In this document: positions 1 to 64,000 of the stretch, one piece after another
How the letters are laid out: each line of letters opens with the position of its first letter
How positions within the stretch are numbered: the first letter of the stretch is position 1
From: Escherichia coli
GTDB lineage: Bacteria; Pseudomonadota; Gammaproteobacteria; Enterobacterales; Enterobacteriaceae
Direction: 5' to 3' (one strand)
NCBI RefSeq assembly: GCF_003018255.1
Contig: NZ_CP027440.1
Length of the DNA: 64,000 bases
Made by a program: the position numbers and the translations under genes
The notes under the pieces: model-generated
The model's input: the letters and a program-made list of their open reading frames with translations, nothing else
What the model was told of the DNA's origin: nothing
Database searches by the model: none

Positions 1-622
1 GCGATTTAAGCGCATCAACCACGCGGGCGCGCCACTCGATGGCAGCAGCCTGGTATTCAACGTCGGCATCGACACGGTCGAGCAGGCGTTCACCGCCCAG
101 TTCCGCCAGCTTACTGTCAAAATCTTTCCCGGACTGGCAGAAAAATTCATAAGAACTATCGCCGAGGCTAAACACGGCAAAAGCGGTATTTTCCAGCTTC
201 GGCGCTTTTTTGGAGAACAGGAACTTATGCAGCGCGACGGCTTCTTCCGGCGGCTCCCCTTCCCCTTGCGTTGACGTCACTACGATGAGCAGTTTTTCGC
301 TGGCGATTTGTTTGAATTTATAGTCGCCCGCGTTCACCAGCTTAACGTTCAGTTTTGCTGCTAATAAATCATCGCGTAATGCTTCAGCAACCCGGCGCGC
401 ATTGCCGGTTTGCGAGGCGGAGATAATAGTTATACCCGGCATTTCTGCGGCTGGCGCTGGCGTCGCTGCAAGCGCAGCAGGCTGCTGATTGAGTACGCCC
501 CAGAAATAGCCAGAAACCCAGGCAAGCTGGGTAGGAGTTAAATCGGTCGTGGCCGCCTGAAGGCGTGCCAGTTGCTCCGGGTTCAACGGAAGCAACGCGG
601 AAGGTGGGACCTGTGTCGTCAT
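1..622 (-). CDS. cysJ: Sulfite reductase [NADPH] flavoprotein alpha subunit, N-terminal part (gene continues beyond window start)
   Basis: Reverse-complement translation from the ATG at 622-620 reads [24 protein letters not shown]... with a flavodoxin-like domain, matching CysJ as I recall it; no stop codon before the window edge. Confidence 0.85.
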
Positions 623-937
623 GCGTCGTTATGTTCCAGTAAGCAAAGCTGTTTCTGCGCCCTGTCAGCGCCCATAAAACAGAAGAGGAGGTAAGGTTAA
701 CGGGGTGAACGGTGTGGATTAAAGACGGGATAGCGATAACTAATAACCAAATCGACTAACCTGTTTTAGCAATAGTCTTTAACAACAAAACAGATTAACC
801 AACCCAATGAAAAACAAATGAATTTAGCCAATCATTAAGATAAATCAGCGATTTTGCGCAACAAAGTCGTTTTAGATAATGCGAAAAAACAGCCTTTCCG
901 GTACTCTACGGCGGTTTTATCGTCCTGTAGAGAAATT

Positions 938-1303
938 ATGATGTCCACCACGTTATTTAAAGATTTCACCTTCGAAGCCGCTCACCGCTTACCACACGTC
1001 CCGGAAGGGCATAAATGTGGTCGCCTGCACGGGCATTCCTTTATGGTGCGACTGGAAATTACCGGGGAAGTCGATCCGCATACGGGCTGGATTATCGATT
1101 TCGCTGAACTGAAAGCGGCGTTTAAGCCAACCTACGAGCGCCTCGATCACTATTATCTCAATGATATTCCAGGTCTGGAAAACCCGACCAGCGAGGTTTT
1201 AGCAAAATGGATTTGGGATCAAGTTAAACCCGTTGTGCCGCTGTTAAGTGCGGTGATGGTAAAAGAAACCTGCACCGCAGGTTGCATCTATCGCGGCGAA
1301 TGA
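938..1303 (+). CDS. queD: 6-carboxy-5,6,7,8-tetrahydropterin synthase (queuosine biosynthesis)
   Basis: ORF 854..1303 trimmed to the internal start [35 protein letters not shown] (121 aa); Cys/His zinc motif typical of the QueD/PTPS family. Confidence 0.9.
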
Positions 1304-1380
1304 TAAGAGTGTGTCGGCGGTCAATTTCCCTTAAGTAACGCTATGTTAGGGTGTTGTGTTCTGGATATCTGGGGCATGAC

Positions 1381-2652
1381 ATGGAAGACGACTGCGACAT
1401 TATTATTATTGGTGCCGGTATTGCAGGCACCGCTTGCGCGTTACGCTGCGCGCGAGCGGGTTTATCCGTTTTGTTACTGGAACGCGCTGAAATCCCCGGC
1501 AGCAAAAATCTTTCCGGCGGGCGGTTATATACCCATGCACTCGCGGAACTCCTCCCTCAGTTTCACCTGACCGCGCCTCTTGAACGACGCATCACTCACG
1601 AAAGCCTTTCCCTGTTAACGCCGGATGGCGCAACGACGTTTTCCAGCTTACAGCCCGGCGGTGAATCCTGGAGTGTATTACGTGCACGGTTCGATCCGTG
1701 GCTGGTTGCCGAAGCCGAAAAAGAAGGTGTCGAATGCATCCCCGGTGCGACGGTGGATGCGCTGTATGAAGAAAACGGCAGGGTGTGTGGTGTCATTTGT
1801 GGTGACGATATTCTCCGCGCCCGTTATGTGGTGCTGGCAGAAGGTGCCAACAGCGTCCTGGCTGAACGTCACGGGTTAGTGACTCGTCCTGCTGGCGAAG
1901 CGATGGCGTTGGGGATCAAAGAAGTGCTGTCGCTGGAAACATCCGCTATTGAAGAACGTTTTCATCTGGAGAATAACGAAGGCGCAGCGTTGCTGTTCAG
2001 CGGCGGGATCTGTGATGACTTACCCGGCGGCGCATTTCTTTATACTAATCAACAAACGCTCTCGTTAGGGATTGTTTGCCCGCTCTCTTCCCTTACGCAA
2101 AGTCGTGTTCCGGCAAGCGAGCTGCTGGCTCGCTTTAAAACGCATCCGGCAGTGCGCCCGCTTATCAAAAACACGGAATCACTGGAGTATGGTGCGCATC
2201 TGGTGCCAGAAGGTGGCTTGCACAGTATGCCGGTGCAATACGCCGGTAACGGCTGGCTGCTGCTGGGCGATGCGTTGCGCAGTTGCGTCAATACCGGAAT
2301 TTCCGTGCGCGGCATGGATATGGCGCTGACTGGCACGCAGGCGGCGGCACAAACGCTGATAAGCGCCTGCCAGCACCGCGAGCCGCAAAATCTGTTTGCG
2401 CTTTATCATCACAACGTAGAGCGCAGCCTGCTATGGGATGTTCTACAACGTTATCAGCATGTTCCGGCGCTTTTGCAACGCCCTGGATGGTACCGTGCGT
2501 GGCCTGCGTTAATGCAGGATATTTCCCGCGATTTATGGGATCAGGGTGATAAACCTGTTCCACCGCTGCGCCAGTTATTCTGGCGTCATTTACGTCGTCA
2601 CGGCCTGTGGCATCTGGCGGGCGATGTTATCAGGAGTCTGCGATGTCTGTAA
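1381..2652 (+). CDS. ygcN: FAD-dependent oxidoreductase, FixC-like (ETF-quinone oxidoreductase family)
   Basis: ORF 1351..2652; GxGxxG dinucleotide fold IIIGAGIAGTACA near the N-terminus; position after queD as in K-12; start chosen at MEDDCDIIIIGAG. Confidence 0.85.
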   Translation: MEDDCDIIIIGAGIAGTACALRCARAGLSVLLLERAEIPGSKNLSGGRLYTHALAELLPQFHLTAPLERRITHESLSLLTPDGATTFSSLQPGGESWSVLRARFDPWLVAEAEKEGVECIPGATVDALYEENGRVCGVICGDDILRARYVVLAEGANSVLAERHGLVTRPAGEAMALGIKEVLSLETSAIEERFHLENNEGAALLFSGGICDDLPGGAFLYTNQQTLSLGIVCPLSSLTQSRVPASELLARFKTHPAVRPLIKNTESLEYGAHLVPEGGLHSMPVQYAGNGWLLLGDALRSCVNTGISVRGMDMALTGTQAAAQTLISACQHREPQNLFALYHHNVERSLLWDVLQRYQHVPALLQRPGWYRAWPALMQDISRDLWDQGDKPVPPLRQLFWRHLRRHGLWHLAGDVIRSLRCL

Positions 2653-2903
2653 CCCGTAATCTCTGGCGCGTTGCCGATGCGCCGCACATTGTACCGGCTG
2701 ACTCCGTTGAGCGTCAGACGGTACAACGGTTGATTAACGCTTGTCCGGCTGGTCTTTTTTCGCTCACACCGGAAGGTGACTTACGCGTTGATTATCGCGG
2801 CTGCCTGGAGTGTGGCACCTGCCGTTTGCTGTGCGATGAAAAAACACTACAACAGTGGCGCTATCCGCCTTCCGGATTCGGCATCACCTACCGTTTTGGA
2901 TAA
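2643..2903 (+). CDS. ygcO: Ferredoxin-like protein, FixX-like
   Basis: ORF 2607..2903 trimmed to MSVTRNLW; motif CLECGTCRLLC; overlaps the ygcN stop, suggesting translational coupling. Confidence 0.8.
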   Translation: MSVTRNLWRVADAPHIVPADSVERQTVQRLINACPAGLFSLTPEGDLRVDYRGCLECGTCRLLCDEKTLQQWRYPPSGFGITYRFG

Positions 2904-2919
2904 ATAATAAGGATAATTT

Positions 2920-3495
2920 ATGCCCCTCTTACACCTGCTCCGCCAGAATCCGGTGATTGCTGCCGTTAAAGATAATGCCAGCCTGCAACTGGCAATCGAC
3001 TCTGAATGCCAGTTTATTTCCGTGTTGTACGGCAATATCTGCACCATTAGTCAAATCGTTAAAAAGATTAAAAATGCCGGAAAATATGCTTTTATTCATG
3101 TTGATTTGCTGGAAGGCGCGTCAAATAAAGAAGTGGTGATTCAGTTTTTGAAACTGGTGACTGAGGCGGACGGCATTATCAGTACCAAAGCCTCAATGTT
3201 GAAAGCGGCAAGAGCGGAAGGTTTTTTCTGTATTCATCGCCTGTTTATTGTTGATTCGATTTCGTTTCACAACATTGATAAGCAAGTTGCGCAATCGAAT
3301 CCGGATTGTATTGAGATCCTGCCAGGCTGTATGCCTAAAGTGCTGGGCTGGGTGACGGAGAAAATCCGCCAACCGCTGATTGCCGGCGGGCTGGTGTGCG
3401 ATGAAGAAGATGCGCGTAATGCGATTAACGCGGGTGTTGTGGCGCTTTCCACCACGAATACCGGGGTCTGGACGTTAGCGAAAAAATTGCTTTGA
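2920..3495 (+). CDS. ygcP: GlpP-family (glycerol-3-phosphate responsive) antiterminator-like regulator
   Basis: 191-aa ORF with RBS ahead; size and position match K-12 ygcP. Confidence 0.8.
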   Translation: MPLLHLLRQNPVIAAVKDNASLQLAIDSECQFISVLYGNICTISQIVKKIKNAGKYAFIHVDLLEGASNKEVVIQFLKLVTEADGIISTKASMLKAARAEGFFCIHRLFIVDSISFHNIDKQVAQSNPDCIEILPGCMPKVLGWVTEKIRQPLIAGGLVCDEEDARNAINAGVVALSTTNTGVWTLAKKLL

Positions 3496-3560
3496 CGGGA
3501 TACTCGTAACGAGTTGAATTTGTGTGATTTGTAGGCTGCACGCCACATCCGACATTCAGC

Positions 3561-3592
3561 GCCTGATACGACGCTTGACGCGTCTTATCAGG
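3561..3592. repeat. REP-like imperfect palindrome between convergent ygcP and ygcQ
   Basis: gcctgatacgacgc-ttgac-gcgtcttatcaggc inverted repeat in a convergent intergenic gap. Confidence 0.5.
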
Positions 3593-3641
3593 CTTACAAG
3601 TCCCCAGCCCAGAACCGTAGGCAGGATCATCCGGCAGCACG

Positions 3642-4502
3642 TTATTGGCAATCTGCGTGAATGGTTGTCACCAGTGCCTCCAGCACCGCTTTCCAGTCAT
3701 CAACCACGCCAACATCTGCCTGTGAAAATACCGCCGCGCTGGCGTCATGATTAATCGCCACCACAAACTTGCTATTGCGTACGCCCGCCATTAACGCTGC
3801 TGCGCCGGAAGCGCCAACAACAATGCACACCTCAGGCGCCAGCAGATGTCCGGAAATACCAATCACTTTTTCAGCATCAACGCCACCGTTCATCACTCGC
3901 GCCCGACTGTAGCCCACTTCGGCTCCCAGCTTTTCTACCAGCATAGCGATTTCCTGGTTATCTGCCTCTCCGCCCTGCCCCACCACCAGCACCCGTCTGG
4001 CTTCAGCTAATGGATCGCGGGTAACATTTTTCAGGTTTTCTATGCTAATCAGCCAGTCGGGAAGCGCACCGGGGACAATGTTCAGTTGCAGCATACCAGA
4101 GGGCAACATGGTGTTTATCTCTGCTCCCGCCTGACGCGCCAGGGAAAGACATAGCGGGCGTTTTTCTGTTTGCAGCGTCGCCGTTAGCGCATTTCCCCAG
4201 TGGGATTTGCGCACGCTTACGGTTGGAATATCTAACGAAGTCACCTGGCAGATGCTTGCACCATGTAAACGCCAGGCCAGCCGGATCGACAGTTCATCGC
4301 CAAACGCGCCCGGAGGAAAAAGGACAACCTCCGCAGGCGTTCGTTGCCACTGTTCCACCAGCGCATCCAGCACCTGTTCCGCAACCATCGGCTGTGGTTC
4401 TATTTGCCAATGCGTTAGTGTGCTGCCGCTGAAATCCTGCGCCGCCAGCCAGCCCGCCATTGCGGCATGTTCCTGATTTATTGTCACAATTGCGATATTC
4501 AT
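3642..4502 (-). CDS. ygcQ: Electron transfer flavoprotein alpha-subunit-like (FixB-like)
   Basis: ORF 3642..4535 trimmed to MNIAIVTINQ (286 aa); ETF-alpha-like C-terminal region. Confidence 0.8.
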   Translation of the reverse strand: MNIAIVTINQEHAAMAGWLAAQDFSGSTLTHWQIEPQPMVAEQVLDALVEQWQRTPAEVVLFPPGAFGDELSIRLAWRLHGASICQVTSLDIPTVSVRKSHWGNALTATLQTEKRPLCLSLARQAGAEINTMLPSGMLQLNIVPGALPDWLISIENLKNVTRDPLAEARRVLVVGQGGEADNQEIAMLVEKLGAEVGYSRARVMNGGVDAEKVIGISGHLLAPEVCIVVGASGAAALMAGVRNSKFVVAINHDASAAVFSQADVGVVDDWKAVLEALVTTIHADCQ

Positions 4503-5278
4503 GGCTGCATCCTTTGGCGTAAATAGTCCTGCCATAGCTTTTGCGCTTTTTCTGCTACCGTTTGCCCATCAATCAGCGCCGCTCTGCGTCGTTGCTCTGG
4601 CCTTGCCAGTTGCAGGCACTGTATCGCTGGCGCTTCCGCGGCAACAGTTTCGCGGGTAATCTCCGCTTTCCCCGCTGCCATTCGCTGGCGCATTCCCGGT
4701 ACTGGCAAGGCCACTTCACCACACTGACGCACGGCAATCACCGCAGGCAAGCGAACCCGGCAACAGCGCAACCCATGTTCAGTACGCTGTTCGAGGGTGA
4801 TAAACGGCGCGTCGAGAGTAAAACGCTCCACCTGGGTGAAACAGGGCCAGCCCAGCATTTCCGCCAGCAAAAATGGCGTTTGTCCATTCTGCCCTTCGCT
4901 GCTTTGGCAGCCGGTAATGATCAGATCCAGCGGATTCTGACGCTGCCATTCGGCAATATGGCGAGCGACAAATTCCGGCGCAAAGCGCAGATCTGCCGCC
5001 GTCTCCAGCAATACAGCGTCCTCAAACCCAAGAGCCATGAGATAGCGCAGCCAGTGCAACGCCCGTTCATCCCCCATGCTCAACGCGGTTAAAGACATCG
5101 GCGTACCGTTTTTTCTCTGCGCCAACAGCAGCGCGGCGGCAGCCTGTTCATCGGCACCGAGTAAACTTCGCAGAAGCGAAACATCCGGTCCGATATTACC
5201 CTGAGCCGCCGCCTGCCACTCTTTTTCCGCCAGCATTCCGGCATCCGGTTCGGCTTTAAACGCTAACAGAATGTTCAT
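4499..5278 (-). CDS. ygcR: Electron transfer flavoprotein beta-subunit-like (FixA-like)
   Basis: ORF 4499..5284; ATG at 5278 preceded by AGGAGG (reverse complement of 5285-5290); reads MNILLAFKAEPDAG; stop overlaps the ygcQ start. Confidence 0.8.
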   Translation of the reverse strand: MNILLAFKAEPDAGMLAEKEWQAAAQGNIGPDVSLLRSLLGADEQAAAALLLAQRKNGTPMSLTALSMGDERALHWLRYLMALGFEDAVLLETAADLRFAPEFVARHIAEWQRQNPLDLIITGCQSSEGQNGQTPFLLAEMLGWPCFTQVERFTLDAPFITLEQRTEHGLRCCRVRLPAVIAVRQCGEVALPVPGMRQRMAAGKAEITRETVAAEAPAIQCLQLARPEQRRRAALIDGQTVAEKAQKLWQDYLRQRMQP

Positions 5279-6593
5279 TCGCACCTCCTACATTTCCCGC
5301 CGCCACCAGCGGGAGTGCTTTGGTTTCTGGTGCCCATAGCCAGGTCACAACAAAACCAACCAACAACACTACCGCCAGGAGCAATAAGGTGGCTTGCATT
5401 CCCCACTGCGCCAGCACCCACGGCAGCAGGCCAGTACTTACCGCCGCCCCCAACCGACTCATGGCGGTGGCAAAACCGACGCCCAGCGAGCGAATGTCAG
5501 TAGGAAAACTTTCCGCAGGCAAAATGCCCACCAGATTACTGACTGCCGAAATGGTGGTGCTGAAGAGAACAAAAAGCAGCAGCGTTAATGAACTGCCGGA
5601 AGGCAAACAGGCCATCACGACCAGCGTTGCCGCCAGCAGCAAAAAACTTCCCAGTAAAAATCTGCGATGCGCTAACAAGTGGGTCAACACTAACCCTAAT
5701 AACGCGCCAACAATTAACAACGCATTAAGCATCAGGCTGGCAGTCAGCGCATCTTCCAGACCAATAGTTTGGGCGATGGTCGGCAGCCAGGTATAAATCA
5801 CAAACCATGGGATTACGAGGCAGACAAAGAAGACGCTGTTAAACGCTGTGCGCCGCCAGTAGCGCGAAGAGAACAAGGTTTTGATGTGTTTATGGGTCGC
5901 CGTTGCCACTTCATCGCCCAGTAAAACATGGGGACCAAAATAGCGATGCACGATAGCGTGAGCTTCTGCAAAACGCCCCTGGCGCAGTAGCCAGCGTGGC
6001 GATTCTGGCGTTCCCCAGCGTAATAACGTAATCAACAATGCGGGCAGAGCTGCCGATGCCAGTAGCCAGCGCCAGGCCTCCGGGCTTTCGCTAATAAAGT
6101 GATGTCCGGCAATACTTGCCAGCACATAGCCTACGGTCCACACCACGCTGAATGCGCCCAGCAAAACACCGCGATGGCGGCGCGGAGAAAATTCAGCCAG
6201 CAAAGTGTGACCGACTGAGTAATCGCCTCCCAGACCAATGCCGATCAAAATGCGCAGTCCAATAAGATGCTCTGGCGTGGTGGCAAAAAATTGTAAGAAC
6301 GAAGCGAGCGTAATCAGCAAAAAGCTGAAGGTGAAGATTTTTTGCCGACCAATATGGTCGGAGATCCACCCCAAAACCAGGCTACCGATAAACAGGCCAA
6401 GTAGCGCCGAGCCGCCGATCATTCCCGCCATAAACGGCGTCAGTTGCATGGCGGGTGTAAGCTGAATAATGGCGTAACCAATGACGCCGAGGACATAACC
6501 GTCGGTCAGGTGTGCGCCGAAAGTGAGCGCAGCAATGCGGCAGTGAAAACGGTTAAGTGGTAAATCATCCATTCGCACCGGTGAAGTGTTCAT
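5256..6593 (-). CDS. ygcS: MFS-family transporter
   Basis: ORF 5256..6665 trimmed to MNTSPVRMDD (445 aa); many hydrophobic segments consistent with 12 TM helices. Confidence 0.8.
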   Translation of the reverse strand: MNTSPVRMDDLPLNRFHCRIAALTFGAHLTDGYVLGVIGYAIIQLTPAMQLTPFMAGMIGGSALLGLFIGSLVLGWISDHIGRQKIFTFSFLLITLASFLQFFATTPEHLIGLRILIGIGLGGDYSVGHTLLAEFSPRRHRGVLLGAFSVVWTVGYVLASIAGHHFISESPEAWRWLLASAALPALLITLLRWGTPESPRWLLRQGRFAEAHAIVHRYFGPHVLLGDEVATATHKHIKTLFSSRYWRRTAFNSVFFVCLVIPWFVIYTWLPTIAQTIGLEDALTASLMLNALLIVGALLGLVLTHLLAHRRFLLGSFLLLAATLVVMACLPSGSSLTLLLFVLFSTTISAVSNLVGILPAESFPTDIRSLGVGFATAMSRLGAAVSTGLLPWVLAQWGMQATLLLLAVVLLVGFVVTWLWAPETKALPLVAAGNVGGANEHSVSV

Positions 6594-6686
6594 CTTTACC
6601 CCTTCATTGTCCGGTAATAAGAACGGCTTCTCGCCTGAGAAGCCGAAAAGGCAACGCCCCGTCATCGCGGAACGCTGCCTGACACA

Positions 6687-8141
6687 TTATTTTTCAATCG
6701 GATAGATAGTACCCGTATTCATAATGCCGTTAGGATCGAACTGCTTTTTCAGCCCTTCCAGCAACGCCCACGCGCTGCCGTGTTCCAGTTTGCTCCAGTG
6801 AACGCGATGTTTACCGATACCGTGGTGGTGCACCATCGAACCACCGAGGCGAATGGTTTCTTCGCAGATGATTTTGTTGAGCGGATTGTGGTACTTGTCG
6901 ATTTCCTCTTCCGGCTTACAGTCAACGACGTTGTAGTCGTAGACGAAGTACATGTTGGTGCCGTTCTGATAGCTATGAGAGGAGTGACCGCCCAGCATGG
7001 TGATGTCGTCGGCATGCGGGAACTCGGTACGAATACGGTTAATAACGCTTTCGTAGATTTCGTGGATGCAGCTCCAGCAGCCGGACACTTCGGTGGTAAA
7101 GCCCATGTTGCCGGTTTTGAGGATCTGCACACGTTCAGCGGCCACTTTATCCGGCCCCCAGTTCAGGTGATTAAACCAGGTTTCGATCAGCTTGCTGTCC
7201 ACTCGCTGGCATTGCGGGTAACGTGCCACGATTTCAGCAATCCCTTCGCCTGTCGCCTTCGCAATGCGAGGGTTACCTTCAGCCATAAAGATCAGCACAC
7301 ATTTACCATCGGCAAAATGGGTGAAGTGTTGGGTGCCATCTTCAGCGTCATACAAACGAGCGATCGACGGACGATACCCTTCCACCATGATTTCACGCAG
7401 GATGTTGAAGCCGGTTTTCATGTCTTCCAGCACATAGCCATAGAAGAGATTGTTTTCCGGCGTAAATTTGAAGATTTTCACTGTGACTTCAGTGATATAG
7501 CACAATGCACCTTCGTTGCCGATGATAATGTGACGAATGTCCGGGCCTGCCGCGCGGCGTGGTACGTTTTTAATACGTGTGACGGTGCCATCAGCCAATA
7601 CTGCTTCCAGACCAACGACCATATCTTCGATTGCGCCGTAGAGTGTGGAGAACTGCCCGATACTGCGGGTTGCTACCAGGCCGCCCATCTGCGCCAGCGG
7701 TTTTGATTGCGGTGAATGCCCCGTGGTGTAACCTTTTTCACGCAACGTGTTTTCCAGCACCTCCAGCGGAACACCACATTGCGCCGTGACCTGCATATTC
7801 TCAATATCAATATTAATGATTTGATTCATGGCAGAGCCGTCGAGCACCACCGAGTTTTCCACAACGGTTTCCAGTCCACCCTCGGTAGCGGAAGCACCGG
7901 TACGCGGCACACCGTTAATTTTGTGTGCATTCATAAAATTCAGTACACGAGAGACTTGTTCTGTGGAACCGAGTTTTACGACCGCTGCCGGAATCGGCAA
8001 AGTATAAATGCCATGAATATCCGGAAATTTGCGAAAACGGTCAATACTGTTTTTCTTTAATACTGTTTCATCGGTAATTACGCGATCTGCACCAACAATT
8101 TCCTTTAGCTGGTCGACAATCGCTGCGCGAGATAAAGACAT
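6687..8141 (-). CDS. ygcU: FAD-linked oxidase (alkyl-DHAP synthase / D-lactate dehydrogenase-like fold)
   Basis: 484-aa ORF; FAD-binding PCMH-type features; K-12 position. Confidence 0.8.
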   Translation of the reverse strand: MSLSRAAIVDQLKEIVGADRVITDETVLKKNSIDRFRKFPDIHGIYTLPIPAAVVKLGSTEQVSRVLNFMNAHKINGVPRTGASATEGGLETVVENSVVLDGSAMNQIINIDIENMQVTAQCGVPLEVLENTLREKGYTTGHSPQSKPLAQMGGLVATRSIGQFSTLYGAIEDMVVGLEAVLADGTVTRIKNVPRRAAGPDIRHIIIGNEGALCYITEVTVKIFKFTPENNLFYGYVLEDMKTGFNILREIMVEGYRPSIARLYDAEDGTQHFTHFADGKCVLIFMAEGNPRIAKATGEGIAEIVARYPQCQRVDSKLIETWFNHLNWGPDKVAAERVQILKTGNMGFTTEVSGCWSCIHEIYESVINRIRTEFPHADDITMLGGHSSHSYQNGTNMYFVYDYNVVDCKPEEEIDKYHNPLNKIICEETIRLGGSMVHHHGIGKHRVHWSKLEHGSAWALLEGLKKQFDPNGIMNTGTIYPIEK

Positions 8142-8210
8142 AGTAATTCCTTCCTGATAATAAAAATGGAATAATCATTAATAAGAGAAAACAGAAACCA
8201 CCGTTATGGA

Positions 8211-8996
8211 TTAGCGCACTAAATAACCGCCATCGACCACTAATAAATGCCCGTTGACATAATTCGATGCCTGACTTGCGAGAAACACGGCTGCGCCCAT
8301 TAAATCCTGAGTATCGCCCCAACGGTTTGCCGGAATATGATCAAGAACGCGCTGATTGGTTTCTGGATTACTGCGTGTCGCCAGCGTAATATCTGTTGCA
8401 TAATAGCCAGGGGCAATACCATTTACCTGAATATTATATTGACCTAGTTCATCACAATAAGCTTTGGTGAACCCGGCAAGAGCATGTTTAGTGGCAGAAT
8501 ATGCAGGTGACCATTGTCCACCTAAGTAAGAGAACAATGAACAGATATTAATAATTTTACCGCTTTTCTGCGGGATCATAATTTTTGCCGCTTCATAGCT
8601 TAACTCGAATGCGGCGGTCAGGTTCACATCAATCATCGGGTCCCAGTCGGCACGACCGAAATCCAGCACCTTATTCAGCTTACAAATACCGGCATTGTTA
8701 ACCAGAATATCAACTGTTCCGAAACGCTCACAGCAAGCAGCGATAATCTTCTGCGGCGCGCCTTCTGCGGTGATATCCACCTGCATGAAGTCCATCTCAA
8801 CACCCTGTTTTTCAATCATTTCCTTTGTTTTGCCGTTATCTTTAACGAAGCTTGGAATAAAGATATTTGCACCAGCTTTGGCCAGCGCCATGGCAAATGC
8901 CTGGCCTAAACCGCTATTCCCGCCGGTAACAATTGCGGTTTTACCTTTCAGGGAGAAAAAATCCATTGAGAACGCATTGAGAGATTCGATTGACAT
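8211..8996 (-). CDS. ygcW: Short-chain dehydrogenase/reductase (SDR) family oxidoreductase
   Basis: ORF 8211..9071 trimmed to MSIESLNAF; TGGNSGLGQAFA Rossmann motif and YxxxK catalytic motif (YSATKHA). Confidence 0.8.
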   Translation of the reverse strand: MSIESLNAFSMDFFSLKGKTAIVTGGNSGLGQAFAMALAKAGANIFIPSFVKDNGKTKEMIEKQGVEMDFMQVDITAEGAPQKIIAACCERFGTVDILVNNAGICKLNKVLDFGRADWDPMIDVNLTAAFELSYEAAKIMIPQKSGKIINICSLFSYLGGQWSPAYSATKHALAGFTKAYCDELGQYNIQVNGIAPGYYATDITLATRSNPETNQRVLDHIPANRWGDTQDLMGAAVFLASQASNYVNGHLLVVDGGYLVR

Positions 8997-9314
8997 AGTT
9001 AGCTCCAATTTCCGTAAGGCAAAAAAAAAGAAAGGTAACTTCCCCCGCGAGAGGGAAGTTACCTTTCTCATTATCTCTGGTAACTGGAGATAATTTTTAT
9101 CATAAGGGCATAATCGCTAATGTGATCGTAATCACAGTGTTATATTCGAATTGTCAAATAATTTTAAAAAGCAGAAGCGTGATTACTCTCACACAACACC
9201 ACTGCTTTCCATGTTATTTCTTATTGCAATTACTAGAGACCTGAGAAAAGTAATCCACCTGAAAGGGCGGCTTACTTTTCTCTTTTTTTTGTCTATTACA
9301 AATGGGAATACGAT

Positions 9315-10592
9315 ATGCAACACAACTCATATCGCCGTTGGATAACCCTCGCGATAATTAGTTTTAGCGGCGGCGTTAGTTTCGATCTGGCTTATTTACG
9401 TTATATTTATCAAATTCCCATGGCGAAATTTATGGGATTCAGCAATACCGAGATAGGTTTAATAATGAGTACCTTTGGTATTGCGGCTATTATTCTTTAT
9501 GCCCCCAGCGGCGTTATTGCCGATAAATTTTCACACCGCAAAATGATTACTTCCGCGATGATCATTACCGGATTACTGGGTCTGTTAATGGCAACATATC
9601 CACCGCTGTGGGTAATGCTCTGTATTCAGGTCGCCTTTGCGATAACGACGATTTTAATGCTGTGGTCGGTGTCGATTAAAGCCGCCTCATTGCTGGGCGA
9701 TCATAGTGAGCAAGGGAAAATTATGGGCTGGATGGAAGGGCTGCGCGGCGTCGGTGTAATGTCGCTGGCGGTGTTTACCATGTGGGTCTTTTCTCGCTTT
9801 GCGCCGGATGACAGCGCCAGCCTGAAAACAGTCATTATTATCTACAGTGTGGTTTACATCTTGTTGGGGATTCTGTGCTGGTTTTTTGTTAGCGATAACA
9901 ACAACCTGCGCAGTACCAATAACGAAGAAAAACAGTCATTCCAGCTTAGCGATATCCTGGCCGTTTTGCGTATCAGTACCACCTGGTATTGCAGCATGGT
10001 GATTTTTGGTGTCTTCACCATCTACGCCATTCTGAGTTACTCCACCAACTATCTGACCGAAATGTACGGCATGTCGCTGGTGGCGGCGAGCTACATGGGG
10101 ATTGTGATCAACAAAATCTTCCGCGCGCTGTGCGGCCCACTTGGCGGCATTATCACCACCTACAGTAAAGTGAAATCCCCTACCCGCGTGATCCAAATCC
10201 TTTCCGTACTCGGCCTGCTGGCGTTAACTGCCCTGCTCGTCACGAACTCTAACCCGCAATCGGTCGCGATGGGGATTGGCCTGATTTTACTGCTGGGATT
10301 CACCTGTTACGCCTCACGCGGGCTGTACTGGGCCTGCCCAGGCGAAGCGAGAACACCGTCTTACATTATGGGCACCACGGTAGGTATTTGTTCGGTGATT
10401 GGATTCCTGCCGGATGTCTTCGTTTACCCAATTATCGGCCACTGGCAAGACACCCTGCCCGCAGCAGAAGCCTACCGCAATATGTGGCTGATGGGCATGG
10501 CGGCGCTTGGCATGGTGATTGTCTTTACCTTTTTGCTGTTCCAAAAAATTCGTACTGCTGATAGCGCCCCCGCAATGGCTAGCAGCAAGTAA
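9315..10592 (+). CDS. yqcE: MFS-family transporter
   Basis: 425-aa hydrophobic ORF; AT-rich codon usage compared with flanking genes. Confidence 0.8.
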   Translation: MQHNSYRRWITLAIISFSGGVSFDLAYLRYIYQIPMAKFMGFSNTEIGLIMSTFGIAAIILYAPSGVIADKFSHRKMITSAMIITGLLGLLMATYPPLWVMLCIQVAFAITTILMLWSVSIKAASLLGDHSEQGKIMGWMEGLRGVGVMSLAVFTMWVFSRFAPDDSASLKTVIIIYSVVYILLGILCWFFVSDNNNLRSTNNEEKQSFQLSDILAVLRISTTWYCSMVIFGVFTIYAILSYSTNYLTEMYGMSLVAASYMGIVINKIFRALCGPLGGIITTYSKVKSPTRVIQILSVLGLLALTALLVTNSNPQSVAMGIGLILLLGFTCYASRGLYWACPGEARTPSYIMGTTVGICSVIGFLPDVFVYPIIGHWQDTLPAAEAYRNMWLMGMAALGMVIVFTFLLFQKIRTADSAPAMASSK

Positions 10593-10618
10593 GCCAGGAA
10601 AATTACAGGAGAAAAATC

Positions 10619-12097
10619 ATGTCGAAAAAATACATCATAGGGATTGATGGCGGAAGTCAGAGCACAAAAGTGGTGATGTACGATCTGGAAGGTAATGTGG
10701 TTTGCGAAGGTAAAGGCTTATTGCAGCCGATGCATACGCCAGATGCCGATACTGCCGAACATCCTGACGACGATTTATGGACATCGTTATGCTTTGCCGG
10801 TCACGATTTGATGAGCCAGTTTGCCGGAAATAAAGAAGATATTGTCGGTATTGGTCTGGGCTCCATCCGTTGCTGTCGTGCGTTATTGAAAGCCGATGGC
10901 ACGCCCGCTGCGCCATTGATTAGCTGGCAGGATGCACGTGTAACACGTCCCTACGATCATACCAATCCAGATGTGGCCTATGTCACCTCTTTTTCGGGTT
11001 ATCTGACGCATCGCTTAACCGGCGAGTTTAAAGATAATATCGCCAACTATTTTGGTCAGTGGCCGGTGGATTATAAGAGCTGGACATGGAGTGAAGATGC
11101 TGCGGTAATGGATAAGTTTAATATCCCCCGTCATATGCTGTTTGATGTGCAAATGCCTGGCACCATTCTTGGGCATATCACACCACAAGCTGCGCTGGCG
11201 ACACATTTCCCGGCTGGGCTGTCGGTTGTTTGTACCACCAGTGATAAACCGGTAGAAGCTCTGGGAGCCGGGTTACTGGATGATGAAACTGCGGTAATTT
11301 CTCTTGGCACTTACATCGCATTGATGATGAACGGCAAAGCCTTGCCGAAAGATCCGGTGGCGTACTGGCCGATTATGTCTTCTATTCCGCAAACATTGCT
11401 GTATGAAGGTTACGGTATTCGCAAAGGCATGTGGACGGTGAGCTGGCTGCGCGACATGTTAGGCGAGTCGTTAATTCAGGATGCCAGGGCGCAGGATCTT
11501 TCACCGGAAGATTTACTCAACAAGAAAGCCTCTAGTGTGCCACCTGGCTGTAATGGGCTGATGACGGTGCTGGACTGGCTGACCAATCCGTGGGAACCGT
11601 ACAAACGCGGGATTATGATCGGCTTTGATTCCAGTATGGATTACGCATGGATATATCGTTCGATACTGGAAAGCGTGGCGCTGACGCTGAAGAACAATTA
11701 CGACAATATGTGTAATGAAATGAATCACTTTGCGAAGCATGTAATCATTACTGGCGGCGGTTCGAACAGCGATCTGTTTATGCAGATTTTTGCCGACGTG
11801 TTCAACCTTCCGGCACGACGTAACGCCATTAACGGTTGTGCAAGTCTGGGGGCAGCGATTAATACCGCGGTAGGTCTGGGGCTATACCCGGATTACGCAA
11901 CGGCTGTCGACAAAATGATTCGCGTGAAAGATATCTTTATACCGATTGAGAGCAATGCCAAACGCTACGACGCGATGAATAAAGGCATTTTCAAAGACCT
12001 AACCAAACATACTGATGTGATCCTGAAAAAATCGTATGAAGTGATGCATGGGGAATTGGGGAATGCGGATTCGATCCAGAGCTGGTCGAATGCGTAA
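10619..12097 (+). CDS. ygcE: FGGY-family carbohydrate kinase
   Basis: 492-aa ORF with N-terminal IGIDGGSQSTKVVMYD sugar-kinase signature; RBS aggagaaaaatc ATG. Confidence 0.85.
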   Translation: MSKKYIIGIDGGSQSTKVVMYDLEGNVVCEGKGLLQPMHTPDADTAEHPDDDLWTSLCFAGHDLMSQFAGNKEDIVGIGLGSIRCCRALLKADGTPAAPLISWQDARVTRPYDHTNPDVAYVTSFSGYLTHRLTGEFKDNIANYFGQWPVDYKSWTWSEDAAVMDKFNIPRHMLFDVQMPGTILGHITPQAALATHFPAGLSVVCTTSDKPVEALGAGLLDDETAVISLGTYIALMMNGKALPKDPVAYWPIMSSIPQTLLYEGYGIRKGMWTVSWLRDMLGESLIQDARAQDLSPEDLLNKKASSVPPGCNGLMTVLDWLTNPWEPYKRGIMIGFDSSMDYAWIYRSILESVALTLKNNYDNMCNEMNHFAKHVIITGGGSNSDLFMQIFADVFNLPARRNAINGCASLGAAINTAVGLGLYPDYATAVDKMIRVKDIFIPIESNAKRYDAMNKGIFKDLTKHTDVILKKSYEVMHGELGNADSIQSWSNA

Positions 12098-12142
12098 GTG
12101 AGGAAGGCCGGGCGGGAAACTGCCCGGCCTGAACATACCTGA

Positions 12143-12281
12143 ATGGTTATCCCCGCTGACGCGGGGAACATAAGTTCGACAACTTAAAAAATGATAACAA
12201 GTCCGGTTTATCCCCGCTGATGCAGGGAACATAATAAAAACTTTAACTAGTTCGGTTTATCCCTGTTTTTACAAGGAATAT
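12143..12281 (-). CRISPR. Decayed type I-E CRISPR remnant (3 degenerate repeats, 2 spacers)
   Basis: Repeat-like units at about 12143-12171, 12204-12232 and 12253-12281 (for example cggtttatccccgctgatgcagggaacat), progressively diverged from the consensus. Confidence 0.7.
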
Positions 12282-12735
12282 TAACTACACTCGATGTCTT
12301 TAGAATAAAAGACAATACGAATCGTACTTTATCAATTTTCATTTAAAGTATGAACTGGATATCTTTATTCATAAGAACAATTCATCAACAGCGTATAGAG
12401 GCGGTTATGTAAAACCGCTCATTAGCCTCAAAACAAAGACAAATTTCCAGATTTATTACTTAATCAATGAATAACAAGCTTAAAAAATACACTGTAATTC
12501 TAAAGAAAAAATTAACAGGCATTAATTCAATATTAAAAAAATAATAGATTAAAATTTCTTAACGATTTAAGTATCATACAAATAACACTTTGATTAAATT
12601 TAATTTTTTGTATCGATAATTGTGAACTTCTCTGGCATGGAGAACTATTTTGAACATGAGGTGTTACGTGGATATGTTGCTTATTACAAGTACAGCTAAT
12701 ATAAAAACTTGAGAAAGAGATAACGGGTTATATGG

Positions 12736-13069
12736 TGGTTTATCCCCGCAGGCGCGGGGAACTCATAGAGAAAAGAAACGGCAGCTTTGCCACTTCCGGT
12801 TTATCCCCGCTGGCGCGGGGAACTCCGCGTTTCTAATCTCACCGCCACGGCGATCAACGGTTTATCCCCGCTGGCGCGGGGAACTCACCCCTTTAACGTC
12901 ACCAGACCGCTAACGACGCGGTTTATCCCCGCTGGCGCGGGGAACTCGCGTAACCATTTTGATGGCGCTACCGAAATGGCGGTTTATCCCCGCTGGCGCG
13001 GGGAACTCGATCAACGGCCTGGCGGCTGCCTCTGAAATCTCGGTTTATCCCCGCTGGCGCGGGGAACTC
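12736..13069 (-). CRISPR. Type I-E CRISPR array, 6 repeats and 5 spacers of 32 nt
   Basis: 29-nt repeat cggtttatccccgctggcgcggggaactc (reverse complement of the E. coli I-E repeat) at 12736, 12797, 12858, 12919, 12980 and 13041; spacers at 12765-12796, 12826-12857, 12887-12918, 12948-12979 and 13009-13040. Confidence 0.95.
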
Positions 13070-13250
13070 TCTAAACATAACCTATTATTAATTAATGATT
13101 TTTTAAGCCAGTCACAATCTACCAACTTTACAGTATCACACAAACAACACATCCATTATGTTAAAGAGCACTTAATCCATTGATTAAAAAGCTAAATATT
13201 TAAAATAACTCTATACAAACTAAAATCTACCAAACTTCGCCGCAATAATT
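13070..13250 (-). promoter_or_regulatory. AT-rich CRISPR leader on the queE-proximal side of the array
   Basis: Low-GC sequence directly abutting the terminal consensus repeat in crRNA orientation. Confidence 0.6.
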
Positions 13251-13408
13251 TTCACTCCAGCGAAAAATTAACGCCACAGAATTTGTAGAGAATGATAATG
13301 ATTAGTCCGGGATGGGCAAGATGGATGAGTTTTCAGAGGCGACAAACAATATAAATGAGTAGAAGTCTTTACAGGTTCCACCCATTTATAACGCTTATAA
13401 ATGTTTAA

Positions 13409-14080
13409 TCAGGCAATATTTAGATATTTATGTGTTTGCATCGACAAACGCCAATTACGCGCAATGCAGGTTTCAATGCACAAACGTGTGGCATCATCCT
13501 TTTGGCTAATCGGCTGCAGTGCAATGACTCGCGGTTTATCATCGGTCAGCGTTGCCAGTAGTTCATCCAGTGCTTCAATATCACGTACGCGCCCCACTGG
13601 ATGCTTGATTTCGTTGGCTCGCTCCAGTGCCTGTGACAACACTTCATAGCCGCCGCGCATGTTCAGCTTTGGTGATACGGTAACCCAGGTATTCGGTGTG
13701 CAGCGTACCTCATGAGTACCACTGGTTTCAATCTGGCAGCTAAAACCATTCTTTTCGAGCAGATCAGTCAGTGGTAGCAAATCATGAATGCAAGGCTCAC
13801 CACCCGTAATCACCACATGCCGCGCGGTGTATCCCTGGCGACCAATGACAGCCAGCAAGTCTTCACTGCTCGCCGCCCCCCACTTATCACTCTCTTTGGT
13901 CTTCGCCAGAATGCTGAAAAGGGAGACTTCCCGATCCTCAAGCTTTTCCCAGGTGTGTTTGGTGTCGCACCAGGCACAGCCAACCGGGCATCCCTGTAAA
14001 CGAATAAAAATGGCGGGGACGCCGGTAAAGTAACCCTCACCTTGCAGGGTCTGGAACATCTCGTTAATCGGGTACTGCAT
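13409..14080 (-). CDS. queE: 7-carboxy-7-deazaguanine synthase (radical SAM)
   Basis: 223 aa, MQYPINEMFQTLQGEGYFTGVPAIFIRLQGCPVGCAWCDTK with the CxxxCxxC-type radical SAM cluster motif. Confidence 0.9.
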   Translation of the reverse strand: MQYPINEMFQTLQGEGYFTGVPAIFIRLQGCPVGCAWCDTKHTWEKLEDREVSLFSILAKTKESDKWGAASSEDLLAVIGRQGYTARHVVITGGEPCIHDLLPLTDLLEKNGFSCQIETSGTHEVRCTPNTWVTVSPKLNMRGGYEVLSQALERANEIKHPVGRVRDIEALDELLATLTDDKPRVIALQPISQKDDATRLCIETCIARNWRLSMQTHKYLNIA

Positions 14081-14374
14081 AGCATTCTCTGTGAAGTGGA
14101 TAATTGTTAATTATTGCAGATCCTGCCACAACAATCATGTCTTATTAACATTCTGTTACAGGCAGGTTTAAAGAAAAATGAGAAACAGATCGTTAATAAT
14201 AAAAGGGAGTAACGTATTATGTCAGAAATAAATAAAGTAAAGGGATTTAATCATGTCAAAAACATTCACCAAAATTATACTTATTTTTTTCTGTGTTCGT
14301 TTTTAATTATAACGAATCTCAAATTACCGATGCCGCCGTCAATTTATTTATCCAGCTTTAATGGGACATTTATA

Positions 14375-15244
14375 ATGCGCTATTTCATACTAATATTCAC
14401 ATTCGTGTGTTCCTTTGTTGCAGCCCAACCAACTATTGTCCCACAATTACAGCAACAAGTTACGGATCTTACGAGTAGCTTAAACTCACAAGAAAAGAAA
14501 GAACTGACGCGGAAGTTAGAATCTATTTTCAATAATACCCAAGTACAAATTGCTGTATTAATTATTCCCACAACCAAAGACGAGACAATTGAACAATATG
14601 CTACAAGGGTTTTTAACAATTGGCGTTTAGGAGATGCCAAACGCAATGATGGGATACTGATCATTGTTGCCTGGTCGGATCGCACTGTCCGCATCCAGGT
14701 AGGTTATGGGCTGGAAGAAAAGGTAACCGATGCTCTGGCTGGAGATATCATCCGTAGCAACATGATACCCGCATTTAAACAACAAAAATTAGCTAAGGGA
14801 TTAGAGTTAGCTATAATCGCTTTGAATAACCAACTCACTTCACAACACCAATATTCGGCTAATCCTTCAGAAAGTGAATCAGCGTCTTCCAGCGATCATT
14901 ACTACTTTGCTATTTTTTGGGTATTTGCAGTGATGTTCTTCCCTTTCTGGTTTTTTCATCAAGGCAGTAATTTTTGTCGCGCATGTAAAAGCAGTGTCTG
15001 TATTTCAGCAATCTATCTTTTAGATTTATTCCTGTTCTCCGATAAAACTTTTTCCATTGCTGTATTTTCCTTCTTTTTTACTTTCACCATATTTATGGTC
15101 TTTACCTGTTTATGTGTACTTCAGAAAAGAGCATCAGGTAGAAGTTATCATTCAGACAACAGCGGTTCCGCTGGAGGCTCAGGCGGCGGGTTTAGCGGCG
15201 GTGGCGGTTCTTCTGGCGGTGGCGGCGCATCCGGCCGCTGGTAA
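14375..15244 (+). CDS. ygcG: TPM-domain membrane protein with glycine-rich C-terminal tail
   Basis: ORF 14219..15244 trimmed to [19 protein letters not shown] (signal-peptide-like); internal TM segments; tail [26 protein letters not shown]. Confidence 0.75.
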
Positions 15245-15303
15245 CTCAACCATAAAAAACGCCAGCCCGAAGGCTGGCATTTTTAAATCAGATAAAGTCA
15301 GGC

Positions 15304-16617
<1,314 letters not shown>

Positions 16618-16689
16618 TCACTAGTTAAACTGAAACTCCAGACAAACAACGCGTACCCAGGGTACGCGTTGCCGTTCTAACTTTTTTAC

Positions 16690-18342
<1,653 letters not shown>

Positions 18343-18554
18343 TTAGGTTGAAAAGACGATGGAATAACCAGGACGGGAAAGCAGTATACCCGAACATGAC
18401 CTGTGCCACAAACTTTCATTATCCCTCCTCTTCGCCAGCGCACTATTGAAATCAGGAGTGAGAAAATAGCCCCTTTGGGGTAAATGTTTTTGACGCAAAT
18501 CAAGCGCTTGTCATTTAAAAAATGACACAAATCGCGCTTGACCACGTAATTCCC

Positions 18555-19346
18555 TTAGAGATCAATTTCCTGCCGTTTTACCTGTTGCCAGACTTCTTCC
18601 ATTGTTTCGAGGTCAACACCTGTCATTTCCAGTCCACGCGCGGCAACAATACGCTCCACTTCGCGAAAACGACGCTCGAATTTTTCGTTCGCTTTTTGCA
18701 ATGCGATTTCCGCTTTTGTCCCTAAATGACGAGCCAGATTGACTGTGGCAAACAGCAGGTCACCCATTTCCTCCTCCAGTTTAGCCTGGTCGACAACAAC
18801 CTGCCGCGCTTCGTACATCACCTCATCGATCTCTTCGTAGACTTTATCGACTACCGGGCCAAGCGTCGTCCAGTCGAAGCCAACGTTGGCGCAACGTTTC
18901 TGGATTTTTTGTGCGCGCATTAAGGCGGGTAAACTACTAGGGATATCGTCCAGCGCCGAATGCTGCGCTTTTTGCGCGCGCTCTTCAGTTTTGATTTGCT
19001 CCCAACGAGCAAGAACTTCGCGGCTGTTTCCGGCAGAACCGTCAGCAAAAACATGTGGATGACGGCGTTCTAATTTATCGCTAATCGCAGCGCAAATATC
19101 ATTAAAATCAAAGCGCCCTTCTTCCTGGGCCATTTGTGCGTAAAACACCACCTGGAACAGCAGATCGCCCAGTTCACCGCGCAGATCGTCAAAATCTTCA
19201 CGGGCGATGGCGTCCAGCACCTCGTAGGTTTCTTCAAGGGTGTAAGGCGCAATGGTGGCAAATGTCTGCTCTTTATCCCACGGGCAGCCGTTTTCCGGGT
19301 CACGCAGGCGCTGCATGATGGTGAGCAAACGGTCGATTTGATTCAT
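18555..19346 (-). CDS. mazG: Nucleoside triphosphate pyrophosphohydrolase
   Basis: 263 aa with tandem MazG-type NTP-PPase domains. Confidence 0.93.
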   Translation of the reverse strand: MNQIDRLLTIMQRLRDPENGCPWDKEQTFATIAPYTLEETYEVLDAIAREDFDDLRGELGDLLFQVVFYAQMAQEEGRFDFNDICAAISDKLERRHPHVFADGSAGNSREVLARWEQIKTEERAQKAQHSALDDIPSSLPALMRAQKIQKRCANVGFDWTTLGPVVDKVYEEIDEVMYEARQVVVDQAKLEEEMGDLLFATVNLARHLGTKAEIALQKANEKFERRFREVERIVAARGLEMTGVDLETMEEVWQQVKRQEIDL

Positions 19347-19441
19347 TAGAATGTCCTGAAAATTGCGGGTCCGTCAGGTGTAATACCTTCGAGTAAAAGA
19401 TATCGCTGGATACGGCTGACGCCATATCCAGCTATGTAAGA

Positions 19442-21676
19442 CTAACTCCCGTGCAACCGACGCGCGTCGATAACATCCGGCACCTGGTTGAGTTTACCCA
19501 GCACGCGCCCCAGCACTTGCAGGTTGTAAATCTCAATGGTCATGTCGATGGTCGCCAGTTGCTGTTTGGTGTCGCTACGGCTGGCAACGCCAAGTACGTT
19601 CACCTTCTCGTTGGCGAGAATGGTCGTGATATCACGTAACAACCCACTACGATCATTAGCCACCACGCGGACCACCAGCGAATATCCGGCGGAGTAGCTC
19701 TCGCCCCATACCGCGTCAACAATGCGTTCTGGCGCATGGGAGCGCAGTTCCGCCAATTGTTCGCAATCGGCGCGGTGTACTGAAATACCGCGCCCCTGGG
19801 TAATGAAGCCGACAATCTCATCTCCAGGAATCGGCTGGCAGCAGCGCGCGATGTGGTGCATCAGGTTACCGACCCCTTCTACCACCACACGACCGTTATC
19901 TTTACTGCGGTTTTGCGGCGTGTAGCTTTTTTGCTGAAGCTGTTTCAGCGCGGCGGCGTCCTGCTCTTCGGCACTCGGCTTATTAAATTGCGATTGCAGG
20001 AAGTTCACCATCTGATTGAGACGGATATCCCCGCCACCAATCGCCGCCAGCAACTCGTCGACATCATTGAAGTTGTAACGCGGCAGCAGATGTTTTTCTG
20101 CTTCTTTCAGGCTGATCCCCAGATGTTCCAGCTCGTCGTCAAGAATTTGCCGCCCAGCCAGAATGTTTTTGTCACGGTCCTGTTTACGGAACCAGGCGTG
20201 AATTTTCGAACGCCCACGGCTGGTTGTGACGTAACCGAGGTTTGGGTTTAACCAGTCACGGCTGGGGTTCGGCTGTTTCTGGGTGATAATTTCAATCTGG
20301 TCGCCCATCTGCAGCTGGTAGGTGAACGGCACAATGCGCCCGCCAATTTTTGCCCCGATGCAGCGGTGTCCGACATCACTGTGGATGTGGTAAGCGAAGT
20401 CCAGCGGCGTTGATCCCGCAGGCAAATCAACGACATCACCTTTCGGCGTAAAGACGTACACTCGGTCGTCAAAGACCTGACTACGTACTTCGTCGAGCAT
20501 TTCGCCGGAATCAGCCATCTCTTCCTGCCACGCAATCAGTTTACGCAGCCAGGCAATCCGGTCTTCATGTCCCGAACGTGCGCCGCCAGCAGCCGCGCCC
20601 TCTTTATATTTCCAGTGCGCAGCAACACCCAACTCTGCATCTTCATGCATCTGTTTGGTGCGGATTTGGATCTCAACGGTTTTGCCACCCGGCCCCAGAA
20701 CCACGGTATGAATGGACTGATAACCGTTTGGTTTCGGGTTAGCGACGTAATCGTCAAACTCATCCGGCAGGTGGCGATAGTGAGTGTGCACTATCCCCAG
20801 TGCGGCATAACAATCCTGTAAACGCTCGGCGACAATACGTACCGCACGCACATCAAACAGCTCATCGAAGGCGAGGTTCTTTTTCTGCATTTTGCGCCAG
20901 ATACTGTAGATGTGTTTCGGACGGCCATACACTTCAGCTTTAACGCCTTCAGCTTTCATCTCAGCGCGCAGATGGCCGACAAACTCTTCGATATAGTGTT
21001 CGCGGTCGAGACGGCGTTCATGCAGCAGTTTTGCGATGCGTTTGTATTCGGTCGGGTGGAGATAACGGAAGCAGTAATCTTCCAGCTCCCATTTCAGTTG
21101 CCCAATCCCAAGACGGTTCGCCAACGGCGCGTAGATATTGGTGCACTCTTTTGCCGCCAGTACGCGTTCATCTTCCGGCGCATCTTTTACTTCGCGCAGG
21201 TGAGCAATACGCTCCGCCAGTTTGATGACCACGCAGCGAAAATCATCGACCATCGCCAATAACATCCGGCGAACGTTATCGACCTGTTCGGAGGAAACAG
21301 AATCAGTGTGCGTCGCTTTCAGCTGGCGGATCGCCGCCATATCACGCACGCCGTGAATAAGGTTAACGACCGACTTACCGACGCTCTCACGCAGCACATC
21401 TTCGCTGACTACGTTGGCATCAGCCAGAGGGAACAGCAGCGCCGCCCGCAGCGTGTCAATGTCCATACTTAATGTCGAGAGGATCTCCACCATCTCAACA
21501 CCACGCCACAATAACAGACTGGCATCCGGATGCCCCTGCGTCTGTTGCAGACAATACGCCCAGGTTTCGGCTAAGCACTCACACGACTTCTGGCTGGTAA
21601 TACCCAGACTTGCGATCCATTTTTCCGGATCAAATTCACCAGCCTTATTGATATGTGCACTTCTTACCGCAACCAT
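19442..21676 (-). CDS. relA: GTP pyrophosphokinase ((p)ppGpp synthetase I)
   Basis: 744 aa, MVAVRSAHINKAGEFDPEKWIASLGI; C-terminus ...IDARRLHGS. Confidence 0.97.
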   Translation of the reverse strand: MVAVRSAHINKAGEFDPEKWIASLGITSQKSCECLAETWAYCLQQTQGHPDASLLLWRGVEMVEILSTLSMDIDTLRAALLFPLADANVVSEDVLRESVGKSVVNLIHGVRDMAAIRQLKATHTDSVSSEQVDNVRRMLLAMVDDFRCVVIKLAERIAHLREVKDAPEDERVLAAKECTNIYAPLANRLGIGQLKWELEDYCFRYLHPTEYKRIAKLLHERRLDREHYIEEFVGHLRAEMKAEGVKAEVYGRPKHIYSIWRKMQKKNLAFDELFDVRAVRIVAERLQDCYAALGIVHTHYRHLPDEFDDYVANPKPNGYQSIHTVVLGPGGKTVEIQIRTKQMHEDAELGVAAHWKYKEGAAAGGARSGHEDRIAWLRKLIAWQEEMADSGEMLDEVRSQVFDDRVYVFTPKGDVVDLPAGSTPLDFAYHIHSDVGHRCIGAKIGGRIVPFTYQLQMGDQIEIITQKQPNPSRDWLNPNLGYVTTSRGRSKIHAWFRKQDRDKNILAGRQILDDELEHLGISLKEAEKHLLPRYNFNDVDELLAAIGGGDIRLNQMVNFLQSQFNKPSAEEQDAAALKQLQQKSYTPQNRSKDNGRVVVEGVGNLMHHIARCCQPIPGDEIVGFITQGRGISVHRADCEQLAELRSHAPERIVDAVWGESYSAGYSLVVRVVANDRSGLLRDITTILANEKVNVLGVASRSDTKQQLATIDMTIEIYNLQVLGRVLGKLNQVPDVIDARRLHGS

Positions 21677-21723
21677 CGTCCTCTCCTTTAGGGACCAGAC
21701 CTGCCGAAATCGGCAAATCGTAA

Positions 21724-23025
21724 CTATTTAACGCGCGAGAAAAGTACCATCGATTCCAGATGTCCCGTGTGTGGGAACATATCCAGCATCGCCAGTCGCG
21801 CAATGGTATATCCTGCTTTTAATAACGCTTCGCTATCCCGAGCCAGCGTTGCAGGGTTACAGGATACATAAACTATACGAATAGGTTCCAGTTTTATAAT
21901 TTGCTGCATAACACCTGCGGCACCTGCTCGCGCCGGGTCCAGCAACACTTTATCGAAGCCGTTTTTCGCCCACGGCTGCTTTGTGACATCTTCTTCAAGA
22001 TTTTCGTGATAAAACGTCACATTCTGTAAGCCATTAAGACGCGCATTCTGCTGGCCTTTTTCCACCAGCGCCGGAACACCTTCTACACCCACCACACTGG
22101 CAGCTTGTGTCGCCAATGGCAGTGTAAAGTTGCCCATACCGCAGAACAGATCCAGTACGCAATCTTCAGGTTCCACATCCAGCCATTCCAACGCACGCGC
22201 TACCATTTTCTGGTTCACACCCGCATTGACCTGAATAAAATCGCGCGGGCTAAAAGTTAAGCGCAACCCATTTGAGTCATACCAGGGCATCTCACCAGAG
22301 ACGGTTTCGAGTATCTCACTATCGGGGGCGAGATACAGATCCAGGCCTTCAGAATGCGAAAAGCATTCCAGTTTTTCGCGATCTGCCGAACTTAGCGGTG
22401 CGGTATGGCGCAAAATCATTAGCGTGCCGCTGGTTGCCTGTACCAGTTCAACATGACCAAGATGGCGCATAGCTTGTAAGCTGCCCAGGCATGCCCTGAC
22501 TTTGGGCAGCAATGCTTCAAGTTGGGGCACTAAAATGGGGCATTGTTTAACGTCGACAATGTCACTGGAGCCCGCTTTGCGAAACCCCATCTGAAGTTGC
22601 TGTGTTTTCGGTAAGTAGTTCAGACTTAAACGCGCGCGACGGCGATAGCCCCAGGGAACATCGGCGATCACTTCAGAGACTTCGTGTTTCATTAATCGGG
22701 CGAGTGCCGCACTTTTGCTTCGCTGCTGTAAATCCACACTGGCGTGTTGTTGCTGACAGCCGCCGCATACGCCAAAATGAGGACAGCGTGGCGTTTCGCG
22801 TTCCGGGCTATCGCTTAATCGGCGTACGACTTTAGCGCGGGCATACTGTTTTTTATCTTCAGTAACAGTAACTTCCGCGTTTTCCTGCGGCAATAATCCG
22901 GGGATAAATAATGTTTTGCCGTTATGTCGCGCCACACCCTGACCAAAAGAGTCGAGGTCGTTGACTGAAACGGTTATGATCTGACGCGTCGTCGTGCGTC
23001 GTTTTGCAGAGTAGAATTGCGCCAT
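21724..23025 (-). CDS. rlmD: 23S rRNA (uracil1939-C5)-methyltransferase
   Basis: 433 aa; TRAM domain, Fe-S cysteines [14 protein letters not shown]-methyltransferase fold. Confidence 0.93.
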
Positions 23026-23081
23026 TGGCGAGACTTTCTCAATTTAACAGTGTGACCTTAATTGTCCCATAACGGAACTCC

Positions 23082-25838
23082 ATGACCAACTACAGCCTGC
23101 GCGCACGCATGATGATTCTGATCCTGGCACCGACCGTCCTTATTGGTTTATTGCTGAGTATCTTTTTCGTCGTGCATCGCTATAACGACTTGCAGCGTCA
23201 ACTGGAAGATGCCGGTGCCAGCATTATTGAGCCGCTTGCAGTTTCTACTGAATATGGCATGAGTCTGCAAAATCGCGAATCTATCGGTCAGTTAATAAGC
23301 GTACTGCATCGTCGCCATTCTGATATTGTTCGCGCGATTTCGGTTTATGATGAAAATAACCGACTCTTTGTCACCTCCAATTTTCATCTTGATCCCTCAT
23401 CAATGCAGCTCGGCAGCAACGTGCCGTTTCCTCGCCAGCTCACTGTCACTCGTGACGGCGATATAATGATCCTCCGCACGCCGATTATTTCTGAAAGTTA
23501 CTCCCCCGACGAATCGCCCAGTAGCGATGCCAAAAATAGTCAAAATATGCTGGGATATATTGCGCTGGAGCTGGATCTTAAATCGGTTCGCTTGCAGCAA
23601 TATAAAGAGATCTTTATTTCCAGCGTGATGATGCTGTTTTGTATCGGTATTGCGCTTATTTTTGGCTGGCGCTTAATGCGCGATGTAACCGGTCCGATTC
23701 GCAACATGGTGAATACCGTCGACCGCATCCGTCGCGGGCAACTCGACAGCCGGGTGGAAGGTTTTATGCTCGGCGAACTGGATATGCTGAAAAACGGTAT
23801 CAACTCGATGGCAATGTCGCTGGCGGCTTATCACGAAGAGATGCAACACAATATCGACCAGGCGACGTCCGATCTGCGTGAGACGCTGGAGCAAATGGAG
23901 ATTCAGAACGTTGAGTTGGATCTGGCGAAAAAGCGCGCCCAGGAAGCGGCGCGTATTAAATCCGAGTTTCTGGCAAATATGTCACACGAGCTGCGTACAC
24001 CACTGAATGGTGTTATTGGCTTTACCCGCCTGACGCTGAAAACAGAATTAACACCAACGCAGCGCGATCACCTGAATACGATTGAACGTTCGGCAAATAA
24101 TTTGCTGGCAATTATTAATGATGTTCTCGACTTCTCGAAACTGGAAGCCGGTAAGCTGATTCTGGAAAGTATTCCATTCCCACTACGCAGCACGCTGGAT
24201 GAAGTCGTTACCCTGCTGGCACATTCTTCTCACGATAAAGGGCTGGAACTGACGCTCAATATTAAAAGCGACGTGCCTGATAACGTGATCGGCGACCCAC
24301 TACGATTACAGCAAATCATCACTAACCTGGTAGGGAATGCAATTAAATTCACCGAGAATGGCAACATTGATATTCTGGTAGAAAAACGTGCGCTGAGTAA
24401 TACCAAAGTGCAAATTGAAGTGCAGATTCGGGATACCGGCATTGGTATTCCTGAACGCGATCAATCGCGCTTATTCCAGGCCTTCAGACAGGCTGATGCC
24501 AGTATTTCCCGCCGTCATGGTGGCACCGGGCTGGGGCTGGTGATTACACAAAAACTGGTTAATGAAATGGGCGGCGATATTTCGTTCCATAGCCTGCCGA
24601 ATCGTGGTTCAACTTTCTGGTTCCACATTAATCTCGATCTGAACCCGAACATTATTATCGAAGGGCCATCCACCCAGTGCCTCGCTGGTAAGCGCCTGGC
24701 CTATGTCGAACCAAACTCCGCAGCAGCACAATGCACGCTGGATATTTTAAGTGAAACGCCGCTGGAAGTGGTTTATAGCCCAACGTTCTCCGCGCTGCCT
24801 CCCGCGCATTACGACATGATGTTATTAGGCATAGCGGTGACCTTCCGCGAGCCGCTAACAATGCAACATGAGCGATTAGCGAAAGCAGTATCGATGACCG
24901 ATTTCCTGATGCTGGCACTTCCTTGCCATGCACAAGTCAATGCTGAAAAACTTAAGCAAGATGGTATCGGCGCGTGTCTGCTGAAACCATTAACACCTAC
25001 GCGCCTGTTGCCTGCCCTGACGGAATTTTGTCATCACAAACAAAACACGCTTTTGCCTGTAACCGATGAAAGTAAGCTGGCAATGACAGTCATGGCGGTT
25101 GATGACAACCCCGCTAACCTGAAACTTATCGGCGCATTGCTGGAAGATATGGTGCAACATGTGGAACTTTGCGATAGCGGGCATCAGGCGGTTGAACGGG
25201 CGAAACAGATGCCGTTCGATTTAATCTTAATGGATATTCAAATGCCGGACATGGACGGCATTCGGGCATGTGAGCTCATCCACCAGCTCCCGCATCAGCA
25301 GCAAACGCCGGTTATCGCGGTAACGGCGCATGCGATGGCCGGGCAAAAAGAGAAACTGCTTGGCGCGGGGATGAGTGATTATCTGGCCAAACCGATCGAA
25401 GAAGAGCGATTGCATAATTTGCTGTTGCGCTACAAGCCTGGCAGCGGTATTTCCTCTCGCGTCGTGACGCCCGAAGTCAACGAAATTGTGGTCAACCCGA
25501 ATGCGACCCTCGACTGGCAACTGGCACTACGCCAGGCAGCAGGAAAAACCGATTTAGCGCGCGATATGCTGCAAATGTTACTCGATTTCCTGCCTGAAGT
25601 TCGCAACAAAGTTGAGGAACAGCTGGTTGGAGAAAACCCGGAAGGCCTGGTTGATTTGATTCATAAACTGCATGGCAGTTGCGGCTATAGCGGTGTACCG
25701 CGTATGAAGAATCTCTGCCAACTGATCGAACAACAGCTACGTAGCGGTACTAAAGAAGAAGATTTAGAGCCGGAGCTGCTGGAACTGTTGGACGAGATGG
25801 ATAATGTAGCGCGCGAAGCCAGCAAAATTCTCGGGTAA
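23082..25838 (+). CDS. barA: Hybrid sensor histidine kinase of the BarA/UvrY two-component system
   Basis: 918 aa; HAMP, HisKA (H-box SHELRTPLN), HATPase, receiver and HPt domains. Confidence 0.95.
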
Positions 25839-25910
25839 TGGACGTCTTGTCGAGTAGCAACCGGATTTTTATGACGCTGGTTTCAGATTGGTGACAAGTG
25901 CCTGTGTTTA

Positions 25911-25941
25911 TGCCGGATGCGGCGTTAACGCCTTATCCGGC
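25911..25941. repeat. REP element
   Basis: gccggatgcggcgttaacgccttatccggcc, matching the REP consensus, between convergent barA and gudD. Confidence 0.7.
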
Positions 25942-26068
25942 CTGCAAAACCAATTAAATTCAATGAATTAAAAAATGATGTAGCCCTGATACGTAGCGCA
26001 ACAGGCAATTTTGCGTTTGGCATCAGTCTCAAACCGGCTCCAGATAGAGCCGGTTTTGGTTTTCTGTC

Positions 26069-27409
26069 TTAACGCACCATGCACGGACGCTTGTTATCGA
26101 ACGTCCAGCCGGGGATCAGGTACTGCATTCCCATCGCATCGTCACGCGCGCCAAGCCCGTGTTTCTGATACAGCTCGTGCGCTTTCATCACTTGATCCAT
26201 ATCGATTTCTACACCCAGCCCCGGTTTTTCTGGCACCTGAACCAGACCGCCTTTGATCTCTAACGGTTCTTTGGTCAGGCGCTGATTACCTTCCTGCCAG
26301 ATCCAGTGCGTATCAATCGCGGTGATTTTACCCGGTGCGGCAGCGGCAACATGGGTAAACATCGCCAGGGAAATATCGAAGTGGTTGTTGGAGTGTGAAC
26401 CCCAGGTCAGGCCAAATTCATGACACATTTGCGCCACACGTACCGAACCTTGCATCGTCCAGAAATGCGGATCCGCAAGCGGGATATCAACGGATTGCAA
26501 CGAGAGCGTATGGCCCATCTGCCGCCAGTCGGTGGCGATCATATTGGTTGCGGTCGGCAGGCCAGTTGCGCGACGGAACTCTGCCATCACTTCACGCCCG
26601 GAGAAACCTTGCTCCGCACCACACGGATCTTCTGCATAAGCCAGCGAACCTTTCAGGTATGTACCGATTTTAATCGCTTCTTTCAGCGACCAGGCACCGT
26701 TAGGATCGAGCGTAATACGCGCCTGCGGGAAACGTTGCGCCAGTGCCACAATAGATTCGGCTTCTTCTTCCCCGGCCAGTACACCGCCTTTCAGTTTGAA
26801 ATCGTTGAAGCCATATTTTTCATACGCCGCTTCCGCCAGGCGCACCACCGCATCCGGCGTCATCGCTTCTTCATGACGCAGGCGATACCAGTCGCATGAG
26901 TCATCCGGCTGGCTTTGATACGGCAGCGGTGTAGCTTTGCGATTGCCGACGAAGAACAGATAACCGAGCATTTCGACTTCGCTACGCTGTTGACCATCGC
27001 CCAGCAGCGATGCCACGTTTACCCCCAGATGCTGCCCCAGCAGATCCAGCATTGCCGCTTCTATCCCGGTAACTACATGAATAGTGGTACGCAAATCAAA
27101 TGTCTGCAAACCGCGCCCACCGGCATCACGATCGGCAAAAGTATTACGCACCAGCGTCAGAACGTTTTTGTATTCACCCAGCGTTTTACCCACCACCAGC
27201 GGAATCGCATCTTCCAGCGTTTTACGGATTTTCTCGCCGCCGGGAATTTCCCCTACGCCAGTGTGACCGGAATTATCTTTGATAATCACAATATTACGCG
27301 TGAAGAACGGTGCATGTGCACCACTCAGATTCATCAGCATACTGTCATGACCCGCCACCGGGATGACCTGCATTTCAGTAACAACAGGCGTCGTAAATTG
27401 AGAACTCAT
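26069..27409 (-). CDS. gudD: Glucarate dehydratase
   Basis: ORF 26069..27433 trimmed to [32 protein letters not shown] (446 aa); enolase-superfamily member. Confidence 0.93.
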
Positions 27410-27429
27410 ATTTATGTCCTTTTTCAGAA

Positions 27430-28770
27430 TCAATGACGGCCGAAAACGGGACGTTTACGGTCAAAGGTCCAGCCGGGGATCAGGTACTGCATCGGGCCTG
27501 CGTCGTTACGCGCACCGCCAGGCAGACGTTTATAGGCCTCATGTGCCTTTTGTACCTGTTCCCAGTCCAGTTCCACGCCCAGACCGGGCGCATCAGGAAC
27601 GGCAATTTTTCCGTTTTTAATCTCCAGCGGATTTTTGGTCAGACGACAATCGCCCTCCTGCCAAATCCAGTGGGTATCGATAGCGGTAGGATTACCCGGT
27701 GCCGCCGCGCCCACATGGGTAAACATCGCCAGAGAGATATCAAAGTGGTTATTAGAATGGCAGCCCCAGGTCAGCCCCCAGTCGTCGCAAAGTTGTGCCA
27801 CGCGGACTGCACCGGAAAGCGTCCAGAAGTGCGGATCGGCAAGTGGAATATCTACCGCATTGAGCATCACCGCATGACCCATTTCGCGCCAGTTGGTGGC
27901 GATCATGTTGGTCGCGACGGGCAAGCCGGTCGCCCGTCGAAACTCCGCCATCACTTCACGACCGGAGAAACCCTGCTCAGCGCCGCACGGGTCTTCCGCA
28001 TAGGTAAGAACATCATTCAGCCCTTTGCACAGAGAAATGGCTTCATCAAGCAGCCAGGCACCATTGGGATCAACGGTAATCCGCGCATCAGGGAAGCGTT
28101 TCTTCAATGCACGAACAGTGTCGATTTCTTGCTCGCCAGGTAACACGCCACCCTTAAGTTTGAAATCTTTAAAGCCATAGCGATCCTGTGAGGCTTCCGC
28201 CAGACGCACAACGGCTTCGCTGTTCATCGCTTTCTGATGCCGCAACTGATACCACTCATGGTTGCCCGGCGTATTTTCCAGATAAGGAAGATCGGTTTTG
28301 GTCCGATCACCGATATAAAACAGATAACCGAGAACGGTAATAGCATCACGTTGCTTGCCTGGCCCTAACAGTTCGCAGACCGGAACATTCAGCGCCTGAC
28401 CTAACAGGTCAAGCAAAGCGGCTTCCAGCGCCGCCACGGCATTAACGCGCAATTCAAAAGTCCAGGCACCTTTGCCGAAGGTATCAAAATCGGCTGCCTG
28501 ATTACCTTTATGCACCTGCTGAACCACTTTATTCAGGCGCGCAACTTCCTGGCCCAGCACCATCGGAATAGCCTCGACCAGTGTTTGATAAATCACCTCT
28601 CCGCCCGGCGCTTCACCAATGCCGGTATGCCCGGCGTTATCGGTGAGTACCACAATATTGCGGGTGAAATATGCGTTATGTGCACCACCAATATTAAGCA
28701 ACATGCTGTCATGTCCGGCGACCGGAATGACTTTCATATCAGTAATAACAGGACTGGATTGTGTCGTCAT
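27430..28770 (-). CDS. gudX: Glucarate dehydratase-related protein
   Basis: 446 aa paralogue of gudD ([31 protein letters not shown]). Confidence 0.93.
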
Positions 28771-28771
28771 C

Positions 28772-30124
28772 TTATTGCCCCGCGACAGGTTTCAGCTCAA
28801 TACGCTTGATATCGCCCACCAGCACCAGGTAGCTGAGTACCGCGATTAAGGCATGAACACCAACATAAATCAGCGCCCCATTAAAGGAGCCAGTCGTGCC
28901 AACGATATAACCAATTGCGATTGGCGTGACGATGCCAGAAATGTTACCAAACATGTTGAACAGGCCACCGGAAAGACCGCTGATCTCTTTTGGCGCAGTA
29001 TCAGCCATTACAGCCCAACCCAGCGCCCCGATCCCCTTACCGAAGAAGGCCAGCGCCATAAAGCCGATGATCATCCACTCAACGTTGACGTAGTTGCAGA
29101 ACACCATCACCATCGACAACAACATGCCCATCACGATCGGTGTTTTACGCGCAATGTTCAGTGAACCCGTGCGACGCATCAGCCAGTCGGAAATAATCCC
29201 ACCCAGCACACCGCCGATAAAACCGCAAACCGCCGGAACGGAAGCCACAAAGCCCGCTTTCAGAATCGACATCCCGCGCGCCTGCACCAGATAAACCGGG
29301 AACCAGGTAATGAAAAAGTAAGTCAGGGCGTTGATACAGTACTGACCGATATAAACGCCGATCATCATCCGTGACCCGAGCAGCTGTTTGATCTGCCCCC
29401 ACTTCACGCTGAACGGCACTTTAACTTTGGTGTTTTGCTGATCCATATTGATCAGCGCGCCACCCGCGGCGATGTACTCCAGCTCTTTCTGATTTACGCC
29501 CGGATGTTGATTTGGCTCGTGGATGACTTTCAACCAGATAAAGCTGATGACAATGCCCAGACCGCCCATAAAGAAGAAGACGTGTGACCAGCCCACTTCA
29601 TGAGTTAGCCAGCCCATAATCGGCGCGAAGATAACCGTTGCGAAGTATTGGGCGGAGTTAAAAATCGACACCGCCGTTCCCCTTTCCTGCGCCGGAAACC
29701 AGGCCGCAACAATGCGGCTGTTGCCAGGGAAAGATGGCGCTTCAGCAAGCCCGACCAGGAAGCGCAGTGTAAACAGGGCAACGATAATGCCGAATCCACT
29801 AAAGATATCGACGAAGCCTTGCAGCAAGGTAAACATCGACCAGATAAAGATCGACCAGAAGTAGACGCGTTTTGAACCAAAACGATCCAGCAACCAGCCA
29901 CCAGGGATCTGCCCGATAACATACGCCCATGAGAAGGCAGAGAACACATAGCCCATTCCCACGGGATCAAGGCCGATATCTTTGGCCATTTCCGAACCGG
30001 CAATAGAAAGCGTAGCGCGGTCGCCGTAGTTGAAGGATGTGACGATAAACAACATCACCACTATCCAGTAACGAGCATTCGTGCGTTTTTCCACACTGCT
30101 CGCAGCCTGACTTAAAGAACTCAT
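28772..30124 (-). CDS. gudP: Glucarate/galactarate MFS transporter
   Basis: 450 aa MFS; first gene of the gudPXD operon. Confidence 0.92.
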
Positions 30125-30558
30125 TGTTGCACTCCTGAAAATTCGCGTTAGCCACGCTCACTCTGGACTGCGACATCGCCAGGAAATCAGAGGTGACGTA
30201 GGGTGTTTTTTGCCGTTTTTATAGGTCGTTCGCCGAATACGGCGCGTGTTTATATCTGGCAATAGCAGTATAAAAAGCGCGCCATAGCGGCTCACCGTGC
30301 AACAACACAACATTAATGCGTTCAATGAGGCCCGATTTTGGCATTAGCCCTGGACGGTGGAATCCACTTCACGGAAATGAAAACAAGAACAAGAAAGGAA
30401 GGGTTAAAACGAAGAAATAAAGAAGAGTATGAAATGGATCGCTTGACTCCAGGCAAACGCCAGTAAAAATCCGCGCTATGAAGCAGTTTTTACTGGCATT
30501 TGCCTGAAAAGATTCGATTCAGCACCGCTAAAACGGCATTTACCGCTCGCTGAACATA

Positions 30559-31008
30559 TCAGGACAACATCGTGCCCCAATGTTCGACCCACGGATTTGA
30601 TTCCGTTTCCGGTTCCGGGTTCTCACTGGCGTCAATCAACAGCATTTCGCCAACCCGCTGAGCGCTCTGTTCCTGCAACAAGGCATCGAACTGTTTGCCA
30701 CTATTGCAGAAATTCACATAACTACTGTCGCCGAGCGCAATCACGCCATAACGCAGATTCGGCTGGAAGCCCAGGGTATCTTTAATTCCCTGAAAGAGCG
30801 GCACAATGCTATCAGGAAGGTCGCCCTGCCCGGTCGTGGACGTAACCACCAGAACATACTTATCCTGATAGGGCAGCCAGTCGCTTAATTCAGGATCTTC
30901 AAATACCGTTGCTTTGTGGCCCTGCGCGGTCAGAATTGCTTCCGCTTCTTCCGCCACTAACAGCGAATTTCCGTACATAGTGCCGACAAAAATACCAATT
31001 TCCGCCAT
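30559..31008 (-). CDS. yqcA: Flavodoxin-like protein
   Basis: 149 aa, [23 protein letters not shown]; flavodoxin fold. Confidence 0.88.
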
Positions 31009-31025
31009 ACCGTTTTCTCCCTGGA

Positions 31026-31808
31026 TTAGGAACTTATCTCTCCATCCTGACCCGATGGCGCACTGAACTCAACCCTTTCATTTTCAGGAAGCAGACCCCG
31101 CCAGCCAAATTGTGATAACGCCTGCATCCAGGTGTCGTCCAGGCCCGCGTGAATAGTCAGTGGCTCGCCAGTAAAAGGATGCGTCAATGACAACTGACTG
31201 GCATGCAGCATTAACCGCTGAAGGCCAAAATGTTCAGCACCGCTGCGATTCTGGCGTAAATCACCATGTTTGCTGTCGCCAATAATCGGGTGGCGCAAAT
31301 GGGCAAGATGGCGACGGAGCTGGTGCTTACGTCCGGTTTTCGGCTCCAGTTCCACCAGGCCGTAGCGCGTGGTCGGGTAACGTCCGGTCGCTACCAGCAT
31401 TTCTACGGTCGCCAGACCGCGATAATGCGTCACTGCTGGCTGCGGGCCTTTATCTTCGCGGGCAAATTTATCAGCGATTTTGTCCAGTTCTTCCACCAGT
31501 GGATAATCCAGCACCGCTTCTTCCATCAACCAGCCGCGCACAATCGCATGGTAACGTTTCTGGATTTGGTGCTGTTCAAACTGTTGTGCCAGCAGCCGTC
31601 CGGCCTCGCTGGATAATCCCATCAACAACACACCAGAAGTGGGTCGGTCCAGACGATGAGCAGTAAACACATGCTGGCCTATCAGGTCACGCACGGTTTG
31701 CATGACCACTACTTTCTCGTCGCGATCCAGCCAGCTGCGGTGAACCAGCCAGCCGGAGGGTTTATTTACCGCAACCAGCCATTCATCCTGATAGAGTATT
31801 TCCAGCAT
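31026..31808 (-). CDS. truC: tRNA pseudouridine(65) synthase
   Basis: 260 aa RluA-family pseudouridine synthase (HRLDRPTSG motif). Confidence 0.92.
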
Positions 31809-32137
31809 TAGCTCGCATCATCCGCAAAAAGAGCATCCAGTTTTTCCAGCTCAGCCAGAATAAGCGCGCGTTGCGGATGATCAGTCGCCAGCGCCATTTC
31901 ATAATAGGGTGCAACGGCAAAAGCGCCCGGTAACGGCTGGTTGTTATCTAACAAATCGTGCATTCGCGGGATCAGCACCCACTGCAACCACTCCAGTGGT
32001 TCCATGGTGTCCATAAAGAACGGTTGGGTACTGTTAAATTGATGCGGCTGGGGTTTATCGTTTCGCCAGTGCTGATGTTCACGCAGTAACGCTTCAAGCG
32101 CCTGCAACTGGAGACGAACGCGGTCATGAGTGGTCAT
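31808..32137 (-). CDS. yqcC: DUF446-family protein
   Basis: 109 aa; stop overlaps the truC start. Confidence 0.85.
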   Translation of the reverse strand: MTTHDRVRLQLQALEALLREHQHWRNDKPQPHQFNSTQPFFMDTMEPLEWLQWVLIPRMHDLLDNNQPLPGAFAVAPYYEMALATDHPQRALILAELEKLDALFADDAS

Positions 32138-32182
32138 AAAGCAACCTCAATAAGAAAAACTGCCGCGAAGGATAGCAGGAAT

Positions 32183-32548
32183 AAAAAAAGGGAGCACTGT
32201 ATTCACAGTGCTCCCGGTTCGTTTCGCAGCATTCCGGCTACTTTTGTTGCTCCCTGCTCATCCTTGACAACTTTTCCTCTGGCCTTGCGGCCAATCGTTC
32301 ATCCTGAACTATTGCTTCCTGCTCACACCACCCCGATGTGATACTTCATCCTGAAGTGTTCCTGGCCTTCCTGACCCACCGAATCATCCTGACCGGTTCT
32401 CATTCTCCATCCTGGAGGTGTCCTTTAACGCGTCCTGCGTCATCCTCTTCGCTTCATCCAGAAGCCTTTCCCTGAAACACCATCCTGGTGTGTCCTTCAG
32501 AAGTGTCATCATCCTGATGTTCACTTCGTTGTCTGACTCCCTGTCGAC
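32183..32548 (-). ncRNA. csrB: CsrB small RNA (CsrA-sequestering)
   Basis: Minus strand begins GTCGACAGGGAGTCAGACAACGAAGTGAACATCAGGATGATG; about 18 CAGGA(U/A)G-type GGA motifs; 3' hairpin gggagcactgtgaatacagtgctccc followed by a T-run. Confidence 0.93.
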
Positions 32549-32758
32549 GAAGATAGAATCGTCTTTTTCGCGAAGTCTTACAAGGCGCTTACAGACAATG
32601 CCTTAAGGAAAATTTCATATGAAAGTTAAGAATTAACAAGCAACATGTTGTTTTTAAATGAGAATAACGATTCTTATCTTTTTAAGTATTCGCTTATTTC
32701 CTGGCGATCTCCTACAGAGTCTGTAAGAGATCTCTCACAACCAGATGGGGTATTTGGA

Positions 32759-33304
32759 TTACAGAAGAGGCTTAAGTTGATTAAGGAATTCCGCAAGATT
32801 TGAGGCTAAATGCGTCCGTTTACGTGTTCCTAGCGTCTCTTTGCACACTTCACCGGAGAGATTACACACCGAGATGACCTCTAACTCTTCTTCCAGCGTC
32901 GCGATAAATAGCGTGGGCGGCAGTTTTAGCCTTTTCTGAGTCACCAGATGACCAATCAGATTTTCCTGCACCCGACGGAAATCGTCTTCACTCCAGGTTT
33001 GCAGCAATGTCAGTTTGATATCGCCAAACTGCGCGTGCATATCCCCGGCAAACTGAGTCGTATAAAAGGTATGAATCGTGGGTTGTATCACAATATCAAA
33101 AGCGCGTTCAACCGCGTTTACATTTTGTTCCCCGGTAAACGGCTGGGGTTGCCAGTATACGGCATCTTCGGTAGTTGAAATAATGCACGGTGAAGGAACG
33201 CCGTACAGTTCCTCACTTAACGGCCAGCTTTTATGCTCTTCATGCCACGCATCGCAGTAGCGTGCAGTAAAATCTTTCAGGGCTTGTGCGGTCAAATCGT
33301 CCAC
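32759..33304 (-). CDS. syd: SecY-interacting protein Syd
   Basis: 181 aa, [23 protein letters not shown]. Confidence 0.9.
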
Positions 33305-33371
33305 TAATTTCTCTCTTCACTTAAACCAGATACACTTGTCGTTTAGTTTATCTGGTTTATGACGGTGAAAC

Positions 33372-34220
33372 ATGTCTTCTTATGCAAACCATCAGGCACT
33401 TGCGGGCCTGACTCTTGGAAAATCAACCGATTACCGGGATACCTATGACGCCAGCCTACTGCAAGGCGTTCCACGCAGCCTGAATCGCGACCCGCTGGGT
33501 CTGAAAGCGGATAACCTGCCTTTTCACGGTACGGATATCTGGACGCTGTATGAACTTTCCTGGCTGAATGCGAAAGGTTTGCCGCAGGTCGCTGTCGGTC
33601 ATGTTGAACTTGATTACACCAGCGCAAATCTGATTGAGTCGAAGAGTTTTAAGCTCTATCTCAACAGTTTTAACCAGACGCGTTTTAATAACTGGGATGA
33701 GGTGCGCCAGACGCTGGAGCGCGACTTAAGCACTTGCGCTCAGGGTAAGGTTAGCGTGGCGTTATATCGTCTTGATGAACTGGAAGGCCAACCGATAGGT
33801 CATTTCAATGGCACTTGCATTGATGACCAGGATATCACTATCGATAACTATGAATTCACTACTGACTATCTGGAGAATGCCACCAGTGGCGAAAAAGTAG
33901 TAGAAGAGACGCTCGTCAGCCACCTGCTGAAATCAAATTGCCTGATCACCCATCAACCAGATTGGGGATCGATCCAAATTCAGTATCGTGGACGCCAAAT
34001 TGACAGAGAAAAACTGCTGCGTTACCTGGTTTCTTTCCGTCATCACAACGAGTTCCACGAACAGTGCGTGGAACGCATCTTTAATGACCTGTTACGCTTC
34101 TGCCAGCCAGAGAAATTGAGCGTTTACGCACGTTATACCCGTCGTGGCGGTCTGGACATTAACCCGTGGCGCAGTAATAGCGATTTTGTCCCATCGACCA
34201 CAAGACTGGTTCGGCAATAA
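33372..34220 (+). CDS. queF: NADPH-dependent 7-cyano-7-deazaguanine reductase
   Basis: 282 aa two-domain QueF. Confidence 0.93.
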
Positions 34221-34331
34221 ATTTTTTCTCAATTTTGCGTGCTGGATTCACGCAGAAGGTTGTGAAAGGTCATCAGGCAGGGCTATTGTAATCAAAGGGA
34301 ATGACGATATTCGTCCCATAAGGAGTTTTTC

Positions 34332-35696
34332 TTGATTACACATATTAGCCCGCTTGGCTCCATGGATATGTTGTCGCAGCTGGAAGTGGATATGCTTAAA
34401 CGCACCGCCAGCAGCGACCTCTATCAACTGTTTCGCAACTGTTCACTTGCCGTACTGAACTCCGGTAGTTTGACCGATAACAGCAAAGAATTGCTGTCTC
34501 GTTTTGAAAATTTCGATATTAACGTCCTGCGCCGTGAACGCGGCGTAAAGCTGGAACTGATAAATCCCCCGGAAGAGGCTTTTGTCGATGGGCGAATTAT
34601 TCGCGCTTTGCAGGCCAACTTGTTCGCGGTTCTGCGTGACATTCTCTTCGTTTACGGGCAAATCCATAACACCGTTCGTTTTCCCAACCTGAATCTCGAC
34701 AACTCCGTCCACATCACTAACCTGGTCTTTTCCATCTTGCGTAACGCTCGCGCACTGCATGTCGGTGAAGCGCCAAATATGGTGGTCTGCTGGGGCGGGC
34801 ACTCAATTAACGAAAACGAGTATTTGTATGCCCGTCGCGTCGGGAATCAGCTGGGCCTGCGTGAGCTGAATATCTGCACCGGCTGTGGTCCGGGAGCGAT
34901 GGAAGCGCCGATGAAAGGCGCTGCGGTCGGACACGCACAGCAGCGTTACAAAGACAGTCGTTTTATTGGTATGACAGAGCCGTCGATTATCGCCGCTGAA
35001 CCGCCTAACCCGCTGGTCAACGAATTGATCATCATGCCGGATATCGAAAAACGTCTGGAAGCGTTTGTCCGTATCGCTCACGGTATCATTATCTTCCCTG
35101 GCGGTGTGGGTACGGCAGAAGAGTTGCTGTATTTGCTGGGAATTTTAATGAACCCGGCCAACAAAGATCAGGTTTTACCATTGATCCTCACCGGCCCGAA
35201 AGAGAGCGCCGACTACTTCCGCGTACTGGACGAGTTTGTCGTGCATACATTGGGTGAAAACGCGCGCCGCCATTACCGCATCATCATTGATGACGCCGCT
35301 GAAGTCGCTCGTCAGATGAAAAAATCGATGCCGCTGGTGAAAGAAAATCGCCGCGACACAGGCGATGCCTACAGCTTTAACTGGTCAATGCGCATTGCGC
35401 CAGATTTGCAAATGCCGTTTGAGCCGTCTCACGAGAATATGGCTAATCTGAAGCTTTACCCGGATCAACCCGTTGAAGTGCTGGCTGCCGACCTGCGCCG
35501 TGCGTTCTCCGGTATTGTGGCGGGTAACGTAAAAGAAGTCGGTATTCGCGCCATTGAAGAGTTTGGTCCTTATAAAATCAACGGCGATAAAGAGATTATG
35601 CGTCGTATGGATGACCTGCTACAGGGTTTTGTTGCCCAGCATCGTATGAAGTTGCCAGGCTCAGCCTACATCCCTTGCTACGAAATCTGCACGTAA
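34332..35696 (+). CDS. ppnN: Pyrimidine/purine nucleotide 5'-monophosphate nucleosidase (LOG-family)
   Basis: 454 aa with TTG start ([19 protein letters not shown]); PGGxGTxEE LOG-family motif ([10 protein letters not shown]). Confidence 0.9.
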
Positions 35697-36251
35697 TCTC
35701 CCTCCCCCGGTGACGTTTGTTGCCGGGTTTTCTCGTTTTTGGTCACATACCCATCAATTTATTTCATTTGTTATATGAATGTTTCTTACCACCCTCATGC
35801 GATAAATTTCATTACAGTTAATATGTCATACAATTTATGTTGTAACGCAAACGTTTCCCTATTTTCATAAACCACATTTTATCGCTATGAAAAAGAAATT
35901 ATCGCCATGATTAACTAAAAGTATTGATTTTTTCAGTTCAACCTACATATATTGCGCGCCCCGGAAGAAGTCAGATGTCGTTTAATGGGCAAATATTGCC
36001 CTTAAATTCTCTTTTACTTTTGATTTACAGAGTAAAGCGTTGGGATAATCTATCTTCCAAGTAGATTATTGTATTTGGGATCAAGATCACTGATAGATAC
36101 ATAACTTGTGTGTATCTTTCCGCCCTCAAATTATTACGGCGGTAAATGATTAAGCCATCGCCTATAGACAGATTTCATTTTTACGGTCAGGCACCTTCCC
36201 GGGCTGAACTGGCTAAAAGCTGAATTATTTGCATTCCTCCAGGAGAAATAG

Positions 36252-37541
36252 ATGGAAACGACTCAAACCAGCACGATTGCGTCGAAAGACTCTCGTAGTG
36301 CCTGGCGCAAGACAGACACCATGTGGATGCTGGGCCTTTACGGCACGGCAATCGGCGCGGGCGTGCTGTTCCTGCCAATCAACGCCGGTGTTGGCGGTAT
36401 GATCCCGCTGATCATCATGGCTATCCTTGCGTTCCCGATGACATTTTTTGCTCACCGCGGTCTGACTCGCTTCGTACTGTCTGGTAAAAACCCGGGCGAA
36501 GACATCACCGAGGTTGTAGAAGAACACTTTGGTATTGGCGCAGGTAAACTGATTACCCTGCTCTACTTCTTCGCTATCTACCCGATTCTGCTGGTTTATA
36601 GCGTGGCAATCACCAATACAGTTGAAAGCTTCATGTCTCACCAGCTGGGTATGACACCACCGCCGCGTGCGATTCTGTCGCTGATCCTGATCGTGGGTAT
36701 GATGACCATCGTTCGCTTCGGTGAGCAGATGATCGTTAAAGCGATGAGTATTCTGGTATTCCCGTTTGTTGGCGTACTGATGCTGCTGGCTCTGTACCTG
36801 ATCCCGCAGTGGAACGGCGCAGCACTGGAAACGCTGTCTCTGGACACTGCATCTGCAACCGGAAACGGTCTTTGGATGACCCTGTGGCTGGCAATTCCGG
36901 TAATGGTGTTCTCGTTCAACCACTCTCCGATCATCTCTTCTTTCGCCGTTGCGAAGCGTGAAGAGTACGGCGATATGGCAGAACAGAAATGCTCGAAGAT
37001 CCTGGCATTCGCACACATCATGATGGTGCTGACCGTAATGTTCTTCGTCTTCAGCTGTGTACTGAGCCTGACTCCAGCAGACCTGGCTGCGGCTAAAGAG
37101 CAGAACATCTCGATTCTGTCTTACCTGGCTAACCACTTTAACGCGCCGATCATCGCGTGGATGGCTCCGATTATCGCGATTATCGCTATCACCAAATCCT
37201 TCCTCGGCCACTACCTGGGCGCACGTGAAGGCTTCAACGGTATGGTGATTAAATCTCTGCGTGGTAAAGGTAAGTCTATCGAAATCAACAAGCTGAACCG
37301 TATCACTGCGCTGTTCATGCTGGTAACGACCTGGATTGTTGCCACCCTGAACCCGAGCATCCTGGGTATGATTGAAACCCTGGGCGGCCCAATCATCGCG
37401 ATGATCCTGTTCCTGATGCCGATGTACGCAATTCAGAAAGTACCGGCAATGCGTAAGTACAGCGGTCACATCAGCAACGTATTCGTTGTCGTGATGGGTC
37501 TGATTGCAATCTCCGCAATCTTCTACTCTCTGTTCAGCTAA
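36252..37541 (+). CDS. sdaC: Serine:H+ symporter
   Basis: 429 aa, [46 protein letters not shown]. Confidence 0.95.
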
Positions 37542-37598
37542 GTCCTTTCGCGCCGCTTTCGGGCGGCGCTTCCTCCGTTTTAACGCGATGTATTTCCT

Positions 37599-39832
<2,234 letters not shown>

Positions 39833-39848
39833 CGGCGTGCCGGATACG

Positions 39849-39878
39849 GCGCAAACGTCGCATCCGGCATTATCACAT
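39849..39878. repeat. REP-like palindrome between convergent xni and fucO
   Basis: gccggatacggcgcaaacgtcgcatccggc. Confidence 0.6.
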
Positions 39879-39886
39879 CAGCGCAT

Positions 39887-41035
39887 TTACCAGGCGGTAT
39901 GGTAAAGCTCTACAATATCCTCAAGCGTTGCTTCACGCGGGTTGCCACCGGTACAAACATCATCCAGTGCCGCCTGCGCCAGTGTCGGAATATCTTCCTT
40001 ACGTACACCAACATCACGTAAATGTGGCGGAATACCGACATCACGGTTGAGAGCAAACACCGCTTCAACAGCGGCATTACGCGCCTCTTCCAGGCTCATA
40101 CCTTCCACTTTCACGCCCATAACGCGTGCGATATCGCGGTACTTCTCACCGGTAAAGTCAGCGTTATAACGCATAACATGCGGTAACAGGATGGCGTTCG
40201 CAACACCGTGTGGCGTGTTGTAAAACGCGCCCAGTGGATGCGCCATACCATGCACCAACCCTAACCCAACATTCGAGAATCCCATACCCGCAACATACTG
40301 CCCGAGCGCCATTTCTTCTCCGGCATCCTTATCACCAGCAACCGATCCTCGCAGCGCCCCAGCAATGATTTCAATCGCTTTAATGTGCAGCGCATCGGTT
40401 AGCGCCCACGCGCCACGGGTAATATACCCCTCAATAGCATGAGTGAGCGCATCGACACCCGTCGCAGCTTTCAGCGCTGGAGGCATACCATCCATCATGT
40501 CAGCGTCAATAAACGCCACCTGCGGGATATCATGCGGATCAACGCAAACAAACTTGCGCCGTTTTTCTTCGTCAGTGATCACGTAGTTAATGGTCACTTC
40601 TGCCGCAGTACCTGCTGTGGTGGGGATTGCCAGAATCGGTACACTGGGTTTATTGGTCGGGGAAAGCCCTTCCAGGCTACGCACATCGGCAAACTCCGGG
40701 TTGTTGCTGATAATGCCAATCGCTTTACAAGTATCCTGTGGAGAACCGCCACCAATAGCGATCAGGTAATCCGCGCCGCTATTCTGGAATACACCGAGCC
40801 CTTCTTTGACGACAGTAATTGTTGGGTTCGGCACTACGCCGTCGTAAATCGCCCATGCCAGCCCTGCAGCATCCATCTTATCGGTCACTTTTGCCACCAC
40901 GCCGCATTGCACCAGCGTTTTATCGGTGACGATCAGCGCCTTCTGATAACCACGGCGTTTCACCTCATCGGTTAAAGACCCAACAGCCCCCCGACCAAAC
41001 CATGCCGTTTCGTTCAGAATCATTCTGTTAGCCAT
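39887..41035 (-). CDS. fucO: L-1,2-propanediol oxidoreductase (lactaldehyde reductase)
   Basis: 382 aa from MANRMILNETAWFGRGAVG; iron-containing alcohol dehydrogenase family. Confidence 0.95.
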   Translation of the reverse strand: MANRMILNETAWFGRGAVGSLTDEVKRRGYQKALIVTDKTLVQCGVVAKVTDKMDAAGLAWAIYDGVVPNPTITVVKEGLGVFQNSGADYLIAIGGGSPQDTCKAIGIISNNPEFADVRSLEGLSPTNKPSVPILAIPTTAGTAAEVTINYVITDEEKRRKFVCVDPHDIPQVAFIDADMMDGMPPALKAATGVDALTHAIEGYITRGAWALTDALHIKAIEIIAGALRGSVAGDKDAGEEMALGQYVAGMGFSNVGLGLVHGMAHPLGAFYNTPHGVANAILLPHVMRYNADFTGEKYRDIARVMGVKVEGMSLEEARNAAVEAVFALNRDVGIPPHLRDVGVRKEDIPTLAQAALDDVCTGGNPREATLEDIVELYHTAW

Positions 41036-41062
41036 CATCCTTCTCCTTGTTGCTTTACGAAA

Positions 41063-41710
41063 TTACTCTTCAATCCGTAACCCGTAGGTTTTGAATTTCT
41101 CCAGCACTACGGCAATCTCTTCATCGCTCAGCACTGGCACCGGGTCCGTAATCGCCAGGGTCGTCAGGTAAAGTTGTGCCAGCACTTCAACTTCATGCGC
41201 CAGCCATAACGCTTTCTCCAGATTCGCCTCACAAGCGATAAGCCCATGATGTTGTAACAAAGTTGCCTTACGATTTTTGAGAGCCAGCGCAACATGTTCA
41301 GAAAGTTCGCGTGTTCCAAAGGTCGCATAAGGCGCGCAAGGAATAGAATTACCGCCAGCCGCCGCAATCATGTAGTGAATCGCGGGGATCGGTCGGTTAA
41401 GAATGGAAACTGCCGTACAATGAACGGCATGATTGTGAACAACCGCGTTGGCATCCGGTCTGCTTTGATAGGCCGCCATATGGAAACGCCACTCGCTTGA
41501 GGGGAGTTTTCCTTCCTCATGTTTGCCGTTGCCATCAATAAAGACAATATGCGACTCCGTCAGTTTTTCATATGGAATGCCTGTAGGCGTAATCAGCATC
41601 CCATCCTGATAACGTACACTGACGTTACCCGCTGTCCCCTGGTTCAGTCCCAGGCGGGTCATTTCCAGGCAAGTGTCAATAATCTGACGAGCAAGTTTAT
41701 TTCGTTCCAT
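41063..41710 (-). CDS. fucA: L-fuculose-phosphate aldolase
   Basis: 215 aa, MERNKLARQIIDTCLEMTRLGLNQGTAGNVS. Confidence 0.95.
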   Translation of the reverse strand: MERNKLARQIIDTCLEMTRLGLNQGTAGNVSVRYQDGMLITPTGIPYEKLTESHIVFIDGNGKHEEGKLPSSEWRFHMAAYQSRPDANAVVHNHAVHCTAVSILNRPIPAIHYMIAAAGGNSIPCAPYATFGTRELSEHVALALKNRKATLLQHHGLIACEANLEKALWLAHEVEVLAQLYLTTLAITDPVPVLSDEEIAVVLEKFKTYGLRIEE

Positions 41711-42256
41711 TAGCTACCTCTCTCTGATTCAAAACAGGGCAATAATGTTGTTCCTTTCACACTATTGAATTAGCCGTTTAATTACCCACCATCTTCTTCC
41801 TGATTAACCAGAAAGAAATTCACAAGCTTATATTTTGTGACCTGGTTCAACTAATCACAGTAAATAACTGCAAGTTCTCTTTTTATAACCCTATTAAAAA
41901 TGACCGCTCTTAAAAATATTTATCAAAACGGTCATTTTTCCATTCCCCCTCGCCAGAAATGCCCGTTTTCGGCACAAACAATTAATACGGTCATCGGGTT
42001 TGTGTTTTTTATGATTTATTTTCTGAAACGGGCATGAAATTTCGATTATTAAAGTGATGGTAGTCACATAAAGTCACCTCCCAACTAATAAGTGTGACCG
42101 CCGTCATATTACAGAGCGTTTTTTATTTGAAAATGAATCCATGAGTTCATTTCTGACAGGCAAATATTCACTGATATGAAGCCCGAACTCGCTGGTTTTG
42201 CACTTTTGAAAACATAACCGATTACGTGCTTAAGCTTCTGAACCTAAGAGGATGCT
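41711..42256. promoter_or_regulatory. Divergent fucAO / fucPIKUR control region
   Basis: 546-bp AT-rich intergenic region between divergent operons; in K-12 it carries the FucR- and CRP-dependent promoters; individual sites not resolved here. Confidence 0.6.
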
Positions 42257-43573
42257 ATGGGAAACACATCAATACAAACGCAGAGTTACCGTGCGGTAGA
42301 TAAAGATGCAGGGCAAAGCAGAAGTTACATTATTCCATTCGCGCTGCTGTGCTCACTGTTTTTTCTTTGGGCGGTAGCCAATAACCTTAACGACATTTTA
42401 TTACCTCAATTCCAGCAGGCTTTTACGCTGACAAATTTCCAGGCTGGCCTGATCCAATCGGCCTTTTACTTTGGTTATTTCATTATCCCAATCCCTGCTG
42501 GGATATTGATGAAAAAACTCAGTTATAAAGCAGGGATTATTACCGGATTATTTTTATATGCCTTGGGCGCTGCATTATTCTGGCCCGCTGCAGAAATAAT
42601 GAACTACACCTTATTTTTAGTTGGCCTATTTATTATTGCAGCTGGATTAGGTTGTCTGGAAACTGCCGCAAACCCTTTTGTTACGGTATTAGGGCCGGAA
42701 AGCAGTGGTCACTTCCGCTTAAATCTTGCGCAAACATTTAACTCGTTTGGCGCAATTATCGCGGTTGTCTTTGGACAAAGTCTTATTTTGTCTAACGTGC
42801 CACATCAATCGCAAGACGTTCTCGATAAAATGTCTCCAGAGCAATTGAGTGCGTATAAACACAGCCTGGTATTATCGGTACAGACACCTTATATGATCAT
42901 CGTGGCTATCGTGTTACTGGTCGCCCTGCTGATCATGCTGACGAAATTCCCGGCATTGCAGAGTGATAATCACAGTGACGCCAAACAAGGATCGTTCTCC
43001 GCATCGCTTTCTCGTCTGGCGCGTATTCGTCACTGGCGCTGGGCGGTATTAGCGCAATTCTGCTATGTCGGCGCGCAAACGGCCTGCTGGAGCTATTTGA
43101 TTCGCTACGCTGTAGAAGAAATTCCAGGTATGACCGCAGGCTTTGCCGCTAACTATTTAACCGGAACCATGGTGTGCTTCTTTATTGGTCGTTTCACCGG
43201 TACCTGGCTCATCAGTCGCTTCGCACCACACAAAGTCCTGGCAGCCTACGCATTAATCGCTATGGCACTGTGCCTGATCTCAGCCTTCGCTGGCGGTCAT
43301 GTGGGCTTAATAGCCCTGACTTTATGCAGCGCCTTTATGTCGATTCAGTACCCAACAATCTTCTCGCTGGGCATTAAGAATCTCGGCCAGGACACCAAAT
43401 ACGGTTCGTCCTTCATCGTTATGACCATCATTGGCGGCGGTATTGTCACTCCGGTCATGGGTTTTGTCAGTGACGCGGCGGGCAACATCCCCACTGCTGA
43501 ACTGATCCCCGCACTCTGCTTCGCGGTCATCTTTATCTTTGCCCGTTTCCGTTCTCAAACAGCAACTAACTGA
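42257..43573 (+). CDS. fucP: L-fucose:H+ symporter
   Basis: 438 aa MFS. Confidence 0.95.
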   Translation: MGNTSIQTQSYRAVDKDAGQSRSYIIPFALLCSLFFLWAVANNLNDILLPQFQQAFTLTNFQAGLIQSAFYFGYFIIPIPAGILMKKLSYKAGIITGLFLYALGAALFWPAAEIMNYTLFLVGLFIIAAGLGCLETAANPFVTVLGPESSGHFRLNLAQTFNSFGAIIAVVFGQSLILSNVPHQSQDVLDKMSPEQLSAYKHSLVLSVQTPYMIIVAIVLLVALLIMLTKFPALQSDNHSDAKQGSFSASLSRLARIRHWRWAVLAQFCYVGAQTACWSYLIRYAVEEIPGMTAGFAANYLTGTMVCFFIGRFTGTWLISRFAPHKVLAAYALIAMALCLISAFAGGHVGLIALTLCSAFMSIQYPTIFSLGIKNLGQDTKYGSSFIVMTIIGGGIVTPVMGFVSDAAGNIPTAELIPALCFAVIFIFARFRSQTATN

Positions 43574-43605
43574 ACATATTTTCCGAATAAAGTGAGGAAT
43601 CTGTA

Positions 43606-45381
43606 ATGAAAAAAATCAGCTTACCGAAAATTGGTATCCGCCCGGTTATTGACGGTCGTCGCATGGGTGTTCGTGAGTCGCTTGAAGAACAAACAATGAA
43701 TATGGCGAAAGCCACGGCTGCACTGCTGACCGAGAAACTGCGCCATGCCTGTGGAGCTGCCGTCGAGTGTGTCATTTCCGATACCTGTATCGCGGGTATG
43801 GCTGAAGCCGCTGCTTGCGAAGAAAAATTCAGCAGTCAGAATGTAGGCCTCACCATTACGGTAACCCCTTGCTGGTGCTATGGCAGTGAAACCATCGATA
43901 TGGATCCAACCCGCCCGAAAGCCATTTGGGGCTTTAACGGCACTGAACGTCCCGGCGCTGTTTACCTGGCAGCGGCTCTGGCAGCTCACAGCCAGAAAGG
44001 CATCCCGGCATTCTCCATTTACGGTCATGACGTTCAGGATGCCGATGACACATCGATTCCTGCCGATGTTGAAGAAAAACTGCTGCGCTTTGCCCGCGCC
44101 GGTTTAGCAGTCGCCAGCATGAAAGGTAAAAGCTATCTGTCGCTGGGCGGCGTTTCGATGGGTATCGCCGGTTCCATCGTTGATCACAACTTCTTTGAAT
44201 CCTGGCTGGGAATGAAAGTCCAGGCGGTGGATATGACCGAACTGCGTCGCCGTATCGATCAGAAGATTTACGACGAAGCCGAACTGGAAATGGCGCTGGC
44301 CTGGGCTGATAAAAACTTCCGCTATGGCGAAGATGAAAATAACAAACAGTATCAACGCAATGCCGAGCAAAGCCGCGCAGTTCTGCGCGAAAGTTTACTG
44401 ATGGCGATGTGTATCCGCGACATGATGCAAGGCAACAGCAAACTGGCCGATATTGGCCGCGTGGAAGAATCACTTGGCTACAACGCCATCGCTGCAGGCT
44501 TCCAGGGGCAACGTCACTGGACCGATCAATATCCCAATGGCGATACCGCTGAAGCGATCCTCAACAGTTCATTTGACTGGAATGGCGTGCGCAAACCGTT
44601 TGTCGTGGCGACCGAAAACGACAGTCTTAACGGCGTGGCAATGTTAATGGGCCACCAGCTCACCGGCACCGCTCAGATATTTGCCGATGTGCGTACCTAC
44701 TGGTCACCAGAAGCAATTGAGCGTGTAACGGGGCATAAACTGGACGGGCTGGCAGAACACGGCATCATCCATTTGATCAACTCCGGTTCTGCTGCGCTGG
44801 ACGGCTCCTGTAAACAACGCGACAGCGAAGGTAAACCGACGATGAAGCCGCACTGGGAAATCTCTCAGCAAGAGGCTGACGCTTGCCTCGCCGCTACCGA
44901 ATGGTGCCCGGCGATCCACGAATACTTCCGTGGCGGCGGTTACTCTTCCCGCTTCCTTACCGAAGGCGGCGTCCCGTTCACCATGACTCGTGTCAACATC
45001 ATCAAAGGCCTGGGACCGGTACTGCAAATCGCGGAAGGCTGGAGCGTGGAATTGCCGAAGGATGTGCATGACATCCTCAACAAACGCACCAACTCAACCT
45101 GGCCAACCACCTGGTTTGCACCGCGCCTCACCGGTAAAGGGCCGTTTACGGATGTGTACTCGGTAATGGCGAACTGGGGCGCTAACCACGGAGTTCTGAC
45201 CATCGGCCACGTTGGCGCAGACTTTATCACTCTTGCCTCCATGCTGCGTATCCCGGTATGTATGCACAACGTTGAAGAGACCAAAGTGTATCGTCCTTCT
45301 GCCTGGGCCGCGCACGGCATGGATATTGAAGGCCAGGATTACCGCGCTTGCCAGAACTACGGCCCGTTGTACAAGCGTTAA
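43606..45381 (+). CDS. fucI: L-fucose isomerase
   Basis: 591 aa, [36 protein letters not shown]. Confidence 0.96.
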
Positions 45382-45489
45382 TACATGACTCTCTGATGTG
45401 ATGCCCGGTCGCTCCGGCTACCGGGCCTGAACAAGCAAGAGTGGTTAGCCGGATAAGCAATGTTATCCGGCTATATTGCAGGAGCGATT

Positions 45490-46908
45490 ATGAAACAAGA
45501 AGTTATCCTGGTACTCGACTGTGGCGCGACCAATGTCAGGGCCATCGCGGTTAATCGGCAGGGAAAAATTGTTGCCCGCGCCTCAACGCCTAATGCCAGC
45601 GATATCGCGATGGAAAACAACACCTGGCACCAGTGGTCTTTAGACGCCATTTTGCAACGCTTTGCTGATTGCTGTCGGCAAATCAATAGTGAACTGACTG
45701 ATTGCCATATCCGCGGTATCGCCGTCACCACCTTTGGTGTGGATGGCGCTCTGGTAGATAAGCAAGGCAATCTGCTCTATCCGATCATTAGCTGGAAATG
45801 TCCGCGAACAGCCGCGGTAATGGACAATATTGAACGGTTGATCTCCGCACAGCAGTTGCAGGCTATTTCTGGAGTCGGAGCCTTTAGTTTCAATACGTTA
45901 TATAAGTTGGTGTGGTTGAAAGAAAATCATCCACAACTGCTGGAACGCGCGCACGCCTGGCTCTTTATTTCGTCACTGATTAACCACCGTTTAACCGGCG
46001 AATTCACTACTGATATTACGATGGCCGGAACCAGCCAGATGCTGGATATCCAGCAACGCGATTTCAGTCCGCAAATTTTACAAGCCACCGGTATTCCACG
46101 CCGACTCTTCCCTCGTCTGGTGGAAGCGGGTGAACAGATTGGTACGCTACAGAACAGCGCCGCAGCAATGCTCGGCTTACCCGTTGGCATACCGGTGATT
46201 TCCGCAGGTCACGATACCCAGTTCGCCCTTTTTGGCGCTGGTGCCGAACAAAATGAACCCGTGCTCTCTTCCGGTACATGGGAAATTTTAATGGTCCGCA
46301 GCGCCCAGGTTGATACTTCGCTGTTAAGTCAGTACGCCGGTTCTACTTGCGAACTGGATAGCCAGGCAGGGTTGTATAACCCAGGTATGCAATGGCTGGC
46401 ATCCGGCGTGCTGGAATGGGTGAGAAAACTGTTCTGGACAGCTGAAACTCCCTGGCAAATATTGATTGAAGAAGCTCGCCTGATCGCGCCTGGCGCAGAT
46501 GGAGTGAAAATGCAGTGTGATTTATTGTCGTGCCAGAACGCTGGCTGGCAAGGCGTAACGCTTAATACCACGCGGGGGCATTTCTATCGCGCGGCGCTGG
46601 AAGGGTTAACCACGCAATTACAGCGCAATCTACAGATGCTGGAAAAAATCGGGCACTTTAAAGCCTCTGAATTATTGTTAGTCGGCGGAGGAAGTCGCAA
46701 CACATTGTGGAATCAGATTAAAGCCAATATGCTTGATATTCCGGTAAAAGTTCTCGACGATGCCGAAACGACCGTCGCAGGAGCTGCGCTGTTTGGTTGG
46801 TATGGCGTAGGGGAATTTAACAGTCCGGAAGAAGCCCGCGCGCAGATTCATTATCAGTACCGTTATTTCTACCCGCAAACTGAACCTGAATTTATAGAGG
46901 AGGTGTGA
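45490..46908 (+). CDS. fucK: L-fuculokinase
   Basis: FGGY kinase; start placed at [17 protein letters not shown] (472 aa); the upstream in-frame ATG at 45460 is an alternative start. Confidence 0.9.
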
Positions 46909-46909
46909 A

Positions 46910-47332
46910 ATGCTGAAAACAATTTCGCCGTTAATTTCTCCCGAACTATTGAAAGTGCTGGCAGAGATGGGGCATGGAGATGAAATTATTTTTTCCGATG
47001 CTCACTTTCCCGCCCATTCGATGGGACCGCAGGTGATCCGCGCTGATGGCCTGTTGGTGAGCGACTTGCTCCAGGCGATTATCCCGTTATTTGAGCTGGA
47101 CAGTTATGCACCACCGCTGGTGATGATGGCGGCGGTAGAAGGTGACACTCTAGATCCTGAAGTAGAACGACGTTATCGTAATGCGCTTTCACTACAAGCC
47201 CCCTGTCCTGACATCATCCGCATCAATCGTTTTGCGTTTTATGAACGGGCACAAAAAGCCTTTGCGATCGTTATCACAGGCGAACGAGCGAAGTACGGGA
47301 ATATTCTTTTAAAAAAAGGGGTAACACCGTAA
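46910..47332 (+). CDS. fucU: L-fucose mutarotase
   Basis: 140 aa RbsD/FucU family. Confidence 0.93.
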
Positions 47333-47389
47333 TCTCATACCGGTACGCCCGCATGACGCGGGCGGTTATCGAATGATGGGGTGAAAAAT

Positions 47390-48121
47390 ATGAAAGCGGC
47401 ACGCCAGCAAGCGATAGTCGACCTGCTGCTGAACCATACCAGCCTGACCACGGAAGCTCTCTCTGAACAGCTAAAGGTCAGTAAAGAAACCATTCGTCGC
47501 GATCTCAATGAATTACAGACGCAGGGTAAAATTCTGCGCAATCATGGGCGCGCTAAATATATCCACCGTCAAAATCAAGACAGTGGCGATCCCTTTCACA
47601 TCCGGCTGAAAAGCCATTATGCGCATAAAGCAGATATCGCGCGCGAGGCGCTCGCGTGGATTGAAGAAGGGATGGTAATAGCCTTAGACGCAAGTTCAAC
47701 CTGCTGGTATCTGGCACGCCAGTTGCCTGACATCAACATCCAGGTCTTCACCAATAGCCATCCGATTTGCCATGAACTCGGTAAACGCGAACGCATTCAA
47801 CTGATCAGTTCCGGCGGCACACTTGAGCGCAAATATGGTTGTTACGTCAATCCCTCGCTGATTTCCCAGCTTAAATCGCTGGAAATCGATCTGTTTATTT
47901 TTTCTTGTGAAGGGATCGATAGCAGCGGCGCACTGTGGGACTCCAATGCCATCAACGCTGATTACAAATCGATGCTATTAAAACGTGCCGCGCAATCGTT
48001 GTTATTGATTGATAAAAGTAAATTTAATCGTTCAGGGGAAGCCCGCATCGGGCATCTGGATGAGGTCACGCACATTATTTCTGATGAGCGCCAGGTTGCA
48101 GCTTCTTTGGTAACAGCCTGA
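47390..48121 (+). CDS. fucR: DeoR-family activator of the fuc regulon
   Basis: ORF 47381..48121 trimmed to MKAARQQAIVDLLLNHTSL (243 aa). Confidence 0.92.
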   Translation: MKAARQQAIVDLLLNHTSLTTEALSEQLKVSKETIRRDLNELQTQGKILRNHGRAKYIHRQNQDSGDPFHIRLKSHYAHKADIAREALAWIEEGMVIALDASSTCWYLARQLPDINIQVFTNSHPICHELGKRERIQLISSGGTLERKYGCYVNPSLISQLKSLEIDLFIFSCEGIDSSGALWDSNAINADYKSMLLKRAAQSLLLIDKSKFNRSGEARIGHLDEVTHIISDERQVAASLVTA

Positions 48122-48164
48122 CGGAAAGGATAGCAGGCCGGAAACGACGCCCCGGCCTTGCCTG

Positions 48165-49265
48165 TTATCGCTCGTCGCGACGACCACCCACCGCAGCCCA
48201 GATACGGCGGACGTGCACCGTCACTTCTTCGCGATCGTGATACAACTGCCGCGCCTGAATCTGAGCATTTATGCCATGTTCATCAAGCTGTGCCTGAATA
48301 TACGCCAGATTGTGTGACACTTCTTCGTAGCGTTTTTTCATCGGCAGTTTGAGGTTGAAAATGGTTTCACGGCACCAGCCATTAACCAGCCACTGCGCCA
48401 TCAATGCCGCAACTTTCGCCGGTTTTTCAACCATATCGCATACCATCCAGGAGATATTGCTGCGTGTCGGACGGAATTTGAAACCGTCTTCCCGCAGCCA
48501 CGTCACCTGTCCGGTATCCATCAGACTTTGCGCCATCGGGCCGTTGTCGACGGAATAAACCCACATGTTGCGCTTCACCAGTTGGTAGGTCCAGCCGCCT
48601 GGGCAAGCGCCTAAATCCACCGCCCACATCCCGTTCGCCAGGCGTTCATCCCACTCATCCGCAGGAATAAACACATGAAATGCCTCTTCCAGTTTGAGCG
48701 TGGAACGACTCGGCGCATCTGCCGGAAATTTCAGGCGCGGAATGCCCATATAGAACGGCGAATTATTGTTGCTGTATGAGTAACCGGTATAGCAGCAGCC
48801 TGGTGCAATAAAGAATACATGCACAACCGGACGCTTCGGCGTTTCATAGTTCGCCAGCACACCCGCATCGCGCAAGGCAGCGCGTAGCGGCACGGTGAAT
48901 TTACGGCAGAATTTCAGCAACTCTTTGCTTTCGTTGGTATCGGCAACTTCAACACGCAGTTCACCGCCCTTCTCTACTACACCCTGTAACATGCCGACAA
49001 TGGGGGTAATACGATCTTCTGGCGGCAAATGCTGCAGGAGTTCCCCCACCACAAACCACTGGCGGGCAAAAATTAATGAACTGAACGGCAGCTCACGGAT
49101 TAACTTATCGCCATCATCAGGTTGATAACATTCATAAATGACATAACCCGCATTCTCTTTCACGCGGGCAAAACCGAAAATTTCCCGCTGGCCGGCTTTA
49201 TCGGTAATTTCTGCGGCGCACTCTTTTTCAAAGCCCGGACGGCACAGCAATACAACCTTATTCAT
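48165..49265 (-). CDS. rlmM: 23S rRNA 2'-O-ribose C2498 methyltransferase
   Basis: 366 aa, [24 protein letters not shown]. Confidence 0.92.
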
Positions 49266-49653
49266 GACTTACGCCCTTGCGCTTTAAACGGATAGCACCA
49301 ACTAACATTAACGCCCAGCCCGCAAGGAAGCTCACGCCGCCAACCGGTGTGACAAACGCCCACAAACGCAGATGGGACAGCGCCAGGCAATAAAGGCTGC
49401 CGCTGAACAGCACCGTGCCTAACGCGAGGAAAACGCTACTCCAGTAAAACCAGATACTGATGCGACGCTGCATTGCCACCGCCAGACCTAAGATCGCCAG
49501 CGTATGAAACGCCTGGTATTCGAGGCCGGTCTGGATCCAGCCCATCTCAACGGCCCCCATGGTTTTACTTAACACATGCGCGCCAAAAGCGCCCAGAGCT
49601 ACAAAAATGAAGCCGCTAATGGCGGCGAAAATCAGCATAAAACGGCTGGTCAT
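49258..49653 (-). CDS. ygdD: DUF423 inner-membrane protein
   Basis: 131 aa with 4 predicted TM segments; overlaps the rlmM start. Confidence 0.85.
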
Positions 49654-49671
49654 GGTCGTACCCTACGTAAA

Positions 49672-50589
49672 TTATTGTTCATAACGAAAGCGGAATTTTT
49701 CTTGTTCAGCAGCGGCTTTCGCCAGGATCCATTGGCGAAAGGCGGCTATTTTACCCAGTTCTGCCTGGCTGTCATGACAAACCAGATAAAAAGCGTTTTT
49801 ACTGACCAGAACATCATTAAACGGGCAAACAAGACGTCCGGCCTCAATTTCAGATTGCGCCATCACGTTATTTGCCAGCGCCACTCCCTGCCCGTGGATA
49901 GCCGCTTGCAGCACCATGGCGCTATGGCTAAAAATTGGCCCTTGCTGAACGTTGATATGATTTAACCCCAACTGTCGGGTATATGTCTGCCAGTCACGAC
50001 GCGACGCATCATGTAATAACGTATGTTTAGCCAGATCTTCCGGGGTCTTCAAGGGTTTTTCGCCAGTCAGCAGTAGCGGCGAACACACCGGCAATAAATA
50101 TTCGGCGTAAAGTTTTTCCACCCGTAGCCCCGGCCAGTTGCCCCGACCATAAAATATCGCCACATCAACATCATCCGCCAGCTTATCTTCCTGACGATCA
50201 ACCGCCTGGATTCGAACGTCAATTCCCGGATAAGCTGAATTAAAGCTGGAAAGTCGCGGAACCAACCAATGAATGGCGAAACTGGGGAGTAAACTGACCG
50301 TCAACGCCCCCTTAGCGCTACGGGCCTGGAGTTTACGCGTCGCTTCGGTTAATTGCGAAAATATCTCTTTGATATCGAGGAAATAGCTTTGCCCTTCCTC
50401 GGTCAGCAGGAGTGAACGATTACGGCGGCGGAACAGTTTTAGCCCCAGAAAATCCTCAAGAGACTTGATTTGATGACTTACTGCGGCCTGGGTCACAAAA
50501 AGCTCTTCTGCTGCGCGAGTGAAACTTAAATGGCGTGCTGCGGCATCAAAAACTCGTAAGGCATTTAGCGGTGGTAATCGTTTAGACAT
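49672..50589 (-). CDS. gcvA: LysR-family regulator of the glycine cleavage system
   Basis: 305 aa, MSKRLPPLNALRVFDAAARHLSFTRAAEELFVTQAAVSHQIK. Confidence 0.95.
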   Translation of the reverse strand: MSKRLPPLNALRVFDAAARHLSFTRAAEELFVTQAAVSHQIKSLEDFLGLKLFRRRNRSLLLTEEGQSYFLDIKEIFSQLTEATRKLQARSAKGALTVSLLPSFAIHWLVPRLSSFNSAYPGIDVRIQAVDRQEDKLADDVDVAIFYGRGNWPGLRVEKLYAEYLLPVCSPLLLTGEKPLKTPEDLAKHTLLHDASRRDWQTYTRQLGLNHINVQQGPIFSHSAMVLQAAIHGQGVALANNVMAQSEIEAGRLVCPFNDVLVSKNAFYLVCHDSQAELGKIAAFRQWILAKAAAEQEKFRFRYEQ

Positions 50590-50717
50590 GGCTTTTAAAC
50601 TTTGATGTTAAATGAATTTAACAATTAGATTACACTATGTAACCTATTAGTTTTTTTAATCTGAGCCATTATAAATTGTCCGTTGAGCTTCTACCAGCAA
50701 ATACCTATAGTGGCGGC

Positions 50718-50923
50718 ACTTCCTGAGCCGGAACGAAAAGTTTTATCGGAATGCGTGTTCTGGTGAACTTTTGGCTTACGGTTGTGATGTTGTGTTGTTG
50801 TGTTTGCAATTGGTCTGCGATTCAGACCATGGTAGCAAAGCTACCTTTTTTCACTTCCTGTACATTTACCCTGTCTGTCCATAGTGATTAATGTAGCACC
50901 GCCTAATTGCGGTGCTTTTTTTT
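50718..50923 (+). ncRNA. gcvB: GcvB small RNA
   Basis: ACTTCCTGAGCCGGAACGAAAAGTTTTATCGG...GTTGTGATGTTGTGTTGTTGTGTTTGC (G/U-rich seed region) ending in the hairpin gcaccgcctaattgcggtgc plus T-run; divergent from gcvA. Confidence 0.93.
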
Positions 50924-50939
50924 ACCTTGCGATCGCGAA

Positions 50940-51167
50940 TTACTGATCCAGTTCGACCATCTCTTTCACGTCGGTACGGTTGATCTGCTGTTTGTTGCCA
51001 TTAGCGTCTTTATACGAAATCATACCGGTATCGTTATCAGTCTGTGGTTTGCCGTCAGAGACGATGGTACGTCCGTCATTGGTGTGCATCACATAGTTCG
51101 AACCGGAACAGGCGCTCAGGGCAAAAGTCAGCATACAGGCAGAAATAATTGCGGCAGTCTTTTTCAT
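50940..51167 (-). CDS. ygdI: DUF903-family lipoprotein
   Basis: 75 aa, [22 protein letters not shown] (lipobox LSAC). Confidence 0.85.
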
Positions 51168-51358
51168 CATCTTCTCCTTAAAGCGATTAATAAATCTTAA
51201 TAGTATTGATTAACAGGCTAAAATTAACGCCTAACACTATTCAGCATATGTTACTGACGCGGCTTCGCCAGGATATCCAGATAATTCTGATGGTTAGCAC
51301 TCTCCTTGTATCAAAGTGAATTTTGCGTCACGATCGGTGCATCAAGCCGAGGAGTACC

Positions 51359-52564
51359 ATGAACGTTTTTAATCCCGCGCAGTTTCGCGCCCAGTTTCCC
51401 GCGCTACAGGATGCGGGCGTCTATCTCGACAGCGCCGCGACCACGCTTAAACCTGAAGCCGTGGTTGAAGCCACCCGACAGTTTTACAGCCTGAGCGCCG
51501 GAAACGTCCATCGCAGCCAGTTTGCCGAAGCCCAACGCCTGACCGCGCGTTATGAAGCTGCACGGGAGAAAGTGGCGCAATTACTGAATGCACCAGATGA
51601 CAAAACTATCGTCTGGACGCGCGGCACCACTGAATCCATCAACATGGTGGCGCAATGCTATGCGCGTCCGCATCTGCAACCGGGCGATGAGATTATTGTC
51701 AGCGTGGCAGAACACCACGCCAACCTCGTCCCCTGGCTGATGGTCGCCCAACAAACTGGAGCCAAAGTGGTGAAATTGCCGCTTAATGCGCAGCGACTGC
51801 CGGATGTCGATTTGTTGCCAGAACTGATCACACCTCGTAGTCGAATTCTTGCTCTGGGACAAATGTCGAACGTCACTGGCGGTTGCCCGGATCTGGCGCG
51901 AGCGATTACCTTTGCTCATTCAGCCGGGATGGTGGTGATGGTTGATGGTGCTCAGGGGGCGGTGCATTTCCCCGCGGATGTTCAGCAACTGGATATTGAT
52001 TTCTATGCTTTTTCAGGTCACAAACTGTATGGCCCGACAGGTATCGGCGTGCTGTATGGCAAATCAGAACTGCTGGAAGCGATGTCGCCCTGGCTGGGCG
52101 GCGGCAAAATGGTTCACGAAGTGAGTTTTGACGGCTTCACGACTCAATCTGCGCCGTGGAAACTGGAAGCTGGAACGCCAAATGTCGCTGGTGTCATAGG
52201 ATTAAGCGCGGCGCTGGAATGGCTGGCAGATTACGATATCAACCAGGCCGAAAGCTGGAGCCGTAGCTTAGCAACGCTGGCGGAAGATGCGCTGGCAAAA
52301 CGTCCTGGCTTCCGCTCATTTCGCTGCCAGGATTCCAGCCTGCTGGCCTTTGATTTTGCTGGCGTTCATCACAGCGATATGGTGACGCTGCTGGCGGAGT
52401 ACGGTATTGCCCTGCGGGCCGGGCAGCATTGCGCTCAGCCGCTACTGGCAGAATTAGGCGTAACCGGCACACTGCGCGCCTCATTTGCGCCATATAATAC
52501 AAAGAGTGATGTGGATGCGCTGGTGAATGCCGTTGACCGCGCGCTGGAATTATTGGTGGATTAA
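51359..52564 (+). CDS. csdA: Cysteine desulfurase (sulfur acceptor-dependent)
   Basis: ORF 51323..52564 trimmed to [32 protein letters not shown] (401 aa); PLP-dependent class V aminotransferase. Confidence 0.93.
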
Positions 52565-53007
52565 TGACAAACCCGCAATTCGCCGGACATCCGTTCGGCA
52601 CAACCGTAACCGCAGAAACGTTACGCAATACCTTCGCACCGTTGACGCAATGGGAAGATAAATATCGCCAGTTGATCATGCTGGGGAAACAGCTTCCGGC
52701 TTTGCCAGAGGAGTTAAAAGCGCAGGCTAAAGAGATTGCCGGATGCGAAAACCGCGTCTGGCTGGGATATACAGTGGCTGAAAACGGCAAGATGCATTTC
52801 TTTGGCGACAGCGAAGGGCGCATTGTGCGCGGCCTGTTGGCGGTGTTGTTGACTGCCGTTGAGGGGAAAACCGCCGCCGAATTGCAGGCACAGTCGCCGC
52901 TGGCATTGTTTGATGAGCTGGGATTACGTGCGCAACTTAGCGCCTCACGCAGCCAGGGGTTGAATGCGTTAAGCGAGGCGATTATCGCTGCGGCGAAGCA
53001 GGTTTAA
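52564..53007 (+). CDS. csdE: Sulfur acceptor protein CsdE (SufE-like)
   Basis: 147 aa; start overlaps the csdA stop. Confidence 0.92.
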
Positions 53008-53057
53008 GCACAGAACCAGGTCGGATAAGACGTTCGCGTCGCATCCGACCTGATTGT

Positions 53058-53864
53058 TTACCCCTGACGCGCCGCTTTCGCCATCATCTTCTTCAGCGCA
53101 TGAGAAACCGCAACAAAGCCAAAAGTGGCGGTCACCATCGTCGCCGCGCCAAATCCTGAGGCACAATCCATCCGCTTTGGCCCTTCCGCCGTGGCTTTCA
53201 TCGCACAGACGGTGCCGTCTGACTGCGGGTACACCAGCGCTTCGGTAGAGAACACGCAATCCACGCCGAGCTTACCTTTACTGTTTTTCACTACGCCAAA
53301 ATCGCTTTTCAGGCGCTCGCGCAACTTCGCCGCCAACGGGTCCTGAATCGTTTTCGCCAGATCGGTAACCTGAATCTGCGTCGGGTCAATCTGCCCACCA
53401 GCGCCACCGGTCGTGACCAGCGGGATTTTATTGCGCCGACAATAAGCAATCAGCGCCGCTTTGGGCCGTACACTATCAATAGCATCAATCACGTACGAAT
53501 AACCGGCATTCATATATTGCGCTACGTTATCCGGCGTCACGAAGTCATCCACTACTGTTACACGGCACTCCGGGTTAATCTGGCGAATACGCTCCGCCAT
53601 TACTTCCGCTTTTGCCAGCCCGACGTTATCGCGCAGAGCGTGAATTTGCCGATTGGTATTGGTGACGCACACATCATCCATATCGATAAGCGTGATTGCG
53701 CCAATCCCCGTGCGCGCTAGCGCTTCCGCCGCCCAGGAACCGACACCACCGATACCAACCACACAAATATGCGCGTCAGCAAACAGTTGCAATGCTTTTT
53801 CACCATACAGACGCGCTGTGCCACCAAAACGCTGACGCCATGCATCACTAATTACCACAGACAT
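53058..53864 (-). CDS. tcdA: tRNA threonylcarbamoyladenosine dehydratase (E1-like, CsdL)
   Basis: 268 aa with ThiF/MoeB-type GxGxxG motif VVGIGGVGSWAAEALARTG. Confidence 0.92.
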   Translation of the reverse strand: MSVVISDAWRQRFGGTARLYGEKALQLFADAHICVVGIGGVGSWAAEALARTGIGAITLIDMDDVCVTNTNRQIHALRDNVGLAKAEVMAERIRQINPECRVTVVDDFVTPDNVAQYMNAGYSYVIDAIDSVRPKAALIAYCRRNKIPLVTTGGAGGQIDPTQIQVTDLAKTIQDPLAAKLRERLKSDFGVVKNSKGKLGVDCVFSTEALVYPQSDGTVCAMKATAEGPKRMDCASGFGAATMVTATFGFVAVSHALKKMMAKAARQG

Positions 53865-53940
53865 AGCACCTCAGAATTAAAAAGGGTGAGGTTACCCCTC
53901 ACCCTGTCATATCCGTAAAAACGGCATACAGAATATCACA

Positions 53941-55038
53941 TCAGCCGCTAAAGACGTTACCTGCGCCCGGGGCGGTTTTCAGCACCCAGACACGTCCATA
54001 GTGGTTGTACCAACCTGCGCGGTGTCCGGCTTCCGGCCCGATCCCTTGATAGATATCGAAGTGTTGGCCTTTGATTGCGCCACCGACATCCAGCGCCACC
54101 ATCAGACGCAATTCGTACTGACCGTTAAATTTGCCGTTATTATCCAGCAGCGGCACTTCTGCCAGCAAGGTAGTACCTGGCGGAATAATTGAACGATCGG
54201 AGGCAACAGAAGCACGGCCAACCAGCGGCACCGCACTTGCCCCTTTCACCGGTGCAAAAGATTGCGGTTTAAAGAAGACGAAAGACGGGTTCTGTTCCAG
54301 CAGCTCGCGAACCTCCGCTTCACTGTGTGTTTCGCCCCAGTGACGAATCGCCTGCATCGACATATCTTCTTTTTTCACTTCGCCACGGTCGATCAACACC
54401 TTACCAATGCTGCGATAGGCATGACCGTTTTTCCCTGCATAGCTGAAAAAGTTAAGCGGACTGCCATCACCAAAGTCGATATACCCGCTACCCTGCACAT
54501 CCATAATGAAGTTATCCATCAGGGAGTTACTGTAAGCGAGAATATATTTATCACTCAGCGCTCCTGCGTAGATCTCCGCACGAGACGGCAGACGACCACG
54601 TTTTGGCGGCATACGATAAATCGGATACTGGAACTCGCCCTGACGGGTATGGCGCGCCTGAATTACCGGCGTGTAATAGCCTGTAAACTGCACGTTACCA
54701 TAGTTGTCGACACCTTCCATCTGCCAGGCATCAATGCCGAACTGGCGCATATTGCGGGTATCACCGCCTGCGCGCAGCCACTCTTGCACCGCGTTATAAA
54801 CATTACTCTGGTTGCCATACAGACGCGGTGACGAATTACGGATATGGTTAATTTGCTCGGCAAAATCACCGGCATTAATCGGCGCGCCAACGGCATCTGG
54901 CTGGTTCACCAGAGAGAAAGGCTGGGTAAATTTCCCGTCTTTATATTGCTGTCCGCGATCGGTTGGTTTGGAAGAGCAGGCGGCAAGCATTGCCACAACC
55001 GTGCCCATAAGAAGGTACTTTACCCAACGTCCTTTCAT
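53941..55038 (-). CDS. mltA: Membrane-bound lytic murein transglycosylase A
   Basis: ORF 53941..55320 trimmed to MKGRWVKYLLMGTVVAMLAACSS (365 aa, lipobox); the upstream in-frame extension runs into the tRNA region and is rejected. Confidence 0.92.
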   Translation of the reverse strand: MKGRWVKYLLMGTVVAMLAACSSKPTDRGQQYKDGKFTQPFSLVNQPDAVGAPINAGDFAEQINHIRNSSPRLYGNQSNVYNAVQEWLRAGGDTRNMRQFGIDAWQMEGVDNYGNVQFTGYYTPVIQARHTRQGEFQYPIYRMPPKRGRLPSRAEIYAGALSDKYILAYSNSLMDNFIMDVQGSGYIDFGDGSPLNFFSYAGKNGHAYRSIGKVLIDRGEVKKEDMSMQAIRHWGETHSEAEVRELLEQNPSFVFFKPQSFAPVKGASAVPLVGRASVASDRSIIPPGTTLLAEVPLLDNNGKFNGQYELRLMVALDVGGAIKGQHFDIYQGIGPEAGHRAGWYNHYGRVWVLKTAPGAGNVFSG

Positions 55039-55246
55039 TGTTCTCTTCTTCAGGTTAAAAAATAAGGCGCAACGAAGATAACAAACCACCGCGTTTAATG
55101 AAATGAGCAGCCTCTCCCTGACGCAAATTTTGCACAAAAAATAGGCTTTAGTGATTTGTTTTTGTTCAAAATCATGCCGAATCCGTGATCGGGGTAAAAA
55201 AAAGGTTGCATGAAAACGCGAGCAGAGTATAGTGCGCATCCACGGA

Positions 55247-55323
<77 letters not shown>

Positions 55324-55356
55324 ATTAAAATTTGATGAAGTAAAGCAGTACGGTGA

Positions 55357-55433
<77 letters not shown>

Positions 55434-55466
55434 ATCAAAATTTGATGAAATAAAGCAGTACGGTGA

Positions 55467-55543
<77 letters not shown>

Positions 55544-55561
55544 ATTTATTAGAATGCTGAC

Positions 55562-55596
55562 AAACCGCAAAGCTACTATTGGCTTGCGGTTTTTTC
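55562..55596 (+). terminator. Rho-independent terminator of the metZWV operon
   Basis: Hairpin aaccgcaaagc...gcttgcggtt followed by tttttt. Confidence 0.7.
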
Positions 55597-56174
55597 GTTT
55601 TTACGCTTCCTTACCCGTTTCAGTGAAGCCTGAGACAATGAGTAAACCGTTAATATCCCTCCATCAAAGCCATCCATCTTATTTATATATTAAACATATA
55701 CCCCATTAATGAATTTTATATATTCTATAAATCAATTTATTTTGGTTATGTTAACATTTCAATATCACAACAGGGCGCTACGCTTATATAATCATTGTAC
55801 AAAAAGCACACAACTTTTTAATTAGTAGAAAAATTAATAATTTTTTGTGAAAGCCCGGACAATAAGTTTAATGAATATCTTAATAGGCTCTCATACTACC
55901 CAATTTCTTAAAAGTGCAAATTTGTGAAGCTTACCCTGTTATTATTTTAAGTTTCATGCCAAATTCTCTCACCAGATAATGCCACCCTCTCCCGAAAAAT
56001 AATCAAGAGGCCAAACAATATCTAAAATGATACAACTGTATCTATTCCCCTGAAAAATACATTATTCATTTGTATATTTTCCTCATCATTGCTTTTTATT
56101 TAAATCATCCGATAATCCCCTGAATATAATTATGTCAATAACCATCAGAAAAAGTGGATGATGAGGAAAAGGAT

Positions 56175-56675
56175 ATGGCCGACAGTTTCCAGAATGAAGT
56201 TCCCGCCGCTCGTGTAAATATCAAGCTTGATCTGCATACAGGCAATGCTAAAAAGAAAGTTGAACTCCCCCTCAAGCTTCTTGCCGTAGGCGATTACAGT
56301 AACGGAAAAGAGCAACGTCCGCTGTCCGAACGGGACAAGGTTGATATCAATAAAAACAACTTCAACAGCGTCATGGCTGAGTTTTCGCCTGCGGTTAATT
56401 TAACAGTAGAAGATACGCTAAACGGAAACGGTAATGAACAAAATATCGCGCTTGAATTTAAAAGCCTGAAGGATTTTGAACCCGAACAGGTAGCAAAAAA
56501 TATTCCGCAACTTCGTGTATTACTCGCTATGCGCAATTTACTACGTGACCTGAAATCCAATCTGCTGGATAACGCAACGTTTCGCCGTGAACTGGAAAAT
56601 ATCCTGAAAGACCCGACGCTCAGTTCAGAACTGCGTGATGAACTGGCGAAAATTGCGCCGCAGGAGAACGTTTAA
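56175..56675 (+). CDS. tssB: Type VI secretion contractile sheath small subunit TssB (VipA)
   Basis: ORF 56154..56675 trimmed to MADSFQNEVPAARVNIKLDLHTGNAKKKVELPLKLLAVGDYS (166 aa), the characteristic TssB N-terminus; RBS aggaaaagga ahead. Confidence 0.9.
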   Translation: MADSFQNEVPAARVNIKLDLHTGNAKKKVELPLKLLAVGDYSNGKEQRPLSERDKVDINKNNFNSVMAEFSPAVNLTVEDTLNGNGNEQNIALEFKSLKDFEPEQVAKNIPQLRVLLAMRNLLRDLKSNLLDNATFRRELENILKDPTLSSELRDELAKIAPQENV

Positions 56676-56733
56676 CCCGAACGCGTATTCAGGTTAAACC
56701 GGAGAAGAAAGGATCCCTAAAAAGGAAATGCTG

Positions 56734-58272
56734 ATGTCTGTACAACAAGAATATGCCACCTCTGAAACTGCAACACTCACCACCACTGAGTCCGGCGGCG
56801 TTTATCAGTCCCTGTTTGATAAAATTAATTTAACCCCGGTCTCTTCCATTCAGGAAATCGATTTATGGCAAAACAGCGAAACGCTGGCCGATGCTTCACC
56901 CGATGAGCGCGTGACGGCGGCGATCCACGTTCTGCTTTCCTGTCTGGCGAAATCAGGCGAGGACGTGGTTAAACTCGACAAGAGCCTGCTGGATTTTCAT
57001 ATCGACGATTTGGATCAGAAAATCAGTAAACAGCTTGATGCAGTCATGCACCATCCGGAATTCCAGAAAGTCGAGTCGCTCTGGCGCGGCACATGGTTCG
57101 TCGTACAGCGCACCGATTTTCGCAAAAATGTCAAAATTGAACTGCTGGATATCAGTAAAGAACATCTGCGGCAGGACTTTGATGATTCTCCGGAAATCAT
57201 TCAAAGTGGTTTATATCGCCATACATACATTCAGGAATATGATACGCCGGGTGGCGAACCTGTAGCCTCATTAATATCCAGCTATGAATTCGATAACAGC
57301 CCGCAGGATATTGCCCTGCTGCGTAATATTTCCAGAGTCTCTGCTGCATCACATATGCCCTTTATCGGTTCCGTCGGACCGAAGTTCTTCCTTAAAAACT
57401 CGATGGAAGAAGTCGCCGCAATTAAAGATATCGGCAACTATTTTGACCGCGCGGAATATATCAAATGGAAGTCGTTCCGCGATACCGACGACAGCCGCTA
57501 CGTGGGATTAGTGATGCCGCGCGTGCTGGGCCGTCTGCCCTATGGCCCGGACACGGTGCCGGTACGCAGCTTTAACTATGTGGAAGAGGTCAAAGGCCCG
57601 GATCACGAAAAGTACCTCTGGACAAACGCCTCGTTTGCCTTTGCCGCCAATATGGTGAAGAGTTTTGTGAATAATGGCTGGTGTGTGCAGATCCGTGGTC
57701 CGCAGGCGGGTGGCGCAGTAGCCGATCTGCCGATCCATCTTTACGATCTCGGCACCGGCAATCAGGTCAAAATTCCGTCCGAAGTGATGATCCCGGAAAC
57801 CCGCGAGTTTGAGTTCGCCAACCTTGGCTTTATCCCGCTCTCTTATTATAAGAATCGCGATTACGCCTGCTTCTTCTCAGCGAACTCTGCCCAGAAACCG
57901 GCGCTGTATGATACCGCTGACGCCACCGCCAACAGCCGTATCAACGCCCGTTTGCCCTATATCTTCCTGCTGTCCCGCATTGCTCACTACCTGAAAATCA
58001 TTCAGCGCGAGAATATCGGCACCACCAAAGACAGACGCGTGCTGGAACTGGAGCTGAACACCTGGATCCGCACGCTGGTGACGGAAATGACCGATCCGGG
58101 CGATGAACTTCAGGCTTCGCATCCACTGCGCGACGGGAAAGTTATCGTCGAGGACATAGAGGACAATCCGGGCTTTTTCCGCGTCAGACTCTTTGCCGTG
58201 CCGCATTTCCAGATCGAAGGGATGGACGTCAACCTTTCTCTGGTTTCCCAGATGCCAAAAGCAAAAGCCTGA
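56734..58272 (+). CDS. tssC: Type VI secretion contractile sheath large subunit TssC (VipB)
   Basis: About 512 aa from MSVQQEYATSE; size and position after tssB; the ATG at 56728 is an alternative start. Confidence 0.9.
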   Translation: MSVQQEYATSETATLTTTESGGVYQSLFDKINLTPVSSIQEIDLWQNSETLADASPDERVTAAIHVLLSCLAKSGEDVVKLDKSLLDFHIDDLDQKISKQLDAVMHHPEFQKVESLWRGTWFVVQRTDFRKNVKIELLDISKEHLRQDFDDSPEIIQSGLYRHTYIQEYDTPGGEPVASLISSYEFDNSPQDIALLRNISRVSAASHMPFIGSVGPKFFLKNSMEEVAAIKDIGNYFDRAEYIKWKSFRDTDDSRYVGLVMPRVLGRLPYGPDTVPVRSFNYVEEVKGPDHEKYLWTNASFAFAANMVKSFVNNGWCVQIRGPQAGGAVADLPIHLYDLGTGNQVKIPSEVMIPETREFEFANLGFIPLSYYKNRDYACFFSANSAQKPALYDTADATANSRINARLPYIFLLSRIAHYLKIIQRENIGTTKDRRVLELELNTWIRTLVTEMTDPGDELQASHPLRDGKVIVEDIEDNPGFFRVRLFAVPHFQIEGMDVNLSLVSQMPKAKA

Positions 58273-58291
58273 TCGGGCGGTGGTGTGATGT

Positions 58292-59629
58292 ATGAAAATT
58301 TGTCGACCACTGTGGGCTGAGGGGACATTCCTGTCTTCTCAGCAGTTTCAGCAGCAGGCCCGCTGGGAAGCGTTCAGCAATGACAGCATTGCGCAGCTTT
58401 GTATTCGCCATCCGTGGGGGATCTCAAACGTGCTCTTTGACCGGGATGCCCTGACGCTCGGAAAGCTGAAAACGCAGGCAGTACGCCTGCGTTTTGCTGA
58501 TGGTACGCTGATCGATTCAGACGTGGCGGATATTCTGCCGCCTGCCTGTGACCTGCGCACGCTGGAGGGCGGCAGCGCGATTGTTTTGCTGGCGCTGCCG
58601 CTTGCGCATGGTAACGGCGGTAATCTCGGTCAGGGCGAGCAGGCTGAAAGGCCGCTGCGCTATCGTCAGGAATGGCAAAAGGTGCAGGATATCTACGGCA
58701 GTGACAGTGAAGATATGGCCGTTGAGCGCCATGCACTGTCCCTGCGCTTTGCCCATGATAACAATCAGGATTACATCACCTGTCCGCTGGCGCGTCTGGT
58801 GCGGGATGTTCAGGGCAACTGGACGCAGGATGAGAGCTATATTCCGCCGTTACTGACGTTAAACGCCCATGACGGGCTGGTACAGCGCCTGGACACGCTG
58901 CTGTTGCAGCTACGGGCGAAGTGCCAGCGCCTGATGGCGATGCGCCGGGAAAGCAACCAGCGCATGGCGGACTTCGCCGTCGCCGATGTCTCTCTGTTCT
59001 GGCTGCTTAACGCCCTGAATTCCGCCGAGCCGGTGCTGAGCGATTTCCTGCGCTACCCGGCTGTCCACCCCGAACTGGTCTGGCGGGAGCTGGCGAGGCT
59101 TGCCGGTGCGCTGCTGACGTTTTCCCTTGAGCATAACGTCAGCGCCGTTCCGCCCTATGTCCACGAATCGCCGTCCACCGTCTTTCCGCCACTGTTCTCC
59201 CTGCTCAGCGAGCTGCTGGAAGCCAGCCTGCCGTCGCGGGTGATCGCGCTGGATCTGGCGTCCCTGCCGGGCAACCGCTGGAAAGCCGACCTGCACGATC
59301 CGCGCCTGCAGGAAGAAGCCGATTTTTACCTGTCCGTTCGTTCCTCACTGCCTGCGCATCAGGTACTGCACCAGCTACCGCTGGTCTGCAAAATCGGTGC
59401 GCCTGATGACGTCACGCTGCTTATCAACGTGGCGCTGAACGGTGTTCCACTGGTGCCACTCACCTCGGTTCCGGCGGCGCTGCCGCTGCGGCTGGAGAGC
59501 CAGTATTTTGCGCTGGATATGCACAGTGACGCGGCTAAATCGATGCTGGAGTCCGGGTGCTGCATGATTTATGCGCCGGGAACAATGGGCGACCTGAAAC
59601 CTGAACTGTTTGCGGTGCTGCGCTCATGA
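58292..59629 (+). CDS. tssK: Type VI secretion baseplate protein TssK
   Basis: 445 aa, MKICRPLWAEGTFLSSQQFQQQARWEAF, the TssK N-terminal signature. Confidence 0.88.
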   Translation: MKICRPLWAEGTFLSSQQFQQQARWEAFSNDSIAQLCIRHPWGISNVLFDRDALTLGKLKTQAVRLRFADGTLIDSDVADILPPACDLRTLEGGSAIVLLALPLAHGNGGNLGQGEQAERPLRYRQEWQKVQDIYGSDSEDMAVERHALSLRFAHDNNQDYITCPLARLVRDVQGNWTQDESYIPPLLTLNAHDGLVQRLDTLLLQLRAKCQRLMAMRRESNQRMADFAVADVSLFWLLNALNSAEPVLSDFLRYPAVHPELVWRELARLAGALLTFSLEHNVSAVPPYVHESPSTVFPPLFSLLSELLEASLPSRVIALDLASLPGNRWKADLHDPRLQEEADFYLSVRSSLPAHQVLHQLPLVCKIGAPDDVTLLINVALNGVPLVPLTSVPAALPLRLESQYFALDMHSDAAKSMLESGCCMIYAPGTMGDLKPELFAVLRS

Positions 59630-60291
59630 AAAAAGAGACGGATATCAATATCGACGTGCTGCTGCGCGACACGTTTCTGACGGTGGTGGAACTGCGTCAG
59701 GGAACCACCGTGCGTCACGGTATCGAGCTGTATCGCCACTGTCAGCGGCAGGTGGAACTGGTCCGCGAACGTCTGAAAGATGCCGGATTCAGTCGGGAGA
59801 ACGTGGAGCACATAACTTACGCGCAGTGCGCCCTGCTGGACGAAACGGTGCTCAGCCGTAGTGGCATGGACGACGGTCAGGCCATCTGGATGAAAAACCC
59901 ACTCCAGTCGCATTTCTTCAACACTCTGCAGGCAGGCGAGCTGCTGTACGAACGGATGAAGCAGGTGTTGCAGGAGCCCGCCCCCGCGCAGGCAGTGCTG
60001 ACCTGCTTTCACCGTGTCCTGCTGCTGGGATTTCGCGGGCGTTATCAGGATCCGGTGGCCCCGGAGCGTGACCAGCTTATTTCGACGCTCAACGGGCTGG
60101 TCGCGCCATTTGGCGTGCTGCCGGAAACGGCGGTACTGAACGTGCCGTTATCCCCCCGTCAGCATCCTTTGCTGCATTCGCCGTTTTTCTGGCTGGTAAC
60201 GCTGACGCTGCTACTGGCCGGTGTCTGGTGGGGACTGCACCACTGGCTGAACGTGCTGGTGGATGAATTGCTGCCGCAAAGCCTGCGGTAA
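59626..60291 (+). CDS. tssL: Type VI secretion membrane protein TssL (DotU family)
   Basis: 221 aa; ATGA overlap with the tssK stop; single C-terminal TM segment LHSPFFWLVTLTLLLAGVWWGL. Confidence 0.85.
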   Translation: MKKETDINIDVLLRDTFLTVVELRQGTTVRHGIELYRHCQRQVELVRERLKDAGFSRENVEHITYAQCALLDETVLSRSGMDDGQAIWMKNPLQSHFFNTLQAGELLYERMKQVLQEPAPAQAVLTCFHRVLLLGFRGRYQDPVAPERDQLISTLNGLVAPFGVLPETAVLNVPLSPRQHPLLHSPFFWLVTLTLLLAGVWWGLHHWLNVLVDELLPQSLR

Positions 60292-60303
60292 AGGGAGCCG
60301 TGA

Positions 60304-61956
60304 GTGAGGAACACGCTGAAACAGGCCATCGTGCTGTGGGGAATGGTGTTACTGCTGGTGCTGTGGTGGGTGTTTGTCAGTCCGTCTGGCGTACTGAGAT
60401 GGGCCGGTGCAGCAGTTATCGTTCTGGCGGTTGCCGCATTGTTGATTTACCGGCGCAGGCAGACGTGGACGGAGATGACCGGCGATGCCGGGTTGTTATC
60501 GCTGCCGCCGGAAACGTACCGACAACCGGTAGTGCTGGTCTGTGGCGATATGTCAGCGCATCTGTTCACTGACAGCCCGGTCCGGCAGGTTTCAGAAGGG
60601 CTGTATCTGCATGTTCCCGATGAAGAACAGCTTGTGGCGCAGGTGGAGCGATTACTGACCCTTCGCCCGGCGTGGGCATCGCAGCTTGCCGTGGCGTATA
60701 CCGTCATGCCCGGCATGTACCGGGATACGGCGGTTCTGACCGGACAACTGCGACGGTTCGCTCACAGTATGGCGATAGTGCGTCGCCGGGCGGGCGTAAA
60801 CGTACCCTGGCTTCTCTGGAGCGGGCTGTCCGGCTCGCCGTTGCCGGAGAGAGCGAATTCACCGTGGTTTATCTGTACCGGCGGCGAAGTTCAGGTAGCA
60901 ACATCCGCAGAGACCACCATGCCCGCGCAGTGGATTGCACAATCCGGCGCACAGGAACGCAGTCAGCGACTCTCTTATCTGCTGAAAGCCGAAAGCCTGA
61001 TGCAATGGCTGGATCTGAATGTGCTGGCGGAACTGAACGGCCCGGAGGCGAAATGTCCACCACTGGCGATGGCCGTGGGGCTGGTCCCCTCGTTGCCTGC
61101 GGTGGATAACAACCTATGGCAGTTGTGGATCACCGCCAGAACCGGCCTGACGCCGGATATCGCGGACACCGGCACAGACGATGCGCTGCCATTCCCGGAT
61201 GCCCTGTTACGGCGGTTGCCGCGTCAGTCGGGCTTTACCCCGCTGCGACGGGCCTGCGTGACCATGCTGGGCGTCACCACCGTGGCGGGTATCGCCGCGC
61301 TGTGCCTGTCAGCCACGGCAAATCGCCAGTTATTACGGCAGGTCGGTGACGATCTGCACCGGTTTTATGCCGTCCCGGTGGAGGAATTTATCACCAAAGC
61401 CCGTCACCTGTCGGTGCTGAAAGACGATGCGACCATGCTCGATGGGTATTACCGGGAAGGAGAACCACTGCGCCTCGGTCTGGGGTTATACCCCGGCGAA
61501 CGCATCCGCCAGCCGGTATTACGCACCATTCGCGACTGGCGTCCGCCTGAACAAAAAATGGAGGTGACGGCTTCGCTTCAGGTTCAGACCGTGCGTCTTG
61601 ACAGTATGTCGCTGTTTGACGTCGGACAGGCCCGCCTGAAAGACGGCTCGACAAAAGTGCTGGTGGACGCACTGGTGAACATCCGGGCAAAACCGGGCTG
61701 GCTGATCCTCGTGGCCGGATATACCGACGCCACCGGCGACGAAAAAAGCAATCAGCAGTTATCGCTGCGACGTGCCGAAGCGGTGCGTAACTGGATGCTG
61801 CAGACCAGCGACATCCCGGCCACCTGTTTTGCCGTACAGGGACTGGGTGAGAGCCAGCCTGCGGCGACCAACGATACGCCACTGGGCAGGGCAGTCAACC
61901 GGCGCGTCGAAATCAGTCTTGTTCCGCGTTCTGACGCCTGTCAGGACGTGAAATAA
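60304..61956 (+). CDS. TagL-like T6SS accessory membrane protein with C-terminal OmpA-type peptidoglycan-binding domain
   Basis: 550 aa; N-terminal TM helices (AIVLWGMVLLLVLWWVFV, AGAAVIVLAVAALLIY); C-terminal OmpA-like motifs GYTDATGDEKSNQQLSLRRAEAV and NRRVEISLV; coordinates taken from the ORF track. Confidence 0.75.
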   Translation: MRNTLKQAIVLWGMVLLLVLWWVFVSPSGVLRWAGAAVIVLAVAALLIYRRRQTWTEMTGDAGLLSLPPETYRQPVVLVCGDMSAHLFTDSPVRQVSEGLYLHVPDEEQLVAQVERLLTLRPAWASQLAVAYTVMPGMYRDTAVLTGQLRRFAHSMAIVRRRAGVNVPWLLWSGLSGSPLPERANSPWFICTGGEVQVATSAETTMPAQWIAQSGAQERSQRLSYLLKAESLMQWLDLNVLAELNGPEAKCPPLAMAVGLVPSLPAVDNNLWQLWITARTGLTPDIADTGTDDALPFPDALLRRLPRQSGFTPLRRACVTMLGVTTVAGIAALCLSATANRQLLRQVGDDLHRFYAVPVEEFITKARHLSVLKDDATMLDGYYREGEPLRLGLGLYPGERIRQPVLRTIRDWRPPEQKMEVTASLQVQTVRLDSMSLFDVGQARLKDGSTKVLVDALVNIRAKPGWLILVAGYTDATGDEKSNQQLSLRRAEAVRNWMLQTSDIPATCFAVQGLGESQPAATNDTPLGRAVNRRVEISLVPRSDACQDVK

Positions 61957-62013
61957 AACATACCGCCGGAAGAAGGCGGTGCTTCAATCACACTAACAAG
62001 GAGAGTAATTCTC

Positions 62014-64000: not shown

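What the first reader, a model, noticed from the sequence alone, without database searches (positions are those of the whole stretch)
50590..50939. gcvA-gcvB divergent regulatory unit intact
gcvB (206 nt) with its G/U-rich target-binding region and terminator is encoded divergently from gcvA. ORF finders miss it, and it regulates amino-acid transporter mRNAs.
Basis: partly seen in the sequence, partly recalled or inferred. Interest (0 to 1): 0.2.

Follow-up and report, generated by a model that had tools for sequence, protein, structure and literature searches.

The report
Known E. coli gcvA–gcvB locus
This is the ordinary, well-studied E. coli gene for the small regulatory RNA GcvB next to its activator gene gcvA, intact and letter-for-letter the same RNA as in the K-12 reference strain, so it is correct but not new.

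Summary
The observation and the interpretation both hold. Rfam's GcvB model (RF00022) matches end to end at 50718-50923 (+) with 199 bits against a gathering score of 42. That stretch is 206/206 identical to the annotated gcvB (b4443) of E. coli K-12 MG1655. gcvA lies divergently at 49672-50589 (-). It encodes a 305-aa LysR-type protein identical to K-12 GcvA. The spacer is 128 bp, not 130. It holds a gcvB promoter (-35 TTGAGC, 17 bp, -10 TATAGT, ending 7 nt before the RNA 5' end), a perfect TATAAT for gcvA on the other strand, and the published GcvA inverted repeat ATTA-N7-TAAT centred at -65. The RNA has the G/U-rich R1 seed (50781-50809, up to 92% G+U, predicted unpaired), the R2 and R3 seeds, an internal terminator t1 and a final terminator t2 with a U8 tail. 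The finding's coordinates (50590-50939) are the whole gcvA-ygdI intergenic region. The same stretch occurs in 5,425 of 5,426 complete E. coli genomes. The only differences from K-12 are two SNPs in the gcvA leader (50594, 50631). Automated RefSeq annotation leaves gcvB unlabelled, which is why it looks like an empty gap. Verdict: already known, low interest.

The parts
49672..50589 (-). gcvA coding sequence (305 aa LysR-type regulator GcvA)
   Evidence: ORF. Pfam HTH_1 (res 8-67) plus LysR_substrate (res 91-292). NCBIfam NF008352 GcvA 512.8 bits vs cutoff 288. Protein identical to K-12 GcvA with 10 silent nucleotide differences.
50590..50661 (-). gcvA 5' leader (inferred, about 72 nt); holds the two SNPs relative to K-12 (50594 T vs A, 50631 T vs C) and a distal ATTAG motif at 50624-50628
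   Evidence: SNPs from the alignment; motif positions. The transcription start near 50661 is inferred from the -10 hexamer position and from my recollection of Wilson & Stauffer 1994 (start 72 bp upstream of the ATG). That paper was not available to read.
50646..50660 (.). GcvA binding site IR1, ATTAGTTTTTTTAAT (ATTA-N7-TAAT), centred at -65 from the gcvB start; overlaps the inferred gcvA start (autorepression site)
   Evidence: Pattern located. PMC5002191 gives the ATTA-n7-TAAT motif in the 48-bp GcvA footprint and places the IR1 centre at -65 from the gcvB TSS; 50718-65 = 50653, the centre of this repeat.
50668..50682 (.). Predicted weaker GcvA half-site IR2 (centre -43 from the gcvB start), adjacent to the gcvB -35; its first 6 bases are also the gcvA -10 hexamer TATAAT read on the - strand (50673->50668)
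   Evidence: ATTATA on the + strand at 50668 is TATAAT on the - strand. The IR2 centre at -43 comes from PMC5002191. The assignment of these bases is by position only.
50683..50711 (+). gcvB sigma-70 promoter: -35 TTGAGC (50683-50688), 17-bp spacer, -10 TATAGT (50706-50711)
   Evidence: Promoter scan, (9 of 12 matches). The -10 ends 7 nt before the RNA 5' end at 50718 given by Rfam and by the K-12 annotation. Sequence identical to K-12 here.
50718..50923 (+). gcvB small RNA gene, 206 nt
   Evidence: Rfam RF00022 199 bits, full model. 206/206 identical to K-12 b4443. MFE -62.1 kcal/mol, z -3.63.
50726..50776 (+). Stem-loop 1 (RNA nt 9-59); the literature places one SroC sponge pairing site in SL1
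   Evidence: Rfam consensus structure. Folds alone at -15.6 kcal/mol, z -2.4. SroC pairing in SL1 and SL4 from PMC9299463.
50781..50809 (+). R1: G/U-rich single-stranded seed region (RNA nt 64-92), GUUGUGAUGUUGUGUUGUUGUGUUUGCAA
   Evidence: G+U fraction 0.84-0.92 in 25-nt windows. Unpaired in the Rfam consensus and in the centroid fold. R1 as the main target-pairing region from PMC9299463.
50811..50829 (+). Stem-loop 2 (RNA nt 94-112)
   Evidence: Rfam structure. -8.5 kcal/mol, z -4.5.
50831..50851 (+). Stem-loop 3 plus U6 = internal terminator t1, giving the short form of about 130 nt
   Evidence: Terminator scan, (GGTAGCAAAGCTACC then TTTTTT). -6.9 kcal/mol, z -4.6. The t1/t2 pair and the 130/206-nt products are described in PMC1557403.
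50853..50861 (+). R2 conserved seed ACUUCCUGU (RNA nt 136-144)
   Evidence: Located; matches the Rfam consensus exactly. Role in cycA repression from PMC9299463.
50862..50894 (+). Stem-loop 4, with the R3 seed (core CUGUCUGUCC, 50871-50880, RNA nt 154-163)
   Evidence: Rfam structure. G156, G160 and C162 fall exactly where PMC9299463 places its R3 point mutations, so the numbering is in register. The weak fold alone (-2.4 kcal/mol, z -0.1) fits an accessible seed.
50895..50923 (+). Stem-loop 5 plus U-tail = Rho-independent terminator t2 (8-bp stem with 6 G-C pairs, then a T8 run at 50916-50923)
   Evidence: Terminator scan. -13.8 kcal/mol, z -4.7. The RNA 3' end agrees with Rfam and the K-12 annotation.

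Best explanation
This is the canonical Escherichia coli gcvA-gcvB divergent locus. Shown here: an intact gcvA gene (LysR-type regulator) and an intact 206-nt gcvB gene face away from each other across 128 bp. That spacer holds two overlapping back-to-back promoters and the GcvA inverted repeat. Taken from the literature, not tested here: GcvA bound to this region represses its own promoter and activates gcvB when glycine is plentiful, and GcvA with GcvR (encoded elsewhere) represses gcvB when glycine is absent. Transcription stops at t1 (product of about 130 nt) or at t2 (206 nt). The 206-nt RNA binds Hfq and pairs, mainly through its unpaired G/U-rich R1 region and also through R2 and R3, with C/A-rich sequences around the ribosome-binding sites of mRNAs for amino-acid and peptide transporters and amino-acid metabolism (dppA, oppA, gltI, cycA, lrp and others). 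This blocks translation and promotes decay. The sponge RNA SroC pairs with SL1 and SL4 and triggers RNase E degradation of GcvB. Because the RNA, its promoter and the GcvA protein are identical to K-12, the same mechanism is inferred for this strain.
For: Rfam GcvB matches full-length at 199 bits vs GA 42. The RNA is 206/206 identical to K-12 gcvB b4443, and the flanks are identical from 50632 to 50960. GcvA protein is identical to K-12, with NCBIfam GcvA at 512.8 bits and Pfam HTH_1 plus LysR_substrate. The gcvB -35/-10 sit at the right distance from the RNA 5' end, and both terminators are present. ATTA-N7-TAAT is centred exactly at -65, as published. R1 is up to 92% G+U and predicted unpaired. 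The R3 numbering is in register with published mutants. The gene order rlmM-ygdD-gcvA-gcvB-ygdI-csdA is the same as in K-12. The stretch is present in 5,425 of 5,426 complete E. coli genomes, at >=99% identity in 5,228. Regulation and targets: PMC1557403, PMC9299463, PMC5002191.
Against: Nothing in the sequence argues against it. Limits: expression, glycine response, Hfq binding and target repression were not and cannot be tested with these tools. gcvR, hfq and the target genes lie outside the window. The promoter-like and terminator-like site counts in 50400-51250 are not above shuffles as counts (3 vs 1.8 +/- 1.2; 2 vs 0.9 +/- 0.9), so only their positions carry weight. The scan did not call the gcvA promoter because its -35 is weak. 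The two leader SNPs relative to K-12 (50594, 50631) have unknown effect.
Confidence: 0.97

Rival explanations
1. The stretch encodes a small protein, or a dual-function RNA, rather than a purely non-coding RNA. Mechanical ORFs of 46 aa (50751-50891, ATG) and 37 aa (50771-50884, TTG) lie on the + strand inside gcvB.
For: The ORFs exist.
Against: The ATG at 50751 sits inside the SL1 helix with no spaced Shine-Dalgarno sequence upstream (sequence, structure). [quoted passage not shown] 2000. ORFs of this length are expected by chance in any 200-nt stretch.
Confidence: 0.02
2. The locus is present but functionally altered in this lineage: the two gcvA-leader SNPs change gcvA translation or autoregulation and so shift the GcvB level.
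For: SNPs at 50594 (5 nt upstream of the gcvA ATG) and 50631 (3 nt from the distal ATTAG motif) relative to K-12. In the spread sample this exact allele appeared only in the top row (1 of 25), whereas most rows had 1-2 mismatches.
Against: Both SNPs lie outside the IR1/IR2 region and outside both promoters. The allele is shared 100% with healthy, widely studied strains such as Nissle 1917, ATCC 25922 and ABU 83972. GcvA protein and the GcvB RNA are unchanged.
Confidence: 0.05

Closest known systems
E. coli K-12 MG1655 gcvB (b4443, NC_000913.3 2942696-2942901) with gcvA (b2808)
   Same: The RNA gene is 206/206 identical, GcvA protein is identical, and the spacer is 128 bp in both. Promoters, the GcvA repeat, both terminators and the neighbouring genes are the same.
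   Different: Two substitutions in the gcvA leader (50594 T for A; 50631 T for C) and 10 silent substitutions in gcvA.
Rfam family RF00022 GcvB (Enterobacteriaceae, Pasteurellaceae, Vibrionaceae)
   Same: Matches all 204 model positions, with five stem-loops, an unpaired G/U-rich linker, and the conserved R2 ACUUCCUGU.
   Different: E. coli carries an 8-nt insertion (uuguguug) in R1 relative to the family consensus, plus a few single-base deletions in loops. These are normal for E. coli members.
Other LysR regulators with a divergent small RNA or target gene (oxyR-oxyS, metR-metE)
   Same: The layout is the same: the regulator represses its own promoter and activates the divergent gene from sites in a shared short spacer (PMC5002191).
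   Different: The regulator, inducer (glycine via GcvR) and RNA are different. This is only an architectural analogy.

Membership tests
GcvB RNA (Rfam RF00022) | Covariance-model score at or above the family gathering score (42 bits), full length | tested here: met
   199 bits, E 1e-46, model 1-204/204, at 50718-50923 +
GcvB RNA (Rfam RF00022) | Unpaired G/U-rich R1 seed between SL1 and SL2 | tested here: met
   50781-50809; G+U 0.84-0.92; unpaired in the Rfam consensus and centroid folds
GcvB RNA (Rfam RF00022) | Conserved R2 (ACUUCCUGU) and R3 seed in SL4 | tested here: met
   R2 at 50853-50861, R3 core at 50871-50880; G156/G160/C162 in register with PMC9299463
GcvB RNA (Rfam RF00022) | Encoded divergently from gcvA with a GcvA binding site upstream of its promoter | tested here: met
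   gcvA at 49672-50589 (-), 128-bp spacer, ATTA-N7-TAAT at 50646-50660 centred at -65
GcvB RNA (Rfam RF00022) | Two Rho-independent terminators (t1 near nt 130, t2 at nt 206) with U tails | tested here: met
   50831-50845 plus T6 and 50895-50916 plus T8; described in PMC1557403
GcvB RNA (Rfam RF00022) | Hfq-dependent repression of amino-acid/peptide transporter mRNAs; induction by glycine through GcvA/GcvR | not testable with these tools
   Literature only (PMC9299463, PMC1557403). Inferred for this strain from sequence identity to K-12.
GcvA (LysR-type transcriptional regulator) | N-terminal LysR HTH plus LysR substrate-binding domain, and a match to the GcvA-specific model above its cutoff | tested here: met
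   Pfam PF00126 and PF03466; NCBIfam NF008352 512.8 bits vs cutoff 288; 305/305 identical to K-12 GcvA

The most novel reading that the evidence does not exclude
The least ordinary reading not excluded is that the two gcvA-leader substitutions carried by this allele alter gcvA translation or GcvA autoregulation. One (50594) lies 5 nt upstream of the start codon; the other (50631) lies beside a distal ATTAG motif. The allele is shared with B2-type strains such as Nissle 1917. If they have an effect, this lineage would have a different GcvB set-point from K-12.
Probability: 0.05. Interest if true: 0.15.

Novelty: already known. Interest (0 to 1): 0.04.

Why it matters
[quoted passage not shown] The practical point is that automated RefSeq annotation leaves this 350-bp gap unlabelled in thousands of E. 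coli genomes. There is no new biology: the gene, its regulator, its promoter architecture and its mechanism have been studied since 2000.

Tried and rejected
1. The promoter and terminator scan gave counts no higher than shuffles for the region as a whole, so I used only the positions of the sites relative to the RNA ends. The scan did not call the gcvA promoter because its -35 is weak. I located its perfect TATAAT by direct pattern search.
2. ATTA-N7-TAAT occurs twice in the 64-kb window against 0.85 expected, and 20 of 100 shuffles reach 2. The motif alone is therefore not evidence; its exact position at -65 is.
3. I tried to read Wilson et al. 1995 (the GcvA footprint paper), but it is not held. 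The footprint limits (-28 to +20 of gcvA) and the 72-nt gcvA leader therefore rest on my memory. They are consistent with the 48-bp figure quoted in PMC5002191.
4. A base-by-base comparison with Nissle 1917 failed because of indels. BLAST showed the window is only about 98% like Nissle overall and 100% like strains JNE23-011 and JNE112863 over 40000-64000.
5. I considered a small-protein reading of the internal ORFs and rejected it (see rival explanations).
6. I did not run cross-species scans of genome or metagenome collections. The Rfam model already encodes cross-species conservation, and the answer was not in doubt.

Full report
**Observation**

The finding covers 50590-50939. This is exactly the gap between the start codon of a minus-strand ORF at 49672-50589 and the stop codon of a minus-strand ORF at 50940-51170.

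A scan of the whole window against Rfam 15 at gathering thresholds gave a full-length match to GcvB (RF00022). The match is at 50718-50923 on the + strand, with 199 bits against a gathering score of 42, E = 1e-46, over model positions 1-204 of 204. A more permissive local scan of 50300-51400 repeated this. It added only a sub-threshold match to Hrs13 (28 bits vs 52) over the 3' third of the same RNA.

**Identity**

The 801 bases around the locus match 5,425 of 5,426 complete E. coli genomes. The finding's exact 350 bases match the same number, at >=99% identity in 5,228 of them.

The curated K-12 MG1655 record annotates ncRNA gcvB (b4443) at 2942696-2942901. It lies 128 bp from gcvA (b2808), in the gene order rlmM-ygdD-gcvA-gcvB-ygdI-csdA. 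The window has the same order.

Alignment to K-12 over 50560-50960 shows two differences only: 50594 (T for A) and 50631 (T for C). Both lie between the gcvA start codon and the regulatory repeat. The RNA gene itself is 206/206 identical.

The minus-strand ORF encodes a 305-aa protein with the LysR HTH and substrate-binding domains. It scores 512.8 bits against NCBIfam's GcvA model, whose cutoff is 288. It is identical in protein sequence to K-12 GcvA, with 10 silent nucleotide changes. The downstream ORF is the lipoprotein YgdI.

**Anatomy of the spacer (50590-50717, 128 bp)**

- **gcvB promoter.** On the + strand the scan finds -35 TTGAGC (50683-50688), a 17-bp spacer and -10 TATAGT (50706-50711). 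The -10 ends 7 nt before the RNA 5' end.
- **gcvA promoter.** On the - strand there is a perfect TATAAT at 50673-50668. Its -35 is weak, which is why the scan did not report it. With the start about 7 nt downstream (about 50661), the gcvA leader would be about 72 nt. That agrees with my recollection of Wilson & Stauffer 1994, which I could not read. The two starts would then be about 56 bp apart, with overlapping back-to-back promoters, as PMC5002191 states.
- **GcvA sites.** The inverted repeat ATTAGTTTTTTTAAT (ATTA-N7-TAAT) lies at 50646-50660. Its centre, 50653, is exactly -65 from the gcvB start. PMC5002191 places GcvA site IR1 there, within the 48-bp DNase footprint of Wilson et al. 1995. 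The weaker IR2 (centre -43) falls at 50668-50682 and abuts the gcvB -35.
- **Caveat.** The motif count alone is not significant in the window. Neither are the counts of promoter-like or terminator-like sites. The evidence is their exact register with the RNA ends and with published positions.

**Anatomy of the RNA (position 1 = 50718)**

| Element | Window coordinates | RNA nt | Notes |
|---|---|---|---|
| SL1 | 50726-50776 | 9-59 | |
| R1 linker | 50781-50809 | 64-92 | 84-92% G+U; unpaired in the Rfam consensus and in the centroid fold |
| SL2 | 50811-50829 | 94-112 | |
| SL3 plus U6 (t1) | 50831-50851 | 114-134 | internal terminator |
| R2 ACUUCCUGU | 50853-50861 | 136-144 | |
| SL4 | 50862-50894 | 145-177 | R3 core at 50871-50880 |
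| SL5 plus U run (t2) | 50895-50923 | 178-206 | final terminator; T8 run at 50916-50923 |

SL2, SL3 and SL5 each fold far better than shuffles (z about -4.5 to -4.7). R1 and SL4 do not, as expected for accessible seed regions. G156, G160 and C162 fall exactly where PMC9299463 places its R3 point mutants, so the numbering is in register with the literature.

**Mechanism (from the literature, inferred here by sequence identity)**

- GcvA activates gcvB when glycine is present, and GcvA plus GcvR represses it when glycine is absent (PMC1557403; PMC9299463).
- In E. coli about 90% of transcripts are reported to stop at t1 and about 10% at t2. The 206-nt form is the one required for dppA and oppA repression (PMC1557403).
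- The G/U-rich R1 pairs with most targets with the help of Hfq. R2 is used for cycA. R3 is used for lrp, phoP and others. SroC pairs with SL1 and SL4 and triggers RNase E decay (PMC9299463).
- None of this was testable here. gcvR, hfq and the targets lie outside the window.

**Rivals**

- **Small protein.** The 46-aa and 37-aa ORFs inside gcvB are mechanical. The ATG lies inside the SL1 helix without a spaced Shine-Dalgarno sequence. The E. coli RNA is reported not to be translated (PMC1557403).
- **Altered lineage allele.** A functional change caused by the two leader SNPs cannot be excluded but is unlikely. They lie outside the promoters and GcvA sites. The allele is shared 100% with well-studied strains including Nissle 1917, ATCC 25922 and ABU 83972.

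**Comparison and novelty**

This is a member of RF00022 and is the E. coli gcvB gene itself. All sequence-testable defining features were met. It is already known.

PGAP-annotated RefSeq genomes show no feature under this stretch. That is an annotation gap, not a discovery.

"Intact" is a fair word. It is also almost universal: 5,423 of 5,426 genomes hold at least 80% of the stretch in one piece. One counter-example is strain OkiPb01677, where an IS4-like ISVsa5 element sits between gcvA and ygdI. The match there breaks at query base 253, which is window 50842, inside SL3.

**Verdict**

The feature is already known, and interest is very low.

Noticed in passing
window 32180-32539 (-): Full-length CsrB small RNA gene (Rfam RF00018, 381.7 bits vs gathering 71), between the yqcC-like and syd-like ORFs, as in K-12.
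   Followed up: partly
L003 (E. coli Nissle 1917 NZ_CP022686.1) 31226-32468, equivalent to window about 32522-32539: In this Nissle assembly an IS3-like ISEc52-family element (annotated as frameshifted) sits immediately at the 5' end of csrB, whose Rfam match there is L003 30875-31234 (-). It would displace the csrB promoter region. The window lacks this insertion.
   Followed up: partly
window 55247-55543 (+): Three tandem, near-identical tRNA-Met (CAT) genes at a 110-bp period (the metZ-metW-metV array), found by both Rfam and ARAGORN.
   Followed up: yes
window about 56150-64000 (+): A type VI secretion gene cluster (tssB, tssC, tssK, tssL, an OmpA-family gene, hcp, tssH, by correspondence with the Nissle annotation) begins right after the tRNA-Met array. 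Only 1,221 of 5,426 E. coli genomes cover at least 80% of window 40000-64000 in one place, so this part looks like an accessory island at the tRNA locus.
   Followed up: partly
L006 (E. coli OkiPb01677 NZ_AP042483.1) 3254-4688, equivalent to window about 50842: A rare natural disruption of gcvB. An IS4-like ISVsa5 element lies between gcvA and ygdI, and the match to the window stops at the position of stem-loop 3 of GcvB.
   Followed up: partly
window 50594 and 50631: Two substitutions relative to K-12 in the gcvA leader (T for A, 5 nt upstream of the ATG; T for C next to a distal ATTAG motif). The allele is identical to that of Nissle 1917, ATCC 25922, ABU 83972 and clone D. It looks like a minority allele in the spread sample.
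   Followed up: partly
window 50852-50923 (+): Sub-threshold Rfam match to Hrs13 (Hfq-regulated sRNA 13; 28.1 bits vs gathering 52) over the 3' third of GcvB. That family may simply be a partial GcvB homologue from another enterobacterium.
   Followed up: no
window 50590-50939 and RefSeq records NZ_CP022686.1, NZ_AP045067.1: PGAP-annotated RefSeq E. coli genomes list no feature for gcvB, whereas the curated K-12 record does (b4443). This is a systematic annotation gap for this sRNA.
   Followed up: yes
window 50924-50939 and 50940-51170 (-): Only 16 bp separate the GcvB terminator tail from the ygdI stop codon (convergent genes). No terminator-like site was found on the minus strand downstream of ygdI, so ygdI read-through would be antisense to gcvB. 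The mechanical ORF gives YgdI as 76 aa (MMKK...), whereas RefSeq annotates 75 aa.
   Followed up: no
window 1-3028 and 12170-14577: These stretches do not align collinearly with the Nissle 1917 region used for comparison: there is extra sequence at the left end, and the gene content around the queE / LemA-TPM region differs. These are strain-variable segments.
   Followed up: no

Follow-up and report, generated by a model that had tools for sequence, protein, structure and literature searches.

The 631 bp that separate the third initiator tRNA gene of an Escherichia coli metZWV cluster from tssB are very probably the left border and the 5' regulatory region of the PAI-metV T6SS island, which carries the E. 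coli T6SS-1 in a Sci-1-like gene order. This is already a known object, an island edge and a Fur-repressed, H-NS-bound promoter region that have both been described, and the main facts are published. Our analysis adds the exact borders of the island, which follow from an att-type repeat and from empty sites of two kinds, an island-borne terminator of the tRNA operon, and the stronger constraint on the promoter-proximal 175 bp than on the remainder of the region. It also shows that the Dam switch known from the related EAEC promoter is not applicable here. The region controls the switching-on of a weapon, widespread in E. coli, that serves in antibacterial attack and in virulence.

Identity and composition of the region

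All positions refer to the window, the whole 64,000-nucleotide stretch of E. coli contig NZ_CP027440.1 that was analyzed. Three tRNA-Met(CAT) genes were placed by ARAGORN at 55247-55323, 55357-55433, and 55467-55543, and the three copies are identical in sequence to metZ, metW, and metV of K-12. The start of tssB at 56175 was taken from the RefSeq annotation of NZ_AP045067.1, which is 100% identical over the region. The gap between metV and the tssB ATG is exactly 55544-56174, in agreement with an earlier note on this DNA that had described an AT-rich junction of about 630 bp between the third tRNA-fMet copy and tssB. The features of the region are listed below, each with its basis in parentheses.

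55467..55543, + strand: metV, the third initiator tRNA-fMet copy and the integration target of the island (ARAGORN, Rfam, identity to K-12 metV)
55530..55570, no strand: left copy of a 41-nt att-type direct repeat, GGCCCCCGCAACCA + ATTTATTAGAATGCTGACAAACCGCAA (second copy, empty sites)
55562..55602, + strand: island-borne intrinsic terminator of the metZWV operon; hairpin at 55562-55592 plus U-tracts (RNA fold)
55603..55914, no strand: distal AT-rich spacer, the most variable part (six-allele alignment, promoter scans)
55915..56174, + strand: proximal promoter/operator fragment of the tssB operon, the published Fur-binding EMSA probe (primer mapping)
56050..56078, + strand: best predicted sigma70-like candidate in the published fragment, CTGAAA-17-TATATT (consensus and PWM scans)
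56077..56097, + strand: inverted-repeat arm on the upstream side, complementary to the SD region of tssB (repeat search, fold)
56149..56170, + strand: downstream arm of the inverted repeat, including the SD GAGG at 56164-56167 (repeat search, fold)
56151..56174, + strand: last 24 bp before the ATG, the only part shared with the Entomohabitans teleogrylli operon (blastn)
56175..56675, + strand: tssB (vipA), the first gene of the T6SS-1 operon (RefSeq of the identical genome, ORF list)

The GC content of the gap was 31.2%, compared with 51.0% for the whole window. When the sliding-window check that the earlier note had proposed was run, no other 631-bp segment had a lower GC content than the gap, and 12171-12801 (31.4%) was practically level with it. 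TpA steps made up 10.6% of the gap versus 4.5% of the window, a 2.3-fold enrichment that places it in the top 0.25% of windows. The long A/T tracts reported for it proved to be mixed A/T runs of up to 18 nt, and homopolymer runs did not exceed 6 nt. The first ~60 nt consist of the att core and the terminator and are not AT-rich promoter DNA. Other long ORF-free gaps of the window had GC contents of 34 to 37%, so that the value for the tRNA-tssB gap is extreme but not out of family. Two other stretches, 12171-12801 and 14041-14671 (34.9% GC), were nearly as AT-rich, and they lie in or near the ORF-free gaps 12098-13408 and 14081-14218.

The 631-bp region was present as a single copy in 1,337 of 5,426 complete E. 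coli genomes, with no annotated feature in it. The carriers, about one-quarter of the complete genomes, include CFT073, ST131, and Nissle 1917. The E. coli alleles fell into two main groups, ~97 to 100% and ~91 to 93% identical, and a sensitive blastn search against 72,556 plasmids gave no match. The window carries a private 4-bp deletion (TTCA) at 55714/55715 compared with five other aligned E. coli alleles, and it has a T>C change at 55934, under the published T6SS1-F primer site.

As the earlier note had stated, the gap holds no ORF with a convincing ribosome-binding site. The longest is 51 amino acids and overlaps the tRNA terminator, none of the ORFs has an SD, and a Pfam scan of six gap ORFs (21 to 51 amino acids) gave no match at an E value of ≤1. 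A hidden small gene or small RNA in the region is extremely unlikely. It would draw on a predicted distal sigma70-like element, ATCACA-17-TATAAT at 55764-55792, which was the best-scoring match, has a perfect TATAAT, and is invariant in six alleles. However, no terminator-like site follows this match, a scan with the Rfam 15 covariance models (E ≤ 1) returned the three tRNAs and nothing else in the region, and the RefSeq annotations of the genomes listed have no feature there; the short ORFs lacking an SD or a family match weigh against this reading as well. We retain the reading of the gap as the border and control region of the island.

The left border of the island

Upstream of the gap the gene order is csdE, tcdA, mltA, metZWV. 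After metZWV come tssB-tssC-tssK-tssL, an OmpA-family gene, hcp-tssH-vgrG and, farther on, tssM-tssA-PAAR-tssF-G-J-E-VasL, and after VasL a five-gene sugar/PTS module is followed by amiC-argA-recD. In K-12 the metV-amiC spacer is only 73 bp and unrelated in sequence to the gap. Divergence from K-12 begins 3 nt past the last metV base, which places the insertion at the 3' end of the tRNA gene.

The first 60 nt of the gap recurred inside the island in a local blast. The underlying direct repeat of 41 nt consists of the last 14 nt of metV (GGCCCCCGCAACCA) and the next 27 nt (ATTTATTAGAATGCTGACAAACCGCAA). A perfect second copy was found 27 kb farther on, where the T6SS module ends on the right (positions 27469-27509 of the locus extracted from the 100%-identical genome). 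The VasL-domain gene precedes this copy; behind it come a second terminator hairpin, whose loop differs, and the PTS module. No repeat of the tRNA end was found just before amiC, where one had been sought; it sits at the junction of the T6SS and PTS modules. Of the 41 nt, the first 17 (55530-55546) form the core that K-12-type sites also have.

Two kinds of empty site fit these borders. EPEC E2348/69 lacks the T6SS, and its metV is followed directly by the second terminator and the PTS module, an empty site that matches the right repeat copy and its flank. E24377A has the ~91 to 93% allele at the left junction, and its right copy of the tRNA end runs into the K-12 terminator and amiC; thus, K-12 represents the empty site for the E24377A lineage. 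In this type the repeat is 17 nt, GGCCCCCGCAACCAATT, and the 73-bp K-12 spacer is identical to the right flank in E24377A. CFSAN061769, of which the right junction was compared, has the same right junction as E24377A. The comparison with the K-12 metV-amiC junction that the earlier note had suggested thus yielded an exact empty site from which the gap sequence is absent. The horizontal origin that it had proposed is borne out by this absence and by the bracketing of the 27-kb module by a direct repeat of the tRNA 3' end. Neither a GC content like that of the neighboring genes nor the same sequence at the K-12 site, the two findings that the note had set against its own reading, was observed.

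The terminator in the gap (fold energy, -17.3 kcal/mol; z = -2.9) differs from the K-12 metZWV terminator. It is found at the left junction in both lineages, even in that with a K-12-type right junction, and therefore it came with the island. No integrase was annotated among the 33 features between metV and ptrA. Overall, the junctions look like the standard footprint of a tRNA-targeting island whose integrase has been lost, and the repeats suggest site-specific integration. The mobility of the island has probably been lost, because no integrase or excisionase gene is annotated.

The island downstream of metV in UPEC CFT073 has been named PAI-CFT073-metV (PMC2907695, PMC3032704), and "ETSS2" is also used in the literature. 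The metV island comprises two modules, the 27-kb T6SS module bounded by the repeat and a separate PTS/phosphoglycerate-dehydrogenase module of ~5.5 kb; the latter is carried without the T6SS by E2348/69 and by O26 strains. In E24377A and CFSAN061769 a gene for a MucR/Ros-family transcriptional regulator lies just inside the right repeat (15555-16103 and 2727-3275 of the respective extracted loci). This gene, which is absent from the lineage of the window, could encode an island-borne regulator of the AT-rich promoter. The T6SS of E24377A is internally deleted, with tssJ truncated and tssM, tssA, tssF, and tssG missing, and despite this the upstream region is intact in the strain, as are the two junctions of the island.

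Promoter and Fur control

That the gap contains the control region of the T6SS operon, as the earlier note had proposed, is supported by published work on APEC TW-XM. We mapped onto the window the EMSA primers that Ma et al. 2018 (PMC5874247) list for the "T6SS1" promoter in their Table S2. T6SS1-F and T6SS1-R map to 55915 (one mismatch) and 56174 (no mismatch), so that the probe corresponds to the 260 bp of 55915-56174. The negative-control primers of the same study map inside tssB, and its Hcp1 primers match 62020-62499, within hcp. In APEC TW-XM, Fur shifts the T6SS1 promoter fragment, and the shift is lost when two predicted Fur boxes carry point mutations (PMC5874247). The same mutations derepress vipA (tssB) on a plasmid with ~250 bp of native upstream DNA, which drove Fur-regulated expression of the gene (PMC5874247). 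A fur deletion or iron limitation induces hcp1 and clpV1 (PMC5874247), and the T6SS1 of this strain is described as Fur repressed and as induced by iron limitation or serum (PMC5874247). The "T6SS2" of a CpxR paper (PMC6534853) does not correspond to the gap: that paper concerns the hcp2B promoter of the other cluster, T6SS2, and the T6SS2 qPCR primers had no match in the window.

Scans of the region with the 19-mer Fur consensus and with a 7-1-7 model did no better than on shuffled sequence. Inside the probe the best 19-mer matches had 11 to 12 of 19 positions, at 56122-56146, and outside the probe matches of 13 of 19 occurred at 55861 and 55867; both were at the level of shuffles. The positions of the Fur sites therefore cannot be placed from the sequence alone. 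The functional Fur boxes of EAEC sci1 are equally degenerate, with 11 and 13 of 19 consensus positions (PMC3145626), and the best matches in the gap (12 to 13 of 19) are comparable to them.

Promoter prediction, another check named in the earlier note, gave sigma70-like candidates within the published fragment, all of whose hexamers are predictions only. In addition to the best candidate at 56050-56078, these were a predicted TTGCTT-16-GATAAT at 56089-56116 and a perfect TATAAT at 56125-56130, a predicted element that adjoins the best Fur-like match. There was no sigma54 GG-N10-GC on the + strand of 55544-56200, and scanning the entire window for the sigma54 consensus was uninformative (319 matches versus 343 expected).

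Constraint was measured as the proportion of variable columns in an alignment of six E. coli alleles, and it rose toward the gene. Variable columns made up 11 to 17% of 55601-55914, 10.5% of 55915-56000, and 6% of 56001-56100, and they fell to 2.7% in the last 74 bp (56101-56174). Such a gradient is the pattern that a promoter-proximal operator region would be expected to show.

H-NS, StpA, and RfaH

The earlier note had also described the gap as typical of H-NS-silenced promoters. Binding of H-NS and StpA at the tssB end of the island is documented. The CFT073 tssB gene (501 nt) stands in the "H-NS bound gene" sheet 1E of Data set S1 of Hustmyer et al. 2022 (PMC9765446). Its occupancy there, scored per gene and not for the intergenic DNA itself, was 0.32 for H-NS in the wild type and 0.28 for StpA at a cutoff of 0.07, and with a value of 0.17 it was still scored as bound in the hns mutant (PMC9765446). 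In the part of this data set considered here, c3394 and the PTS-module genes c3405-c3407 are listed beside tssB; tssC and tssK are not among the genes of that part, an absence that is suggestive but not firm. The same study found that the c3392-tssH unit is bound proximally by H-NS, is apparently blocked at initiation by H-NS-StpA in the wild type in rich medium, and associates with RfaH only in the hns stpA double mutant (PMC9765446). In the window a perfect ops element, GGCGGTAGCGTG, lies at 62637-62648 on the + strand, between hcp (62014-62505) and tssH, and it corresponds to the "tssH (c3392)" ops site of CFT073 (PMC9765446). No ops-like sequence was found in 55544-56174.

The H-NS part of the earlier claim held with respect to occupancy, since H-NS and StpA occupy tssB in CFT073, but not with respect to the effect of a single mutation: deletion of hns in APEC TW-XM raised expression of the T6SS2 genes but not of clpV1 and hcp1 (PMC5874247). 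Redundancy with StpA would account for this negative result, and silencing of the tssB promoter itself by H-NS is plausible.

A stricter version of this idea, in which the region is a purely H-NS-silenced xenogeneic promoter whose AT-richness recruits H-NS as the main repressor, is possible but doubtful. The 31% GC content and the TpA enrichment would agree with it, as do the occupancy of tssB in the sheet cited above and the proximal binding, apparent initiation block, and hns stpA-dependent RfaH association of the c3392-tssH unit. However, hcp1 and clpV1 did not rise upon deletion of hns, whereas a fur deletion, iron limitation, or mutation of the Fur boxes led to derepression (PMC5874247). 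In addition, a scan of the region for the high-affinity H-NS 10-mer returned only two matches, each with two mismatches. We favor a border and promoter region that is repressed by Fur and bound by H-NS.

An inverted repeat at the tssB Shine-Dalgarno sequence

Positions 56077-56089 and 56158-56170 form a perfect inverted repeat of 13 nt; its second arm covers the SD, and it can be extended to ~20 bp with one bulge. A repeat of this length was reached in 1 of 300 dinucleotide shuffles. One reading of it is a cis-acting 5' leader, in which the ~20-bp helix 56077-56097/56149-56170 would hide the tssB SD in transcripts that start upstream of 56077. Such transcripts would come from a distal promoter or enter the gap by read-through from the tRNA operon, which is strongly transcribed, and those from the proximal promoter would stay translatable. 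RNAs of 126 and 397 nt kept the helix in both their MFE and their centroid folds, and the duplex between the SD and the upstream arm had a z score of -2.15. We nevertheless consider this leader quite unlikely. The observation was made post hoc, and the z score of the overall fold was only -1.76. In the B1 allele an uncompensated C>A change in one arm breaks a G-C pair (fold z = -0.15), and Entomohabitans has the same SD without the partner sequence (z = +0.65). Across 80 sequences, the window and 79 orthologous loci, there was no enrichment of SD pairing (mean z = -0.12). The last part of the gap is best read as the proximal promoter and operator of tssB.

Orthologous T6SS loci

A search for TssB relatives, one genome per species, returned 80 loci, and 79 orthologous loci were compared. 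The ORF-free gap upstream of tssB had a median length of 697 bp, and the GC content of the last 300 bp before tssB was on average 17.7 points below that of the operon (minimum difference, 6.7). Judging from these loci, a long AT-rich upstream tract is a trait of this T6SS subfamily, and its sequence is not conserved. Immediately 5' of the SD, a TTCCTTAAGGAA-type palindrome is seen in several tssB loci of Enterobacter, Klebsiella, and Lelliottia (~2979-2990 of the extracted loci); it may represent a local hairpin or a binding site.

The closest relative was Entomohabitans teleogrylli, whose T6SS operon is 93.9% identical at the DNA level over at least 3.5 kb. Homology breaks off exactly 24 bp before the tssB ATG. 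Of the 631 bp, the last 24 alone are common to both, so that this point marks the start of the operon module proper. Upstream of it E. teleogrylli has an unrelated and equally AT-rich tract of 594 bp that is ORF-free; farther out, ~1.3 kb from tssB, there is an integrase gene (PF12835/PF12834) on the - strand (857-1651 of the extracted locus).

These loci bear on the suggestion that the gap is functionless decayed DNA, a remnant of an integrase or border gene that became AT-rich by mutational decay, with the real promoter confined to the last few dozen base pairs. An integrase would be expected beside the tRNA gene and none is present, the distal half of the gap is its most variable part, and the related Entomohabitans locus has its integrase gene (PF12835) ~1.3 kb upstream of tssB. 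In spite of these points, we regard decay as very unlikely: none of six gap ORFs scanned (21 to 51 amino acids) has a Pfam match at an E value of ≤1, the gap shows no similarity to plasmids, and a long AT-rich, ORF-free tract of nonhomologous sequence is common to the 79 loci, which argues for a selected property and not a local scar.

A further idea is that the AT-rich tract is an exchangeable "silencer cassette" and not a fixed promoter, to which E. coli would have added an anti-SD helix that keeps read-through transcripts of the adjacent, very strongly transcribed tRNA operon untranslated. Its grounds are that all 79 orthologous operons carry a nonhomologous tract and that E. teleogrylli switches tracts 24 bp before the ATG. 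We hold it to be speculative and unlikely.

Proposed working of the region

The preferred reading, that of an island border with a Fur-repressed and H-NS-bound promoter, can be put together as follows. The 27-kb T6SS module lies at the 3' end of metV, and the copies of the tRNA end that bracket it point to site-specific integration. The terminator of the tRNA operon came with the island, and behind it lie ~575 bp of ORF-free DNA with 31% GC. A sigma70 promoter in the last ~125 bp would be blocked by Fe-Fur. The AT-rich tract would nucleate an H-NS/StpA filament that spreads into tssB and forms a second layer of silencing in rich medium, and the distal half of the gap would serve mainly as silencer-binding or spacer DNA. 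The Fur and H-NS experiments on which this draws were made in other strains with near-identical alleles. Overall, the earlier reading of the gap was essentially right, but it had missed Fur, the att-type repeat, and the metZWV terminator.

Comparison with known systems

The EAEC sci1 promoter (Brunet et al. 2011, PMC3145626) shares with the region the T6SS subtype, the location upstream of tssB, and repression by Fur, which in sci1 acts through two degenerate Fur boxes. In contrast, there is no detectable similarity upstream of the ATG, and distant tssB genes (~66% identity) align only from the first codons (codon 5); in a sensitive blastn search the distant E. coli tssB matched only from query positions 629 to 644 onward, which lie in the final few bases ahead of the ATG or within the coding sequence. 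The lack of substantial identity between the T6SS1 and sci1 promoters has also been reported for APEC (PMC5874247). There is no GATC in 55544-56174, and thus the Fur/Dam epigenetic switch of sci1 cannot operate here. The sci1 cluster of EAEC also lies in a different island, at pheU, whereas the cluster in the window is at metV.

Like the H-NS/StpA-silenced, RfaH-counter-silenced loci of CFT073 (PMC9765446), the locus has a tssB that is listed as H-NS bound in CFT073 and an operon ops element upstream of tssH. It differs from the RfaH-counter-silenced loci in that the ops lies 6.4 kb downstream of the region and not within 55544-56174. With islands that are integrated in tRNA genes by a P4-type integrase it has in common the insertion at a tRNA 3' end, a direct repeat containing that end, relatives with an empty site, and an AT-rich border. 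Unlike those islands, the metV T6SS island has no annotated integrase or excisionase gene.

The likeness to PAI-CFT073-metV extends to the insertion site, the TssB protein (WP_001443093.1), and an upstream region that is 98.6% identical. That island, usually drawn at ~32 kb, is a composite of the 27-kb T6SS module and the ~5.5-kb PTS/sugar module. The T6SS1 promoter of APEC TW-XM (PMC5874247) is the same locus, with the EMSA, negative-control, and Hcp1 primers all mapping in the window. The two differ at the strain level only, by the single-nucleotide change under the forward primer and the private 4-bp deletion in the window.

What the first reader, a model, noticed from the sequence alone, without database searches (positions are those of the whole stretch)
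60304..61956. TagL-like OmpA-domain protein immediately after tssL
A 550-aa protein with N-terminal transmembrane helices and a C-terminal OmpA-family peptidoglycan-binding motif sits 12 nt after the tssL stop. This tssL-tagL arrangement anchors the membrane complex to the cell wall in some T6SS subtypes. The long periplasmic region between the TM segment and the OmpA domain has no motif I recognise.
Basis: partly seen in the sequence, partly recalled or inferred. Interest (0 to 1): 0.4.

Follow-up and report, generated by a model that had tools for sequence, protein, structure and literature searches.

The report
TagL cell-wall anchor of E. coli T6SS
This gene encodes TagL, an already characterised inner-membrane protein that ties a bacterial type VI secretion machine to the cell wall; the new detail is that its unexplained middle part is cytoplasmic and looks like a remote, nucleotide-motif-less copy of the front end of the core subunit TssM.

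Summary
The ORF is real: window 60304-61956 (+), GTG start, 550 aa, 12 nt after the tssL stop. It is the E. coli T6SS-1 accessory protein TagL. It is 100% identical in DNA to strain JNE23-011 and 95% identical in protein to the CFT073 orthologue at the same mltA/tRNA-Met site. It aligns colinearly over its full length with the studied EAEC Sci-1 TagL/SciZ (36% identity, E 2e-88). The C-terminal OmpA-type peptidoglycan-binding domain (aa ~431-545) matches the solved TagL domains (7BBA, 5M38), and all six peptidoglycan/DAP-site residues are conserved.

A third transmembrane helix lies at aa 317-335, so the "long periplasmic region" is mostly a cytoplasmic domain (aa ~52-316). Only a ~95-aa helical linker is periplasmic, as published for EAEC TagL.

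Two further results:
- The cytoplasmic domain models confidently (pLDDT 90.7) as a GTPase-like alpha/beta fold without a P-loop.
- The stretch from that domain through TM3 and the linker is remotely homologous to the N-terminal module of TssM (hhalign Prob 97.6, E 3e-12; reversed control E ~0.1).

Verdict: a known kind of component, of low interest, with a modest evolutionary footnote.

The parts
59626..60291 (+). tssL, short form (221 aa, DotU domain, C-terminal TM anchor, no peptidoglycan-binding domain). It is the partner that recruits TagL in EAEC.
   Evidence: PF09850 E 8e-40. NF038239 T6SS_TssL_short scores 278 bits against a cutoff of 180. It is 38% identical to EAEC TssL.
60292..60297 (+). 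Shine-Dalgarno-like AGGGAG, 6 nt before the GTG start, inside the 12-nt tssL-tagL gap
   Evidence: Read directly from the sequence.
60304..61956 (+). tagL coding sequence (550 aa plus stop)
   Evidence: RefSeq CDS WP_001561967.1 has identical coordinates in L001. It aligns with EAEC TagL at 36% identity, E 2e-88, and with CFT073 TagL at 95% identity.
60325..60447 (+). N-terminal transmembrane hairpin: TM1 (aa 8-26) and TM2 (aa 30-48), joined by a very short periplasmic turn
   Evidence: Kyte-Doolittle peaks of 2.48 and 2.42. The family-average hydropathy shows the same peaks, and the loop averages 0.19 K+R. AF2 places helices at 3-24 and 29-58.
60457..61251 (+). Cytoplasmic domain (aa 52-316): a GTPase-like alpha/beta fold without a P-loop (pseudo-NTPase). 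It is the least conserved part of the protein.
61252..61308 (+). It carries the chain from the cytoplasm to the periplasm.
   Evidence: Kyte-Doolittle 2.09. The family-average peak falls at 317-335. AF2 places a helix at 313-356. It aligns to TM3 of EAEC TagL.
61315..61593 (+). Periplasmic helical linker (aa 338-430) containing the conserved S-x-x-N-N/R...G-x-P-L-R-L-G-L-G-L-Y motif. It is homologous to the segment of TssM that follows its TM3.
   Evidence: AF2 helices continue to 356 and occupy 362-385 and 399-411. N340, Y396, G386, P388 and G394 are invariant or nearly invariant. hhalign of the linker alone against TssM gives Prob 92.9, E 3.7e-7, against a reversed control of E 0.36.
61594..61938 (+). 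OmpA/Pal/MotB-type peptidoglycan-binding domain (aa 431-545)
   Evidence: PF00691 E 5e-17. PDB matches are 7RJJ (E 7e-50), 5M38 (E 3e-46) and 7BBA (E 1e-43). Foldseek gives TM-target 0.86-0.91.
61726..61776 (+). Peptidoglycan/DAP-binding motif: D475, N483, L486, S487, R490, A491 (EAEC D486, N494, L497, S498, R501, A502)
   Evidence: Alignment to EAEC TagL. All six residues are invariant in 62 family members. Their roles are taken from PMC8253398.
62014..62505 (+). hcp, the next gene in the operon (163 aa)
   Evidence: PF05638 E 5e-37. The order tssL-tagL-hcp matches EAEC Sci-1.

Best explanation
The gene encodes TagL, the peptidoglycan-anchoring accessory subunit of the E. coli T6SS-1 (CFT073/Sci-1-type) membrane complex.

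Predicted anatomy: the N-terminus is cytoplasmic. A tight TM1-TM2 hairpin is followed by a ~265-aa cytoplasmic pseudo-GTPase-like domain. TM3 then leads to a ~95-aa periplasmic helical linker and a C-terminal OmpA-type domain.

Mechanism, inferred from the studied EAEC orthologue: TagL is recruited to the TssJ-TssL-TssM complex by contact with short-form TssL, which has no cell-wall-binding domain of its own. Its OmpA-type domain binds the meso-diaminopimelate of the peptidoglycan stem peptide non-covalently through D475, N483, L486 and R490. This fixes the trans-envelope complex to the cell wall so that the contractile tail can assemble and fire.

Evolution, my inference: everything from the cytoplasmic domain through TM3 to the linker derives from the N-terminal module of a Walker-A-less TssM. 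On this view TagL is a truncated TssM paralogue in which an OmpA domain replaced the periplasmic TssJ-binding part.
For: Shown here:
- ORF, start codon and spacing.
- Full-length colinear homology to EAEC TagL, E 2e-88, and 95% identity to CFT073 TagL at the same mltA/3x tRNA-Met site.
- OmpA domain by Pfam, with sequence and fold matches to the TagL crystal structures 7BBA and 5M38.
- The six peptidoglycan-site residues are invariant in 62 family members.
- Three conserved TM segments and a positive-inside charge pattern.
- The upstream TssL is the short form.
- A DotU-family (tssL) gene lies immediately upstream of the tagL homologue in 6 of 6 distant relatives at 25-41% identity.
- The cluster is syntenic with Sci-1.

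From the literature:
- EAEC TagL topology, TssL interaction, peptidoglycan binding and requirement for secretion (PMC8253398 and PMC3426401).
- The CFT073 T6SS is listed as TagL-dependent (PMC6612558).

For the TssM relationship:
- hhalign of the TagL family against 24 TssM N-termini gives Prob 97.6, E 3.3e-12 over 304 columns, with reversed controls at E 0.06-0.1.
- The linker alone gives E 3.7e-7.
- The domain has a GTPase-like fold. The TssM cytoplasmic domain has itself been modelled on NTPases (PMC6517824).
- Walker A is absent in 24 of 24 sampled TssMs (20 database hits that matched the TssM profile, three E. coli TssMs including EAEC Sci-2, and one from L006) and in 61 of 62 TagLs.
Against: - Nothing was tested experimentally on this orthologue, and it shares only 36% identity with the EAEC protein on which the mechanism rests.
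- The topology is predicted, not measured.
- Some E. coli carry a frameshifted allele that lacks the peptidoglycan-binding motif, so the anchor is dispensable or lost in some lineages.
- From memory, and not readable here: Santin et al. 2019 (J Bacteriol) reported that the peptidoglycan-binding domain is the only functional domain of EAEC TagL. That argues against any essential role for the cytoplasmic domain.
Confidence: 0.93

Rival explanations
1. The ORF is a fragment, pseudogene or recent partial duplicate of tssM that happens to carry an OmpA domain.
For: Profile-level homology links TagL aa 72-405 to TssM aa 106-432, with the same arrangement of a hairpin plus a third TM helix.
Against: - The same cluster encodes a complete 1108-aa TssM with the IcmF-related, IcmF_helical and IcmF_C domains.
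- Pairwise BLASTP between TagL and TssM is not significant (E 0.07).
- TagL forms its own conserved family of 530-620-aa proteins, all with the OmpA domain.
- dN/dS is below 1 in every region.
- The EAEC orthologue is a functional protein.
Confidence: 0.02
2. It is a generic OmpA-family envelope protein (YiaD, Pal or MotB-like) that lies next to the T6SS genes by chance and has no role in secretion.
For: RefSeq names it only 'OmpA family protein'. The best NCBIfam match is YiaD, but well below its cutoff (94 bits against 175).
Against: - No NCBIfam equivalog reaches its cutoff.
- The N-terminal 425 aa define a narrow family. phmmer found only 213 representative sequences among 1.84 billion, including fragments and a few chimeric ORFs. 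All 62 full-length members that were aligned carry the OmpA domain.
- In 6 of 6 distant loci checked the gene follows a DotU-family (tssL) gene.
- It is homologous to the experimentally T6SS-dedicated EAEC TagL.
Confidence: 0.02
3. TagL is more than a passive anchor. Its cytoplasmic GTPase-like domain would be a working regulatory or docking module, for example binding TssL, TssK or TssG as the TssM cytoplasmic domain does, or sensing a ligand to gate assembly.
For: - The domain is conserved in every full-length family member and models at high confidence.
- dN/dS of 0.38 indicates some purifying selection.
- Conserved motifs include PVVLVCGD, NLWQxW and LPFPD.
- It is homologous to the TssM cytoplasmic module that contacts the baseplate.
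Against: - It has no P-loop or other recognisable G motifs.
- It is the least conserved part of the protein: mean top-residue frequency 0.36 against 0.67 for the peptidoglycan-binding domain.
- Most differences between the window and CFT073 alleles fall in this domain.
- Many T6SSs use an evolved TssL that carries only an OmpA domain.
- From memory: Santin et al. 2019 found the peptidoglycan-binding domain to be the only functional TagL domain.
Confidence: 0.12

Closest known systems
EAEC Sci-1 TagL (SciZ, EC042_4528; PDB 7BBA and 5M38 for the peptidoglycan-binding domain)
   Same: It has the same architecture: TM hairpin, cytoplasmic domain, TM3, periplasmic linker and OmpA-type domain. The alignment is colinear over 546 aa (E 2e-88). 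All peptidoglycan-binding residues are identical. The operon position is the same (tssB-C-K-L-tagL-hcp-tssH).
   Different: Overall identity is only 36%, against 62-64% within the peptidoglycan-binding domain. The protein is 26 aa shorter. It lies on a different genomic island (mltA/tRNA-Met rather than the pheU-side island of strain 042). The effector cargo downstream differs.
UPEC CFT073 T6SS-1 'OmpA family protein' (WP_001246526.1), cited in the literature as a TagL-dependent T6SS
   Same: It is 95% identical over all 550 aa, with the same chromosomal site and gene order.
   Different: There are 26 substitutions, nearly all in the first 250 aa (TM hairpin and cytoplasmic domain). In CFT073 the cluster's tssF is annotated as frameshifted.
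TssM/IcmF N-terminal module, and TagP, described as a TssM derivative with a peptidoglycan-binding domain
   Same: Both have a TM hairpin, an NTPase-like cytoplasmic domain, TM3 and a first periplasmic helical segment. Profile homology is E 3e-12. As TagP is described (PMC5363822), the TssM periplasmic portion is replaced by PF00691.
   Different: TagL has none of the TssM Pfam domains (PF06761, PF21070, PF06744, PF14331) and no pairwise similarity to TssM. I could not fetch a TagP sequence, so whether TagL and TagP form one lineage is untested.
Evolved (long-form) TssL, for example P. aeruginosa TssL1 (PDB 4B62) and Agrobacterium ImpK
   Same: It provides the same function: an OmpA-type domain in the periplasm tethered to the TssL part of the membrane complex. 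The OmpA domains are homologous.
   Different: There the peptidoglycan-binding domain is fused to TssL itself. Here TssL is the short form and the domain sits on a separate three-TM protein. TIGR03350 scores 76.6 bits against a cutoff of 139.8.
TRAFAC-class small GTPases (SR-beta, Rag, Arf, the EF-Tu G domain)
   Different: Identity is 6-15%. There is no GxxxxGK[ST] P-loop, and I saw no NKxD or DxxG motif in the family consensus. The domain also carries an extra C-terminal helical and beta extension.

Membership tests
TagL (T6SS-associated peptidoglycan-binding inner-membrane protein) | C-terminal OmpA/Pal/MotB-type peptidoglycan-binding domain (PF00691) | tested here: met
   PF00691 matches aa 437-533, E 5e-17, 62.4 bits against a cutoff of 27.2. 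The fold matches 7BBA and 5M38 with TM 0.88-0.91.
TagL (T6SS-associated peptidoglycan-binding inner-membrane protein) | Conserved peptidoglycan/DAP-site residues that are required in EAEC TagL (D486, N494, L497, S498, R501, A502) | tested here: met
   The equivalents D475, N483, L486, S487, R490 and A491 are all present and invariant across 62 family members.
TagL (T6SS-associated peptidoglycan-binding inner-membrane protein) | Polytopic topology: two N-terminal TM helices, a cytoplasmic domain, a third TM helix, and a periplasmic C-terminus | tested here: met
   This is a prediction only. There are three hydrophobic segments in this protein and in the family average, with a positive-inside charge pattern and matching AF2 helices. 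It agrees with the published EAEC topology.
TagL (T6SS-associated peptidoglycan-binding inner-membrane protein) | Full-length sequence homology to the founding member, EAEC SciZ/TagL | tested here: met
   BLASTP gives 36% identity over aa 14-547, E 2e-88, colinear.
TagL (T6SS-associated peptidoglycan-binding inner-membrane protein) | Encoded in a T6SS cluster next to a tssL that lacks its own peptidoglycan-binding domain | tested here: met
   The gene starts 12 nt after a short-form tssL. The cluster is syntenic with Sci-1. The gene follows a DotU-family (tssL) gene in 6 of 6 distant loci.
TagL (T6SS-associated peptidoglycan-binding inner-membrane protein) | Physical interaction with TssL, peptidoglycan binding in vivo, and requirement for T6SS activity | not testable with these tools
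   These are known only for the EAEC orthologue (PMC8253398 and PMC3426401).
Evolved/long-form TssL (DotU plus OmpA fusion) | A DotU domain on the same polypeptide as the OmpA domain, with TIGR03350 above its cutoff | tested here: not met
   The protein has no DotU match. TIGR03350 scores 76.6 bits against a cutoff of 139.8, and PRK07033 scores 55 against 520.
TssM/IcmF core subunit | The periplasmic IcmF-related, IcmF_helical and IcmF_C (TssJ-binding) domains | tested here: not met
   None of the three is detected even at E up to 10, although the cluster's true TssM has all of them.
TssM/IcmF core subunit | N-terminal module: TM hairpin, NTPase-like cytoplasmic domain, TM3 and the following helical segment | tested here: met
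   This holds at profile level only. hhalign gives Prob 97.6, E 3.3e-12 over 304 columns, with reversed controls at E 0.06-0.1. Pairwise BLASTP is not significant. The hairpin itself is not part of the alignment.
TagP (TssM derivative carrying a peptidoglycan-binding domain) | Sequence relationship to bona fide TagP proteins such as P. putida TagP1 | not tested
Only the published description was read.
P-loop GTPases (TRAFAC class) | G1 Walker A / P-loop motif GxxxxGK[ST] after strand beta-1 | tested here: not met
   The sequence after beta-1 is PVVLVCGDMSAHLF. The motif is absent from this protein and from 61 of 62 family members. The fold similarity alone is met.

The most novel reading that the evidence does not exclude
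TagL would be a 'mini-TssM'. It would have arisen by duplication of the N-terminal module of a Walker-A-less TssM (TM hairpin, pseudo-GTPase domain, TM3, first periplasmic helices), with an OmpA domain replacing the TssJ-binding periplasmic part. It would occupy a TssM-like position beside TssL in the membrane complex. Its pseudo-GTPase domain would keep a docking or regulatory contact with TssL or the baseplate rather than being an inert spacer. TagL and TagP would then be two grades of one evolutionary route to cell-wall anchoring.
Probability: 0.3. Interest if true: 0.4.

Novelty: already known. Interest (0 to 1): 0.2.

Why it matters
The finding itself is routine annotation. RefSeq's 'OmpA family protein' label can be sharpened to TagL, and the compartment of the central region can be corrected. 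About a quarter of complete E. coli genomes (1287 of 5426) carry this locus.

The added value is modest. TagL's ~265-aa central domain has no Pfam family, and none of the papers I could read assigns it a function. The fold and profile evidence here suggests it is a degenerate NTPase module inherited from TssM. If that holds, it explains why TagL has the same three-TM layout as TssM. It also gives a concrete hypothesis for how TagL fits into the still unresolved cytoplasmic and membrane base of the TssJLM complex, and it links TagL and TagP.

Tried and rejected
1. Pfam, NCBIfam and PDB sequence searches of the central domain found nothing significant.
2. Foldseek against afdb50, which would have shown TssM models directly, was unavailable.
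Only 9 true TagL loci came back (L011-L019), and none included a TssM N-terminus.
4. The search for homologous proteins list for TagL was saturated with E. coli alleles above 85% identity and was useless for diversity. The representative search provided the diversity instead.
5. The key TagL papers (Aschtgen 2010 Mol Microbiol, Aschtgen 2010 Virulence, Santin 2019 J Bacteriol) are not in the library. I therefore cannot say whether a TagL-TssM relationship has already been published.
6. I rejected the TssM-fragment, generic OmpA lipoprotein and evolved-TssL readings (see the rival explanations and the membership test).
7. The hairpin after tagL is not a terminator on the coding strand, because it has no T-tail there.
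Full report
**1. Observation**

The ORF listing and the raw sequence show an ORF at window 60304-61956 (+) with a GTG start, encoding 550 aa. The upstream ORF (59626-60291) ends 12 nt earlier, and the gap holds an AGGGAG Shine-Dalgarno-like site at 60292-60297. RefSeq annotates the same coordinates in a genome whose DNA is 100% identical (E. coli JNE23-011, locus L001).

The upstream protein is short-form TssL: PF09850 E 8e-40, and NF038239 at 278 bits against a cutoff of 180. The ORF's C-terminus holds an OmpA-family domain: PF00691, aa 437-533, E 5e-17, 62 bits against a cutoff of 27. The position, size, spacing, N-terminal TM helices and OmpA motif are therefore all confirmed.

**2.

Hydropathy shows three TM-grade segments, not only the N-terminal ones: aa 8-26, 30-48 and 317-335. 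The same three peaks appear in the column-averaged hydropathy of a 62-member family alignment. The charge distribution follows the positive-inside rule. Mean K+R is 1.6 in the N-tail, 0.19 in the TM1-TM2 turn and 3.2 just after TM2. AlphaFold2 on that alignment (mean pLDDT 88.4) places long helices at 3-24, 29-58 and 313-356.

The ~265 residues between TM2 and TM3 are therefore predicted to be cytoplasmic, and only aa ~338-430 form a periplasmic linker. This is the topology determined experimentally for EAEC TagL: two TM segments, a cytoplasmic domain, a third TM segment, then a periplasmic domain with the peptidoglycan-binding domain at its end (PMC8253398).

**3. Identity**

The window is E. 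coli chromosome. The gene sits in a T6SS cluster immediately after mltA and three tRNA-Met genes (window 55247-55543). The gene order is tssB-tssC-tssK-tssL-[this gene]-hcp-tssH-vgrG...tssM-tssA...tssF-G-J-E. This is the order of the EAEC 042 Sci-1 cluster.

- Against EAEC TagL (SciZ, EC042_4528, 576 aa) the protein aligns colinearly from aa 14 to 547, with 36% identity and E 2e-88. The two TssL proteins are 38% identical.
- CFT073 has the same cluster at the same site, and its protein is 95% identical. The CFT073 T6SS is named in the literature as TagL-dependent (PMC6612558).
- The locus is common. 1287 of 5426 complete E. coli genomes hold at least 80% of the tssL-tagL-hcp stretch.

**4. The peptidoglycan-binding domain**

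Sequence search of the PDB gives 7RJJ (Klebsiella, E 7e-50) and the EAEC TagL domains 5M38 (E 3e-46) and 7BBA (E 1e-43). The AF2 model superposes on these with target-normalised TM-scores of 0.86-0.91.

The residues that form the DAP site or are required for cell-wall binding in EAEC TagL are D486, N494, L497, S498, R501 and A502 (PMC8253398). They correspond here to D475, N483, L486, S487, R490 and A491. All six are present and invariant in all 62 aligned family members.

**5. Family and context**

A phmmer scan of 1.84 billion representative proteins, using aa 1-426 (everything except the OmpA domain), found only 213 hits at E <= 1e-3. The full-length members are 530-620 aa long. All 62 full-length members that I aligned carry PF00691, and none has a Pfam family over the N-terminal ~420 aa.

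In six distant relatives (25-41% identity) the gene is always immediately downstream of a DotU/tssL gene. Named hosts in the species-representative genome scan are Photorhabdus, Pseudomonas, Enterobacter, Acerihabitans and Burkholderia.

**6. The central domain**

An AF2 model of aa 52-316 alone is confident (pLDDT 90.7, pTM 0.88) and shows an alpha/beta domain.

- Foldseek's only significant PDB hit is the SR-beta GTPase (E 2.7e-4). Weaker hits mix GTPases with other three-layer alpha/beta folds.
- The P-loop is missing. After strand beta-1 the sequence reads PVVLVCGDMSAHLF, and GxxxxGK[ST] is absent in 61 of 62 family members.

I therefore call the domain GTPase-like in fold and a pseudo-NTPase in sequence. 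The fold class is moderately supported. It is not a family assignment.

**7. Relationship to TssM**

TssM has the same layout: a TM hairpin, a cytoplasmic domain modelled on NTPases, then a third TM helix (PMC6517824). I compared profiles of the TagL family and of TssM N-termini.

| TagL region compared | TssM alignment | Prob | E-value | Reversed-TssM control (E) |
|---|---|---|---|---|
| Full length | 4 sequences | 93.9 | 1.6e-7 | 0.098 |
| N-terminal part (aa 1-430) | 24 sequences | 97.6 | 3.3e-12 | 0.056 |
| TM3 plus linker | 24 sequences | 96.5 | 7e-10 | 0.081 |
| Periplasmic linker alone (no TM) | 24 sequences | 92.9 | 3.7e-7 | 0.36 |
| Cytoplasmic domain alone | 24 sequences | 38.8 | 3.2e-4 | 0.038 |

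- The 24-sequence alignment was built from the four TssM N-termini plus diverse hits. The 3.3e-12 match covers 304 columns, pairing TagL aa 72-405 with TssM aa 106-432.
- The cytoplasmic domain on its own is not independently convincing, but it aligns in the same register as the full-length match.
- The shared pattern is visible by eye: [YW]R-x-[KP]-V-[RV]-L-[LV]-[LV]-V-x-G-[DE] at strand beta-1, and S-x-x-x-N-[NR]-x-L ... G-x-P-[LW]-[RY]-x-x-x-G-L after TM3.
- None of the 24 TssM sequences has a Walker A motif.
- Pairwise BLASTP between TagL and the cluster's TssM is not significant (E 0.07). A complete 1108-aa TssM with all three IcmF Pfam domains is encoded further down the cluster. TagL is therefore not a TssM fragment. 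It is best read as an old, diverged paralogue of the TssM N-terminal module fused to an OmpA domain.
- This resembles the published description of TagP as a TssM derivative carrying a peptidoglycan-binding domain (PMC5363822 and PMC10433429). I found no readable paper that says the same of TagL, but the three most relevant papers are not in the library. I cannot claim the relationship is unreported.

**8. How it most likely works**

The domain architecture, the conserved peptidoglycan site and the synteny are shown here. The following steps are inferred from EAEC work.

- TagL inserts in the inner membrane and is recruited by TssL.
- Its periplasmic domain binds the DAP residue of the peptidoglycan stem peptide.
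- This anchors the TssJLM complex to the cell wall, which the machine needs in order to function.
- The anchor supplies in trans what evolved TssL proteins carry in cis.

The role of the cytoplasmic pseudo-GTPase domain is open.

- It is the least conserved part. Mean top-residue frequency is 0.36, against 0.67 for the peptidoglycan-binding domain.
- It collects most of the 26 differences from CFT073.
- Its dN/dS is 0.38, against 0.04 for the peptidoglycan-binding domain. This comes from a single pair of sequences with small counts.
- From memory, Santin et al. 2019 found the peptidoglycan-binding domain to be the only functional domain and the N-terminal TM region to contact the TssL TM helix.

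I therefore favour a largely vestigial or structural spacer role (about 0.7) over an active docking or regulatory role (about 0.12-0.3).

**9. Verdict**

The feature is an orthologue of a characterised accessory protein, so its novelty is 'already known' and its interest is low (0.2). The pseudo-GTPase and TssM-module reading of the central region is a reasonably supported and inexpensive-to-test footnote.

Noticed in passing
window 61962-61980 and 62513-62534: A GC-rich hairpin (CCGCCGGAAGAAGGCGG) sits in the 57-nt gap between the tagL stop and the hcp start. It has no T-tail on the coding strand and scores as terminator-like only on the minus strand. A strong terminator-like site (9-bp stem followed by TTTTTGTTGT) lies directly after hcp. 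This could give differential expression of hcp relative to the downstream genes.
   Followed up: partly
protein P0109 (E. coli, 34 contigs), compared with window 60304-61956: Some E. coli carry a tagL allele with a frameshift after aa 482. It replaces the last 68 aa and removes the whole peptidoglycan-binding motif. In the same allele the first ~60 aa (the TM hairpin) are far more divergent than the rest, which is ~97% identical, so the allele looks like a recombination mosaic.
   Followed up: partly
L005:5300-7662 and L005:8028-13662: An orphan tssL-tagL pair lies directly after a chaperone-usher fimbrial operon. It is followed by a second T6SS cluster whose own TssL is the evolved DotU+OmpA form, so one locus carries two cell-wall anchoring solutions.
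   Followed up: no
L010:6465-11656: In this distant relative, tssL-tagL is preceded by two GlcNAc-transferase-like genes (PF11397) inside the T6SS cluster. The cluster's TssM carries PF14331, which the E. coli TssMs do not.
   Followed up: no
L001:30731-32080, L003:32248-33597, L002:25486-26835, and proteins P0278-P0330: All 24 TssM N-termini sampled lack a Walker A motif at the position where other TssMs have GxxxxGK[ST]. The set comprises the JNE23-011, EAEC Sci-1 and Sci-2 TssMs, one from L006, and 20 database hits that matched the TssM profile.
   Followed up: partly
proteins P0241, P0254, P0266 (hits): Some database ORFs join a VipB, DotU or TssK N-terminal part to a TagL cytoplasmic-domain segment. 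They are probably internal deletions in T6SS clusters or assembly or gene-calling artefacts.
   Followed up: partly
window 55247-55543 and 59626-59629: Three tandem tRNA-Met genes lie just upstream of the T6SS island, a classic island insertion site next to mltA. The tssK and tssL ORFs overlap by 4 nt, which suggests translational coupling along the operon.
   Followed up: partly
L091:29164-30922 (E. coli CFT073): In CFT073 the tssF gene of the orthologous cluster is annotated as frameshifted, so this reference strain's T6SS-1 may be inactive.
   Followed up: no
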